Origin: a virus
Direction: 5' to 3' (one strand)
Virus genome (UHGV): UHGV-0065555
DNA length: 15,910 bases
Part shown: positions 1-15,910 of the stretch, in pieces
How positions within the stretch are numbered: position 1 is the first letter of the stretch
How the letters are laid out: every line of letters starts with the position of its first letter
Notes under the pieces: model-generated
Database searches by the model: none
What the model was told of the DNA's origin: nothing
Seen by the model: the letters and a program-made list of their open reading frames with translations, nothing else
Position numbers and translations under genes: made by a program

Positions 1-2315
1 CAGGAACACGCGCGGATGGCGTCGCGTTCAGCATCGAGCAGGGTGCGGCGAACAATATCCTGCTGGCAAATGGCGGCGTGTTAACCGTGGAGTCAGACAC
101 CTCTTCTGACAAAACACAGGTCAATATGGGCGGACGGGAGATCGTCAAAACAAAAGCCACTGCGACAGGCACGACGCTCACCGGCGGTGAACAAATTGTC
201 GAGGGTGTGGCGAATGAGACAACAATTAACGACGGCGGAATACAAACAGTTTCAGCTAACGGAGAGGCAATAAAAACAAAGATCAATGAAGGCGGTACGC
301 TGACAGTCAACGATAATGGCAAAGCGACAGATATCGTCCAGAACAGCGGTGCCGCTCTCCAGACGAGCACGGCTAACGGTATTGAAATCAGCGGTACTCA
401 CCAGTACGGTACTTTTTCCATTTCCGGCAATTTAGCGACCAATATGTTGCTGGAAAATGGCGGTAATTTATTGGTATTAGCAGGTACCGAAGCTCGCGAC
501 TCCACGGTTGGCAAGGGTGGGGCAATGCAAAACCTGGGTCAGGACTCCGCCACAAAGGTTAACTCTGGCGGGCAATATACCCTTGGGCGGTCAAAAGATG
601 AGTTTCAGGCTCTGGCCCGGGCAGAAGATCTCCAGGTCGCTGGCGGTACGGCAATCGTCTACGCAGGTACGCTGGCGGATGCATCGGTCAGTGGCGCGAC
701 AGGAAGCCTGTCGTTAATGACGCCACGGGATAATGTTACGCCAGTTAAACTCGAAGGGGCGGTCCGGATTACCGATAGCGCGACATTGACTCTGGGAAAT
801 GGCGTCGATACCACGCTTGCCGACCTGACGGCTGCCAGCCGGGGCAGTGTCTGGCTTAACAGCAATAATTCCTGTGCAGGTACCAGCAACTGCGAATATA
901 GAGTAAACAGTTTGCTACTCAACGACGGTGATGTTTATTTGTCAGCACAAACAGCAGCGCCTGCCACAACTAACGGTATCTACAATACGCTGACAACCAA
1001 TGAACTTTCCGGTAGCGGTAATTTCTACCTGCATACCAACGTTGCAGGCTCCCGGGGCGATCAACTGGTCGTCAACAACAACGCCACTGGTAATTTTAAA
1101 ATCTTTGTTCAGGATACCGGCGTCAGCCCACAGTCTGACGACGCGATGACGCTGGTGAAAACAGGGGGAGGGGATGCTTCGTTTACGCTGGGCAATACCG
1201 GCGGTTTCGTTGATCTTGGGACCTATGAGTATGTCCTGAAAAGTGACGGCAACAGCAACTGGAACCTGACCAATGATGTAAAACCCAACCCGGACCCCAT
1301 CCCAAATCCAAAGCCAGACCCAAAACCCGATCCAAAGCCAGACCCAAATCCAAAACCAGACCCTACTCCCGATCCAACGCCGACACCCGTTCCGGAGAAA
1401 CGCATTACGCCTTCTACGGCAGCCGTACTCAATATGGCAGCAACATTACCGTTGGTATTTGATGCTGAGCTAAACAGTATTCGCGAGCGGTTGAACATAA
1501 TGAAAGCGAGTCCACACAACAATAATGTCTGGGGGGCGACGTATAACACCCGTAATAATGTCACCACCGATGCGGGTGCCGGGTTTGAGCAGACGCTGAC
1601 CGGAATGACAGTGGGGATCGACAGCCGTAATGATATTCCTGAAGGAATTACCACGCTAGGCGCTTTTATGGGCTATTCCCATTCACATATCGGTTTTGAT
1701 CGCGGAGGACATGGCAGTGTGGGCAGTTATTCTCTGGGCGGCTATGCCAGTTGGGAACATGAAAGTGGTTTCTATCTGGACGGTGTCGTGAAGCTGAACC
1801 GTTTTAAAAGTAACGTAGCAGGTAAAATGAGCAGCGGTGGAGCCGCCAATGGCAGTTACCACAGCAACGGGCTGGGCGGTCACATTGAAACCGGGATGCG
1901 ATTTACCGATGGTAACTGGAACCTGACGCCGTATGCATCGTTAACGGGGTTCACCGCTGATAACCCCGAATATCATTTATCCAATGGCATGAAATCGAAA
2001 TCAGTCGATACCCGCAGTATATATCGTGAACTGGGCGCAACGCTGAGTTACAACATGCGTCTGGGGAACGGTATGGAAGTTGAGCCGTGGCTGAAGGCGG
2101 CTGTGCGCAAAGAATTTGTCGATGATAACCGGGTGAAAGTGAATAGTGACGGTAATTTCGTCAATTATTTGTCGGGCAGACGTGGAATATACCAGGCAGG
2201 TATTAAAGCCTCATTCAGCAGTACGTTAAGCGGGCATCTTGGGGTGGGGTATAGCCATAGTGCCGGTGTGGAATCCCCGTGGAACGCGGTAGCTGGTGTG
2301 AACTGGTCGTTCTGA
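1..2315 (+). CDS. Type Va (AIDA-I/Ag43-like) autotransporter adhesin, 3' portion; 5' end lies outside the window
   Basis: Reading frame is open from the window edge (codons at 3,6,9...), so the GTG at 78 in the ORF track is not the true start. Passenger region is G/T/N/V-rich with recurring GG-x-x-V/T repeats typical of beta-helical passengers; Pro-rich linker PNPDPIPNPKPDPKPDP...; C-terminal beta-barrel segment ends ...AGVNWSF (aromatic terminal residue). Followed by a hairpin terminator. Confidence 0.85.
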   Translation, partial: GTRADGVAFSIEQGAANNILLANGGVLTVESDTSSDKTQVNMGGREIVKTKATATGTTLTGGEQIVEGVANETTINDGGIQTVSANGEAIKTKINEGGTLTVNDNGKATDIVQNSGAALQTSTANGIEISGTHQYGTFSISGNLATNMLLENGGNLLVLAGTEARDSTVGKGGAMQNLGQDSATKVNSGGQYTLGRSKDEFQALARAEDLQVAGGTAIVYAGTLADASVSGATGSLSLMTPRDNVTPVKLEGAVRITDSATLTLGNGVDTTLADLTAASRGSVWLNSNNSCAGTSNCEYRVNSLLLNDGDVYLSAQTAAPATTNGIYNTLTTNELSGSGNFYLHTNVAGSRGDQLVVNNNATGNFKIFVQDTGVSPQSDDAMTLVKTGGGDASFTLGNTGGFVDLGTYEYVLKSDGNSNWNLTNDVKPNPDPIPNPKPDPKPDPKPDPNPKPDPTPDPTPTPVPEKRITPSTAAVLNMAATLPLVFDAELNSIRERLNIMKASPHNNNVWGATYNTRNNVTTDAGAGFEQTLTGMTVGIDSRNDIPEGITTLGAFMGYSHSHIGFDRGGHGSVGSYSLGGYASWEHESGFYLDGVVKLNRFKSNVAGKMSSGGAANGSYHSNGLGGHIETGMRFTDGNWNLTPYASLTGFTADNPEYHLSNGMKSKSVDTRSIYRELGATLSYNMRLGNGMEVEPWLKAAVRKEFVDDNRVKVNSDGNFVNYLSGRRGIYQAGIKASFSSTLSGHLGVGYSHSAGVESPWNAVAGVNWSF
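1282..1395 (+). repeat. Short tandem codon repeats encoding a Pro-rich (P-D/N/K/T-P) linker inside the autotransporter
   Basis: DNA reads cc(a/c)(a/g)a(c/t)cc repeated; protein reads PNPDPIPNPKPDPKPDPKPDPNPKPDPTPDPTPTPVP. Confidence 0.6.
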
Positions 2316-2325
2316 CCATCAACGA

Positions 2326-2349
2326 AAAAGCCCACATCTGTGGGCTTTC
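2326..2349 (+). terminator. Rho-independent terminator after the autotransporter gene
   Basis: aaaaaGCCCACatctGTGGGCttt: GC stem, short loop, T-run, 10 nt after the stop codon. Confidence 0.6.
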
Positions 2350-2475
2350 ATGTTACCAGGAGCCGCGGCTCCTTTGCGTATCCTTTTATGTCTCCTCACC
2401 GTCTGGTCGGTGTTTTGCTGAGACTTCTAACTTCCTGTTTTTGTTGGTGTTGTCCTTACACCGTCCAATCATGAT

Positions 2476-2520
2476 TGGTGGAGCTGGCGGGAGTTGAACC
2501 CGCGTCCGAAATTCCTACAT
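2476..2520 (-). other. Prophage attachment-site core: 45-nt copy of the 3' end of tmRNA (ssrA), T-arm plus acceptor 3' strand
   Basis: TGGTGGAGCTGGCGGGAGTTGAACCCGCGTCCGAAATTCCTACAT is the reverse complement of the tmRNA 3' terminus as I recall it (...GGACGCGGGTTCAACTCCCGCCAGCTCCACCA). The match stops abruptly at 2520 and no full tmRNA body follows, so this is a partial att copy, not the gene. Confidence 0.7.
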
Positions 2521-2605
2521 ACCATTTTTACTATAATAAAAACATGTATTTATCTTTAAAATTAGTGTGTTAGTATTATTGTGTATTTGCTTGTTTTACC
2601 TATTT

Positions 2606-3667
2606 TTAATGCTCTGCCGCCAAAGTGCCGCCATCATCAACTGTCACCGGTTTCTCCATTACGTATGCTGACCATTCAGGAGAATAGAATGGTTGCAAAA
2701 ATTTAGAAAATTGTTCTGTATCAAATTTAATTTCACCAATGTACAAGTAGTTATATATATTACTGTAGTTTTGAAGCTGAAATCCGTAAGCTAGTTTTAA
2801 TATCTTTTTAGATAGATAAAATGCAGCCTCAAGTGATTCGGCTAACATTGATTCTGTGGGGGTGAACGTTCTTATTTTAGTGCCGTTGATTTTTAACTCT
2901 ATATAGGCTATTGAGATACAATCTACGCATAAAGTATCTAATAATTTAGCTATGTTATATGAAATTGTATTTAATCTGGTAAGGTGATCTTCTGCATTTG
3001 AATGGGGTGTAACCTTATCTTTTGATAAGTTATTATTAATGGTATCTAGGATTGACAATATACTTTTTTTAAAGTTCTCGTCTGGTGAATAATTGGATGT
3101 GATATCCATTGACGATTCTGTATATATATTGGAATATAATAAGTATGGGTTTGAGATTTTAATTTCATGAGTTGTTAGTATTTTAATTTTGTTGCTATCA
3201 TTGTAATTATAATATTTTGATGCGTCATCTACAAAGCTTTGCATCGTAAAGCTTGATATTTCTTTAATTTTATCTACGAAATTTTTCTCATGAGCAAAAT
3301 GTCTATCGATTGCATTTTTGATTTCAGATGAATTAATTTGTGCTTCGGTTTGTATCGTTCTGTGAATGTTATTTACTATGGAAGCTAATGGTACAGAACT
3401 TGCGAGTATCAATAATGGGAATTTGCTTATCTCATAGAATCTGGCATATCCGTGAGCAGAAAGAACAGGTATTTTACCAAACCATGCAAATGCTCCAAAA
3501 TAAATGAATGACAGCAGTGGTACTGCAATTGAAATCCAAAATAATTTCTGTTGAAATAAATTTCTTTTATCGAGAATGTACCACTTTTTATATATTGATA
3601 CAAACGCAAAAAGAATAATTGCCAAAATATACACAATAATTCCAGTAAAGCTAGTATTAATGTTCAT
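2606..3667 (-). CDS. AT-rich predicted membrane protein (moron) between int and att; function unknown
   Basis: 353 aa; two to three N-terminal hydrophobic helices (FTGIIVYILAIILFAFVSIY, LFWISIAVPLLSFIYFGAFAWF) then an N/K/I/Y-rich soluble region. Very AT-rich versus neighbours. Its ATG overlaps the int stop (ATGA on the minus strand). Confidence 0.55.
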   Translation of the reverse strand: MNINTSFTGIIVYILAIILFAFVSIYKKWYILDKRNLFQQKLFWISIAVPLLSFIYFGAFAWFGKIPVLSAHGYARFYEISKFPLLILASSVPLASIVNNIHRTIQTEAQINSSEIKNAIDRHFAHEKNFVDKIKEISSFTMQSFVDDASKYYNYNDSNKIKILTTHEIKISNPYLLYSNIYTESSMDITSNYSPDENFKKSILSILDTINNNLSKDKVTPHSNAEDHLTRLNTISYNIAKLLDTLCVDCISIAYIELKINGTKIRTFTPTESMLAESLEAAFYLSKKILKLAYGFQLQNYSNIYNYLYIGEIKFDTEQFSKFLQPFYSPEWSAYVMEKPVTVDDGGTLAAEH

Positions 3668-4686
3668 ATAATATTTAAATTAAATAGTGGGTTTTTAGTT
3701 ACTGCATCTTCAAGATGCTCTGGTGAAAAATGGGCATAAACCATAGTCATCTTAATATCTGAATGCCCTAAAATATCCCTCAAAACGAGTATGTTTCCGC
3801 CATTCATCATGAAGTGACTGGCGAATGTGTGGCGCAGTACATGGGTGCATTGGCCTTCTGGCAGCTCAATACCCGCGCGTTTAACCGCCCGCTCAAAGGC
3901 TTTTCTACATGGAGTGAATAGCTTCCCTCTGTTTTTGGGGAGTTCATCATACAGATCCTGAGATATCGGCACAGTACGGTTTTTCTTGCCTTTTGTTTTT
4001 GTATAAGTAATTCGGTATTTCGATATTTGATGGCCCTGCAGATTTTCGGCTTCACTCCACCGTGCGCCAGTAGCTAGGCATATTTTTGCAATCATTAGTA
4101 AGCTAGGGCTTTGAGATTCAGCACATGCTGCCAACAGGCGCTTGATTTCGTCCGTGGAAAGAAAAGCCAGCTCACCTTCGGCAATTTTGAAGGTCGGAAG
4201 TCCTGCCAGCGGGTTTGGTGCTGACCAGTGTCCTAGTTTTTTTAATGTACCGAACACAGATGATAGATTGCGCTGTTCAAGGTTTACCGTGCGGGGCTTA
4301 ACGGGCGACATAAGCGTGCCATCTTCATTTCGTATTTCACCTTTTAACCGTGCTTCGCGGTATTTTGTAAAGTCACCAGCTGTCAGTTCTGAGGCGATGG
4401 GATCGCCTAGACCATTACAGATAATTCTAAGTTTCGCCATGAGGCGCTTGGGGTCTGCGAGTGTTTGACCATACAGGGAATACCAAAGCTCAATTAATTC
4501 TGATAGGCGTCGCCGATCATCCTTTTCACCCAACCACGGTTTTTTATTCACTTCTTCCATTGTGAAGCTTTCAAACGCAATGGCTTCGCCTTTCGTGGCA
4601 AATTGCTTACGCACGCGCTTGCCATTGCGTCCATTGGGATAGCACTCACACAACCATTTTCCGTTCGGCTGTTTTCTGATGGTCAT
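3664..4686 (-). CDS. int: Tyrosine recombinase / integrase, P2 family
   Basis: 340 aa; N-terminus MTIRKQPNGKW...YPNGRNGKRVRKQF and C-terminal catalytic region ...ATGARWSEA...HVLRHTFASHFMMNGG...LGHSDIKMTMVYAHF closely resemble P2 Int as I recall it (R, H-x-x-R and Y motifs present). Confidence 0.9.
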   Translation of the reverse strand: MTIRKQPNGKWLCECYPNGRNGKRVRKQFATKGEAIAFESFTMEEVNKKPWLGEKDDRRRLSELIELWYSLYGQTLADPKRLMAKLRIICNGLGDPIASELTAGDFTKYREARLKGEIRNEDGTLMSPVKPRTVNLEQRNLSSVFGTLKKLGHWSAPNPLAGLPTFKIAEGELAFLSTDEIKRLLAACAESQSPSLLMIAKICLATGARWSEAENLQGHQISKYRITYTKTKGKKNRTVPISQDLYDELPKNRGKLFTPCRKAFERAVKRAGIELPEGQCTHVLRHTFASHFMMNGGNILVLRDILGHSDIKMTMVYAHFSPEHLEDAVTKNPLFNLNII

Positions 4687-4687
4687 A

Positions 4688-5320
4688 TCAAAGGCTCTTA
4701 ATGATTTTCAGTGCGCGGCCTACTACCTCAATGTCATCCAGACCGCACTCAAACGATGAATCATCCTGATGCACTACTAATTTGTTTCCCGGGAGTCGAG
4801 TCAATTTAACGATGCTTTTTATCCCGTCGATATCGACTAACCACATACCATTTACTGGTGGTGTTTGGTTGCGATCTATTAAATAAGAATCACCAGAAGT
4901 AGTCACCAGCAGTAGGTTGCTTGAGTCTGAGGGGAGTATGCTGCTATCAATGATTGCTTTTCCAGCATCGACCAATAAACCACCGTTGAGAGTCGCCTTG
5001 TCAATTTCAGGAGATACTAGTTCAGAAAGAGGTACAACCTTGCTGGAGTTCACGGAATTGATATTTTTTTTAGGTTCAATGTTTGGACCTGGCTCCCCCT
5101 GTCCGGTGGTTAGCCACAGTAAAGAAACTCCTGTTTCCAAGGCGCACTGAATCACCCACTCTGCAGGAAAACTATCTCTTAAGTATCTGTTTGCCATGGT
5201 GCTTTTTGATGCGCCTAAGTGATCGCAAAGTTGCTGTCTGGACTTGAAATCATAGGCTGCCATTAGTCTATGGATAGCCTCTCTTCCCCCTGTATTCTCT
5301 CCAACCTTTACCTGTATCAT
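4688..5320 (-). CDS. cI: CI-type immunity repressor (186-like), N-terminal HTH
   Basis: 210 aa, divergent from the Cox/Apl-like gene and adjacent to int as in 186. HTH-like segment SRQQLCDHLGASKSTMANRYL; AGGA RBS 7 nt upstream of the ATG at 5320. Identification rests on position and architecture, not on an alignment. Confidence 0.6.
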   Translation of the reverse strand: MIQVKVGENTGGREAIHRLMAAYDFKSRQQLCDHLGASKSTMANRYLRDSFPAEWVIQCALETGVSLLWLTTGQGEPGPNIEPKKNINSVNSSKVVPLSELVSPEIDKATLNGGLLVDAGKAIIDSSILPSDSSNLLLVTTSGDSYLIDRNQTPPVNGMWLVDIDGIKSIVKLTRLPGNKLVVHQDDSSFECGLDDIEVVGRALKIIKSL

Positions 5321-5337
5321 TTTTTAATCCTGTTGGC

Positions 5338-5384
5338 GTATCAAATATTGGATCGTAGTATCTCGATGTATCAAATATTGAATC
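5338..5384. promoter_or_regulatory. Operator-like direct repeats in the cI / apl divergent promoter region
   Basis: GTATCAAATATTGGATC at 5338-5354 and GTATCAAATATTGAATC at 5368-5384, 30 bp apart centre to centre, each with an AATATT palindromic core. Confidence 0.4.
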
Positions 5385-5439
5385 AAGTAAAACGAGATAA
5401 AACGACGTAAACCAAACCTTAATCGGGAGATACTGCACT

Positions 5440-5682
5440 ATGAGCACTGATATTTCAATTCGTGTACCAAAAGAGATGGCTACGCCTGCAGAGTTCGCGG
5501 AATGGGAAGGTATCTCCCGCGGCTCCGTGTATCAAAAAATTCACCATGGTCAGCTTGCTAAATACATGGTCAAGAAAGAAAAAAACAAAGGCCGCGTAAG
5601 CCTGCGTTATTTAATGTACAAAACCGATCAGGTCCGTGAATCCCTCGGTCATTCCAACTTCCGCGTCATTGTTGGTAAGTAA
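5440..5682 (+). CDS. Cox/Apl-like small HTH excisionase-regulator
   Basis: 80 aa; TPAEFAEWEGISRGSVYQKIHHGQL resembles the P2 Cox HTH (..EFAKLIGKSTGAVRRMIDKGKL..) as recalled; first gene of the rightward early operon; GGGAG RBS. Confidence 0.6.
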   Translation: MSTDISIRVPKEMATPAEFAEWEGISRGSVYQKIHHGQLAKYMVKKEKNKGRVSLRYLMYKTDQVRESLGHSNFRVIVGK

Positions 5683-5714
5683 GTTCAATTATGAGAACTT
5701 TCTAAGGGGGTAGC

Positions 5715-6224
5715 ATGTTTGATTATAAGATTTCCAAACACCCGCATTTTGATGAAGCCTGTAGAGCTTTTGCACTTCGTCACAATATGGCGAAGCTGGC
5801 AGAACGTGCAGGAATGAATGTCCAGACTCTGCGAAACAAACTCAACCCAGATCAACCGCATCAGCTCAATGCGCCAGATATCTGGCTACTTACCGATCTG
5901 ACGGAAGATTCAACGCTGGTAGACGGTTTTCTGGCACAGATTCACTGCCTGCCATGTGTACCGATTAATGAGGTGGCAAAAGAGAAACTGCCACATTACG
6001 TCATGAGTGCAACCGCAGAGATCGGGCGTGTTGCTGCAGGTGCGGTATCTGGCGATGTAAAAACCAGTGCAGGTCGTCGTGATGCTATCAGCAGCATTAA
6101 CTCTGTTACACGACTGATGGCGTTAGCTGCTGTTTCATTGCAGGCCCGTTTACAGGTTAATCCTGCGATGGCAAGTGCAGTTGATACTGTAACTGGCCTC
6201 GGTGCTTCATTCGGTTTGCTGTGA
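5715..6224 (+). CDS. cII: CII-type transcriptional activator (phage 186 CII-like)
   Basis: 169 aa, the same length as 186 CII, in the same position directly after apl; strong RBS AAGGGGG. Sequence similarity is from memory only. Confidence 0.7.
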   Translation: MFDYKISKHPHFDEACRAFALRHNMAKLAERAGMNVQTLRNKLNPDQPHQLNAPDIWLLTDLTEDSTLVDGFLAQIHCLPCVPINEVAKEKLPHYVMSATAEIGRVAAGAVSGDVKTSAGRRDAISSINSVTRLMALAAVSLQARLQVNPAMASAVDTVTGLGASFGLL

Positions 6225-6231
6225 GGTGCTT

Positions 6232-6432
6232 ATGCTGACGAAAGAACCATCATTTGCATCGCTGCTAGTAAAACAAAGTCCGGCAATGCACTACGGTCAC
6301 GGCTGGATCATGGGTGAGGATGGTAAACGCTGGCATCCGTGCCGTTCGCAAGATGAATTGTTGGCAGAACTATCAACGAAAAAACGGGGGAACAAATGGC
6401 TATTGAAGGCGCTGCGGCGACTGTTCCATTAA
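6232..6432 (+). CDS. Small early-operon protein, function unknown
   Basis: ATG at 6232 preceded by a GAGGTG RBS that overlaps the cII stop; the ORF-track start at 6202 is probably a non-ATG artefact. Confidence 0.45.
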   Translation: MLTKEPSFASLLVKQSPAMHYGHGWIMGEDGKRWHPCRSQDELLAELSTKKRGNKWLLKALRRLFH

Positions 6433-6737
6433 GCCCAGGTGAACGCCTGAATGGACTTAATCATATTGCGGAATTAAGGGCGAAAGTATTTGGCCTGAAT
6501 ATTGAGTCAGAGCTTGAGCGGTTTATTAAAGATATACGTGATCCACGGGATGTTAATTATGAACGAAATAAACGAGCACTGGCTGCTATATTCTTTATAG
6601 CAAAAATTCCAGCTGAACGTCATAGCATCAGCATTAATGAGCTGACCACTGACGAAAAGCGGGAGTTGATTAAAGTAATGAATCATCTTCGTGCAGTGGT
6701 GAGCTTATTTCCCAGACGGCTAGCCATGCCGAATTAA
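6396..6737 (+). CDS. Hypothetical early-operon protein
   Basis: 113 aa; ATG at 6396 with a GGGGGA RBS; overlaps the previous ORF by 37 nt. Confidence 0.45.
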   Translation: MAIEGAAATVPLSPGERLNGLNHIAELRAKVFGLNIESELERFIKDIRDPRDVNYERNKRALAAIFFIAKIPAERHSISINELTTDEKRELIKVMNHLRAVVSLFPRRLAMPN

Positions 6738-6804
6738 CCAATTAATGAAATTCATGGCGTAAACCCGCCGGGCATTCCTTTATCTAAATTCAGGAGAATT
6801 GATT

Positions 6805-7038
6805 ATGCGTAATATTGAAACCCTCTCGACTAAAACCGGACCGGATGACGCAGGACTTAATATTTTACTGACAGAGGCTCGTCTGGAAGAACGTCGGGCA
6901 AGAGCTGAAGCAATGGCAGCTCGCCTTGATAGCCTTGCGTGCCATATCACATCCCGCCAGCTAAACCACGTTGAAGCGGCTGAACTGCTGCGTGTGGCAG
7001 CTGAAGCAATCCAGAACGAAGCGCAGGAGATCCACTAA
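6805..7038 (+). CDS. Hypothetical small alpha-helical protein
   Basis: ATG at 6805 preceded by an AGGAGA RBS; the ORF-track start at 6799 is TTG. Stop overlaps the next start (TAATG). Confidence 0.5.
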   Translation: MRNIETLSTKTGPDDAGLNILLTEARLEERRARAEAMAARLDSLACHITSRQLNHVEAAELLRVAAEAIQNEAQEIH

Positions 7039-7265
7039 TGGCTGATGCAATGGATCTCGTACAGCAGCGCGTTGAAGAAGAACGCCAGCGTCATATCCGT
7101 GCTGCCCGTGCCAAAACGCCGGGCGTGTCCCGCGTGCTTTGCATTGAGTGTGAAGCGCCAATTCCGCCAGCACGCCGCCGTGCCATTCCGGGTGTGCAGC
7201 TTTGCATTACCTGTCAGGAAATCGCAGAGCTGAAAGGCAAACATTACAACGGAGGTGCTGTATGA
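7038..7265 (+). CDS. TraR/DksA-family C4 zinc-finger protein
   Basis: 75 aa with CIECEAPIP...CITCQ (Cx2C...Cx2C) after a coiled-coil-like N-terminus; position matches the TraR-like ORF of P2/186 early operons. Confidence 0.7.
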   Translation: MADAMDLVQQRVEEERQRHIRAARAKTPGVSRVLCIECEAPIPPARRRAIPGVQLCITCQEIAELKGKHYNGGAV

Positions 7266-8119
7266 GCACCATCCTGAAATGGGCGGGAAATAAAACCGCC
7301 ATTATGTCCGAACTGAAAAAGCATCTTCCTGCTGGCCCGCGACTGGTTGAACCTTTCGCGGGTTCCTGTGCAGTGATGATGGAGACGGAGTACCCCAGCT
7401 ATCTTGTTGCGGATATTAATCCTGATTTAATCAACCTCTATAAAAAGGTTGCTGCTGATTGTGAATCGTTTATATCTCGCGCCAGAGTTTTATTTGAGAT
7501 CGCAAACAGGGAGGTGGCTTATTACAACATAAGGCAGGAGTTTAATTACTCAACTGAAATTACTGATTTCATGAAAGCGGTATATTTCCTGTATCTCAAT
7601 CGTCACGGTTACCGTGGTTTATGTCGCTATAACAAGAGCGGGCATTTCAACATTCCCTACGGTAATTATAAAAATCCGTATTTCCCTGAAAAAGAAATTC
7701 GCGCATTTGCAGAAAAAGCCCAGCGAGCAACGTTTATCTGCGCCAGCTTTGATGAAACGCTGGCGATGTTGAAGGCAGGGGATGTGGTGTATTGCGATCC
7801 GCCGTATGACGGTACGTTTTCCGGCTATCACACTGATGGTTTCACTGAAGATGACCAGTATCACCTGGCATCCGTTCTTGAACATCGGTCATCAGAAGGA
7901 CATCCGGTCATTGTTTCTAACAGTGACACATCCCTGATCCGTTCGCTGTATCGCAATTTTACTCACCACTATATCAAGGTAAAACGCAGCATCGGTGTGG
8001 CAGCTGGCGAGGGTAAATCAGCAACAGAAATCATTGCTGTTTCCGGGCCGCGCTGCTGGGTGGGATTTGATTATTCGCGTGGCCTGGATAGTTCTGCCGT
8101 GTACGGAGTACGTGCATGA
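7262..8119 (+). CDS. dam: DNA N6-adenine methyltransferase, Dam/D12 class
   Basis: Start [11 protein letters not shown] at 7262 (ATGA overlap with the upstream gene). SAM-binding motif EPFAGSCAV and catalytic DPPY motif ([10 protein letters not shown]). Confidence 0.85.
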
Positions 8120-10530
8120 GCCATGCCGATATGAACAACTGCTGCGGCTTTAACGAGGCTGCCGCAGCGTTCTCATGGAACAGCCCGAAAAAGGCCATTA
8201 ACCCTTATCTGGACCCGGCGGAAGTTGCGCCGGTTTCTGCGCTTTCAAACCTGATCGCTCTGTACGCTGCCGATAACGAGCAGGAACACCTGCGCCGCGA
8301 GGCACTGAGTGATCAGGTCTGGGAGCGTTATTTCTTTAATGAATCCCGTGATCCTGTCCAGCGCGAAATGGAGCAGGATAAGCTCATTAGTCGGGCAAAG
8401 CTGGCGCATGAGCAGCAGCGTTTTAATCCAGATATGGTCATTCTGGCGGACGTCAATGCCCAGCCTTCCCATATCAGCAAGCCGCTGATGCAACGTATTG
8501 AATACTTCAGCAGCTTGGGCAGGCCAAAGGCTTATTCCCGCTATTTGCGTGAGACGATTAAGCCATGTTTGGAGCGACTGGAGCATGTACGCGACAGCCA
8601 GCTATCTGCATCTTTTCGTTTTATGGCAAGCCATGTAGGGCTGGACGACCTGCTGATTCTGCCTGAAATGAGTCAGGATCAGGTGAAACGCCTGTCTACT
8701 CTTGTCGCTGCGCATATGAGCATGTGTCTTGATGCCGCTTGTGGTGATTTGTACGCCACCGATGATGTTAAGCCAGAAGAAATCCGCAAGACATGGGAAA
8801 AGGTGGCAGCAGAAACCCTGCGACTGGATGTTATCCCGCCTGCGTTTGAGCAACTTCGTCGGAAAAGAAACCGCCGTAAACCCGTGCCCTATGAACTCAT
8901 TCCGGGTTCGCTGGCGCGTATGTTGTGCGCCGATTGGTGGTACCGGAAATTATGGAAGATGCGTTGCGAATGGCGGGAAGAGCAGTTGCGTGCTGTTTGC
9001 CTGGTCAGCAAAAAAGCATCTCCCTATGTCAGCTATGAAGCCGTGATGCATAAACGTGAGCAGCGCCGTAAGTCGCTGGAGTTTTTCCGTTCTCATGAAC
9101 TGGTGAACGAAGACGGCGACACGCTGGACATGGAGGATGTGGTAAACGCCAGCAGCAGCAACCCGGCGCATCGCCGCAATGAGATGATGGCCTGTGTTAA
9201 AGGTCTGGAGCTTATCGCAGAAATGCGCAGTGACTGTGCCGTTTTCTACACTATCACCTGTCCGTCGCGTTTCCATTCCACGCTCAATAACGGCAGACCA
9301 AACCCGACCTGGACAAACGCGACGGTAAGACAAAGCAGCGATTATCTGGTCGGCATGTTTGCTGCATTTCGTAAGGCTATGCACAAAGCCGGGTTGCGCT
9401 GGTATGGCGTGCGGGTGGCTGAACCGCATCATGACGGCACAGTTCACTGGCACCTGTTGTGTTTCATGCGCAAAAAAGACCGCCGCGCCATTACTGCATT
9501 GTTGCGTAAGTTTGCCATCCGTGAAGACCGCGAGGAGCTGGGCAATAACACGGGGCCACGCTTTAAGTCTGAGCTGATAAACCCGCGCAAAGGTACGCCA
9601 ACAAGCTACATCGCGAAATACATCAGTAAGAACATTGACGGGCGTGGTCTGGCTGGCGAGATCAGCAAGGAAACGGGTAAATCCCTGCGTGATAACGCTG
9701 AATACGTTAATGCCTGGGCGTCTCTGCATCGTGTTCAGCAATTCCGCTTCTTTGGCATTCCGGGGCGTCAGGCTTACCGTGAACTGCGATTGCTGGCTGG
9801 TCAGGCGGCAAGGCAACAGGGGGACAAAAAAGCAGGTGCGCCGGTACTGGATAACCCGCGCCTTGATGCAATCCTGGCTGCTGCTGATGCTGGTTGTTTT
9901 GCCACCTACATCATGAAGCAGGGCGGCGTACTGGTTCCCCGCAAATATCACCTCATCAGAACTGCTTATGAAATCAACGAAGAGCCGACCGCCTATGGCG
10001 ATCACGGTATTCGTATTTATGGCATCTGGTCACCCATTGCAGAGGGCAAGATCTGCACTCATGCGGTGAAGTGGAAAATGGTTCGTAAGGCCGTTGACGT
10101 TCAGGAGGCGGCAGCCGACCAGGGCGCTTGCGCCCCTTGGACTCGTGGCAATAACTGTCCCCTTGCTGAAAATTTGAACCAACAGGAGAAAGATAAATCA
10201 GCTGATGGGGACCCCAGAACGGACATTACCCGCATGGATGACAAGGTGTTGCACGATTACCTGCACAGTATGAACAAAAAGGAGCGCCGGGAATTGGCTG
10301 CAAGGTTACGTCTGGTGAAACCGAAACGGCGTAGAGACTACAAACAGCGAATTACAGACCATCAACGACAGCAGCTCGTCTATGAACTGAAATCCAGAGG
10401 ATTTGATGGCAGCGAGAAAGAGGTCGATTTACTCCTTCGCGGCGGCAGTATTCCGTCAGGAGCAGGCCTGCGTATCTTCTATCGGAACCAGCGTTTGCAG
10501 GAAGATGATAAGTGGCGGAACCTGTATTAA
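8116..10530 (+). CDS. A: Replication initiation endonuclease gpA (rolling-circle HUH nuclease)
   Basis: 804 aa; tandem-tyrosine motif YIAKYISK and histidine-rich H-x-H region (HHDGTVHWH); start overlaps the dam stop (ATGA). Size and position match P2/186 gene A. Confidence 0.85.
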
Positions 10531-10624
10531 TTACGCTGGTTAACAATTCGTGCTCTTAATAATATCAGGCATATCAGGCTGATAAGCGTAAAAAAAAACG
10601 TTTTACATCAGTAAGATTATTATA

Positions 10625-10644
10625 TACTGTAAATATAAACAGTG
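10625..10644 (+). promoter_or_regulatory. LexA (SOS) box overlapping a candidate -10 element
   Basis: TACTGTAAATATAAACAGTG fits CTGT-N8-ACAG with an AT-rich spacer; lies about 40 bp upstream of the ATG at 10686; a TTTACA -35-like hexamer sits upstream. Confidence 0.6.
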
Positions 10645-10685
10645 GTTATACATACAGTATTGCGTGTGGTGTCATAGGAGGAAAG

Positions 10686-10874
10686 ATGCAGGACTATTTT
10701 TTGGAGTCTTTGAAGCTCCAGCGCATTGATTTTTTTCTTAAGCTTGTAGCGGCTAGTGAGTGCGATGATGAAGAGAAGCGGCTTGCTATCCAGTGGGTTT
10801 CGGAGCTGACCGATGAGTTAATGGCGAAAATCCGTACTCATGAGTACAACCGTTCAATGGATCTCCCCGGTTAG
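10686..10874 (+). CDS. Small acidic protein under the putative LexA-controlled promoter
   Basis: 62 aa; AGGAGG RBS 4 nt before the ATG; followed by an imperfect hairpin at 10891-10923. Confidence 0.45.
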   Translation: MQDYFLESLKLQRIDFFLKLVAASECDDEEKRLAIQWVSELTDELMAKIRTHEYNRSMDLPG

Positions 10875-11459
10875 GCTTAGAAACGTTGCTGGCGTTAGGA
10901 CTTGATTCTGACGCTAGCAAGGTTGATCAACGAGCCATGCGAGGCGTTAGTCATGGGCAAAAAAATAGTAACTTCCAGATTTTGCTTCGTGCCAGGTATT
11001 GAGTAGTTTTATCGCCAGAGGGGCTGTTAGCGCTCAAACTACTAATGGAGCCACACCTTAGATGAGTGATTTGGCTTAAGCTATGATTATATAGTTTCGC
11101 TGTACGGCGGCCTTGCTTTTTATTGAAGCGACCAGACTGGAACAACGGCGAAAGGAGACTAACGATACGCACCAGTTTTTTGAAAAGGTACAGTTATCTA
11201 GATTGGTTGCCAATTTTCGTTGAAACCTGACATACCATTAGGTCATTGCTTTAGAAAAATTAATACTTGATGTGAGAATTGCTTCAAAACATCTAGAATT
11301 AAAGTTTCTTTACTAGTATGCTTCATCACTTGGTCGTTGGGTTGAGTGCAAAAGCTAAGGCTGATGCCCAGTACGCTATCCGCATTATTGCCAGAGAACC
11401 GATTCGAAACCGGAATCTGGCAGAGCATGGGCGCAAGTGCTGGCTTCCCAACGGCCTCG

Positions 11460-12428
11460 TTATTTATAATATGCTGACTTCAAAACCACTCGTCTTTCAA
11501 CCTGCTGTGATAGCATTACCGCGTTAGTCCAATCTTTTGGATACCTTATTTCTTCTATAACACGAATATAAGCACATACTTTATTTTTTCCCTCTCCTTT
11601 GGCATAAGTAACCTCTAGATTATTAAATTTCAATAAGTGCTCTCTTCTTTGGTAAGTAAAACAGCCGTAATCACGGACATCAGAAGAAGTAATAGCATGA
11701 GTTGAAGGAAACCGAACTAGTAAATTTCTCAAGTAGGGAATAATGTCCAAACTCGTTGCTTTGTTTTCTTCTCTGCGACTCTTTCTGAACATATGTCTCC
11801 AACCCAGCCGTGTAAGCTCGATTTTCCCAAGCACCGGAGATGTGATTTCTTTCTGTTCAGAATAACGTTTTTTAACAAACGCTCGCCGATTATTAAGTAG
11901 TGAGTTTCTTCTTCTTACATGGATTCCTTTTGCTCCAGTTTCACCTGCACGTACCATGGACATACAGCGAGCCAGGTCAAACCGTGTGGCCGGAGTGATT
12001 AAGTGATATTCTCCATAAGTTTGGTTTTTAAGGGTAGTGTTTGGATGTATATAGGCCCAAAATGCTTTACGATTAGTTCTGTCAACCCAAACGACACATA
12101 TATGGTGAGTTGTCCTTTTGGCTGCTTTTTTTGCGGCCGAATTTAATACAAAACCTTTCTCTAATAAATGACCATAAGTTGCCCCTGATTTAACTTGCGA
12201 TAATATAAGCATTCTTTCTTTTGATGCCCATGGATGTTCGAAGGATAATATTAAATCTATTTTTGAATTGTCGTCTTCCCTGGAACCCCAGTGCCCCTCT
12301 CCTCTACAAGCAAGAATGAATTGACTCATTGCATAAGATTCGGCGTCACTGCCGTTAACTGAGTTAAACTGTCTTGTTTCTAGCACAGTTGGTATTGGTC
12401 GTGATGCAAGTAAACTGAAAGATCCCAC
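11460..12428 (-). CDS. AT-rich cargo protein of unknown function, possible PD-(D/E)xK-like nuclease fold
   Basis: 322 aa; GTG start at 12428 with a GGAGAG RBS 8 nt upstream (first in-frame ATG would be at about 12329). Strongly AT-rich relative to phage core genes. N-terminal segment KIDLILSFEHPW...LILSQVK could be a degenerate D...(E/Q)xK motif, which is speculative. Basic C-terminal region. Confidence 0.55.
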   Translation of the reverse strand: MGSFSLLASRPIPTVLETRQFNSVNGSDAESYAMSQFILACRGEGHWGSREDDNSKIDLILSFEHPWASKERMLILSQVKSGATYGHLLEKGFVLNSAAKKAAKRTTHHICVVWVDRTNRKAFWAYIHPNTTLKNQTYGEYHLITPATRFDLARCMSMVRAGETGAKGIHVRRRNSLLNNRRAFVKKRYSEQKEITSPVLGKIELTRLGWRHMFRKSRREENKATSLDIIPYLRNLLVRFPSTHAITSSDVRDYGCFTYQRREHLLKFNNLEVTYAKGEGKNKVCAYIRVIEEIRYPKDWTNAVMLSQQVERRVVLKSAYYK

Positions 12429-12501
12429 TTATAGTTCTCTCCAAAAAATTGCATAATCTTGAACGCTAAAAAATAGTATACAAACTAAAGTATTTTTTCA
12501 T

Positions 12502-12720
12502 TTAATTCAATGTATTGGCTAAAATTAAGACATTTATAGCTATATGTACTAGATAACATAGCGTTGTTTTCCTTTTGAAATCTCTTCTTGTGGTAACACA
12601 ACAGTATTTACTCAAGTAGTTTGTCACTGCATGGGGAGATTTTGCTATGTCCGCGGCATCATACAGATGCGATAGATTTTCAGCATGACCTTGGGTAGCA
12701 AATCTGTAGGTATCATCCAT
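12502..12720 (-). CDS. Small hypothetical protein upstream of the 322-aa gene
   Basis: 72 aa; ATG at 12720 with a GAGGTG RBS 2-3 nt upstream; no recognisable motif; may be spurious. Confidence 0.3.
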   Translation of the reverse strand: MDDTYRFATQGHAENLSHLYDAADIAKSPHAVTNYLSKYCCVTTRRDFKRKTTLCYLVHIAINVLILANTLN

Positions 12721-12860
12721 TGCACCTCAAAGTAACTCTGGTGCATACCTATGCTGCATGAAAATGAATGATCGCTAGTGGATCGTTTAAGTCGAAGCCT
12801 GCCAGTTCTGACGAGCTTTTGCTTATGTTATGCAACTGCATGAAAACCACTACACAAAGC

Positions 12861-12890
12861 GGGCAGGCGTGGCGGGGATACGAGCGCGCG
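12861..12890. other. Candidate cos (cohesive-end) site of the prophage
   Basis: GGCGTGGCGGGGATACGAGCGCGCGCT at 12867 resembles the P2/186 cohesive-end region as I recall it (P2 GGCGAGGCGGGGAAAGCAC, 186 GGCGTGGCGGGGAAAGCAT); it lies between A and Q where cos is expected. Match is partial and from memory. Confidence 0.35.
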
Positions 12891-13036
12891 CTAAGTCATA
12901 TAAGAGTTATATATTGATTTGATTGCTGGACATGCATACAGTATCGCTCTATCATCTAATAAATCTTAGAGTATTTGGCAATGTTTGGATAAAATGGAAC
13001 CTAACTTATTCATAATCCGCTAAACAGGGATGTCAG

Positions 13037-13951
13037 ATGCCATACCAATTGGTAGAGCTTAGCCCCGTAGCTAACGATCTTGAACAGTTAGGAACCAAAG
13101 AGAAGTTTTGGTTCTATTTCTCCGATGACACTGTAAATTTGCAGTTGTTTAAGTACTCTAGGCCAGGTACTGGCGAGCATTGGTCTGAAAAGTGTGCTGC
13201 TGAGTTATGTCATTTGCTTAACATTCCACATGCTAGCTATGATTTGGCGCGATACAATGGTCGATTCGGTGTGGTGACTCAGAATATCATTCCATCTGGT
13301 TTCCGGATGGTAATGGGAAATGAAGTGCTTCACAGTTCGACATTCGATTATCCTGGGCCTTTACAAGCCGGGGAAAAGCCGGTAAGGGTCAGAGAACACA
13401 CTGTCACAAGGGTATTGGGTTGTTTGGATAGGGAATCTATCAAGCCTCCTCCGAGTGTATATGATCTAACCGGGCTAAATGCAGCAGATGTATTTTGTGG
13501 ATATTTGATGCTCGATGCACTTGTGAGTAATCAAGATCGCCATCATGAAAATTGGGCGATCATGCTTAACAATGAAACTGGTGAGCAGTTTTTGTGTCCA
13601 ACATACGATCATGCCGCTAGTTTAGGAAGGGAGATGTTAGATGATGAGCGTAACGAACGGCTTAATACTAAAGATAAAAATCGACAAATCCCATGTTTTG
13701 TAAGAAAAGCTCGCTCTGAGCTATTCAAAGCAAAAACTGATAAAAAGCCCTTGCTGACCGTTGAAGCATTTCAACATGCAGTTGAAGGGAGAGTTGCCGC
13801 TCGCGACCATTGGTTAGGTAAGTTGAGCGTTTTAACAGAAGATTCCATTACAGATGTGTTTAACCAAGTGCCTTCATCGTGTATATCCGACAGTGCACGT
13901 AGATTTGCAACGTTAATGGTAATGGAAAATCGCAGAAGGTTACTAGAATGA
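13037..13951 (+). CDS. HipA-family Ser/Thr kinase, core kinase domain only (HipT-like)
   Basis: 304 aa. Gly-rich/ATP loop LGTKEKF (HipA ..AGAQEK..); catalytic loop LVSNQDRHHENWAIM (HipA ..GATDGHAKNFSV..); Mg-binding CPTYD (HipA ..TPFYD..). Lacks the HipA N-subdomain. AGGGA RBS. Confidence 0.8.
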   Translation: MPYQLVELSPVANDLEQLGTKEKFWFYFSDDTVNLQLFKYSRPGTGEHWSEKCAAELCHLLNIPHASYDLARYNGRFGVVTQNIIPSGFRMVMGNEVLHSSTFDYPGPLQAGEKPVRVREHTVTRVLGCLDRESIKPPPSVYDLTGLNAADVFCGYLMLDALVSNQDRHHENWAIMLNNETGEQFLCPTYDHAASLGREMLDDERNERLNTKDKNRQIPCFVRKARSELFKAKTDKKPLLTVEAFQHAVEGRVAARDHWLGKLSVLTEDSITDVFNQVPSSCISDSARRFATLMVMENRRRLLE

Positions 13952-14688
13952 CTAATACAAACTCCGTTTACGTCGCATGGCAGGCACCAGATACCAGAGA
14001 CTGGCATGTTGTTGGTAACTTGCAAGAGCGCAAATCGGGGTATGTTTTCAGGTATACCAAAGGTGCTCTTAAATCTACTAAATTTACAAAGTTTAGCGGC
14101 ATGAGTGATGTTCGTGAAACTTATGTTTCGGAAGAATTGTTTCCTCTTTTTAAAAATCGCCTTTTATCACCGAGACGTCCAGAGTATCCGAGTTTCATTA
14201 AATGGCTTGGATTTGAAGAAGATAAGGTAAATCCTATCGATATTCTTGCTCGCTCGGGAGGCTTACGAAGCACTGATCAGCTGCAGATTTTCAAAAAAAT
14301 TGATGTTGATTCTGATGGTAACTTTGAGCATTTTTTCTTCTTACATGGACTTGGTTACTTAAATAGCTTAGCTAATGCTCGTGTATCTGAATTGAAACCG
14401 GGGCAAATTTTGCGTCTTTGCTTGGATCTTCAAAATGAATACGATGGGGATGCTGTTGTCGTTCGTGCAGATAAACCAGCTGAAATCGTTGGTTACTGCC
14501 CTAGGTATTTAAGTAATGATATCAAGAAGATGTTATTGGATGATCCAAAATCAATCACTTTAACGGTCGAAAAGATTAGCGATGATGCTCCTCATAACTA
14601 TCGGTTATTATGTAAATTATCAGGAGTACTAAGCCAAGCCTGTCAATCGACGCTGATTCCTCAGGATGAGTTTGAACCTATTGAGTAA
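13948..14688 (+). CDS. HipA N-subdomain-like (HipS-like) protein fused to a C-terminal HIRAN domain
   Basis: 246 aa; ATG overlaps the kinase stop (ATGA). N-terminal part aligns by eye to HipA residues about 10-100 (VGNLQERKSGYVFRY vs VGELTKLANGAHTFKY; LFPLFKNRLLSPRRPE vs FNFFDNLLPDSP; DILARSGG vs DLLSEIGRD). C-terminal part GQILRLCLDLQNEYDGDAVVVRADKPAEIVGYCPRYLSNDIKKMLL fits the HIRAN consensus. Confidence 0.7.
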   Translation: MTNTNSVYVAWQAPDTRDWHVVGNLQERKSGYVFRYTKGALKSTKFTKFSGMSDVRETYVSEELFPLFKNRLLSPRRPEYPSFIKWLGFEEDKVNPIDILARSGGLRSTDQLQIFKKIDVDSDGNFEHFFFLHGLGYLNSLANARVSELKPGQILRLCLDLQNEYDGDAVVVRADKPAEIVGYCPRYLSNDIKKMLLDDPKSITLTVEKISDDAPHNYRLLCKLSGVLSQACQSTLIPQDEFEPIE

Positions 14689-14694
14689 ATGAAG

Positions 14695-14718
14695 AAAAGC
14701 CACCAAACGGTGGCTTTT
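14695..14718. terminator. Bidirectional rho-independent terminator shared by the convergent HipS-HIRAN gene and Q
   Basis: aaaaGCCACCaaacGGTGGCtttt: perfect 6-bp GC stem flanked by an A-run and a T-run. Confidence 0.65.
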
Positions 14719-14722
14719 CTTA

Positions 14723-15760
14723 TTATGGGACTATATCTAGCGAGTAGGTATTAAACTGTATCGCCTCCTTGCCAAGCCAATCATTCATCTCCTGTAATCG
14801 CTTTTGTAGTGGCATTAGCTCATTTCGGACGAATACACGGCTTGCCTTTTCCACATCCCCAAACCCCCCAACATTATTCGGCATAATCCCCATCATTTGC
14901 GGCGGCACGCGGTGCGCTGCCATCATGTCATCCCGACTCACGTTCTTGATGTTAAGAAATTCATCCTTCGCCGCGACTTCTGACAATGGGATGATCTGAA
15001 GCCCGTCTTTTTTGCCGTTAGGTGAGTACATAAACAGGTTGCGGAAGTTGCCTGGACCTTTGGCGCTTTTCATCGCGTTGCGGAGGTTGTTCACATCCTC
15101 CTGATTCTGCGCGGCATCGGTCATGTACATGATGAAGCCTGCATGGCTGCCGTTAATGTAATACTTACGGCGGAACAACGTGGCGGACTCGTTGAGCAGG
15201 GCTGACGGAATGGCAGAAAGATAACCGGGCAGGCCGTAGATCTCCTGGTTGATATCCGGTTCCATCAGATGAAAGATGCTGCCTTTCGTGAACTGATACG
15301 GCTGCGTAGTCATGCCGTATTGCACAAACCAGTAGGTATCCAGGTCTAACCCGCGTCGGGTGTATTTTGCCAGAGCAGGCTCAAGGGCGATAACTTCACC
15401 GAAGCGGTTCGTGCGTTTCTCCAGGTAGGCGTTACCAAATACCAGATAGTCCTGCACAAAACGTGAAAAAGCCTGCTGGCTGAGCAGCGGGTGGGGGATG
15501 TAGGTACTGGTCAGAATGTTGCATTTCACCGCAATTGGTGAACTGTGATGCACGGCGGCGCGGAAGGTGCGCGCCAGTCCGTCAAAGCTTACTGGCGGCT
15601 CATACCAGCGATCTGTCTGTACGCATTCCACATAGTCCAGTAGTTCGCGGCGGTCCAGAACAGGAACGGGATCACCGAAGCTGAATGCTTCGGCTGTAGT
15701 TTGACTTTTATGCTGGATCTGGTTCGTCGACGCAGCGCGGTTCTTCTTACTCTTTCCCAT
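14723..15760 (-). CDS. Q: Portal (capsid vertex) protein gpQ
   Basis: About 345 aa on the minus strand next to the cos region, as for P2 Q; real ATG at 15758-15760 (the ORF-track start at 15763 is TTG); start overlaps the stop of the upstream terminase gene. Confidence 0.8.
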   Translation of the reverse strand: MGKSKKNRAASTNQIQHKSQTTAEAFSFGDPVPVLDRRELLDYVECVQTDRWYEPPVSFDGLARTFRAAVHHSSPIAVKCNILTSTYIPHPLLSQQAFSRFVQDYLVFGNAYLEKRTNRFGEVIALEPALAKYTRRGLDLDTYWFVQYGMTTQPYQFTKGSIFHLMEPDINQEIYGLPGYLSAIPSALLNESATLFRRKYYINGSHAGFIMYMTDAAQNQEDVNNLRNAMKSAKGPGNFRNLFMYSPNGKKDGLQIIPLSEVAAKDEFLNIKNVSRDDMMAAHRVPPQMMGIMPNNVGGFGDVEKASRVFVRNELMPLQKRLQEMNDWLGKEAIQFNTYSLDIVP

Positions 15761-15910
15761 CAAAAAATCTCCACAATATTACTGGTATTGGCGGACTCGC
15801 CCTGCAGTGGTTCGTTAAACAGTGCGTGCATTGTTGCCCAGGCCAGATCGGCGTGGCTGGCTTCTTCGCTGCGGCTGGCTTCATAGGTTGGGCGGTTGCC
15901 ACTGGCGGTG
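15760..15910 (-). CDS. P: Terminase ATPase subunit gpP, 3' end only (5' end outside the window)
   Basis: Minus-strand frame open from the window edge to a TGA at 15760-15762 that overlaps the Q start (TGATG). Call rests on the conserved P-Q order of P2-like phages. Confidence 0.5.
   Translation of the reverse strand, partial: TASGNRPTYEASRSEEASHADLAWATMHALFNEPLQGESANTSNIVEIF

Follow-up and report, generated by a model that had tools for sequence, protein, structure and literature searches.

The attachment site of P2 and 186 phages consists of a core and arm-type sites for the integrase (Int), with IHF and Cox/Apl as accessory factors. Binding to core and arms has been described for P2-like integrases, and two Salmonella phages, SopEPhi and Fels-2 (Felsduovirus), integrate into ssrA (PMC3448106). 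The ssrA gene is a hotspot for integration of multiple elements (PMC10121019). Elements with a P2-type integrase, Fels-2 and SopEPhi among them, keep the sequence CGCCAGCTCCACCA in their distal copy of the ssrA end (PMC10107115, Table 1). The distal copy of CP4-57, a cryptic P4-type island of K-12, lacks T357, and excision of that island consequently inactivates tmRNA (PMC10107115).

We analysed a 15,910-nt stretch of the virus genome UHGV-0065555, hereafter the window. Its positions 2475-2520 are very probably the int-side att junction of a Fels-2/SopEPhi-type, P2-like prophage in ssrA, with chromosomal DNA to the left that includes a candidate ssrA trailer module. The prophage belongs to Peduoviridae (P2-like). 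A P2/Fels-2-type junction in E. coli ssrA is ordinary and already well described; the site is not new, and nothing new is learned here about ssrA as an integration site. The lead past the textbook is the native downstream flank of ssrA, a conserved structured unit that islands have detached in about half of E. coli. The features at the junction are as follows.

2475-2520, minus strand: att core, 46 bp, consisting of the displaced 3′ 45 nt of ssrA (2476-2520) and one further shared base.
2465-2478, strand unassigned: palindrome CCAATCATGATTGG, 14 nt, spanning the CCA end of ssrA; native attB sequence.
2521-2640, minus strand: P arm of attP, AT-rich and phage-derived, conserved in Fels-2-type phages up to the cargo gene.
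2615-2633, minus strand: tandem direct repeat TGGCGGCA-N3-TGGCGGCA, a candidate arm-type Int-binding site.

The initial annotation had noticed a 45-nt match to the 3′ end of ssrA with a sharp stop on the phage side. The match is exact: the last 45 nt of K-12 ssrA (ATGTAGGAATTTCGGACGCGGGTTCAACTCCCGCCAGCTCCACCA), which comprise the T-arm, the 3′ acceptor strand and CCA, equal the minus strand of 2476-2520, and similarity to ssrA is lost abruptly from 2521 onward. With up to three mismatches allowed the 45-mer has a single copy in the window, and none was found in 200 shuffles. The block of identity is nevertheless 46 bp (2475-2520) rather than 45, because the base after CCA is also common to attP. 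The only clear inverted repeat in this core is that of the T-arm, GCGGG-TTCAACT-CCCGC. The palindrome CCAATCATGATTGG is likewise found in empty-site strains.

A four-way alignment was made of attB (strain 720632), attP (phage Cartapus), attL (USMARC-51688) and attR (the window). The flanks are exchanged reciprocally around the 46-bp core, the textbook Campbell pattern. The core is found in the attP of five free phages (Cartapus, SEN8, SopEPhi, RE2010 and Fels-2), and free-phage genomes align to the window only rightward of exactly 2475, ending at ~2634-2640; P-arm matches in E. coli prophages have the same exact start and the same end. The exact junction seen in the window occurs in 111 of 5426 complete E. 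coli genomes. The prophage boundary is thereby fixed to the base, with chromosome up to 2474/2475 and phage from 2521. The repeat TGGCGRCA-N3-TGGCGRCA in the P arm is the only match in the window, where 0.01 matches would be expected. Cartapus, USMARC-51688 and PK5 have one copy per attP arm in the same orientation, and the repeat is present in Fels-2 too. From its position and conservation we infer that Int may bind these arm repeats.

The 45-mer had been taken for the att copy that rebuilds no tmRNA gene, and this reading holds: the fragment adjoins ypjA, and ARAGORN finds no tmRNA gene in the window. The Rfam tmRNA model gave no match at gathering score; the best was truncated, with 42.7 bits against 47 required, and its confident alignment was confined to the last ~50 nt. 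Positions 2476-2520 do not hold both acceptor strands and a tag reading frame, the marks of a functional tmRNA. The ARAGORN result and these sub-threshold Rfam scores led us to reject a tmRNA gene, permuted or not, at 2476-2750. A second ssrA-like sequence, a 16-mer at 6953-6968 with two mismatches, lies inside the DUF2732 gene without wider similarity and is put down to chance. In NZ_CP104112 the equivalent of the window's fragment is annotated by PGAP as a 177-nt tmRNA; annotators should read the 45-mer as an att scar, not as a gene.

Rightward of the P arm the window holds the following phage genes; those from 4688 onward are assigned from the list of open reading frames and the annotation of related prophages.

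2606-3667, minus strand: orf353, a cargo gene in the slot between att and int; membrane-anchored protein, phrog_17460 (function unknown).
3664-4686, minus strand: tyrosine integrase of Fels-2/SopEPhi type, with Pfam domains Int_N and Phage_integrase.
4688-15910: visible remainder of the P2/186-like prophage, from the annotation of F719 (~97% identical) and of the USMARC-51688 relative.
4688-5320, minus strand: CI repressor.
5440-5682: Apl/Cox-like regulator.
5715-6224: CII, followed by genes for Fil, DUF5347, DUF2732 and TraR.
To 8119: Dam methylase.
8116-10530: gpA replication endonuclease.
10.6-14.7 kb: cargo hotspot between gpA and portal.
14723-15763, minus strand: portal gpQ.

The order int, CI, apl/cox, cII, then gpA, hotspot and gpQ, read from open reading frames and the relatives' annotation, is P2/186-like. 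At the amino acid level the integrase is 92.3% identical to that of Fels-2, 90.3% to that of SopEPhi, 92.3% to that of SEN8 and 96.7% to those of RE2010 and Cartapus. With Fels-2 and SopEPhi the window shares an orthologous integrase, the ssrA 3′-end target, a similar core length (the Fels-2 record has its attP split as 24+23 nt at its ends, against the 46-bp core here), the wild-type CGCCAGCTCCACCA and a 186-type early region (CI, Apl/Cox, CII, Fil); with Fels-2 it also shares the P-arm repeat motif. It differs from these two phages in its E. coli host, in its distal neighbour ypjA and in the cargo of its gpA-portal hotspot. In Fels-2, moreover, int abuts attP directly, whereas here a gene of 353 codons stands between P arm and int. 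P2 and 186 likewise have an integrase with an N-terminal arm-binding domain (Pfam Int_N) and tandem repeats on both arms, such as the candidate ones described above, but the sequence of the repeat and the target are different.

The attP core and P arm of Escherichia phage Cartapus and of Salmonella phages RE2010 and SEN8 are as in the window; in Cartapus the slot filled by orf353 in the window is occupied by a RES-domain gene. Prophages ~97% identical to that of the window occur in E. coli F719, 442/2 and SCU-115. The F719 prophage has the same orf353 and PDC-M03 cargo; unlike the window's it stands in tandem with an island encoding a P4-type integrase instead of adjoining ypjA. For orf353 itself no function could be assigned from family, defence-system or fold matches: searches of Pfam, NCBIfam and PADLOC gave none, its 81 homologues are named ‘hypothetical protein’ at most, and its AlphaFold2 model (mean pLDDT 85.5) matched nothing in PDB or BFVD.

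To the left of the core lie the following features.

78-2315, plus strand: 3′ part of ypjA/ehaD, a chromosomal gene for an adhesin-like autotransporter, running off the left end of the window.
2323-2475, minus strand: ssrA 3′ flank module of ~150 nt, a candidate pre-tmRNA trailer and terminator, split from ssrA by the prophage.
2326-2349, minus strand: hairpin and T-run AAAGCCCACAGATGTGGGCTTTTT (helix 7), with inverted repeat 2327-2336/2339-2348 and a T5 run on the minus strand.
2359-2372, minus strand: palindrome GGAGCCGCGGCTCC (helix 6), with a 5-bp stem and a CGCG loop.
2446-2462, minus strand: helix 3 (GGUGU-AAGGACA-ACACC), in which two pairs have compensatory double changes.

BLAST matches of 78-2315 are annotated as ypjA in complete E. 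coli genomes. The initial annotation had put ~125 bp between the autotransporter's terminator and the repeat, a distance borne out by the hairpin at 2327-2348, past the ypjA stop codon. It had further supposed that this interval was a junction either with chromosome or with another ssrA-associated island, the latter a sign of tandem occupancy. The chromosomal option stands and the island option falls. The alignment it had proposed, of 2316-2475 with prophage-free strains, shows 100% identity to the sequence directly after ssrA. In K-12 the stretch that separates the CP4-57 end from ypjA is identical to this interval as well. A chimeric query that joins the 3′ part of ssrA to the window flank aligns colinearly with 2528 of 5426 complete E. 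coli genomes, and many of the alignments reach 100% identity; since the 2528 are empty-site genomes, chromosome begins at 2474/2475.

That the 125-160 bp separating the 45-mer from ypjA are a remnant of, or junction with, another ssrA island, with tandem occupancy on the ypjA side, is thus highly improbable. Tandem ssrA arrays are real in relatives: in F719 the 45-mer is followed at once by the P4-type-integrase island. Of the 212 genomes with core and P arm, there are ~100 in which these do not adjoin the native flank, and the PK5 ssrA fragment carries deltaT357, a scar typical of CP4-57-type excision. In the window, however, the flank has the full identity to empty-site strains just given and also matches what follows ssrA in other Escherichia species, the stretch from core to ypjA contains no additional copy of the ssrA end, and the fragment is wild-type (CGCCAGCTCCACCA) without deltaT357. 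The 125 bp are not a junction with another island, and so nothing in them points to tandem occupancy on the ypjA side. A tandem array there was accordingly rejected, the sequence being native from 2475 leftward with no foreign DNA and no second ssrA fragment. The end of a CP4-57-type island was rejected as well. CP4-57 has the same ssrA target and an identical distal flank beside ypjA; but it has a P4-type integrase gene, intA, beside the intact ssrA and repeats only ~14 nt of ssrA, with deltaT357, against 45 nt of wild-type sequence here.

Tandem occupancy could stand on the far side, outside the window, where the initial annotation also expected the intact ssrA. The expectation agrees with what related prophages have. 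In the closest ones, USMARC-51688 and F719, two copies of the core stand ~33 kb apart as direct repeats; of these, one forms the 3′ end of an intact 363-nt ssrA beside smpB and the other is the fragment copy. Relative L005 has the identical 45-mer at both prophage ends, and in PK5, too, a second core copy completes an intact tmRNA gene. Later elements between ssrA and the window's prophage seem unlikely to us, if less so than an island on the ypjA side. Because newcomers integrate at the intact copy of ssrA, any later element would sit on the ssrA-proximal side; some genomes have up to 4-5 places matching the query, and ssrA is the multi-element hotspot already mentioned (PMC10121019). Against this, the P2-like element directly adjoins intact ssrA in all three relatives examined (USMARC-51688, PK5 and F719), the F719 array reading ssrA, P2-like prophage, 45-mer, then the P4-type-integrase island. 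The window sequence is silent on the question either way. From relatives only, we infer that the window's prophage, too, would have an intact ssrA at its far end with no further island between.

The integration mechanism proposed here follows Campbell-type recombination as established for P2/186 and for tyrosine integrases. The phage attP would hold 46 bp identical to the ssrA 3′ end between a P arm and a P′ arm, each bearing the tandem TGGCGRCA-N3-TGGCGRCA repeat, and the integrase encoded at 3664-4686 would recombine this core with the identical sequence in ssrA. The body of ssrA would thus be joined to the phage-borne 3′ end, so that the ogr side of the prophage, its far end, retains a complete tmRNA gene; the P′ arm there would supply a hairpin and T-run terminator a few bases past the CCA of the rebuilt gene. 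The expected order at that end is ogr, a 483-nt gene, the P′ arm (GTGGCGGCAAAATGGCGACAG, hairpin and T5), the 363-nt ssrA and smpB. What remains at the int side would be the chromosomal 3′ end of ssrA, at least as far as the crossover point, reduced to a non-functional fragment. Because this fragment is wild-type, precise excision would restore a normal ssrA. The window's prophage should in this respect differ from CP4-57, whose excision inactivates tmRNA (PMC10107115).

Integration would also uncouple the flank module from the ssrA promoter. The module lies downstream of intact ssrA in Escherichia albertii, E. ruysiae, E. whittamii and Pseudenterobacter timonensis. Across Escherichia, Citrobacter and Pseudenterobacter it trails ssrA or a displaced ssrA fragment whatever the next gene, and is kept in all three genera while the DNA past its terminator differs. 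Of 80 metagenome loci, 66 contain the module at full length according to a covariance model (R1), and folding of a single sequence gave a z-score of -3.5. When the sequences are aligned to the structure on which that model is built, pairing is kept in 97.7% of cells, against 43-54% in slid controls. Compensatory cells number 44 against 11.7 in shuffles, none of 500 shuffles reaching the observed value, in a sample of 45 closely related distinct sequences in which the fetch patterns force two blocks to be invariant.

Three hairpins of the module have compensatory base changes, the GGAGCCGCGGCTCC helix among them. The initial annotation had pointed to this palindrome at 2359-2372; it is present and extends to 16 nt (2358-2373). 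Since perfect 14-nt palindromes average 0.995 per window in shuffles, its mere presence is not significant. It is the comparative data, not the statistics, that show a maintained hairpin and led us to reject a chance feature: in helix 6, 4 distinct sequences have U-A in place of the closing C-G pair, and 6 have G-U in place of the outer G-C. In helix 3 one pair switches from GC to AU (11 sequences) and another from UA to CG or AU (13 sequences). The stem of helix 7 changes from GCCCAC/GTGGGC to GCCCGC/GCGGGC, again compensatory, in other strains and species, and this helix stays with ssrA even where the next gene is not ypjA. Helix 7 is most likely the native ssrA terminator, and it can also serve the convergent ypjA.

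On this sequence evidence the flank at 2326-2475 is best read as the native pre-tmRNA trailer with an intrinsic terminator; its place between ssrA and a same-strand hairpin with T-run makes it a candidate for transcription. A 28-codon open reading frame from an AUG just past CCA on the minus strand was rejected, as it has a stop codon in TUM2826 and its substitutions are not codon-like.

The flank could also be a functional RNA beyond a passive trailer and terminator, such as a 3′-ETS sponge or sRNA or a pre-tmRNA processing element, a possibility that we regard as doubtful, though well above either tandem arrangement. Covariation in the two non-terminator hairpins would fit it, as would the order of an A-rich stretch and then the terminator hairpin with its U tail, and conservation of the module in three genera although the DNA past the terminator differs; the sequences are, however, closely related, and the search patterns bias which of them were sampled. 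No variation is seen in the single-stranded block AACAGGAAGUUA, but since this block belonged to the metagenome fetch pattern, only the 13 genome-derived sequences test it. A promoter-like site at 2560-2533 (minus strand) is directed into the module, although such matches are at chance level, 2 found against 1.4 expected. In K-12, genomic SELEX with RpoD places a promoter between ypjF and psaA in the same direction (PMC3946193). The module matched no Rfam family, and literature searches for RNA downstream of ssrA or psaA returned nothing relevant with the terms tried. Since the module is separated from ssrA in roughly half of all E. coli genomes, whatever role it may have must be dispensable.

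The trailer and terminator remain the preferred reading of the flank. 3′ external transcribed spacers of tRNA operons give rise to regulatory RNAs, 3′ETS-leuZ for example. The module resembles such a spacer by analogy only, as a conserved structured segment from a tRNA-like gene to its terminator. Were it a functional RNA, each ssrA-integrated island, the present Fels-2-type prophage included, would switch it off or re-drive it from an outward-reading island promoter.

The 45-mer ATGTAGGAATTTCGGACGCGGGTTCAACTCCCGCCAGCTCCACCA (2476-2520, minus strand) is identical to the final 45 nt of K-12 ssrA. It occurs once in the window with up to 3 mismatches permitted and never in 200 shuffles, and similarity to ssrA ends abruptly at 2521, toward the ssrA-upstream side. 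A further ssrA-end match with 2 mismatches, CCCGCCAGCTAAACCA (6953-6968, plus strand), lies inside the DUF2732 gene, has no extended similarity and is put down to chance. As a tmRNA gene the 45-mer is ruled out: ARAGORN called none in the window, the Rfam search gave no match at or above gathering score, and a relaxed Rfam scan returned a 5′-truncated tmRNA match (42.7 bits versus a cut-off of 47) whose confident alignment covers only the last ~50 nt. At NZ_CP104112.1 (3410318-3410494; 6227-6403 of the extracted locus), the RefSeq/PGAP annotation labels the equivalent att fragment plus P arm, the phage side of the site, as a 177-nt ‘tmRNA’; this label is artefactual, produced by a truncated covariance-model match of the same kind as the window gives just below the Rfam cut-off.

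Right of 2521 the order of ORFs is that of P2/186. The ORF list of the prophage stretch reads:

2606-3667, minus strand: orf353, an AT-rich ORF of 353 aa
3664-4686, minus strand: tyrosine integrase (Pfam Int_N and Phage_integrase)
4688-5320, minus strand: CI repressor
5440 onwards, plus strand: Apl/Cox-like regulator (5440-5682), CII, Fil, DUF5347, DUF2732, TraR, Dam
8116-10530, plus strand: gpA replication endonuclease
~10.6-14.7 kb, both strands: variable cargo region
14723-15763, minus strand: portal gpQ

Prophages of E. coli F719, 442/2 and SCU-115 are 97% identical across 86-95% of this stretch. The window integrase shares 96.7% identity with its counterparts in Salmonella phage RE2010 and Escherichia phage Cartapus, 92.3% with Fels-2 Int and 90.3% with SopEPhi Int. 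The integration site of SopEPhi and Fels-2 is ssrA (PMC3448106, citing Pelludat 2003), and Fels-2 has an annotated split attP (24+23 nt) at its genome ends. Elements with P2 integrases (Fels-2, SopEPhi and SpaX) retain CGCCAGCTCCACCA (PMC10107115, Table 1), as does the window fragment, which is wild-type and without deltaT357. In its anatomy, by its homology to characterised ssrA-integrating P2-like phages, and in every defining feature open to testing, this is an att site in ssrA of the Fels-2/SopEPhi type.

Four sites were aligned: attB from strain 720632, an empty site where ypjA directly follows ssrA; attP from the virion-derived genome of Cartapus; attL from USMARC-51688; and the window. 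attB and attL share their left flank, the ssrA body, and attB and the window share their right flank; attP agrees in its left arm with the phage side of the window and in its right arm with the sequence 3′ of ssrA in the lysogen. A 46-bp core (window 2475-2520) is common to all four. This is the textbook Campbell pattern; together with the exact ssrA 3′ end, it bears out the initial annotation, which took the 45-mer for the att copy that does not rebuild a tmRNA gene. Free-phage genomes show similarity to the window only from 2475 rightwards, to ~2634.

The expectation that an intact ssrA lies at the far end of the prophage, beyond the window, holds in its relatives. USMARC-51688 has a complete 33-kb P2-like prophage with the 45-mer directly repeated at its two ends, one copy closing an intact 363-nt ssrA beside smpB and the other adjoining ypjA; F719 and PK5 likewise have an intact ssrA at the ogr end. 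The phage arm at that end, P′, carries a hairpin and T5 (GGGGTTACGTGAAAGCGTAGCCCCTTTTT) a few bases past CCA, and the phage thus supplies the 3′ end and terminator of the rebuilt ssrA. Each attP arm has one tandem repeat TGGCGRCA-N3-TGGCGRCA, in the same orientation; it is found in Cartapus, PK5, USMARC-51688 and Fels-2 and at 2615-2633 in the window, with 0.01 expected by chance. By position and conservation the repeats make good candidate arm-type Int sites. The established biology of P2/186 and of tyrosine integrases suggests that Int would bind the core and arm repeats and exchange strands inside the 46-bp core, probably assisted by IHF; excision would be directed by the Apl/Cox-like protein (5440-5682) and would give back wild-type ssrA.

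The left flank is native chromosome. Window positions 2316-2475 are K-12 base for base, between the CP4-57 right end and the ypjA stop, and among 5426 complete E. coli genomes, 2528 gave a colinear match, many of them at 100% identity, to a chimeric query (the last 190 nt of ssrA plus this flank). Chromosomal sequence thus begins at 2474/2475. The initial annotation correctly placed the hairpin after the ypjA stop (2327-2348), the ~125-bp spacer between hairpin and repeat, and the palindrome GGAGCCGCGGCTCC (2359-2372); its suggestion that the 125 bp may be a junction with another ssrA-associated island fails, since this DNA is native in K-12 and in empty-site genomes. A tandem array on the ypjA side is rejected on the native flank and on the finding of no further ssrA-end copy between the core and ypjA, and a CP4-57-type end on the wild-type fragment.

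Tandem arrays do occur in relatives. The identical junction (ypjA, flank, core and P arm) is present in 111 of the 5426 genomes versus 212 with core plus P arm, so about half of such prophages lie in other contexts. In F719 (L004 17400-18140, and L009) the order is smpB, ssrA, a P2-like prophage with the same orf353, the 45-mer and then an island whose P4-type integrase is disrupted by IS3, the P2-like phage lying nearest ssrA. The PK5 fragment (L002 ~15230-15275) has deltaT357 and one more mismatch in its final 14 nt. This one-base deletion is that of the K-12 CP4-57 distal copy, and CP4-57 excision is reported to leave exactly deltaT357 in ssrA (PMC10107115); we read it in PK5 as the probable scar of a P4-type island excised from a tandem array behind the P2-like prophage. 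The wild-type window fragment bears no sign of such a history.

Between the P-arm repeats and int lies orf353 (~30-37% GC over the ORF), in a slot that is empty in Fels-2, is taken up by a RES-domain gene in Cartapus, and in USMARC-51688 contains a 40%-identical relative. A 2026 survey counts the att-int interval among the minor P2 defence hotspots (PMC13586616). The confident AlphaFold2 model of orf353 (pLDDT 85.5) has N-terminal helices, which we read as probably membrane-spanning, a long helix and an alpha/beta C-terminal domain; it had no match in PDB or BFVD. The protein had none in Pfam, NCBIfam or PADLOC, and its sole assignment is phrog_17460 (function unknown). Its 81 homologues are all named just ‘hypothetical protein’, and wherever a source is named it belongs to Enterobacterales. 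We regard orf353 as a candidate gene for exclusion or defence. The gpA-gpQ interval, a known hotspot of P2-like phages (PMC9122126), holds a two-gene cassette on the plus strand that matches a PADLOC candidate defence system, PDC-M03A (13037-13951, E = 2e-122, with a weak HipA_C-like match) and PDC-M03B (13948-14688, E = 3e-93, with a HIRAN domain), and a 322-aa ORF (11460-12428, minus strand) with no match in Pfam, PHROGs, NCBIfam or PADLOC.

An arrangement this common (111 genomes with the identical junction), and described in the literature, is already known; the only item beyond the textbook is a conserved, structured module downstream of ssrA (~150 nt, 2323-2475, minus strand). In E. coli genomes that have some neighbour other than ypjA, conservation extends from the ssrA end through the hairpin and T-run, and everything beyond differs. 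A 25-mer from the flank is present in E. albertii, E. ruysiae, E. whittamii, Pseudenterobacter timonensis and two Citrobacter species, and in the first four an intact tmRNA gene ends directly upstream of the module. Of 80 metagenome loci, 66 gave a full-length match to a covariance model of the module built from 9 sequences. Just before the module, there and in genome loci, stands either an intact ssrA or a displaced ssrA end, of which several lengths occur, with at least five kinds in metagenome loci L022-L141:

Displaced ssrA ends upstream of the module
Metagenome (including L022-L141) and genome loci: 45-mer type
Metagenome (including L022-L141) and genome loci: fragment starting at the T-loop
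Metagenome (including L022-L141) and genome loci: 14 nt with deltaT357
Metagenome and genome loci: shorter fragments
Metagenome loci L022-L141: ...CGCCAGCCCAA
Metagenome loci L022-L141: ...CGCCAGCCAA

This variety is evidently the footprint of several integrase families acting at different sublocations of ssrA. Many distal ssrA copies in these metagenome loci are damaged at the acceptor end.

The window has four perfect 14-nt palindromes versus ~1 expected, two of them within the 160-bp flank; since one is expected about once per window, GGAGCCGCGGCTCC is uninformative by statistics alone, and comparison with genomes is what informs. RNAalifold predicted four stem-loops on the ssrA strand of the module. 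Among 45 distinct sequences, which are close relatives aligned by fitting to the model and in which two search patterns force two invariant blocks, standard pairs fill 97.7% of cells versus 43-54% with partners slid 1-3 columns, and 44 cells show compensatory change versus 11.7 in shuffles, with none of 500 shuffles reaching 44. These changes fall in three helices:

2446-2462, ssrA strand: helix 3, compensatory changes
2359-2372, ssrA strand: helix 6, the palindrome GGAGCCGCGGCTCC, closing pair C-G to U-A in four sequences
2327-2348, ssrA strand: terminator stem, GCCCAC/GTGGGC to GCCCGC/GCGGGC

The module had no match to an Rfam family, and with the terms tried we found no paper on an RNA downstream of ssrA. 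We read it as a likely native pre-tmRNA trailer with an intrinsic terminator. Because the T-run is on the ssrA strand, what the initial annotation called the autotransporter terminator is at least as much that of ssrA. A perfect 14-nt palindrome of native attB sequence, CCAATCATGATTGG (2465-2478), spans the CCA end of ssrA, and in precursor RNA could pair this end with the trailer start. In the P arm a promoter-like site, TTTAAA-16-TATTAT (2533-2560, minus strand), is directed through the ssrA fragment into the module, a match at chance level in such AT-rich DNA; RpoD genomic SELEX in K-12 places a promoter between ypjF and psaA, in the same direction and an analogous position (PMC3946193). 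The two are weak pointers to transcription from island ends.

Follow-up and report, generated by a model that had tools for sequence, protein, structure and literature searches.

P2 prophages carry old, tin and Z/fun, which are AT-rich anti-phage morons that are expressed in the lysogen and occupy fixed slots. Lambda RexB and mycobacteriophage Sbash gp31 are the membrane effectors of prophage abortive-infection (Abi) systems expressed together with the repressor, in which a polytopic inner-membrane effector depolarises the cell once a cytoplasmic sensor has been triggered. PdpSau from a prophage of S. aureus and lactococcal AbiP are membrane-anchored single-protein abortive-infection proteins, and PdpSau is known to alter membrane potential and permeability on infection (PMC10127798). 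In P2-like phages, the slot between the integrase gene (int) and the attachment site (att) was reported to be a minor hotspot with 3% of their defence systems (Moura de Sousa et al. 2026, PMC13586616); a 2024 preprint counts it as the third hotspot (Egorov et al., bioRxiv 10.1101/2024.10.15.618418).

Here, a gene in this slot was analysed in a DNA stretch of 15,910 nucleotides (virus genome UHGV-0065555), referred to as the window. The window is composed of E. coli-type chromosome and a P2-like prophage of the 186 type that is integrated at ssrA (Table 1). Beyond cI come, on the opposite strand, an ORF in the apl/cox position, cII, dam and gpA; a variable block and the portal gene follow. The int-att hotspot is already published, and the gene family described below is not.

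Table 1. Features of the window around the cargo gene and their positions
Feature	Position	Strand	Remarks
ypjA, 3' part (autotransporter gene)	78-2315	+	chromosomal, before the prophage
att core	2476-2520	-	displaced 3' end of ssrA (tmRNA), 45-bp exact copy
Cargo ORF, 353 aa, ATG start	2606..3667	-	member of phrog_17460
Last 9 codons and stop of the ORF (GGTLAAEH, stop)	2606..2634	-	phage flank common to all sister prophages, with any cargo
Two direct repeats, GGCGGCA-N4-GGCGGCA	2615..2632	-	predicted 186-type Int arm-type sites of attP
Swappable cargo cassette, 1,050 bp	2635..3684	-	about 30% GC; from junction alignments
Codons 136-343, hypervariable alpha/beta C-terminal domain	2639..3262	-	confident model
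Codons 99-128, juxtamembrane helix	3284..3373	-	near-invariant polar residues
Codons 8-98, three hydrophobic helices (8-26, 42-63, 83-98)	3374..3646	-	predicted N-out, C-in bundle of three transmembrane (TM) helices
ATGA overlap of int stop and ORF start	3664..3667	-	4 nt
186-type tyrosine integrase (int), 340 aa	3664..4686	-	Pfam Int_N and Phage_integrase
186-type CI repressor (cI)	4688..5320	-	stop 1 nt from the int start
Promoter-like site just upstream of cI	5344-5316	-	sequence prediction

The gene and its place in the prophage

The ORF is a real, functional gene. The chance of 353 stop-free codons at its base composition is 5e-13, with a stop expected every 13 codons, and the longest stop-free run in 2000 shuffles reached 140 codons. 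A public assembly collection has the identical protein in 110 of its blocks. A sequence-only reading of the window had described an ORF of this length with N-terminal TM helices, far more AT-rich than int and with an ATG that overlaps the int stop. All of this holds, as three hydrophobic segments follow the ATG, the GC content is 0.31 (GC3 0.27) vs 0.45 for int and 0.46 for the whole window, and the overlap is an ATGA.

The gene follows int as int follows cI, with spacings of +1 nt (cI to int) and -4 nt (int to the gene) on one strand, so that the three form one gene string. The minus strand of this string has no predicted terminator, and between int and the gene nothing above shuffle expectation was found as an internal promoter or terminator. 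Since the gene overlaps int and the 25 nt upstream of its ATG hold no Shine-Dalgarno-like sequence, its translation is probably coupled to that of int. The 4-nt overlap also exists in relatives from K. aerogenes, C. freundii and E. coli; it is not a family-wide property, as loci L001, L016 and L019 show gaps of 4-38 nt. In 186, int is read by transcription in the leftward, lysogenic direction, and a lacZ fusion to int is used as a reporter of it (PMC7708051). The tight packing, the lack of a predicted terminator and the existence of relatives between cI and int make it a fair inference that the gene is expressed in lysogens, at a low level and coupled to int.

The slot was surveyed with a cargo-deleted query in 5,426 complete E. 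coli genomes, 132 of which were found to carry this prophage type at ssrA, with flanks up to 97% identical. Occupants were counted from annotations and sequence matches in the best 60 of the 132 records: GapS1 in about 13, relatives of the gene studied here in 11, an anti-phage dCTP deaminase in eight, an HNH nuclease in four and other uncharacterised genes in about 10, while 14 slots were empty. Only 19 complete E. coli genomes carry a DNA relative of the gene, and these match its 5' half only. The slot varies in isolated phages as well: Cartapus has a RES protein at this junction, RE2010 and SopEPhi have unnamed ORFs, and SEN8 and MLG42 are empty; only two phage records contain a member of the family, at 27-47% identity. 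Genes of the int-att junction are thus carried in packaged phage genomes and are not chromosomal remnants only.

The gene lies between int and the core, inside the prophage, and it is swapped among near-identical flanks (87-97% identity) in the manner of int-att hotspot cargo. Sister prophages with flanks 96-97% identical have either no cargo or an unrelated one, so the gene is not a conserved core component, and the proposal that it is an accessory moron is upheld, including by the empty junctions that the earlier reading had suggested looking for (the 14 of the best 60 of 132 records, SEN8 and MLG42).

The same prophage possesses a candidate two-gene defence system, PDC-M03, in the gpA-portal hotspot (13037-13951 and 13948-14688, both on the plus strand), which consists of a HipA-like kinase and a HIRAN-domain protein (PADLOC E = 2e-122 and 3e-93, respectively). 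The same hotspot has another uncharacterised cargo gene, an ORF of 322 aa (11460-12428, minus strand) that found no match in Pfam, PADLOC or NCBIfam. Directly past the displaced ssrA core, related loci (L006, L007, L016-L019, L035, L037, L038) often have another integrase, unrelated to the first, which comes with an island of retron, Lamassu-like and kinase genes. More than one element thus integrates at ssrA, and defence islands stand next to the prophage in tandem.

Cassette borders, Int arm sites and tandem cassettes

On the left side (alignment A3), homology between the prophages extends through the int codons ...EDAVTKNPL and then breaks; past ...KNPL, the last three or more int codons and the stop vary with each cargo. 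On the right side (alignment A2), ATGGCGGCACTTTGGCGGCAGAGCATTAAAAA is common to all prophages aligned, whatever their cargo. The empty junction of L012 has this shared element directly after the int stop (...CAT CGC TAA TAA ATGGCGGCAC...). The break on the int side and the shared element on the att side, the empty junction included, delimit the insert given as the cassette in Table 1, which contains the cargo-specific last six int codons and stop, followed by the gene up to the arm sites. The int C-terminus had been suspected to be altered by insertion because it differs from the P2 ending; that the end changes with the cargo is correct, while a comparison with the P2 Int ending is not relevant to an integrase of the 186 type.

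The right border coincides with a repeat pair, TGCCGCCAaagTGCCGCCAt, of which 0.08 are expected by chance. The reverse complement of the repeats, TGCCGCCA, fits tgccGCCActt, the published consensus of the 186-type Int arm-binding repeats (PMC3448106). A second pair, GGCGGCAaaatGGCGACA, has the same orientation and lies 50 bp past the core on the ogr side in the sister prophage L014. The 3' end of the ORF is, as predicted from these repeats, the Int arm-type binding sites of attP, which would explain its GC-normal composition (52% GC in the last 42 nt). The sequence-only reading had given about 15 GC-normal final codons and had considered the 3' end a possible read-through artefact of insertion. 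The composition stands, and the ORF does read into the flank, but the flank-derived part comprises the last 9-10 codons and the stop, and it is not the accident of a single insertion. At the int-att site, the ORFs of most family members cross the repeats in one common frame, and some continue for a further 12 codons, which makes the read-through an old property of the family at this site.

The last nine codons are kept as DNA and not as protein, according to three results. Synonymous divergence (pS) from L001 and L025 is 0.13 in the last codons vs about 0.75 or more (saturated) elsewhere; residues 346-353 are disordered in the model, with a pLDDT below 50; and the GapS1, HNH and deaminase genes end before the shared element or sit on the other strand.

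Two further observations concern the arm repeats. A copy with two mismatches, GGCGGCGTGCTGGCGGAA, lies at the traR/dam junction (7162-7179 of the window, minus strand), where most related loci have it too; it may be an additional Int site, or the coding sequence may resemble the repeats by chance. An Rfam tmRNA match from the core to the arm sites (2476-2620, minus strand), which links the 3' end of ssrA to the arm-site region as if the latter were the 5' acceptor strand, scored 29 bits vs a gathering score of 47 and is probably an artefact; CCGCCA is present in both the arm repeat and the core.

The arm pair is doubled in K. aerogenes (L004, 7096-8520) and in some E. coli and Citrobacter prophages; L021 and L029 are among the loci with this doubling. 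The order in these tandem loci is the first arm pair, a remnant of the int 3' end, GATGCTGTCACGAAAAATCCGTTA (...DAVTKNPL), a second cargo, the second arm pair and the core. As the second cargo is enclosed by an int remnant and an arm pair, cassettes move with both borders and can stack. The second cargo gene encodes 397 aa (L004, 7184-8377) with a RES-like motif, RYS..G.P.LYLG..E...YRS. This likeness was noted by eye, as the protein found no Pfam match at E <= 0.01, and may be compared with the protein annotated as RES at the same junction in Cartapus. A possible paralogy of this protein with the family studied here was rejected (hhalign probability 0.3%). Between ssrA and ogr, L014 has an ORF of 160 aa with a weak BRCT match (7597-8079), which suggests that both sides of attP may hold cargo. 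In L028 (E. coli EC96, 3300-5428), the family member is split into two ORFs, with IS5 between the member and int, an example of cargo decay.

The cassette borders, the ORF that runs through the predicted Int arm sites and the tandem cassettes, all read from sequence, are absent from the accessible parts of the published hotspot accounts. The borders show how cargo can be swapped at the int-attP junction without harm to int or attP. They also provide a mining rule for other 186-type prophages, in which cargo would be everything between the ...KNPL of int and the first arm repeat.

Protein family and predicted architecture

Among the resources searched, PHROGs is the only one that knows the family. 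Residues 11-308 of the protein match positions 8-306 of the 343 in the profile phrog_17460 (E = 9.3e-47), which is annotated as 'unknown function'. A first search found 81 relatives, all named 'hypothetical'. A profile search of 1.84 billion cluster representatives (clusters at 50% identity) revealed 898 family clusters at E <= 1e-3, of which 459 pass E <= 1e-10; almost all of the proteins have 300-400 aa. The clusters come from Escherichia, Klebsiella, Citrobacter, Enterobacter, Salmonella, Serratia, Proteus, Pectobacterium, Dickeya and at least one Pseudomonas. The protein itself had no match at E <= 0.1 in PADLOC 2.0, NCBIfam 20 or Pfam, and no Pfam match was consistent among 53 aligned family members; the RexB, SieB, SLATT and CAAX-Abi models of Pfam were unmatched by the protein at this threshold and did not recur in the 53 members. 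No fusion of a member to a known domain emerged from a search with a 131-sequence profile; all matches are 'hypothetical' and free of Pfam domains, and one of them is mis-named 'sugar ABC transporter permease'. Nothing usable came from a search of PDB sequences with the family profile, and a literature search by accessions and PHROG identifier found no paper on the family. The conserved helix was also inspected for a HEPN-like Rx4-6H motif. This idea was rejected, since no correctly spaced His follows R103 and the Arg is missing from the pair K117...H126.

Relatives with 25-67% identity occupy the same place between int and att in Klebsiella, Citrobacter, Kosakonia, Erwinia and E. coli. In Serratia and Dickeya, the relatives lie between cI and int; in Providencia, in the classic gpA-ogr/portal defence hotspot; in Proteus, next to lambdoid tail-fibre genes; and in Pseudomonas chlororaphis, at the edge of a P2-like tail cluster. 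Defence systems, and accessory genes that prophages express in the lysogen, are usually found at such locations.

The protein is predicted to consist of a small membrane module, a juxtamembrane helix and a C-terminal domain (Table 1). Residues 37-128 are near-invariant across 201 sequences, with L37, Q40, F43, P50, W62, G73, F77, P84 and L88 conserved together with a polar set at 102-128. In the juxtamembrane helix, the near-invariant residues are N100, H102, R103, T104, Q106, T107, Q110, K117, N118, D121, H126 and K128. Eleven of the 13 conserved positions of residues 100-128 fall within a 160-degree arc of one long helix and may thus form a conserved interface or lining. In the same 201 sequences, most columns of the C-terminal domain (about 210 residues) exceed 3 bits of entropy. 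The non-synonymous divergence of this domain is 0.57-0.70 vs 0.20-0.24 in the N-terminal part, which is 2-3 times higher. The dN/dS values are 0.13-0.53, below 1 wherever they can be estimated, and by this measure the gene is under purifying selection.

The AlphaFold (AF2) model of the full-length protein has a pLDDT of 84, and that of the C-terminal domain alone has a pLDDT of 87.5 and a pTM of 0.88. Fold searches returned no informative relative, and BFVD returned nothing. Regarding topology, the first loop and the stretch after TM3 have a net positive charge and the second loop is neutral; the favoured model places the N-terminus outside and the C-terminal domain in the cytoplasm. The N-terminal TM helices described in the sequence-only reading are thus predicted, three in number. 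The third is marginal, with 16 residues and a marginal insertion energy, and for this reason the topology is given as a prediction. If this segment did not span the membrane, the variable domain would be periplasmic and a block of entry would be favoured.

Possible functions and comparison with known systems

The favoured reading is that the gene encodes an anti-phage module of the single-protein abortive-infection type, as swappable cargo of the int-attP hotspot. We give it a probability of roughly 0.4. Judged from genomic context and architecture, an anti-phage function of some kind is somewhat better supported and is the side on which we would come down. The pattern of a conserved effector and a variable sensor points to a single-chain inner-membrane sensor-effector. 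Under the favoured reading, the leftward lysogenic promoter would drive the gene together with cI and int, and translation of the gene would be low and coupled to int through the ATGA overlap. The product would be an inner-membrane protein with three TM helices, N-terminus out and C-terminus in, in which the near-invariant polar helix lies just under the membrane and is followed by the hypervariable cytoplasmic domain of about 210 residues. This domain would recognise a component of the infecting phage, and the conserved membrane part, probably as an oligomer, would then disturb membrane integrity or potential and the infection would be stopped, in analogy to PdpSau and AbiP or to RexAB-type systems. 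Against this reading, the protein is not homologous to a known family of defence, exclusion or toxin proteins and has no informative fold match, and guilt by association with the hotspot is imperfect, as non-defence cargo is also present.

A wider proposal, which as a whole is put forward tentatively, is that the family might be a new, widespread class of single-chain membrane anti-phage sensor-effectors with a previously unseen fold. Its members would combine an invariant pore or scaffold of three TM helices with a polar stalk helix (H102, R103, Q106, D121 and others), and exchangeable sensor domains in the cytoplasm would gate this module. The gene would travel as a self-contained, stackable cassette that extends from the int 3' end to the Int arm sites, and the family would be an ancestral resident of the 186-type lysogeny operon across Enterobacterales.

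The main rival is superinfection exclusion, which is considered unlikely. It holds that the inner-membrane protein blocks the entry of the incoming genome without killing, on the model of P22 SieA and T4 Imm, and that the variable domain decides which phages are excluded. Most exclusion proteins are smaller than the present one, with its 353 aa and large folded soluble domain, which counts against this idea, and to our knowledge a large variable soluble domain is no known feature of inner-membrane exclusion proteins. Both the charges and the model, which fits small bundles of membrane helices, speak for a C-terminal domain in the cytoplasm, and neither SieB nor another Pfam model was matched at E <= 0.1. 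The marginal third segment allows a periplasmic variable domain, as exclusion would prefer, and the protein is prophage-encoded, located in the inner membrane by prediction and probably expressed in the lysogen. SieA provides the precedent of a single inner-membrane exclusion protein (PMC10883804).

It is rather improbable that the gene serves lysogenic conversion or fitness (for example in the envelope, in stress or as protection from a membrane-acting toxin) in a permissive slot and has no defence role. Hotspots do hold mixed cargo, and the sequence of the gene indicates no specific anti-phage activity; yet all named occupants of the slot, in the best 60 of the 132 E. coli records, are anti-phage genes or nucleases, and the Providencia relative is in the canonical P2 defence hotspot. 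A hypervariable domain beside an invariant membrane core is, moreover, typical of an arms race. A role of the phage's own, in integration, excision or the control of lysogeny, is very improbable: the coupling to int by the ATGA and an ORF that spans both arm-type repeats would suit it, but many complete sister prophages and isolated phages do without the gene, relatives in Providencia and Proteus lie far from att, and a membrane location is hard to square with recombination. A chance ORF or decaying remnant, for which AT-rich foreign DNA and a disordered tail encoded by a cis-acting site could be cited, is already refuted by the comparative data (P = 5e-13, 898 family clusters, dN/dS below 1, confident AF2 models and an identical protein in 110 assembly blocks).

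If the family is anti-phage, a common unnamed defence gene with 898 clusters would be added to the catalogue, and a compact one-protein model would be available of a membrane effector coupled to exchangeable sensor domains. Membrane proteins that prophages express in the lysogen and that interfere with other phages are known as a general kind. The gene is a good candidate for defence screens and will not surprise specialists, and the hotspot itself is not the discovery.

Compared with the cargo of the int-att hotspot in P2-like prophages, the gene shares both the position and the rapid swapping among near-identical prophages; the known defence genes GapS1 and dCTP deaminase are alternative occupants, whereas this gene matches no known defence model. 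The old, tin and Z/fun genes of P2 encode other proteins in other slots, and these are soluble. P22 SieA resembles the protein as a prophage-expressed inner-membrane protein that is sufficient alone (PMC10883804); no similarity to SieA-type exclusion proteins was detected, and these block entry, unlike the abortive infection favoured here. RexB and Sbash gp31 belong to two-protein systems with a separate sensor, whereas the present protein would be sensor and effector in one chain. PdpSau and AbiP are alike in being prophage accessory genes with an N-terminal membrane anchor and a cytoplasmic C-terminal domain, the latter predicted here, although no relation in sequence or fold to the present protein was found. 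PdpSau combines a single helix with an OB-fold-like region, and its gene neighbours the lysis genes, whereas the protein of this locus has three predicted helices, an invariant polar stalk helix and an alpha/beta domain, and its gene belongs to the lysogeny operon.

Follow-up and report, generated by a model that had tools for sequence, protein, structure and literature searches.

A 62-codon gene behind an SOS box after gene A of a P2-like Escherichia coli prophage, probably the stand-alone form of the antirepressor gene tum

Described tum genes and the locus after gene A

In phage 186, the gene that follows A behind the LexA-repressed promoter p95 is annotated as tum, and its product is reported to bind the CI repressor and to prevent CI from binding its operators (Shearwin 1998, as cited in PMC3121763). 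Lemire et al. described that the second half of 186 Tum resembles DinI, that tum is split by a stop codon in Fels-2 and PSP3, and that the antirepressor activity lies in the upstream gene of the split tum of PSP3 (PMC3121763). In the annotation of PSP3, a gene tumA of 60 aa, noted as "similar to 5' end 186 tum; UV induction of prophage", stands after gene A behind a LexA box, and a separate DinI homologue, tumB, comes after it. In E. coli HS, ECHS_RS04495 is the tum gene of prophage DuoHS; its in-frame deletion abolishes induction by mitomycin C, and neither the tum deletion strain nor a lexA(Ind-) strain shows lysis or virions after mitomycin C treatment (PMC12055606). Two modules, an antirepressor and a DinI-like one, are fused in 186 Tum, whereas Fels-2, PSP3 and HS encode them in separate genes.

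How does the present locus compare with these systems? The window, that is, the whole stretch of 15,910 nucleotides that was analysed, holds the following features from gene A to the end of the small gene after it, together with the repressor gene further upstream.

8116-10530, plus strand: replication gene A, 804 aa (Pfam Phage_GPA, E 1e-126)
10602-10607, plus strand: TTTACA, -35 hexamer of the tum promoter, conserved in relatives and laid out as in 186 p95
10625-10644, plus strand: SOS (LexA) box 1, TACTGTAAATATAAACAGTG, matching the LexA consensus at 17 of 20 positions
10625-10630, plus strand: TACTGT, putative -10 hexamer inside SOS box 1, assigned by analogy with 186 p95
10640-10659, plus strand: SOS box 2, a degenerate box of the form GTG-N10-CAG, CAGTGGTTATACATACAGTA, with five mismatches to the consensus and a 5-nt overlap with box 1
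10676-10681, plus strand: Shine-Dalgarno sequence AGGAGG, as read from the sequence, 4 nt before the ATG
10686-10874, plus strand: tum (tumA-type), 62 aa, predicted from homology and synteny to be an antirepressor of the prophage CI
4688-5320, minus strand: cI repressor gene of the 186 type (Pfam Phage_CI_repr and Phage_CI_C)

The first-pass annotation of this DNA had described a near-consensus SOS box over a putative -10, a strong ribosome binding site and an acidic ORF of 62 aa directly after gene A, the prophage having CI and CII of the 186 type. All of these features are found. The ORF begins 155 nt after the stop codon of gene A, its product has 13 acidic and 8 basic residues by manual count, and the prophage also encodes an integrase, CII (CP76; Pfam Phage_CP76) and a Dam methylase. 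The same annotation offered an SOS-induced, Tum-like antirepressor as one reading of the ORF, and this is the reading that the analysis supports, through the HS orthologue with its identical promoter and through a profile match to 186 Tum. We consider with high confidence that the ORF is the antirepressor gene tum, in the split, stand-alone "tumA" form, of a Fels-2/186-type (P2-like) E. coli prophage. It is an already-known kind of gene that has an experimentally characterised close orthologue.

The orthologues in E. coli HS (ECHS_RS04495) and Fels-2 (STM2728) are both 62 aa long, are 92-93% identical to the window ORF (92% for HS) and stand after gene A, which in HS is annotated as a replication endonuclease gene. 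The -35 hexamer, the spacer and both SOS boxes are identical in the three prophages, and the HS promoter equals that of the window base for base over the -35, the spacer and the SOS region. The differences are found at the other end of the gene. In HS and Fels-2 about 10 nt separate tum from the start of the DinI-like gene tumB, whereas tum of the window is followed by a hairpin and then by unrelated cargo. The sequence ceases to be homologous to that of Fels-2, HS and Klebsiella phages about 9 nt short of the tum stop codon, and the last residues are LPG in the window versus VIS or VIN in HS and Fels-2, with the last two codons differing. The cognate CI repressors differ as well, that of the window prophage being 44% identical to HS CI and 58% to Fels-2 CI.

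The tum promoter and its double operator

No CTGT-N8-ACAG other than TACTGTAAATATAAACAGTG occurs in the 15.9 kb of the window, nor does any other sequence there match the 20-nt LexA consensus with three or fewer mismatches; none of 200 dinucleotide-preserving shuffles gave such a match. Judged from its sequence, box 1 is probably bound by LexA. Where, then, is the -10 hexamer of the promoter? In the annotation of 186 p95 the -10 is likewise TACTGT within the LexA site, in a layout that matches the one seen here, and by this analogy the TACTGT of box 1 would be the -10 of the tum promoter, with a spacer of 17 nt to the -35 hexamer. A generic promoter scan did not call the tum promoter, because TACTGT agrees with TATAAT at just three of six positions.

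For comparison among relatives, 35 loci were collected from one-genome-per-species contigs with a single-sequence query, and the genera covered include Escherichia, Citrobacter, Klebsiella, Enterobacter, Pantoea, Erwinia, Tatumella and Serratia. Of 41 related loci, which come from about 20 enterobacterial genera, 38 keep a CTG-N10-CAG box 5' of the ORF, and the bases flanking it vary. In nearly all of these 38 loci TTTACA or a close variant stands 17-18 nt 5' of the box, and the spacer between them is variable in sequence. One of the three loci without the box is on a contig too short to include it, and the other two have a decayed box. The box of Erwinia piriflorinigrans (L039) has no CAG half, and the tum ORF there is 63 aa long with an altered C-terminus; that of Siccibacter turicensis (L043) has no CAG half either, and the tum ORF is cut to 20 aa. 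This apparent joint decay of box and ORF indicates that the box is tied to the gene. The start region is conserved too: (T)AGGAGG(G/A)AA(G/A)ATG is kept across most related loci, with some variants.

Is box 1 the whole operator? Box 2 was absent from the first-pass annotation. It starts at +15 relative to box 1, and in 30 of the 38 loci the best second-box match falls at this same fixed offset. Among these 30 loci the second box has three to six mismatches to the consensus in 28 and reads GTG-N10-CAG in 26; six or fewer mismatches are found in 0.04% of random sequences of equal base composition. The possibility that box 2 is a second canonical CTG-N10-CAG box was considered and rejected, as it reads GTG-N10-CAG, the form that occurs in colicin operators.

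A 44-nt query spanning both boxes matched 963 plasmids. The three plasmid matches that were inspected lie just 5' of the genes for colicin E1 (cea), pesticin (pst) and a klebicin-like tRNase bacteriocin. The 35-nt operator of the window, TACTGTAAATATAAACAGTGGTTATACATACAGTA, shares 84-87% identity with those of cea, pst and the klebicin-like gene at an equal box offset, and when it is aligned with the colE1 operator, TGCTGTATATAAAACCAGTGGTTATATGTACAGTA, a shared architecture is seen. At the level of sequence, the tum operator thus has the colicin-type arrangement of two 20-nt LexA boxes that overlap at a fixed offset. Colicin operators are bound by two LexA dimers in a cooperative manner (PMC2994835), and the likeness of the operators suggests that two LexA dimers may also sit at the tum operator, with box 2 occupied. 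There are differences between the two systems. The colicin, pesticin and klebicin operators drive bacteriocins, whereas the tum operator drives a phage antirepressor; and, in our own reading of the alignment, the colE1 boxes appear to lie just downstream of the -10, whereas box 1 of tum overlaps it.

The operator also differs from those of the phages named at the outset. In phage 186 there is one SOS box, some 38 nt from the start codon, while the double box of the window is 61 nt away, and PSP3 also has a single box. Single SOS boxes are seen as well in loci from Tatumella, Pantoea and Erwinia (L032-L041), where the distance to the ATG is either about 40 nt, much like that of 186, or about 96 nt; in 186, PSP3 and most of the Pantoea and Erwinia loci the box is nearer to the start codon than in the window. 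These single-box relatives indicate that the tum family has two promoter architectures.

The 62-codon ORF and its surroundings

Is such a short ORF a real gene? It has exactly 62 codons in 36 of 41 related loci. The median dN/dS is 0.07 in the frame of the ORF, versus 1.3 and 2.4 in the wrong frames, and the variable columns at codon positions 1, 2 and 3 number 29, 17 and 56, respectively. The ORF is a real gene under strong purifying selection. Its protein matches phrog_698 (function unknown; E 1e-36), and no family in Pfam (at E<=0.01), NCBIfam or PADLOC covers it. An AlphaFold2 model built from a 27-sequence alignment predicts a two-helix hairpin with helices at residues 2-23 and 28-58, no strands and a pLDDT of 87. 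A Foldseek search with this model against viral and PDB libraries returned generic helical hairpins alone, none of them at E<=0.001, and a profile search of PDB sequences gave no relative of the protein. In public databases, many entries lengthen tum to 87-109 aa relative to the 62-codon ORF (proteins P0002-P0082); the entry that was checked (L001:4043-4333) starts about 100 nt upstream, within the promoter region. Some entries name the product "levan regulatory (domain) protein". Both the long starts and the "levan regulatory" names look like annotation artefacts.

What relation does this protein have to the Tum proteins of 186 and PSP3? The first-pass annotation proposed aligning the product to 186 Tum and to DinI. 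Pairwise BLASTP gave no alignment of the ORF product with 186 Tum or with PSP3 TumA, nor of 186 Tum with PSP3 TumA. Comparison at the level of profiles did succeed for 186 Tum. A family profile of 27 diverse members aligned residues 3-45 of the family with residues 3-45 of 186 Tum (hhalign probability 95%, E 3.6e-8). When the family HMM was run with hmmsearch on the six-frame ORFs of 186, PSP3, three plasmids and the window, 433 in all, the N-terminus of 186 Tum was the sole non-self match (35.8 bits, E 3e-7 at Z=1e6). The match of the family profile to PSP3 TumA is marginal (E 0.0026, probability 11%). The window gene resembles 186 tum in its promoter, where an SOS box covers a putative TACTGT -10 and LexA would repress, in its place directly after gene A and, at the profile level, in the N-terminal 45 residues or so of the protein; by analogy, it would also share the role of an SOS-induced antirepressor against a 186-type CI. 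186 Tum differs in its length of 146 aa, in the DinI-like domain fused at its C-terminus and in its internal starts. With PSP3 the window gene shares the split architecture, in which the upstream gene stands after gene A behind a LexA box, and it differs in that the sequence relation of TumA to the window protein is at the edge of detection and that the window is without tumB.

The missing tumB was another point absent from the first-pass annotation. A tblastn search with the DinI-like TumB of Fels-2 found no match in the window, so that tum is accompanied by neither a fused nor an adjacent DinI-like module. The same is true elsewhere: tumB is absent in about 15 of the 35 species loci, which keep an intact box and tum, and it is also missing from other E. 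coli prophages with different cargo. The DinI-like module is dispensable for membership in the Tum/TumA family.

Could the ORF then be no more than what is left of a longer fused Tum of the 186 kind, truncated by the loss of its DinI-like half and without function? A truncated remnant was an option in the first-pass annotation, which remarked correctly that the ORF is much shorter than 186 Tum, which is the fused form. The difference in length, the lack of DinI-like sequence in the window by tblastn and the end of homology to Fels-2 and HS shortly before the stop codon would all fit a remnant. However, 62 codons are the norm of the family, also where a separate DinI-like gene comes next, the dN/dS value contradicts a remnant, the species loci without a DinI-like gene keep box and ORF intact, and the HS gene of the same length is functional. 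We regard the remnant as highly improbable; 62 residues are the native full length of the stand-alone antirepressor module.

The other option in the first-pass annotation, a DinI-like modulator, in this case of RecA filaments, has still less to recommend it, and we give it scarcely any credence. Like DinI, the ORF product is small, acidic and presumably SOS-regulated, and DinI-like genes occur in the same neighbourhood in relatives. But the product has no Pfam match, to the DinI family (PF06183) or to any other; relatives encode the DinI-like TumB in a distinct gene next to tum, and the TumB of Fels-2 finds no counterpart in the window. The predicted two-helix hairpin without strands would not fit the DinI fold either.

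We now turn to the surroundings of the gene, for which the following features are needed.

78-2315, plus strand: AIDA/Pertactin/autotransporter beta-domain protein (Ag43-like), just outside the left end of the prophage
2606-3667, minus strand: ORF of 353 aa adjoining the integrase gene on the side far from cI, near the left end of the prophage, with phrog_17460 (function unknown) as the sole match
10886-10920, plus strand: 15-bp hairpin directly 3' of the tum stop codon (outer pairs 10882-10924), from folding, with no U-tract
11460-12428, minus strand: ORF of 322 aa (289 aa in PGAP), in the same hotspot as the cassette below
13037-13951 and 13948-14688, plus strand: two-gene cassette, PADLOC candidate defence system PDC-M03A/B (E 2e-122 and 3e-93)
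14723-15763, strand opposite to tum: portal gene

The position of tum is conserved. Of the 35 species loci, all but one have tum after sequence homologous to A, and that one is a contig of 1.2 kb; gene A itself is truncated or decayed in several of the 35. A 1.1-kb stretch around tum has a 99.8%-identical copy in E. coli 442/2 (CP076282), in an apparently complete P2-like prophage. What comes after tum is variable, the interval between gene A and the portal gene being a defence hotspot of P2 (PMC13586616). The PDC-M03A/B cassette lies in this gpA-portal hotspot, and its second protein is a HIRAN-domain protein according to PGAP. The 322-aa ORF had no match in Pfam, PHROGs, NCBIfam or PADLOC, and between it and tum there is a stretch of 585 nt without annotated gene. 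At the other end of the prophage, the 353-aa ORF may be cargo of a minor integrase-att hotspot.

The hairpin after tum stands where the conserved backbone gives way to the variable cargo. Its folding energy is about -37 kcal/mol in context. The six loci with the "LPG" allele of tum and without tumB all conserve its stem, which shows two compensatory pairs among them. A generic terminator scan did not call it, and a search of the whole window against Rfam gave no RNA family. From its sequence and position, the hairpin could possibly serve as a transcript end or as an insulator before the cargo.

The CI repressor as the presumed target of Tum

What would the product of tum act on? From the case of 186 (PMC3121763, PMC7708051), the 186-type CI encoded at 4688-5320 is presumed to be its target, and by the same analogy the window Tum would bind the window CI directly. 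In a lysogen, LexA on the operator would block the tum promoter, as box 1 lies over the -10, and a second LexA dimer would probably sit on the overlapping box 2. Upon DNA damage, RecA would be activated and LexA would cleave itself. The small helical-hairpin Tum would then be made, bind the prophage CI and keep it off its operators; with CI removed, the lytic promoter would fire and the prophage would be induced.

One observation deserves attention when Tum is compared with its partner. Across 25 species loci, the identity of Tum to the window protein ranges from 70 to 97% with a median of 87%, while for the paired CI proteins the median is 64% over the N-terminal DNA-binding domain and 32% over the C-terminal domain. 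Near-identical Tum proteins are seen paired with quite different CI proteins (the window versus L007-L042). Either the surface of CI that Tum contacts is a conserved one, for which the N-terminal domain is the more plausible place, or Tum is a generalist. Transferring the HS phenotype to the window assumes that Tum tolerates the divergence between the two CI proteins, and given the mismatch in conservation between Tum and CI we do not treat this transfer as certain.

Might the ORF be SOS-induced and yet not directed against CI? It could act instead on Apl, CII, a host function or the defence cargo, the phenotype in HS being indirect or polar; a polar effect of the HS deletion on the DinI-like gene downstream could in principle account for it. 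CI binding is biochemically established for 186 Tum alone, which is a remote sequence. So much stronger conservation of Tum than of CI is unusual for a specific partner, and tum adjoins a variable defence hotspot. Against this stand the homology of the ORF product to the N-terminus of 186 Tum, a biochemically shown CI antirepressor (PMC3121763), the fact that the HS deletion is in frame and that the lost induction is exactly the phenotype expected, and the presence of tum whichever cargo comes after it. An action on something other than CI is therefore unlikely, although we give it more weight than the remnant or the DinI-like modulator, and the antirepressor of the prophage CI is the reading that we keep.

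If the operator and the conservation pattern are taken together, a further scenario can be drawn, which we hold tentatively and with somewhat less than even confidence. The Fels-2-type tum promoters, that of the window among them, would share with colicin and pesticin genes a double operator that gives a colicin-like response, namely very tight repression and late relief above a threshold of damage. The near-invariant Tum would be a generalist that acts on CI repressors whose C-terminal domains differ by up to about 70%, and it would co-induce co-resident P2-like prophages of different immunity.

The value of the present analysis is mainly for annotation. The junction of A and tum occurs in about 20% of complete E. 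coli genomes, and the tum family has no function assigned in Pfam, NCBIfam or PHROG; its members go by the name "hypothetical" or by the misleading "levan regulatory protein". The double operator and the mismatch in conservation between Tum and CI are modest, testable refinements of what is known. As tum decides the SOS inducibility of a very common class of prophages in E. coli, Salmonella and Klebsiella, recognising the gene makes the inducibility of P2-like prophages predictable from sequence.

What the first reader, a model, noticed from the sequence alone, without database searches (positions are those of the whole stretch)
11460..12720. AT-rich 322-aa orphan protein at the tin/old-equivalent cargo position
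Seen in sequence: a minus-strand gene with much lower GC than the flanking phage genes, its own RBS, and possibly a small upstream ORF, sitting between gene A and the candidate cos. Established knowledge: P2 carries its tin and old exclusion genes at this position, and P2-like prophages are known to swap diverse defence systems here. Inference: this is a horizontally acquired single-gene (or two-gene) exclusion or defence candidate; I could not assign it to any family, and the nuclease-like motif is weak.
Basis: partly seen in the sequence, partly recalled or inferred. Interest (0 to 1): 0.7.

Follow-up and report, generated by a model that had tools for sequence, protein, structure and literature searches.

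The report
Prophage nuclease gene with partner RNA
The "orphan" gene in this P2/186-like E. coli prophage encodes a nuclease related to the killing domain of the SPARDA immune system, and it always travels with a previously undescribed, conserved, folded small-RNA gene on the opposite strand, so it looks like a two-part toxin/RNA defence module rather than a lone gene.

Summary
The ORF is real (11460-12428, minus strand, 322 aa from GTG, GC 0.39 against about 0.52-0.53 in the flanks). It sits in the known gpA-gpQ cargo hotspot of a P2/186-like E. coli prophage. It is not an orphan: 179 homologues were found across five bacterial phyla. The N-terminal half is a DREN/DUF4365 PD-(D/E)xK nuclease with invariant D58, Q78 and K80, the catalytic triad of the SPARDA effector. 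The C-terminal half is a strongly conserved LPD3-like alpha+beta domain of unknown function.

The 72-aa upstream ORF is not conserved anywhere and is probably not a gene. The real partner lies on the other side. A roughly 120-nt element directly after the stop codon (11332-11456) recurs once per locus in the related loci examined. It has six helices, 23 of 37 pairs show compensatory changes, and it has no Rfam match. Wobble statistics, positioned promoters and fold energies say it is read from the opposite strand, convergent with the gene.

The best reading is a nuclease toxin restrained or controlled by a structured small RNA, carried as anti-phage cargo. The anatomy is shown; the function is inferred. 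No phenotype data exist. Identity with the validated Divona system could not be tested.

The parts
11460..12428 (-). Gene for a 322-aa two-domain protein (GTG start; the stop codon is included). RefSeq annotates it as a 289-aa hypothetical protein, WP_024187696.1.
   Evidence: ORF list. 179 homologues, mostly 320-326 aa at 99% coverage. 45 invariant columns in a 40-sequence alignment. AlphaFold2 model with mean pLDDT 89.9.
11934..12428 (-). N-terminal DREN/DUF4365 PD-(D/E)xK nuclease domain (about residues 1-165). Catalytic candidates are D58, Q78 and K80, plus E30.
11463..11915 (-). C-terminal LPD3-like alpha+beta domain (about residues 172-322). It carries a conserved polar set: W210, R211, H212, R215, R218, S226, E292, Y320 and K322.
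12437..12442 (-). Shine-Dalgarno sequence GGAGAG, ending 8 nt upstream of the GTG start.
   Evidence: Read directly from the sequence.
11332..11456 (+). Conserved structured small-RNA gene, convergent with the nuclease gene. Its far end lies 4 nt from the stop codon. It has helices P1, P2, P2c, P3, P3b and P4. GC is 0.545 inside cargo of GC 0.39.
   Evidence: Covariance model R1 gives exactly one hit per locus, always directly after the homologue's stop. There are 32 hits in 364 kb searched on both strands; the window hit is 11334-11454, 89.4 bits, E 3e-20. The model finds nothing in sister prophages that lack the gene. Covariation: 84.5% of cells are paired against 26-39% for slid controls, 23 of 37 pairs show compensatory changes, and 0 of 500 shuffles reach the observed score. 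Strand: 56 A.C against 11 G.U in gene-sense orientation. The plus strand folds at -53.5 kcal/mol (z -3.58), the minus strand at -47.6 (z -2.87). No Rfam match at E<=1 and no tRNA.
11272..11299 (+). Candidate sigma-70 promoter for the small RNA in this copy (GTGAGA-16-TAGAAT). The match is weak.
   Evidence: Consensus scan, 9 of 12 positions matched; the number of hits in the region is not above chance. In other loci a TTGnnn-17-TnnAAT promoter lies with its -10 box 4-12 nt upstream of the element. This holds in 8 of 24 loci under a strict rule, against 2-3 at other offsets and a mean of 2.1 (maximum 7) in shuffles.
10951..12732 (.). Cargo block absent from sister prophages. It contains the nuclease gene, the RNA gene and unassigned flanks.
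   Evidence: blastn break points against L002-L004. The block is found in 4 of 5426 E. coli genomes.

Best explanation
The locus is a two-part module.

Part 1 is a 322-aa protein. Its N-terminal half is a DREN/DUF4365 PD-(D/E)xK nuclease with an intact D58/Q78/K80 catalytic triad. Its C-terminal half is a highly conserved, basic, LPD3-like alpha+beta domain.

Part 2 is a structured small RNA of about 120 nt. It is transcribed from its own promoter on the opposite strand, convergent with the nuclease gene, and ends next to the gene's stop codon.

The pair moves as a unit between defence islands, chromids and plasmids. Here it sits in the gpA-gpQ cargo hotspot of a P2/186-like prophage.

Proposed mechanism (inferred): the nuclease is a toxic, non-specific effector that needs oligomerisation to act, as SPARDA's DREN domain does. 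The small RNA keeps it in check, either by binding the conserved C-terminal domain, or by pairing with the complementary 3' end of the nuclease mRNA, or both. Infection by another phage disturbs this balance and releases nuclease activity, which aborts the infection.

Shown: the gene, the domain homology, the catalytic residues, the RNA structure, its strict linkage to the gene, its strand, and the cargo status. Inferred: toxicity, the RNA acting as an inhibitor, and the anti-phage role.
For: Protein:
- Homologues and invariant residues.
- DUF4365 membership through relatives and through the PDB profile hit to DREN-APAZ.
- Fold matches to SPARDA and to I-Ssp6803I.
- DREN is a collateral DNase activated by tetramerisation, with a D/Q/K triad (PMC12205087).
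- A DUF4365 toxin, EAT16, kills E. coli, and mutants in its DxGxD...QxK motif lose toxicity (PMC11297309).

RNA:
- One hit per locus, always directly 3' of the gene.
- Covariation.
- Antisense strand: 56 A.C against 11 G.U, which means 92% standard pairs if read on the other strand against 84.5% in gene sense.
- Positioned promoters.
- The antisense fold is more stable in the window and in 11 of 12 divergent loci, including subfamilies only about 20% identical.
- No conserved small ORF lies in the element.
- In IMG/VR the same 5 contigs hold both the gene and the RNA motif.
- The DNA shared with the closest relative is exactly the ORF plus the element.

Context:
- The hotspot position.
- Rarity and turnover of the cargo.
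- Defence-island neighbours.
- No conserved protein partner.
Against: - There are no expression or phenotype data. PADLOC, PHROGs, NCBIfam and Pfam give no above-threshold hit for the window protein itself.
- The promoter for the RNA in the window copy is weak and lies further upstream than in most loci.
- The RNA's direction rests on statistics, not on transcript mapping.
- Nothing shows that the RNA binds the protein or inhibits it. It could equally be an activator.
- The C-terminal domain has no informative structural relative.
- The protein family is absent from 50,697 deposited phage genomes. In IMG/VR it occurs only in this one prophage lineage, so it is not a typical phage gene.
Confidence: 0.5

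Rival explanations
1. The RNA is a positive cofactor. The protein and the structured RNA form a ribonucleoprotein in which the RNA is needed for sensing or for assembly of the active nuclease oligomer, as a scaffold or guide-like role, rather than acting as an antitoxin.
For: The 12-nt core motifs of the RNA are more conserved than the coding DNA, and the C-terminal domain with its invariant basic residues is co-conserved with it. DREN nucleases are known to be controlled by RNA-loaded partners in SPARDA. The linkage extends across the whole superfamily.
Against: No variable guide-like segment is evident. The variable parts are helices that covary. No complementarity to other parts of the locus was found. 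The convergent, mRNA-complementary layout is typical of RNA antitoxins.
Confidence: 0.2
2. It is a plain addiction module: a type I-like toxin-antitoxin pair that only stabilises the mobile DNA carrying it and has no anti-phage role.
For: The convergent small RNA is complementary to the 3' end of the toxin mRNA. The pair is found on chromids and plasmids and next to integrases and transposases.
Against: Its placement is in a hotspot where tested cargo is often defensive. Neighbours are mostly defence systems. Deep conservation of RNA structure across phyla is unusual for simple antisense antitoxins.
Confidence: 0.12
3. It is a single-gene nuclease defence protein. The downstream element is only a transcription terminator or mRNA-end stabiliser with no specific partnership with the protein.
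For: The closing stem P1 is followed by a U-rich stretch on the antisense side: T fraction 0.43 against 0.29 on the sense side. Divona is a validated single-gene DUF4365 system.
Against: Six helices with conserved internal loops, kept from about 100% down to about 20% protein identity, are far more than a terminator needs. The positioned promoters point to an independent transcript.
Confidence: 0.1
4. The element acts as folded single-stranded DNA, a recombination or transposition hairpin. The nuclease would then be a homing or mobility enzyme for a selfish gene-plus-hairpin unit.
Against: No target-site duplications or repeated copies are seen; there is one copy per locus. The polarity is opposite to attC sites (GTTGGG...CCCAAC), and the outer stem sequence is not conserved. 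The promoters positioned at the element's start fit an RNA gene. In this prophage the exchange happened at the hotspot flanks, not at the element's ends.
Confidence: 0.06

Closest known systems
[quoted passage not shown]
   Same: The N-terminal DUF4365/DREN PD-(D/E)xK nuclease domain is homologous (profile E 9e-9; Foldseek E 1.4e-7). It has the same D...QxK triad (D58/Q78/K80 against D41/Q60/K62). Both resemble I-Ssp6803I.
   Different: There is no Argonaute gene. The C-terminal part is a 150-aa LPD3-like domain rather than APAZ, in a protein of 322 aa against about 390-470 aa. The partner is a dedicated structured small RNA rather than guide RNAs loaded into pAgo.
Divona (single-gene anti-phage cassette of the Vibrio cholerae chromosomal integron; bioRxiv 10.1101/2024.07.02.601686)
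   Same: It is a single protein with an N-terminal DUF4365 nuclease domain fused to an unusual C-terminal domain. It is reported in E. coli within 20 kb of integrases, as is the case here.
   Different: Its C-terminal domain is described as crr6-like (PF08847), which none of the 35 C-terminal domains scanned here matches. No V. cholerae protein appears among the 120 best relatives of the Vibrio member. No RNA partner is described for Divona. A direct sequence comparison was not possible.
Type I toxin-antitoxin pairs with convergent, 3'-overlapping antisense RNAs (for example txpA/RatA, bsrG/SR4, par of pAD1; from my own knowledge) and the DNase toxin pair RalR/RalA
   Same: The small RNA gene is convergent with the toxin gene and complementary to the end of its transcript. 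The toxin is a nuclease, as in RalR.
   Different: The toxin is a 322-aa two-domain enzyme, not a small peptide. The RNA has a deeply conserved multi-helix fold with conserved loops, which suggests protein recognition.
Type III toxin-antitoxin/abortive infection systems (ToxIN, AbiF-like; from my own knowledge)
   Same: The proposed logic is the same: a structured RNA neutralises a nuclease and phage infection releases it.
   Different: The RNA is single-copy, not a tandem repeat array. It lies downstream and on the opposite strand, not upstream in the same operon. The toxin is a PD-(D/E)xK enzyme, not a ToxN-type RNase.
EAT16, a DUF4365 toxin of an extracellular contractile injection system (PMC11297309)
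   Same: It has a DUF4365 N-terminal domain whose conserved D and QxK residues are required for killing E. coli.
   Different: It is delivered by an injection machine, has a different C-terminal part and has no RNA partner.
P2 old and tin
   Same: Same genomic slot, between gpA and the portal gene next to cos. The exclusion function there is established.
   Different: No sequence or domain relationship.

Membership tests
DUF4365 / DREN nuclease domain (PF14280) | Significant profile match to the family | tested here: met
   The window protein alone gives no Pfam hit. However, 19 of 40 close and 59 of 101 extended relatives match, best E 6.8e-23. The family profile also hits DREN-APAZ chains at E 9e-9 to 2e-6.
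DUF4365 / DREN nuclease domain (PF14280) | Catalytic D ... QxK residues | tested here: met
   D58, Q78 and K80 are invariant in 40 sequences and kept in 96-97 of 101 extended members. They align with the D and QVK residues of the SPARDA chains.
DUF4365 / DREN nuclease domain (PF14280) | PD-(D/E)xK fold resembling I-Ssp6803I | tested here: met
SPARDA system | Adjacent short Argonaute (MID-PIWI) gene | tested here: not met
   The ORFs of at least 60 aa between gpA and the portal gene were scanned and none is Argonaute-like. No conserved protein neighbour exists in 15 related loci. Piwi is not among the 25 commonest Pfam families found in the neighbours.
SPARDA system | APAZ domain C-terminal to DREN | tested here: not met
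   The C-terminal part is 150 aa and LPD3-like. The profile match to DREN-APAZ covers only residues about 4-133. The overall TM-score is about 0.32.
Divona | N-terminal DUF4365 nuclease domain in a single-gene system | tested here: met
   No conserved protein partner.
Divona | crr6-like (PF08847) C-terminal domain | tested here: not met
   No PF08847 match among 35 C-terminal domains at E<=10 or among 101 extended members at E<=1e-3. HMMER is less sensitive than the HHpred search used by the authors.
Divona | Sequence homology to the V. cholerae N16961 cassette protein | not testable with these tools
   The sequence is not in the paper text or the held supplement, and the genome record is not in the collections. 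No V. cholerae-named cluster and no cluster with a contig of chromosome-2 size appears among close relatives.
LPD3 (PF18798) | Profile match above the gathering score | tested here: inconclusive
   The window protein scores 14.5-15.8 bits against a cut-off of 27. 27 of 35 close C-terminal domains match at E<=10, best 2.1e-6. The match covers only profile positions 11-62 of 114.
Integron attC site | 5'-RYYYAAC ... GTTRRRY-3' inverted core sites (they read the same on either strand) | tested here: not met
   The element reads GTTGGG ... CCCAAC, the opposite polarity, in one clade. The outer stem has unrelated sequences in other clades, for example GAGAGCT/AGCTCTC and an 18-bp stem in L037.
Type III toxin-antitoxin | Tandem-repeat RNA antitoxin upstream of the toxin gene on the same strand | tested here: not met
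   There is a single copy per locus, downstream and on the opposite strand.
Type I toxin-antitoxin (3'-overlap class) | Convergent antisense RNA complementary to the toxin transcript | tested here: inconclusive
   The geometry and strand fit. Overlap requires the mRNA to read through the element, which was not shown. No pairing to the 5' region was found.
Type I toxin-antitoxin (3'-overlap class) | Small hydrophobic peptide toxin | tested here: not met
   The toxin candidate is a 322-aa soluble two-domain nuclease.
Known defence systems in PADLOC-DB v2.0.0 | HMM match to any component | tested here: not met
   No hit at E<=0.1 for the 322-aa or the 72-aa product. The neighbours 13037-14688 match PDC-M03A/B.
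Rfam RNA families | Covariance-model match | tested here: not met
   No match at E<=1 in 10400-13200 and none at gathering score in the whole window.

The most novel reading that the evidence does not exclude
A pAgo-independent counterpart of SPARDA. A dedicated, structured small RNA of about 120 nt is bound by the conserved LPD3-like domain and governs oligomerisation-dependent firing of a DREN collateral nuclease. This would be a new class of RNA-protein immune or toxin module, spread across at least five bacterial phyla, together with a new RNA family.
Probability: 0.3. Interest if true: 0.85.

Novelty: new variant of a known kind. Interest (0 to 1): 0.72.

Why it matters
DREN nucleases are so far known as effectors that depend on Argonaute filaments. 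This is a compact, stand-alone DREN protein whose only conserved partner is a structured RNA. If the pairing is functional, it adds a new way of controlling a collateral nuclease, a new RNA family absent from Rfam, and a new cargo type for the P2 hotspot. A 1.1-kb module with an RNA switch would also be easy to test and possibly to engineer. The finding also shows that protein-only defence annotation (PADLOC, PGAP) can miss both the correct start codon and an RNA component.

Tried and rejected
- **The 72-aa upstream ORF as partner.** It has no homologue in the related loci fetched by then (L001-L020). It lies outside the conserved DNA unit and is not annotated. Rejected.
- **A small protein encoded in the element.** ORFs overlapping the element range from 0 to 69 aa with no consistency. 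Rejected.
- **attC recombination site.** The polarity is wrong and the outer stem is not conserved. Rejected.
- **tRNA or a known RNA family.** None found.
- **Trans-antisense pairing of the RNA with the ribosome-binding region of the gene.** Duplex z-scores ran from -1.8 to +2.0 in 16 loci. Rejected.
- **Sense-strand 3'-UTR element** (my first reading). Disfavoured by 56 A.C against 11 G.U, by fold energies and by the antisense promoters.
- **Searches that were uninformative or failed.**
  - A PDB sequence search with the close-family profile found nothing. Only the extended profile reached SPARDA.
  - The afdb50 fold library was unavailable.
  - Attempts to obtain the Divona sequence failed.
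  - A cluster look-up of 10 distant representatives gave only unnamed singletons.
  - RNAalifold on plain MAFFT alignments recovered only the central helix. The full structure needed model-based realignment.
Full report
**Setting**

The window is the left part of a P2/186-like E. coli prophage. From left to right it carries:
- a host autotransporter gene (78-2315);
- a low-GC 353-aa ORF (2606-3667);
- an integrase and a 186-type CI repressor;
- CII, Fil, a DksA-like zinc finger and a Dam methylase;
- replication protein gpA (8116-10530);
- about 4.2 kb of cargo;
- the portal gene (14723-15763, minus strand).

The window is 100% identical over the query stretch 10531-14722 to E. coli 442/2 and to one other genome, NZ_OY754392.1. 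The gpA-gpQ interval next to cos is the hotspot where P2 carries old and tin. Rousset et al. counted 1,650 gene arrangements there (PMC9122126).

**The observation**

- The ORF 11460-12428 (minus strand) is 322 aa from a GTG start. A GGAGAG sequence ends 8 nt upstream.
- GC is 0.391 and GC3 is 0.297, against 0.530 for gpA and 0.519 for the portal gene.
- RefSeq calls only 289 aa from an internal ATG. Homologues align from about residue 5, and the invariant residues N22, N25, G26 and E30 precede that ATG. The longer reading is therefore right.
- The 72-aa ORF at 12502-12720 has no counterpart in the related loci fetched by then (L001-L020). It lies outside the DNA shared with the closest relative. 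I treat it as spurious.

**Cargo status**

Compared with sister prophages that have the same flanks, the block 10951-12732 is an insertion or replacement.
- One relative has nothing there.
- Another has an ASCH gene plus a restriction endonuclease.
- Another has a 176-aa gene.
- All three keep a DinI-like gene that this prophage lacks.

Only 4 of 5426 complete E. coli genomes hold the block. No deposited phage genome encodes a relative of the protein. In IMG/VR only five contigs do, all 100% identical to the window. Four chromids or plasmids (Pantoea, Tritonibacter, Cupriavidus) carry relatives at 52-55% identity.

**The protein is not an orphan**

A search of 5.8 billion proteins gave 179 hits, most of them 320-326 aa and covering 99% of the query. 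They come from Gamma-, Beta- and Alphaproteobacteria, Bacteroidota and Cyanobacteria. A 40-sequence alignment has 45 invariant columns.

*N-terminal half*
- The window protein itself misses every Pfam, PADLOC, NCBIfam and PHROG threshold.
- PF14280 (DUF4365) matches 19 of 40 close relatives and 59 of 101 extended relatives, best E 6.8e-23.
- A profile of the extended family hits the solved SPARDA DREN-APAZ chains at E 9e-9 to 2e-6, over residues about 4-133.
- D58, Q78 and K80 correspond to the SPARDA catalytic residues D41, Q60 and K62.
- SPARDA's DREN domain is a collateral DNase that works only as a tetramer, and it too resembles I-Ssp6803I (PMC12205087).
- A DUF4365 toxin from an injection system kills E. 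coli through the same motif (PMC11297309).

*C-terminal half (residues about 172-322)*
- It matches Pfam LPD3 weakly. LPD3 is a domain of unknown function from polyvalent proteins (PMC5512222).
- Its polar set W210, R211, H212, R215, R218, S226, E292, Y320 and K322 is kept in 69-94% of an extended family that is only 15-45% identical overall.
- Among 1.84 billion representatives the domain occurs in only 139 proteins, almost always behind a domain of about 165 aa. Rare exceptions are fused to CHAT or EAD8 domains.

**Neighbours**

There is no conserved protein partner. Neighbours include Gabija, Dnd/Pbe, Lamassu LmuB, HepT/MNT, integrases and transposases. For distant subfamilies they include SIR2-HerA, an Mrr-like gene and GmrSD. 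One distant member sits between the portal and terminase genes of another phage. In the window the adjacent genes 13037-14688 are the PADLOC candidate system PDC-M03, a HipA-like kinase plus a HIRAN protein.

**The unexpected part: a conserved RNA gene**

While testing small ORFs, I found a stretch just after the stop codon that is conserved in loci whose proteins are only 50-66% identical.
- A covariance model built from 15 copies finds exactly one hit per locus, always directly 3' of the homologue. There are 32 hits in 364 kb searched on both strands. The model finds none in sister prophages without the gene and none elsewhere in the window.
- The window copy is 11334-11454 (89.4 bits, E 3e-20). 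Its closing stem extends the element to 11332-11456.
- The structure has an outer stem P1 of 6-18 bp with unrelated sequences in different clades. Inside are a conserved helix P2, helices P2c and P3, a variable hairpin P3b and an optional hairpin P4.
- On 16 sequences and 37 pairs, 84.5% of cells pair, against 26-39% when partners are slid. 23 pairs show compensatory changes, and none of 500 shuffles reaches the observed score.
- The element is absent from Rfam, is not a tRNA and holds no conserved ORF.
- Divergent loci, including subfamilies about 20% identical, also carry an element of about 90-150 nt closed by a long stem at the same place.
- In IMG/VR the same five contigs carry both the gene and the RNA motif.
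- The DNA shared with the closest relative (79% identity) spans exactly the ORF plus the element.

**Which strand folds**

Four lines of evidence point to the strand opposite the gene (the plus strand in the window).
- Read in gene sense, the non-Watson-Crick cells are 56 A.C, 11 G.U and 34 others. On the other strand the A.C cells become G.U wobbles, giving 92% standard pairs against 84.5%.
- The plus strand of the window folds at -53.5 kcal/mol (z -3.58), the minus strand at -47.6 (z -2.87). The antisense fold is also the more stable in 11 of 12 divergent loci.
- Sigma-70-like promoters (TTGnnn-17-TnnAAT) lie on that strand with the -10 box 4-12 nt before the element. This holds in 8 of 24 loci under a strict rule, against 2-3 at other offsets and a mean of 2.1 (maximum 7) in 200 shuffles. 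By eye most loci of the main class have one.
- The sequence after the element is more U-rich on that strand, 0.43 against 0.29. This is partly confounded by the lysine and stop codons of the gene.

The element is therefore most likely an independent small-RNA gene, convergent with the nuclease gene. In the window copy itself the promoter is weak: GTGAGA-16-TAGAAT at 11272-11299.

**Mechanism**

Shown:
- an intact DREN nuclease fused to a conserved basic domain;
- a structured RNA strictly linked to it;
- mobile cargo in a defence hotspot.

Inferred:
- the nuclease is a toxic collateral effector that needs oligomerisation;
- the RNA controls it, either by binding the C-terminal domain or by pairing with the complementary 3' end of the mRNA;
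- infection releases the nuclease.

The RNA shows no pairing to the 5' region of the gene. Four rivals remain open:
- the RNA is an activator or scaffold rather than an inhibitor;
- the pair is a pure addiction module with no anti-phage role;
- the element is merely a terminator;
- the element is a DNA hairpin for mobility.

An attC site is excluded by its polarity and by the variable outer stem.

**Comparison with known systems**

The module works most like a toxin plus RNA antitoxin, and its effector is that of SPARDA. It is a member of none of the following.
- **SPARDA:** there is no Argonaute gene and no APAZ domain.
- **Type III toxin-antitoxin systems:** the RNA is not a repeat array and does not lie upstream on the same strand.
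- **Type I toxin-antitoxin systems:** the toxin is not a small peptide.

Divona is a validated single-gene DUF4365 system from the Vibrio cholerae integron, also reported in E. coli near integrases. It is the closest named system. Its described crr6-like C-terminal domain is not detected here, and no V. cholerae protein appears among close relatives. I could not obtain its sequence, so identity remains open.

**Verdict**

The gene is real and is cargo. It is a DREN-family nuclease with a new architecture, and it comes with an undescribed structured RNA partner. The anatomy is well supported; the function is inferred.

Noticed in passing
window 13037-13951 (+) and 13948-14688 (+): The neighbouring cargo is a complete PADLOC candidate system, PDC-M03: a HipA-like kinase (E 2e-122) and a HIRAN-domain protein (E 3e-93). 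It is shared by many related prophages. The hotspot therefore holds two stacked modules.
   Followed up: partly
window 2606-3667 (-): A very AT-rich (GC 0.31) 353-aa ORF lies between the host autotransporter gene and the prophage integrase. It matches only phrog_17460 (unknown function) and has no Pfam or PADLOC hit. It is a second cargo candidate at the attachment-site end.
   Followed up: partly
window 10866-10950 compared with L002 2853-3086: Sister prophages carry a DinI-like gene right after the 62-aa phrog_698 gene. It is missing here. The 460 bp at 10875-11333 between the 62-aa gene and the RNA gene have no assigned function.
   Followed up: partly
window 11460-12428 (RefSeq WP_024187696.1): PGAP starts the gene at an internal ATG, giving 289 aa. 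This cuts off 33 residues that include four invariant positions.
   Followed up: yes
window 12768-12917 (+): A 49-aa ORF upstream of the HipA-like gene is kept at 71-76% amino-acid identity in sister prophages L002-L004. It may be a small gene or a leader belonging to PDC-M03, or it may reflect only conserved DNA.
   Followed up: no
proteins P0239 and P0229 (distant relatives): Rare relatives fuse the C-terminal domain module to a CHAT protease domain (552 aa) or to an effector-associated domain, EAD8 (424 aa). This hints that the LPD3-like domain can serve other effectors or signalling adaptors.
   Followed up: partly
L060 2501-3430; L062 2501-3421: One distant subfamily member overlaps the end of a SIR2-HerA pair and precedes an Mrr-like gene. 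Another sits between the portal and large terminase genes of an unrelated phage, again in a packaging-proximal cargo slot.
   Followed up: no
L016 and L020 (Nodosilinea sp. LEGE 06152): The same gene-plus-RNA module, with identical neighbours, appears on two contigs of one cyanobacterial assembly. This is either a duplication or an assembly redundancy.
   Followed up: no
window 11334-11454: The RNA element is a GC island (0.545) inside cargo of GC 0.39. This is a simple cue that could flag such RNA genes in AT-rich cargo.
   Followed up: yes

Follow-up and report, generated by a model that had tools for sequence, protein, structure and literature searches.

The segment between positions 12740 and 12892 of the window (the whole 15,910-nt stretch of the virus genome UHGV-0065555 that was analysed) is, by positional homology, very probably the cos site of a Fels-2/RE-2010-like phage of the P2 family. 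As the preliminary description of this DNA had proposed, the site divides the accessory DNA into two loci, which relatives vary without detectable linkage, and the orientation given there also holds: a gene of 322 codons lies on the right-end (old/tin) side, while a HipA-like module occupies the left end, between cos and Q. The surrounding features of the window are as follows.

78-2315, + strand: host autotransporter gene ypjA/ehaD
about 2475-2497: start of phage homology, the attachment junction
2606-3667, - strand: 353-aa ORF without assigned function
3664-4686, - strand: integrase
4688-5320, - strand: CI repressor
5715-8119, + strand: CII, Fil, DUF5347, TraR-like protein and Dam methylase
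8116-10530, + strand: replication endonuclease gpA (Pfam Phage_GPA, E=1e-126)
10686-10874, + strand: conserved 62-aa ORF (phrog_698, E=1e-36)
14723-15763, - strand: portal protein gene, homologue of P2 Q (Pfam Phage_portal, E=4e-19)

Profile and homology searches show that the window covers the left part of an E. coli prophage of P2-like type. Judged by these homologies, the prophage is a Fels-2/RE-2010-like member of the P2 family (Peduoviridae) adjoining ypjA, and Klebsiella, Salmonella and Escherichia phages of Fels-2/RE-2010/Cartapus type are its nearest matches among deposited phages. No tRNA was found at the attachment site within the window. For comparison, 160 loci were anchored on the portal protein, taking the best 80 portal matches per query, so that the loci are phylogenetically non-independent. 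On its left, the right-end locus is bounded by the conserved gpA together with the 62-aa ORF (8116-10874, + strand), as homology breakpoints show; the left-end locus is bounded on its right by the portal gene, likewise conserved and 93-100% identical to the portals in the viral-contig loci L093-L172. The order gpA (+ strand), cos at 12866 and portal (- strand), with the portal gene transcribed towards cos, is kept in 110 related loci. A third cargo position is occupied by the 353-aa ORF (2606-3667, - strand) between the prophage/host junction and the integrase gene. This ORF is without a Pfam or PADLOC match; relatives carry other genes at the same position, e.g., a RES-domain protein in Cartapus, and the int-att hotspot accounts for ~3% of P2 defence systems (PMC13586616).

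The elements of the site itself are listed here by position.

12740-12865, + strand: right-end arm of cos, probable terminase recognition region (conservation and TGCAT motifs)
12837-12891, + strand: 55-bp cos core, -29 to +26 around the top-strand nick, common to the P2 family and satellite P4
12866-12884, + strand: predicted 19-nt cohesive-end sequence (equivalent of cosN), GGCGTGGCGGGGATACGAG, from base-for-base alignment with the annotated ends of 186, P2 and P4
12885-12892, + strand: conserved CGCGCGC(T), the last kept bases before the left-end cargo, following the 19-mer in most related loci

The motif GGCGTGGCGGGGA occurs a single time on both strands of the window, at 12866-12878, and in 0 of 200 dinucleotide-preserving shuffles of it. 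This 13-mer forms the start of the 19-mer, which is followed by CGCGCGCT (12885-12892). Its likeness to the P2/186 cohesive end had been remarked on for the first 13 nt, and this stands in full for 186, whose annotated cohesive end (GGCGTGGCGGGGAAAGCAT, NC_001317 1-19) begins with the identical 13 nt, while the annotated end of P2 (GGCGAGGCGGGGAAAGCAC, NC_001895 1-19) differs from the window there at one base. The GCGCGCT previously said to echo P2 does so as part of CGCGCGCT, whose counterpart is TGCGCGCT in P2 and CGCGCGCA in P4. The interval first reported for the site opens 5 nt too early, at 12861, within a conserved GCGGGCA that precedes the predicted cut. Over its full length the 19-mer is identical to 186 at 15/19 positions and to P2 and P4 at 14/19 each; positions 14, 16, 17 and 19, all in the last 6 nt, differ from 186. 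The 3' third of the cohesive end evidently varies among clades and the first 12 nt are fixed. A third variant of the cohesive end, GGCGAGGCGGGGATAGCAC, which is intermediate between the P2 type and the window type, was observed in 26 of 79 186-type portal loci (L256-L335, best 80 portal matches). Searching both strands of the window for a second cos candidate, defined as the P2/186 19-mer with up to 3 mismatches or as GGCG.GGCGGGG, returned only the site at 12866.

Alignment to the genome termini places the motif at the position of cos in 186, P2, P4 and SEN8, which bears out its identification, and the window end is homologous to the P2-family cohesive end GGCG(A/T)GGCGGGGAAAGCA(C/T). Across the circularised junctions the 55-bp core aligns without gaps and is identical at 43/55 positions to 186, 41/55 to P2, 44/55 to P4 and 54/55 to SEN8; the same block is identical at 52/55 positions between P2 and its satellite P4. 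The concept of a 55-bp core of the P2-family cos goes back to Ziermann & Calendar 1990, as cited in PMC5694545, and the putative boundaries at 12837 and 12891 are drawn from the P2-P4 alignment. The SEN8 record (NC_047753) ends in ...AAAGCGGGCA, the homologue of 12865, and starts with GGCGTGGCGGGGATACGAGCGCGCGC in an annotated cos; its first 26 nt are identical to the window from 12866, i.e., the 19-mer plus CGCGCGC. Positions 1-59 of Cartapus (NC_070909), annotated as a ‘putative cos site’, align to 12838-12892 of the window. SEN8, EtG, L-413C and other records start or end at the homologous base, and since they were perhaps oriented by homology, we excluded them as independent proof. The cos of SEN8 was ‘identified by annotation’ (SEN8 genome announcement); our literature search found no experimental end mapping of the ATACGAG variant and encountered the 19-mer only in that announcement. 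In the 110 related loci (best 80 portal matches per query), the interval from the portal stop to the gpA end contains exactly one GGCG.GGCGGGG, and the 19-mer is identical in 94 of them.

It is sound to expect, as had been suggested, that both accessory modules are packaged, since both loci lie inside the prophage (junction at 2475-2497) and an apparently intact prophage in E. coli 442/2 (L337; NZ_CP076282, around 2.89-2.92 Mb) is 100% identical over 10500-14800, i.e., over the 4.3-kb region that holds them. The genes for both terminase subunits, portal, capsid, lysis and tail are intact in the 442/2 prophage, and no pseudogenes occur from int to the tape-measure gene; the terminase genes (homologues of gpP and gpM) lie outside the window, and their presence and intactness were read from 442/2. 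Beyond the window, at L337 32614-33600, the same prophage has a further cargo slot within its late genes, where a DUF6602-domain gene inserted on the opposite strand separates the virion morphogenesis gene from baseplate gene V. A different state is found in F719 (L336, NZ_OY754392), one of four E. coli prophages that carry the region at an identity of at least 99.6%. At 39522-41956 of this locus a tail protein gene without its C-terminus abuts a tape-measure gene without its N-terminus, and no gene for sheath, tube or gpE is present; this copy is therefore probably tail-defective. The prophage copy of the window could likewise be defective, and the cos site, though genuine by descent, could be functionally dead in a cryptic prophage from which neither cargo is now packaged or moved. 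We consider this unlikely: the fusion of a truncated tail sheath to a truncated tape-measure gene in F719 would fit such decay, and the window itself ends inside the head module, but the core and the TGCAT array are complete and agree with the clade consensus, the 442/2 prophage combines an identical cos/cargo region with genes free of pseudogenes from int to the tape-measure gene, and IMG/VR contigs of 36 kb carry the same module (L093). Moreover, cutting at cos or rescue by recombination could still take place even in a prophage with a tail defect.

For a functional cos, analogy with P2 and 186 predicts that the terminase (gpM and gpP homologues) would recognise the TGCAT-rich right-end arm on the replicated circular genome and introduce nicks 19 nt apart, in the top strand 5' of 12866 and in the bottom strand after 12884. 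The product would be linear virion DNA with 5'-protruding GGCGTGGCGGGGATACGAG ends. The nick positions and the 19-nt overhang of the window variant are extrapolated from P2 and 186, because the last 6 nt have diverged and the cos of SEN8 was called by annotation. Divergence of the 3' third, with the four differences from 186 at positions 14, 16, 17 and 19 in a variant known from annotation (ATACGAG), leaves some room for a cos whose overhang length or bottom-strand nick differs from that of P2 and 186. Such an altered geometry appears quite improbable, as the spacing from GGCG.GGCGGGG to CGCGCGC is unchanged in P2, 186, P4 and the clade of the window, which points to an identical nick register.

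In the 110 related loci (best 80 portal matches per query), nothing from gpA to the portal gene is conserved except the 153-bp block 12740-12892, and the DNA on both sides of it shows background similarity. In a MAFFT alignment of 108 distinct sequences conservation extends over the 19-mer, for 126 nt beyond it to the right-end side and for ~7 nt to the left-end side. Majority-base conservation in the right-end arm of these sequences is 0.69-0.99, compared with ~0.45 outside the block; divergence sets in within ~10 nt after the 19-mer, and the background level is reached by ~12896. The arm contains TGCAT at 12742, 12755 and 12837 (offsets -124, -111 and -29), and the density of this motif on the right-end side is 3.6-5.6 per 130 nt vs. 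~0.2 in the phage background and on the left-end side. The array thus exceeds background ~15-25 times, and its offsets at -29 and at -101 to -124 are common to three clades (window, P2-type and 186-type). In addition, a direct repeat CTGCATGAAAA occurs at 12754-12764 and 12836-12846, at a spacing of 82 nt. Taken from its composition, the TGCAT-rich right-end arm is a probable terminase recognition element. The arm also holds a weakened hairpin at about 12797-12816. The clade-consensus form of this hairpin has 9 bp, GCCCGCCAG..CTGGCGGGC followed by TTTTG, whereas pairing in the window copy is disturbed by two mismatches and a wobble; hairpins of different sequence occur in 186 and P4 at roughly the same offset (-45 to -70). 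The hairpin of the arm may belong to cos or else terminate the rightward dinI transcript. That the site is unrelated to packaging, being either a G+C-rich motif arisen by chance or a terminator or operator that regulates the cargo genes, is hardly credible despite a weak terminator-like hairpin on the minus strand that overlaps 12847-12862, given that the 13-mer was recovered from none of 200 shuffles, the 55 bp are positionally homologous to three experimentally founded cos sites, and the block is conserved whichever cargo genes flank it.

On the right-end side of cos, the accessory DNA consists of the following.

10866-12739, no strand assigned: right-end cargo locus (old/tin position), ~1.87 kb, 32-47% GC (homology breakpoints and GC profile)
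11460-12428, - strand: 322-aa cargo gene of a DUF4365 (PF14280)-containing family (homologue search)
12502-12720, - strand: 72-aa ORF upstream of the 322-aa gene, coding status uncertain (mechanical ORF)

Homology to L093, L094, L097 and L019 ends at 10865-10873 and resumes at 12733-12741, and the locus between these breakpoints replaces a DinI-like gene carried by relatives. In RE-2010, SEN8, Cartapus and most E. coli relatives this DinI-like (Tum-related) gene follows the 62-aa ORF; it is absent in the window, where its place is taken by ~600 nt with only short ORFs (10866-11460) and the 322-aa gene. Because the gene is replaced here, prophages of the same type may lack an SOS modulator. The 322-aa protein itself has no Pfam, PADLOC, PHROG or NCBIfam match; its family assignment derives from 179 homologues of ~320 aa that cover 99% of the query, many of them with precomputed PF14280. 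In identical DNA, the PGAP call begins at M34 and gives 289 aa. Alignments with homologues from many Proteobacteria span 99% of the 322-aa form, an indication that translation really starts at the upstream GTG or close to it. The 72-aa ORF has no Pfam, PADLOC, PHROG or NCBIfam match, is absent from the PGAP annotation of identical DNA, and may merely be leader or promoter DNA.

The left-end side carries a compact operon with its own signals.

12893-14722, no strand assigned: left-end cargo locus, all DNA between the cos core and the portal stop, 1,830 bp, ~38-45% GC
12927-12955, + strand: sigma-70-like promoter candidate TGGACA-17-TATCAT for the left-end operon (consensus match only)
13037-13951, + strand: small HipA-like (HipI-like) kinase, 304 aa, PADLOC PDC-M03A (profile searches)
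13948-14688, + strand: HIRAN-domain protein (HipN-like putative antitoxin or sensor), 246 aa, PDC-M03B (profile searches)
14695-14718, no strand assigned: bidirectional terminator-like hairpin AAAAGCCACC-AAAC-GGTGGCTTTT separating the stop codons of the HIRAN and portal genes (read from sequence)

The promoter candidate, with 10/12 matches, has the best promoter-like score in 10500-14800. The kinase matches PDC-M03A (E=2e-122) and phrog_8728 (E=2e-184) as well as, weakly, Pfam HipA_C (E=3.6e-4, under the curated cut-off), and PGAP names it ‘HipA domain-containing protein’ in some genomes. Its gene overlaps by 4 nt with that of the HIRAN protein, for which Pfam HIRAN is found at residues 127-228 (E=1e-13) and PDC-M03B with E=3e-93. 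The known hipIN organisation comprises the HipI kinase and HipN, a HipS-like/HIRAN protein (Gerdes et al. 2021, PMC8262856). The window operon resembles it in that a ~300-aa HipA-like kinase is followed by a ~250-aa protein with a C-terminal HIRAN domain, and by the domain order given in PMC8262856 we assign the pair as hipIN-like, corresponding to the PADLOC candidate PDC-M03. Either cargo may have anti-phage activity; in the literature we found mentioning PDC-M03, no anti-phage or toxin activity was reported for it.

The left-end position had been regarded as an unusual place for cargo, an impression that does not hold for the clade of the window. The distance from cos to the portal stop, where measurable among the best 80 portal matches per query, is distributed as follows.

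Clade of the window (Fels-2/RE-2010-like), 110 loci: gap of at most 300 nt in 7, gap above 600 nt in 100
P2-Q type portal, 79 loci: gap of at most 300 nt in 77, gap above 600 nt in 2
186-W type portal, 79 loci: gap of at most 300 nt in 61, gap above 600 nt in 8

Expressed as use of the left slot, this amounts to 91% in the clade of the window vs. 3% in P2-type and 10% in 186-type loci (best 80 portal matches per query), so that left-end cargo is rare only near P2 and 186. The median gap in the clade of the window is ~1.65 kb, and that of the window itself is 1857 nt. Genes in the cos-portal interval are present also in RE-2010, SEN8, Cartapus and ST437-OXA245phi4.1. Nearly all left-slot ORFs are read from cos to the portal gene; the slot is rich in defence genes, and the ORF products include retron reverse transcriptases, AbiU, AIPR, TIR, KAP NTPase, SEFIR, PIN and SieB as well as Schlafen, Cap4 nuclease, GmrSD, DndB, DprA and DUF4145/PD-T7-4. 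A conserved terminator was considered as the right boundary of the left slot and rejected for the clade of the window, since sequence similarity is lost directly behind the portal stop and every cargo supplies its hairpin itself; 58 of 73 left-cargo clusters have a stable hairpin of their own within 48 nt of the portal stop. Cargo next to cos has been described before. The position from cosL to Q was recognised as a hotspot or ‘foreign gene’ site by Dodd & Egan 1996 (retrons Ec67/Ec86) and by Nakayama 1999 (phiCTX), both as cited in PMC5694545, and gpA-gpQ is a cos-adjacent defence hotspot that often holds more than one system (Rousset et al. 2022, PMC9122126), a finding repeated in a 2026 survey (PMC13586616).

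The two slots vary without detectable linkage. In L093, L094, L097 and L019 the left cargo stays 81-99% identical while homology at the right end breaks. Of the loci with the left cargo of the window, L095 shares its right cargo too, L093 and L019 have nothing in the right slot, and L094 and L097 hold another right cargo. The whole left and right combination is found in 4 of 5,426 complete E. coli genomes, and the same left cargo is accompanied by other right-end content in ~17 of 25 among the matches listed for these genomes. Altogether, 73 non-empty left-slot clusters and 40 non-empty right-slot clusters form 103 distinct combinations in 111 loci (best 80 portal matches per query). Among 44 pairs of loci with a common left cargo, the right-end state also agrees in 8, vs. 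5.3 +/- 2.4 expected under independence, and a count of 8 was reached in 321 of 2000 permutations; the sample consists of the best 80 portal matches per query, i.e., of non-independent loci. As the 153-bp cos block is the only DNA shared between the slots, each slot appears replaceable independently by recombination. Free reassortment across this block fits cos-driven exchange of cargo, either by cohesive-end joining of co-infecting genomes or by recombination stimulated through the terminase cut, a process on which Rousset et al. 2022 (PMC9122126) speculated. A broader generalisation, that the left slot is the main defence-gene slot in the Fels-2/RE-2010-like branch and almost unused in P2-type phages, with slots reassorting freely across the cos block, is offered here as a tentative and rather doubtful one.

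Because cos sits in the middle of the gpA-to-Q region, this region comprises two slots. The right-end slot extends from the 62-aa ORF to the cos arm and contains the DUF4365-family gene, transcribed away from cos like old/tin in P2. The left-end slot extends from cos +8 to the portal stop and contains the hipIN-like operon, with its own promoter-like site and terminator, transcribed towards the portal gene. The packaged DNA would include both slots, one at each end of the linear genome. The feature itself is an ordinary one that has already been described: the P2-family cos, the cos-adjacent hotspot and cargo between cosL and Q are all known. That clades differ in their use of the slots and that the two slots show no linkage may be mildly new, as seen in non-independent loci from the best 80 portal matches per query. 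Locating cos fixes the ends of the virion chromosome and turns the published gpA-gpQ hotspot into two separate slots at opposite ends of the packaged DNA, which is of use for the annotation of P2-like prophages, for counts of defence systems per slot, and for the design of cos plasmids or cargo swaps.

Compared with known systems, the site lies, like the cos of 186, P2 and P4, between accessory genes on the gpA side and the portal gene; it also has in common with them the GCGGGC(A/G) and (C/T)GCGCGC that flank it and the TGCAT array at the same right-end offsets. It differs from them in its last 6 nt, TACGAG instead of AAGCA(T/C), at 4-5 mismatches, and from this comparison, annealing of window-type ends to those of P2 or 186 would be imperfect. 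In P2 and 186 the core is followed by a ~170-nt spacer from cos to the terminator, whereas the window has cargo in its place. Likewise, the picture conveyed by the title of Dodd & Egan is one of a conserved terminator boundary, whereas the clade of the window shows variable DNA right up to the portal stop. SEN8, with its identical 19-mer and CGCGCGC, resembles the window also in carrying a hypothetical protein and an HNH endonuclease between cos and the portal gene, and Cartapus and RE-2010 have a DUF4145 protein and an AIPR Abi protein there, respectively; the cos of SEN8 was called by annotation and that of Cartapus is labelled putative. On both sides of cos, the cargo of SEN8, Cartapus, RE-2010 and Fels-2 (Felsduovirus, Elveevirus) is unlike that of the window. 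Finally, both window modules sit inside the gpA-gpQ hotspot, adjoin cos and are defence-like in content (PDC-M03 and the DUF4365 family), and what was published as one hotspot is here resolved into two slots around a 153-bp block.

Follow-up and report, generated by a model that had tools for sequence, protein, structure and literature searches.

The window analysed here, the whole stretch of 15,910 nucleotides from virus genome UHGV-0065555, carries, within a P2/186-like Escherichia coli prophage, a pair of overlapping open reading frames that lies between the cos site (12866-12884) and the portal gene. Both frames described in a previous sequence-only reading are present, on the plus strand: one of 304 codons at 13037..13951, and one of 246 codons at 13948..14688. 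Together they are almost certainly a member of the hipIN family, which is PDC-M03 in PADLOC.

8116-10530: gpA (replication gene A)
12866..12884, plus strand: cos cohesive end, GGCGTGGCGGGGATACGAG; bounds the cargo slot on the left; placed from homologous termini of linear phage records
12927..12955, plus strand: best sigma-70-like promoter candidate for hipIN, TGGACA-17-TATCAT (10/12), 80 nt upstream of the hipI ATG; a consensus match only
13037..13951, plus strand: hipI (WP_001146828; PDC-M03A; phrog_8728), predicted 304-aa HipA-superfamily Ser/Thr kinase core without N-subdomain-1
13088..13111, plus strand: HipI Gly-rich (ATP-binding) loop, residues 18-25, LGTKEKFW; by conservation in 44 homologues
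13529..13555, plus strand: HipI catalytic motif, residues 165-173, NQDRHHENW (D167 catalytic base, N172); by conservation and CtkA alignment
13604..13612, plus strand: HipI Mg2+-binding motif, residues 190-192, YDH (D191); D191 and H192 invariant in 44 homologues
13948..14688, plus strand: hipN (WP_000185757; PDC-M03B; phrog_8026), 246-aa HipS-like plus HIRAN protein
13960..14292, plus strand: HipN HipS-like (HipA N-subdomain-1-like) domain, residues about 5-115
14326..14631, plus strand: HipN HIRAN domain, residues 127-228, with the motif N163-x-Y165-D166-x-x-A169
14692..14721, unstranded: bidirectional intrinsic terminator hairpin (stem of 13 bp) separating the convergent genes hipN and portal
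14723..15763, minus strand: portal gene gpQ, right boundary of the cargo slot (Pfam Phage_portal E 3.7e-19; RefSeq annotation)

The block at 12733-12899 is conserved and common to P2-like phages. In linear records of P2-like phages the sequence stops at window position 12865 (SEN8) or 12884 (L-413C, P22H4), and the 19-nt cohesive end is therefore 12866-12884. The P2 and 186 cos 19-mers, used as approximate queries with up to three mismatches, were not found. Because cos ends at 12884 and the portal gene extends from 14723, the pair fills the cos-to-portal gap, and its previous description as prophage cargo in that gap holds.

Variable cargo adjoining cos, between gene A and portal gene Q, is what defines the P2 hotspot, and this is the position of the pair. 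The gpA-gpQ hotspot of P2-like prophages holds anti-phage systems (Rousset et al. 2022). Table S5 of that study, devoted to the P2 hotspot, already includes WP_001146828 and WP_000185757, so the novelty that the sequence-only reading had implied for these proteins falls away. The module has a GC content of 38-43%, against 52-54% in the phage backbone. Other P2-like prophages carry the same module, and the neighbours on the left side of cos differ.

The HipI kinase

HipI matches the PDC-M03A profile over nearly its entire length (E 2.1e-122, residues 2-304 on profile positions 4-300 of 305). The Pfam HipA_C match anticipated by the sequence-only reading is sub-threshold for HipI alone (E 3.6e-4, 20.7 bits, cut-off 30.5) but is detected in 30 of 31 HipI homologues (best E 3.9e-9). 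Neither HipI nor HipN has an NCBIfam match, and phmmer searches with the two single sequences found no significant match among PDB sequences. A profile built from close HipI homologues reached only CtkA in the PDB (E 2.4e-4, over the catalytic half).

The AF2 model of HipI (pLDDT 83, pTM 0.84; low confidence for residues 99-118) matches CtkA, HipA, and HipT in Foldseek, with probability 1.0 each. CtkA (JHP940, Helicobacter pylori, PDB 3akj) is the closest solved structure (Foldseek E 4.6e-10, TM 0.65-0.72). It differs from HipI in being secreted and in standing alone, without a HipS or HIRAN partner, and identity between the two is only 15-17%.

Conservation was examined across 44 sequences, down to 36% identity. 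Residues G19-T20-K21-E22-K23, K39, D167-R-H-H-E-N172, and D191 are invariant or nearly so. Within the Gly-rich loop, G19, K21, K23, and W25 are invariant among these diverse homologues, and conservation is at least 90% at E22 and at T20, where autophosphorylation may take place. The catalytic motif, with N165, D167, R168, N172, and W173 invariant, aligns with the CtkA catalytic loop. The hipIN kinases are characterized by a conserved Gly-rich loop, catalytic motif, Mg2+-binding motif, and activation loop; of the Hip kinase residues, G19, K21, K23, K39, D167, N172, and D191 show no variation. With its Gly-rich loop beginning already at residue 18, HipI has no N-subdomain-1.

By its conserved residues and fold match, HipI is predicted to be a catalytically intact HipA-superfamily kinase core. 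The split Hip kinase proposed previously, a 304-aa core with the kinase motifs and without the N-subdomain, is thus borne out.

The HipN partner

HipN likewise matches its profile, PDC-M03B, nearly end to end (E 3.4e-93, residues 1-244 on profile positions 1-241 of 245). Structure searches identified both a HipS fold and a HIRAN fold, with matches that include PDB 7ab3 and 7vkb, in agreement with the domain composition suggested for this protein from its sequence. Against the PDB, a profile of close HipN homologues reached bacterial HIRAN weakly, and a deeper 45-sequence profile reached HIRAN structures; HipS remained beyond the reach of the latter. Since sequence profiles miss HipS, the homology of HipN to HipS is argued from the fold and from Pfam Couple_hipA matches, which recur but are weak.

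The HIRAN motif NxYDxxA is conserved, and aligns with N91-P-Y93-D94-K-N-A97 of the HLTF 3'-end pocket. HipN joins a HipS/N-subdomain-1 fold to a HIRAN domain with a conserved 3'-end pocket motif. The HIRAN domains of HLTF, Rad5, and bacterial lp_0118 (PDB 4xzg, 6l8o, and 3k2y) provide a comparison: the eukaryotic ones are attached to SNF2 helicase and RING remodelers, whereas the predicted HIRAN domain of HipN is attached to a kinase regulator. Longer HipN-family proteins were checked for further fusions; one has a weak REase-like tail, and another, a secretin chimera, probably reflects an error of assembly or gene calling.

Gene order and regulatory signals

The hipN ATG at 13948 overlaps the hipI TGA at 13949-13951, forming ATGA. 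Adjacent, co-oriented genes with the kinase in the lead are seen in 79 of 80 species-level loci, which range from Enterobacterales to Cyanobacteria, and the overlap is mostly 4 nt. The hipI and hipN genes are translationally coupled, as originally proposed, in an arrangement conserved across phyla. A kinase-first order with a HipS-HIRAN partner, previously called inverted and by implication new, is instead the rule, and is the defining organization of published hipIN. One candidate explanation, a decaying remnant, was rejected in view of the invariant catalytic and pocket residues and the gene overlap kept across phyla.

No HipB-like HTH gene lies upstream of the pair, as the sequence-only reading had observed; nor is such a gene, or any third gene, conserved upstream or downstream in 80 related loci. 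DEDD exonuclease genes, of either the pFR108 or the diDNase type, are absent from the window and from the 80 related loci.

Sigma-70-like sites in the region do not exceed shuffle expectation in total, and the assignment of the promoter at 12927..12955 therefore rests on position. The terminator hairpin at 14692..14721 has a folding energy of -21 kcal/mol (z -6.4). The best explanation is that hipIN is a self-contained two-gene accessory cassette, with a candidate promoter and terminator, in the cos-proximal hotspot.

Relation to known Hip modules

Gerdes, Baerentsen and Brodersen (2021, mBio; PMC8262856) named hipIN, in which the HipI kinase is followed by HipN (HipS-like plus HIRAN), and proposed that it mediates DNA-end-triggered abortive infection. 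Their survey places hipIN in clade XI of the Hip kinase tree, and covers only 14 modules, with the P2 hotspot location unmentioned (PMC8262856). The locus described here has no architectural difference from theirs: a short kinase (279-321 aa in the family; 304 aa here) lacking N-subdomain-1, with an amino-terminal Gly-rich loop and a Thr beside it; a downstream HipS-like plus HIRAN gene; and no HipB. The mixture of Proteobacteria and Cyanobacteria among its homologues fits the described fourth HipI subclade. Nor does the locus differ from PDC-M03, a PADLOC computational candidate system that others describe as HipA + HIRAN proteins: the genes are adjacent, and both proteins are near full-length matches. 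The locus is an ordinary hipIN family member, with an architecture already published and nothing beyond existing catalogues.

Other Hip modules are more distant. HipBST (E. coli O127, Legionella; PDB 7ab3, 7vkb, 8ezr) comprises three genes in the order hipB (HTH), hipS, hipT, a set that the locus lacks; hipIN in contrast is kinase-first and has no HipB, and the HipS-like part of HipN is fused to HIRAN. HMM searches of the PDB picked up no similarity of HipN and HipI to HipS and HipT, and the HipS-like domains of HipN branch separately from true HipS (PMC8262856). HipBA (E. coli K-12) shares the kinase superfamily and catalytic motifs (Foldseek E about 1e-6). However, HipA (about 440 aa) has N-subdomain-1 in cis and is neutralized by the HTH protein HipB, in the order hipB-hipA; the locus has neither a kinase of this form nor an upstream HipB. 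HipI aligns to only about 40% of HipA (TM normalized to target about 0.38).

HipN might conceivably be a required subunit and not an inhibitor, restoring together with HipI a whole HipA-like kinase in trans. Tethered by the HIRAN domain to DNA 3' ends, this kinase would phosphorylate replication and recombination proteins of phage or host that are bound there, and the result would be direct interference with the invader rather than host killing. This is quite unlikely: in both of the solved HipBST-type complexes, 7ab3 and 7vkb, a separate HipS neutralizes the kinase.

HipL proteins are fused kinase-HipS-HIRAN polypeptides (PMC8262856). They share the kinase core, HipS-like, and HIRAN modules with hipIN, but the locus encodes these in two reading frames, with a stop/start overlap, and not in one polypeptide. 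That HipL proteins exist favours a built-in regulatory or sensory role for the HipS-HIRAN part over that of a degradable antitoxin. The pFR108 'Exonuclease + HipA' system, also from the P2 hotspot, has a catalytic core 37% identical over 51 aa and a recognizable HipS-like region motif, but differs in having a fused kinase and an accompanying DEDD exonuclease.

These comparisons bear on the idea that hipIN is a classical type II toxin-antitoxin addiction module, for prophage stabilization (post-segregational killing) or persistence and not for defence. HipN would be a proteolytically labile antitoxin, and the HIRAN domain would either replace the HipB HTH as the DNA-binding, autoregulatory part or be irrelevant. 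Gerdes et al. class HipN as a putative antitoxin (PMC8262856). There is parallel logic in HipBST and HipBA, and this idea also accommodates the HipS-like fold of HipN, the tight translational coupling, and the lack of a separate HTH regulator anywhere in the hipIN family. We nevertheless consider it unlikely: the supposed antitoxin is encoded downstream of the toxin; the DNA sites bound by known HIRAN domains are 3' ends and not operators; and differential degradation is impossible for the fused HipL forms. Moreover, an integrated P2-like prophage hardly needs segregational stabilization, and the slot that holds the module is enriched for exclusion genes.

Distribution

The hipIN pair occurs in about 21-23 of 5426 complete E. 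coli genomes, and also in PM2-like temperate Vibrio elements. Unrelated temperate elements carry it next to an integrase gene. In Nostocales it is flanked by conserved housekeeping genes with no evident mobile element, a context that counts against the best explanation.

Direct adjacency to cos, and to integrase genes in the unrelated elements, would suit a module that serves the prophage life cycle by coupling DNA-damage or DNA-end signals to decisions on lysogeny, induction, or superinfection. A prophage kinase module of Pf phages is reported to control both lysogeny and defence (PMC11341870), a dual role that would offer a parallel. But hipIN is rare among P2-like prophages (about 23 carriers, where more than 1200 E. 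coli genomes have the conserved cos block), unrelated cargo freely takes its place, and in Cyanobacteria it occupies chromosomal sites outside phages. A core life-cycle function is therefore ruled out, and service to the life cycle is very unlikely.

A model for hipIN function

We infer the toxicity of HipI, the antitoxin function of HipN, the kinase target, and the role in defence. [quoted passage not shown] The HIRAN domain would sense free DNA 3' ends, single-stranded or recessed, as suggested by the HLTF HIRAN domain; such ends might arise from DNA injection, replication, or degradation by a heterologous phage. Their detection would release or activate HipI, which would phosphorylate an essential host factor, so that growth stops before the invader finishes its cycle. 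HipA and HipT target aminoacyl-tRNA synthetases (TrpS for HipT).

This overall explanation, a hipIN cassette carried as cos-proximal prophage cargo in which HipN holds HipI until DNA ends trigger abortive infection, is the best available, and we judge its chances to be even. That hipIN acts in phage defence or exclusion at all is put at slightly under an even chance, and the specific DNA-end-triggered mechanism is tentative, indeed rather doubtful. A toxin with a neutralizing partner acting in abortive infection would agree with the published hipIN hypothesis (PMC8262856) and with the candidate status in PADLOC. Against a defence role, the pFR108 system, the closest relative that has been tested, was cloned by Rousset et al. 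(2022) and fell outside the three active P2 systems on their panel of eight phages. Literature on HipI/HipN, PDC-M03, HIRAN-kinase, or HipA-like anti-phage systems yielded bioinformatic mentions only, and no hipIN experiment was found; Millman et al. 2022, retrieved as a source on HIRAN, matched spuriously, through an author called Hirano among its references.

A further suggestion, fairly unlikely as it stands, is that HipN is no conventional antitoxin but an immune receptor, which recognizes either free DNA 3' ends or short deoxy-oligonucleotides left by breakdown, and turns HipI on when ligand-bound. Dedicated deoxydinucleotide DEDD nucleases are encoded beside HipA + HIRAN clusters in other clades, a hint toward an oligonucleotide-product ligand.

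Implications

HIRAN-mediated sensing of DNA ends, leading to Hip kinase activation and abortive infection, has been a published hypothesis for hipIN since 2021. This locus offers a compact test case: it spans 1.8 kb, is native to E. coli, has its own candidate promoter and terminator, and sits in a hotspot whose neighbouring cassettes have been validated as defence systems. Its function bears on the inhibitory or sensory nature of HipS-like domains outside HipBST, on the role of HIRAN domains in bacteria, and on the substrate of HipI. If HipN is indeed a receptor, hipIN would be the first bacterial immune system that is built on a kinase and responds directly to a DNA-end pattern, and its phosphorylation target may differ from the aminoacyl-tRNA synthetases of HipA and HipT.

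The hipIN locus and its surroundings

The window covers part of an E. coli chromosome and includes a P2/186-like prophage. Prophage genes include those for integrase, CI, CII, Fil, a DksA/TraR-like protein, Dam methylase, and the replication endonuclease gpA; the portal gene lies beyond the low-GC stretch that follows gpA.

Features of the window (coordinates, strand where assigned, description)
78-2315, end of the ypjA autotransporter gene
2606-3667, minus, ORF of 353 aa
8116-10530, gpA replication endonuclease gene
11460-12428, minus, orphan gene
12502-12720, minus, ORF of 72 aa
12768-12917, plus, ORF of 49 aa
12866-12884, cohesive end
12927-12955, best promoter-like site of the region (TGGACA-17-TATCAT), 80 nt 5' of the hipI ATG, consensus match only
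13037-13951, plus, hipI (kinase HipI, 304 aa)
13948-14688, plus, hipN (partner HipN, 246 aa)
14692-14721, hairpin (13-bp stem, -21 kcal/mol, z -6.4)
14723-15763, minus, portal gene

Linear phage records end at positions that map to 12865 (SEN8) or 12884 (L-413C, P22H4), and the 19-nt cohesive end is therefore GGCGTGGCGGGGATACGAG. More than 1200 E. coli genomes and many P2-like phages share the conserved block at 12733-12899. Two short ORFs flank or overlap cos, with neither family match nor RefSeq annotation; the 49-aa ORF, which runs through the conserved block, is probably not a gene.

The hipIN module fills the cos-to-portal slot, where GC content is 38-43% versus 52-54% in gpA and the portal gene. 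The hipN ATG and hipI stop codon overlap as ATGA, the two genes are translationally coupled, and the hairpin occupies the 34-bp gap between hipN and the convergent portal gene. Other E. coli prophages carry the identical kinase (WP_001146828) in the same slot, together with a HIRAN protein that is identical or almost identical (WP_000185757 or WP_000185756), and the genes left of cos vary among them. Among 5426 complete E. coli genomes, about 21-23 contain the module. It belongs to the accessory cargo of a defence hotspot and is horizontally mobile.

Other candidate cargo is present. The gpA-to-cos half of the hotspot holds the low-GC (35-40%) orphan gene, annotated by RefSeq as 289 aa from an ATG at 12329; the 322-aa reading from a GTG at 12428 is favoured because homologues are mostly 319-327 aa. 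Its protein has no significant Pfam, PADLOC, PHROG, or PDB match, LPD3 being sub-threshold only (Pfam, E 0.042). Some of its 174 homologues carry LPD3 (PF18798) and DUF4365 (PF14280), the latter a PD-(D/E)xK nuclease-like domain. Two further prophages with hipIN that were inspected lack the gene, which is a candidate for independent single-gene defence cargo. The 353-aa ORF (~30% GC), between bacterial ypjA and the prophage integrase, matches only phrog_17460, a PHROG family of unknown function (E 9e-47), with no match in Pfam or PADLOC searches; it may represent a second piece of accessory cargo, on the attachment-site side of the prophage.

The partner and the kinase

The sequence-only reading proposed a HipA-like kinase without its N-subdomain, followed by a HipS-like protein fused to HIRAN. 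Its anatomy is confirmed in every detail, including the ORF boundaries, the coupling, and the position between cos and portal. In Pfam searches, HIRAN scores above threshold in HipN (E 1.1e-13, residues 127-228); the Couple_hipA match to residues 20-72 is weak (E 0.018) but recurs in 15 of 31 HipN homologues (best E 7e-4); and HipA_C in HipI alone is sub-threshold (E 3.6e-4, 20.7 bits versus a 30.5 cut-off), being detected in 30 of 31 HipI homologues (best E 3.9e-9).

HipN is a HipS-fold plus HIRAN protein with a conserved 3'-end pocket. The AlphaFold2 model is confident (pLDDT 89, pTM 0.84), and matches both folds.

Comparison of HipN with HIRAN and HipS/HipA proteins
Bacterial HIRAN 3k2y, 13.7
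HLTF HIRAN, 11.3
Rad5, 9.5
HipS of 7vkb (99/102 residues), 11.2
E. coli HipS of 7ab3 (98/100 residues), 10.9
HipA, 9.1

In a 45-sequence profile, HipN N163-E-Y165-D166-G-D-A169 aligns with HLTF N-P-Y93-D94-K-N-A, the pocket that holds the DNA 3' end. At 50% identity, HipN-like proteins fall into 1632 clusters, nearly all of them stand-alone proteins of ~250 aa. Two family members are longer: P0255 (408 aa) has a 180-aa carboxyl-terminal extension with a weak restriction-endonuclease-like match (pPIWI_RE_REase, E 0.0017), and P0269 (419 aa), in which secretin domains join the HIRAN half, is probably a chimera created by assembly or gene calling.

HipI has an intact kinase core. Across 44 homologues (one genome per species, identity down to 36%), four elements are invariant or nearly so: the Gly-rich loop G19-T20-K21-E22-K23; K39; the catalytic D167-R-H-H-E-N172; and the Mg-binding D191-H192. 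The loop starts at residue 18, and HipA N-subdomain-1 is therefore absent. The PADLOC PDC-M03A model matches HipI over its full length (E 2e-122). The AlphaFold2 model, built with 31 homologues as input, is confident (pLDDT 83, pTM 0.84). Foldseek against the PDB ranks Helicobacter pylori CtkA first (E 4.6e-10, TM 0.65-0.72), then HipA (E ~1e-6, only ~40% of HipA covered) and HipT (E 5e-5 to 1e-3), each with probability 1.0. Because the closest solved kinase is CtkA, the HipI target may differ from those of HipA and HipT. The point belongs to one rival explanation, in which HipN would be a subunit that activates or targets the kinase by carrying it to DNA ends.

A known family

Gerdes, Baerentsen and Brodersen (mBio 2021, PMC8262856) gave the name hipIN to precisely this arrangement, in which a short kinase lacking N-subdomain-1 (HipI, 279-321 aa) is followed by HipN, comprising HipS-like and HIRAN domains, and HipB is absent. 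Kinase-first order, which the sequence-only reading regarded as inverted and could not confirm, is thus the rule in a large family that was already known. A one-genome-per-species scan gave 147 relatives and 80 retained loci; HipN lies directly 3' of the kinase on the same strand in 79, the single exception being truncated at the end of a contig. In most pairs the genes share 4 nt. Kinases span 283-333 aa (all but three, 297-315 aa) and HipN 241-282 aa. As noted for this locus, there is no upstream HipB-like gene: the 80 loci share neither an upstream HTH gene nor a third gene, and none has a DEDD exonuclease close by.

Hosts include Enterobacterales, Vibrio, Endozoicomonas, many Nostocales and other Cyanobacteria, Acidobacteriota, Tepidisphaeraceae, Desulfobacterota, and Myxococcota. 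Vibrio cyclitrophicus has a 14.6-kb PM2-like (Vinavirales) temperate element (Vibrio phage 10N.222.46.E12_PE001, PQ189286.1) that carries, beside its integrase, a hipIN pair at 4935-6649 with 37% identity to HipI; the same cassette thus travels as cargo in an unrelated virus realm too.

In Nostoc and related Cyanobacteria (loci L049-L081), conserved housekeeping-type genes flank hipIN. Judged by eye from translations, these are a polysaccharide-deacetylase-like or gluconokinase-like gene 5' and a convergent carbohydrate kinase 3', with no obvious mobile-element genes. This suggests stable chromosomal residence in the Nostocales lineage, and a position between housekeeping genes counts against a defence role.

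Function

Rousset et al. (Cell Host Microbe 2022, PMC9122126) identified the cos-adjacent gpA-gpQ region of P2-like phages as an anti-phage hotspot. Their Table S5 includes WP_001146828 and WP_000185757, the proteins of this window, as well as three-gene "DUF5051 + HipA_C + HIRAN" sets from P2 hotspots; in Table S6, a "HIRAN-kinase" pair appears within the hotspot of a Vibrio prophage. PHROGs places HipI and HipN each in a family of unknown function. PADLOC lists the pair as PDC-M03, a mere candidate system, which also weighs against defence. A literature search found no experimental study of hipIN. The nearest tested relative, pFR108 (Table S2; E. coli TA255, P2 hotspot; "Exonuclease + HipA"), was cloned, yet is outside the three P2 systems reported active on eight phages, a further point against defence. 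It differs in comprising a DEDD exonuclease and a fused, HipL-type kinase with a HipS-like domain, its catalytic core being 37% identical to HipI over 51 aa. Actinobacterial HipA + HIRAN clusters adjoin deoxydinucleotide-specific DEDD nucleases (NAR 2025, PMC11706625), an association that parallels the exonuclease and DUF5051 arrangements of P2 hotspots.

[quoted passage not shown] This toxin and abortive-infection interpretation, also that of the sequence-only reading, agrees with the proposal in PMC8262856 that HIRAN recognises invading-phage DNA ends and thereby activates the kinase. A classical addiction toxin-antitoxin module is one rival. The fused HipL proteins, likewise described in PMC8262856, speak against a degradable antitoxin and for a HipS-HIRAN part that serves as an integral regulator or sensor. 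Another rival is that the module would influence lysogeny decisions of the prophage itself.

The pair is the already catalogued hipIN/PDC-M03 module, in an already described P2 hotspot. What the locus offers is a convenient test case in E. coli; it is no discovery.
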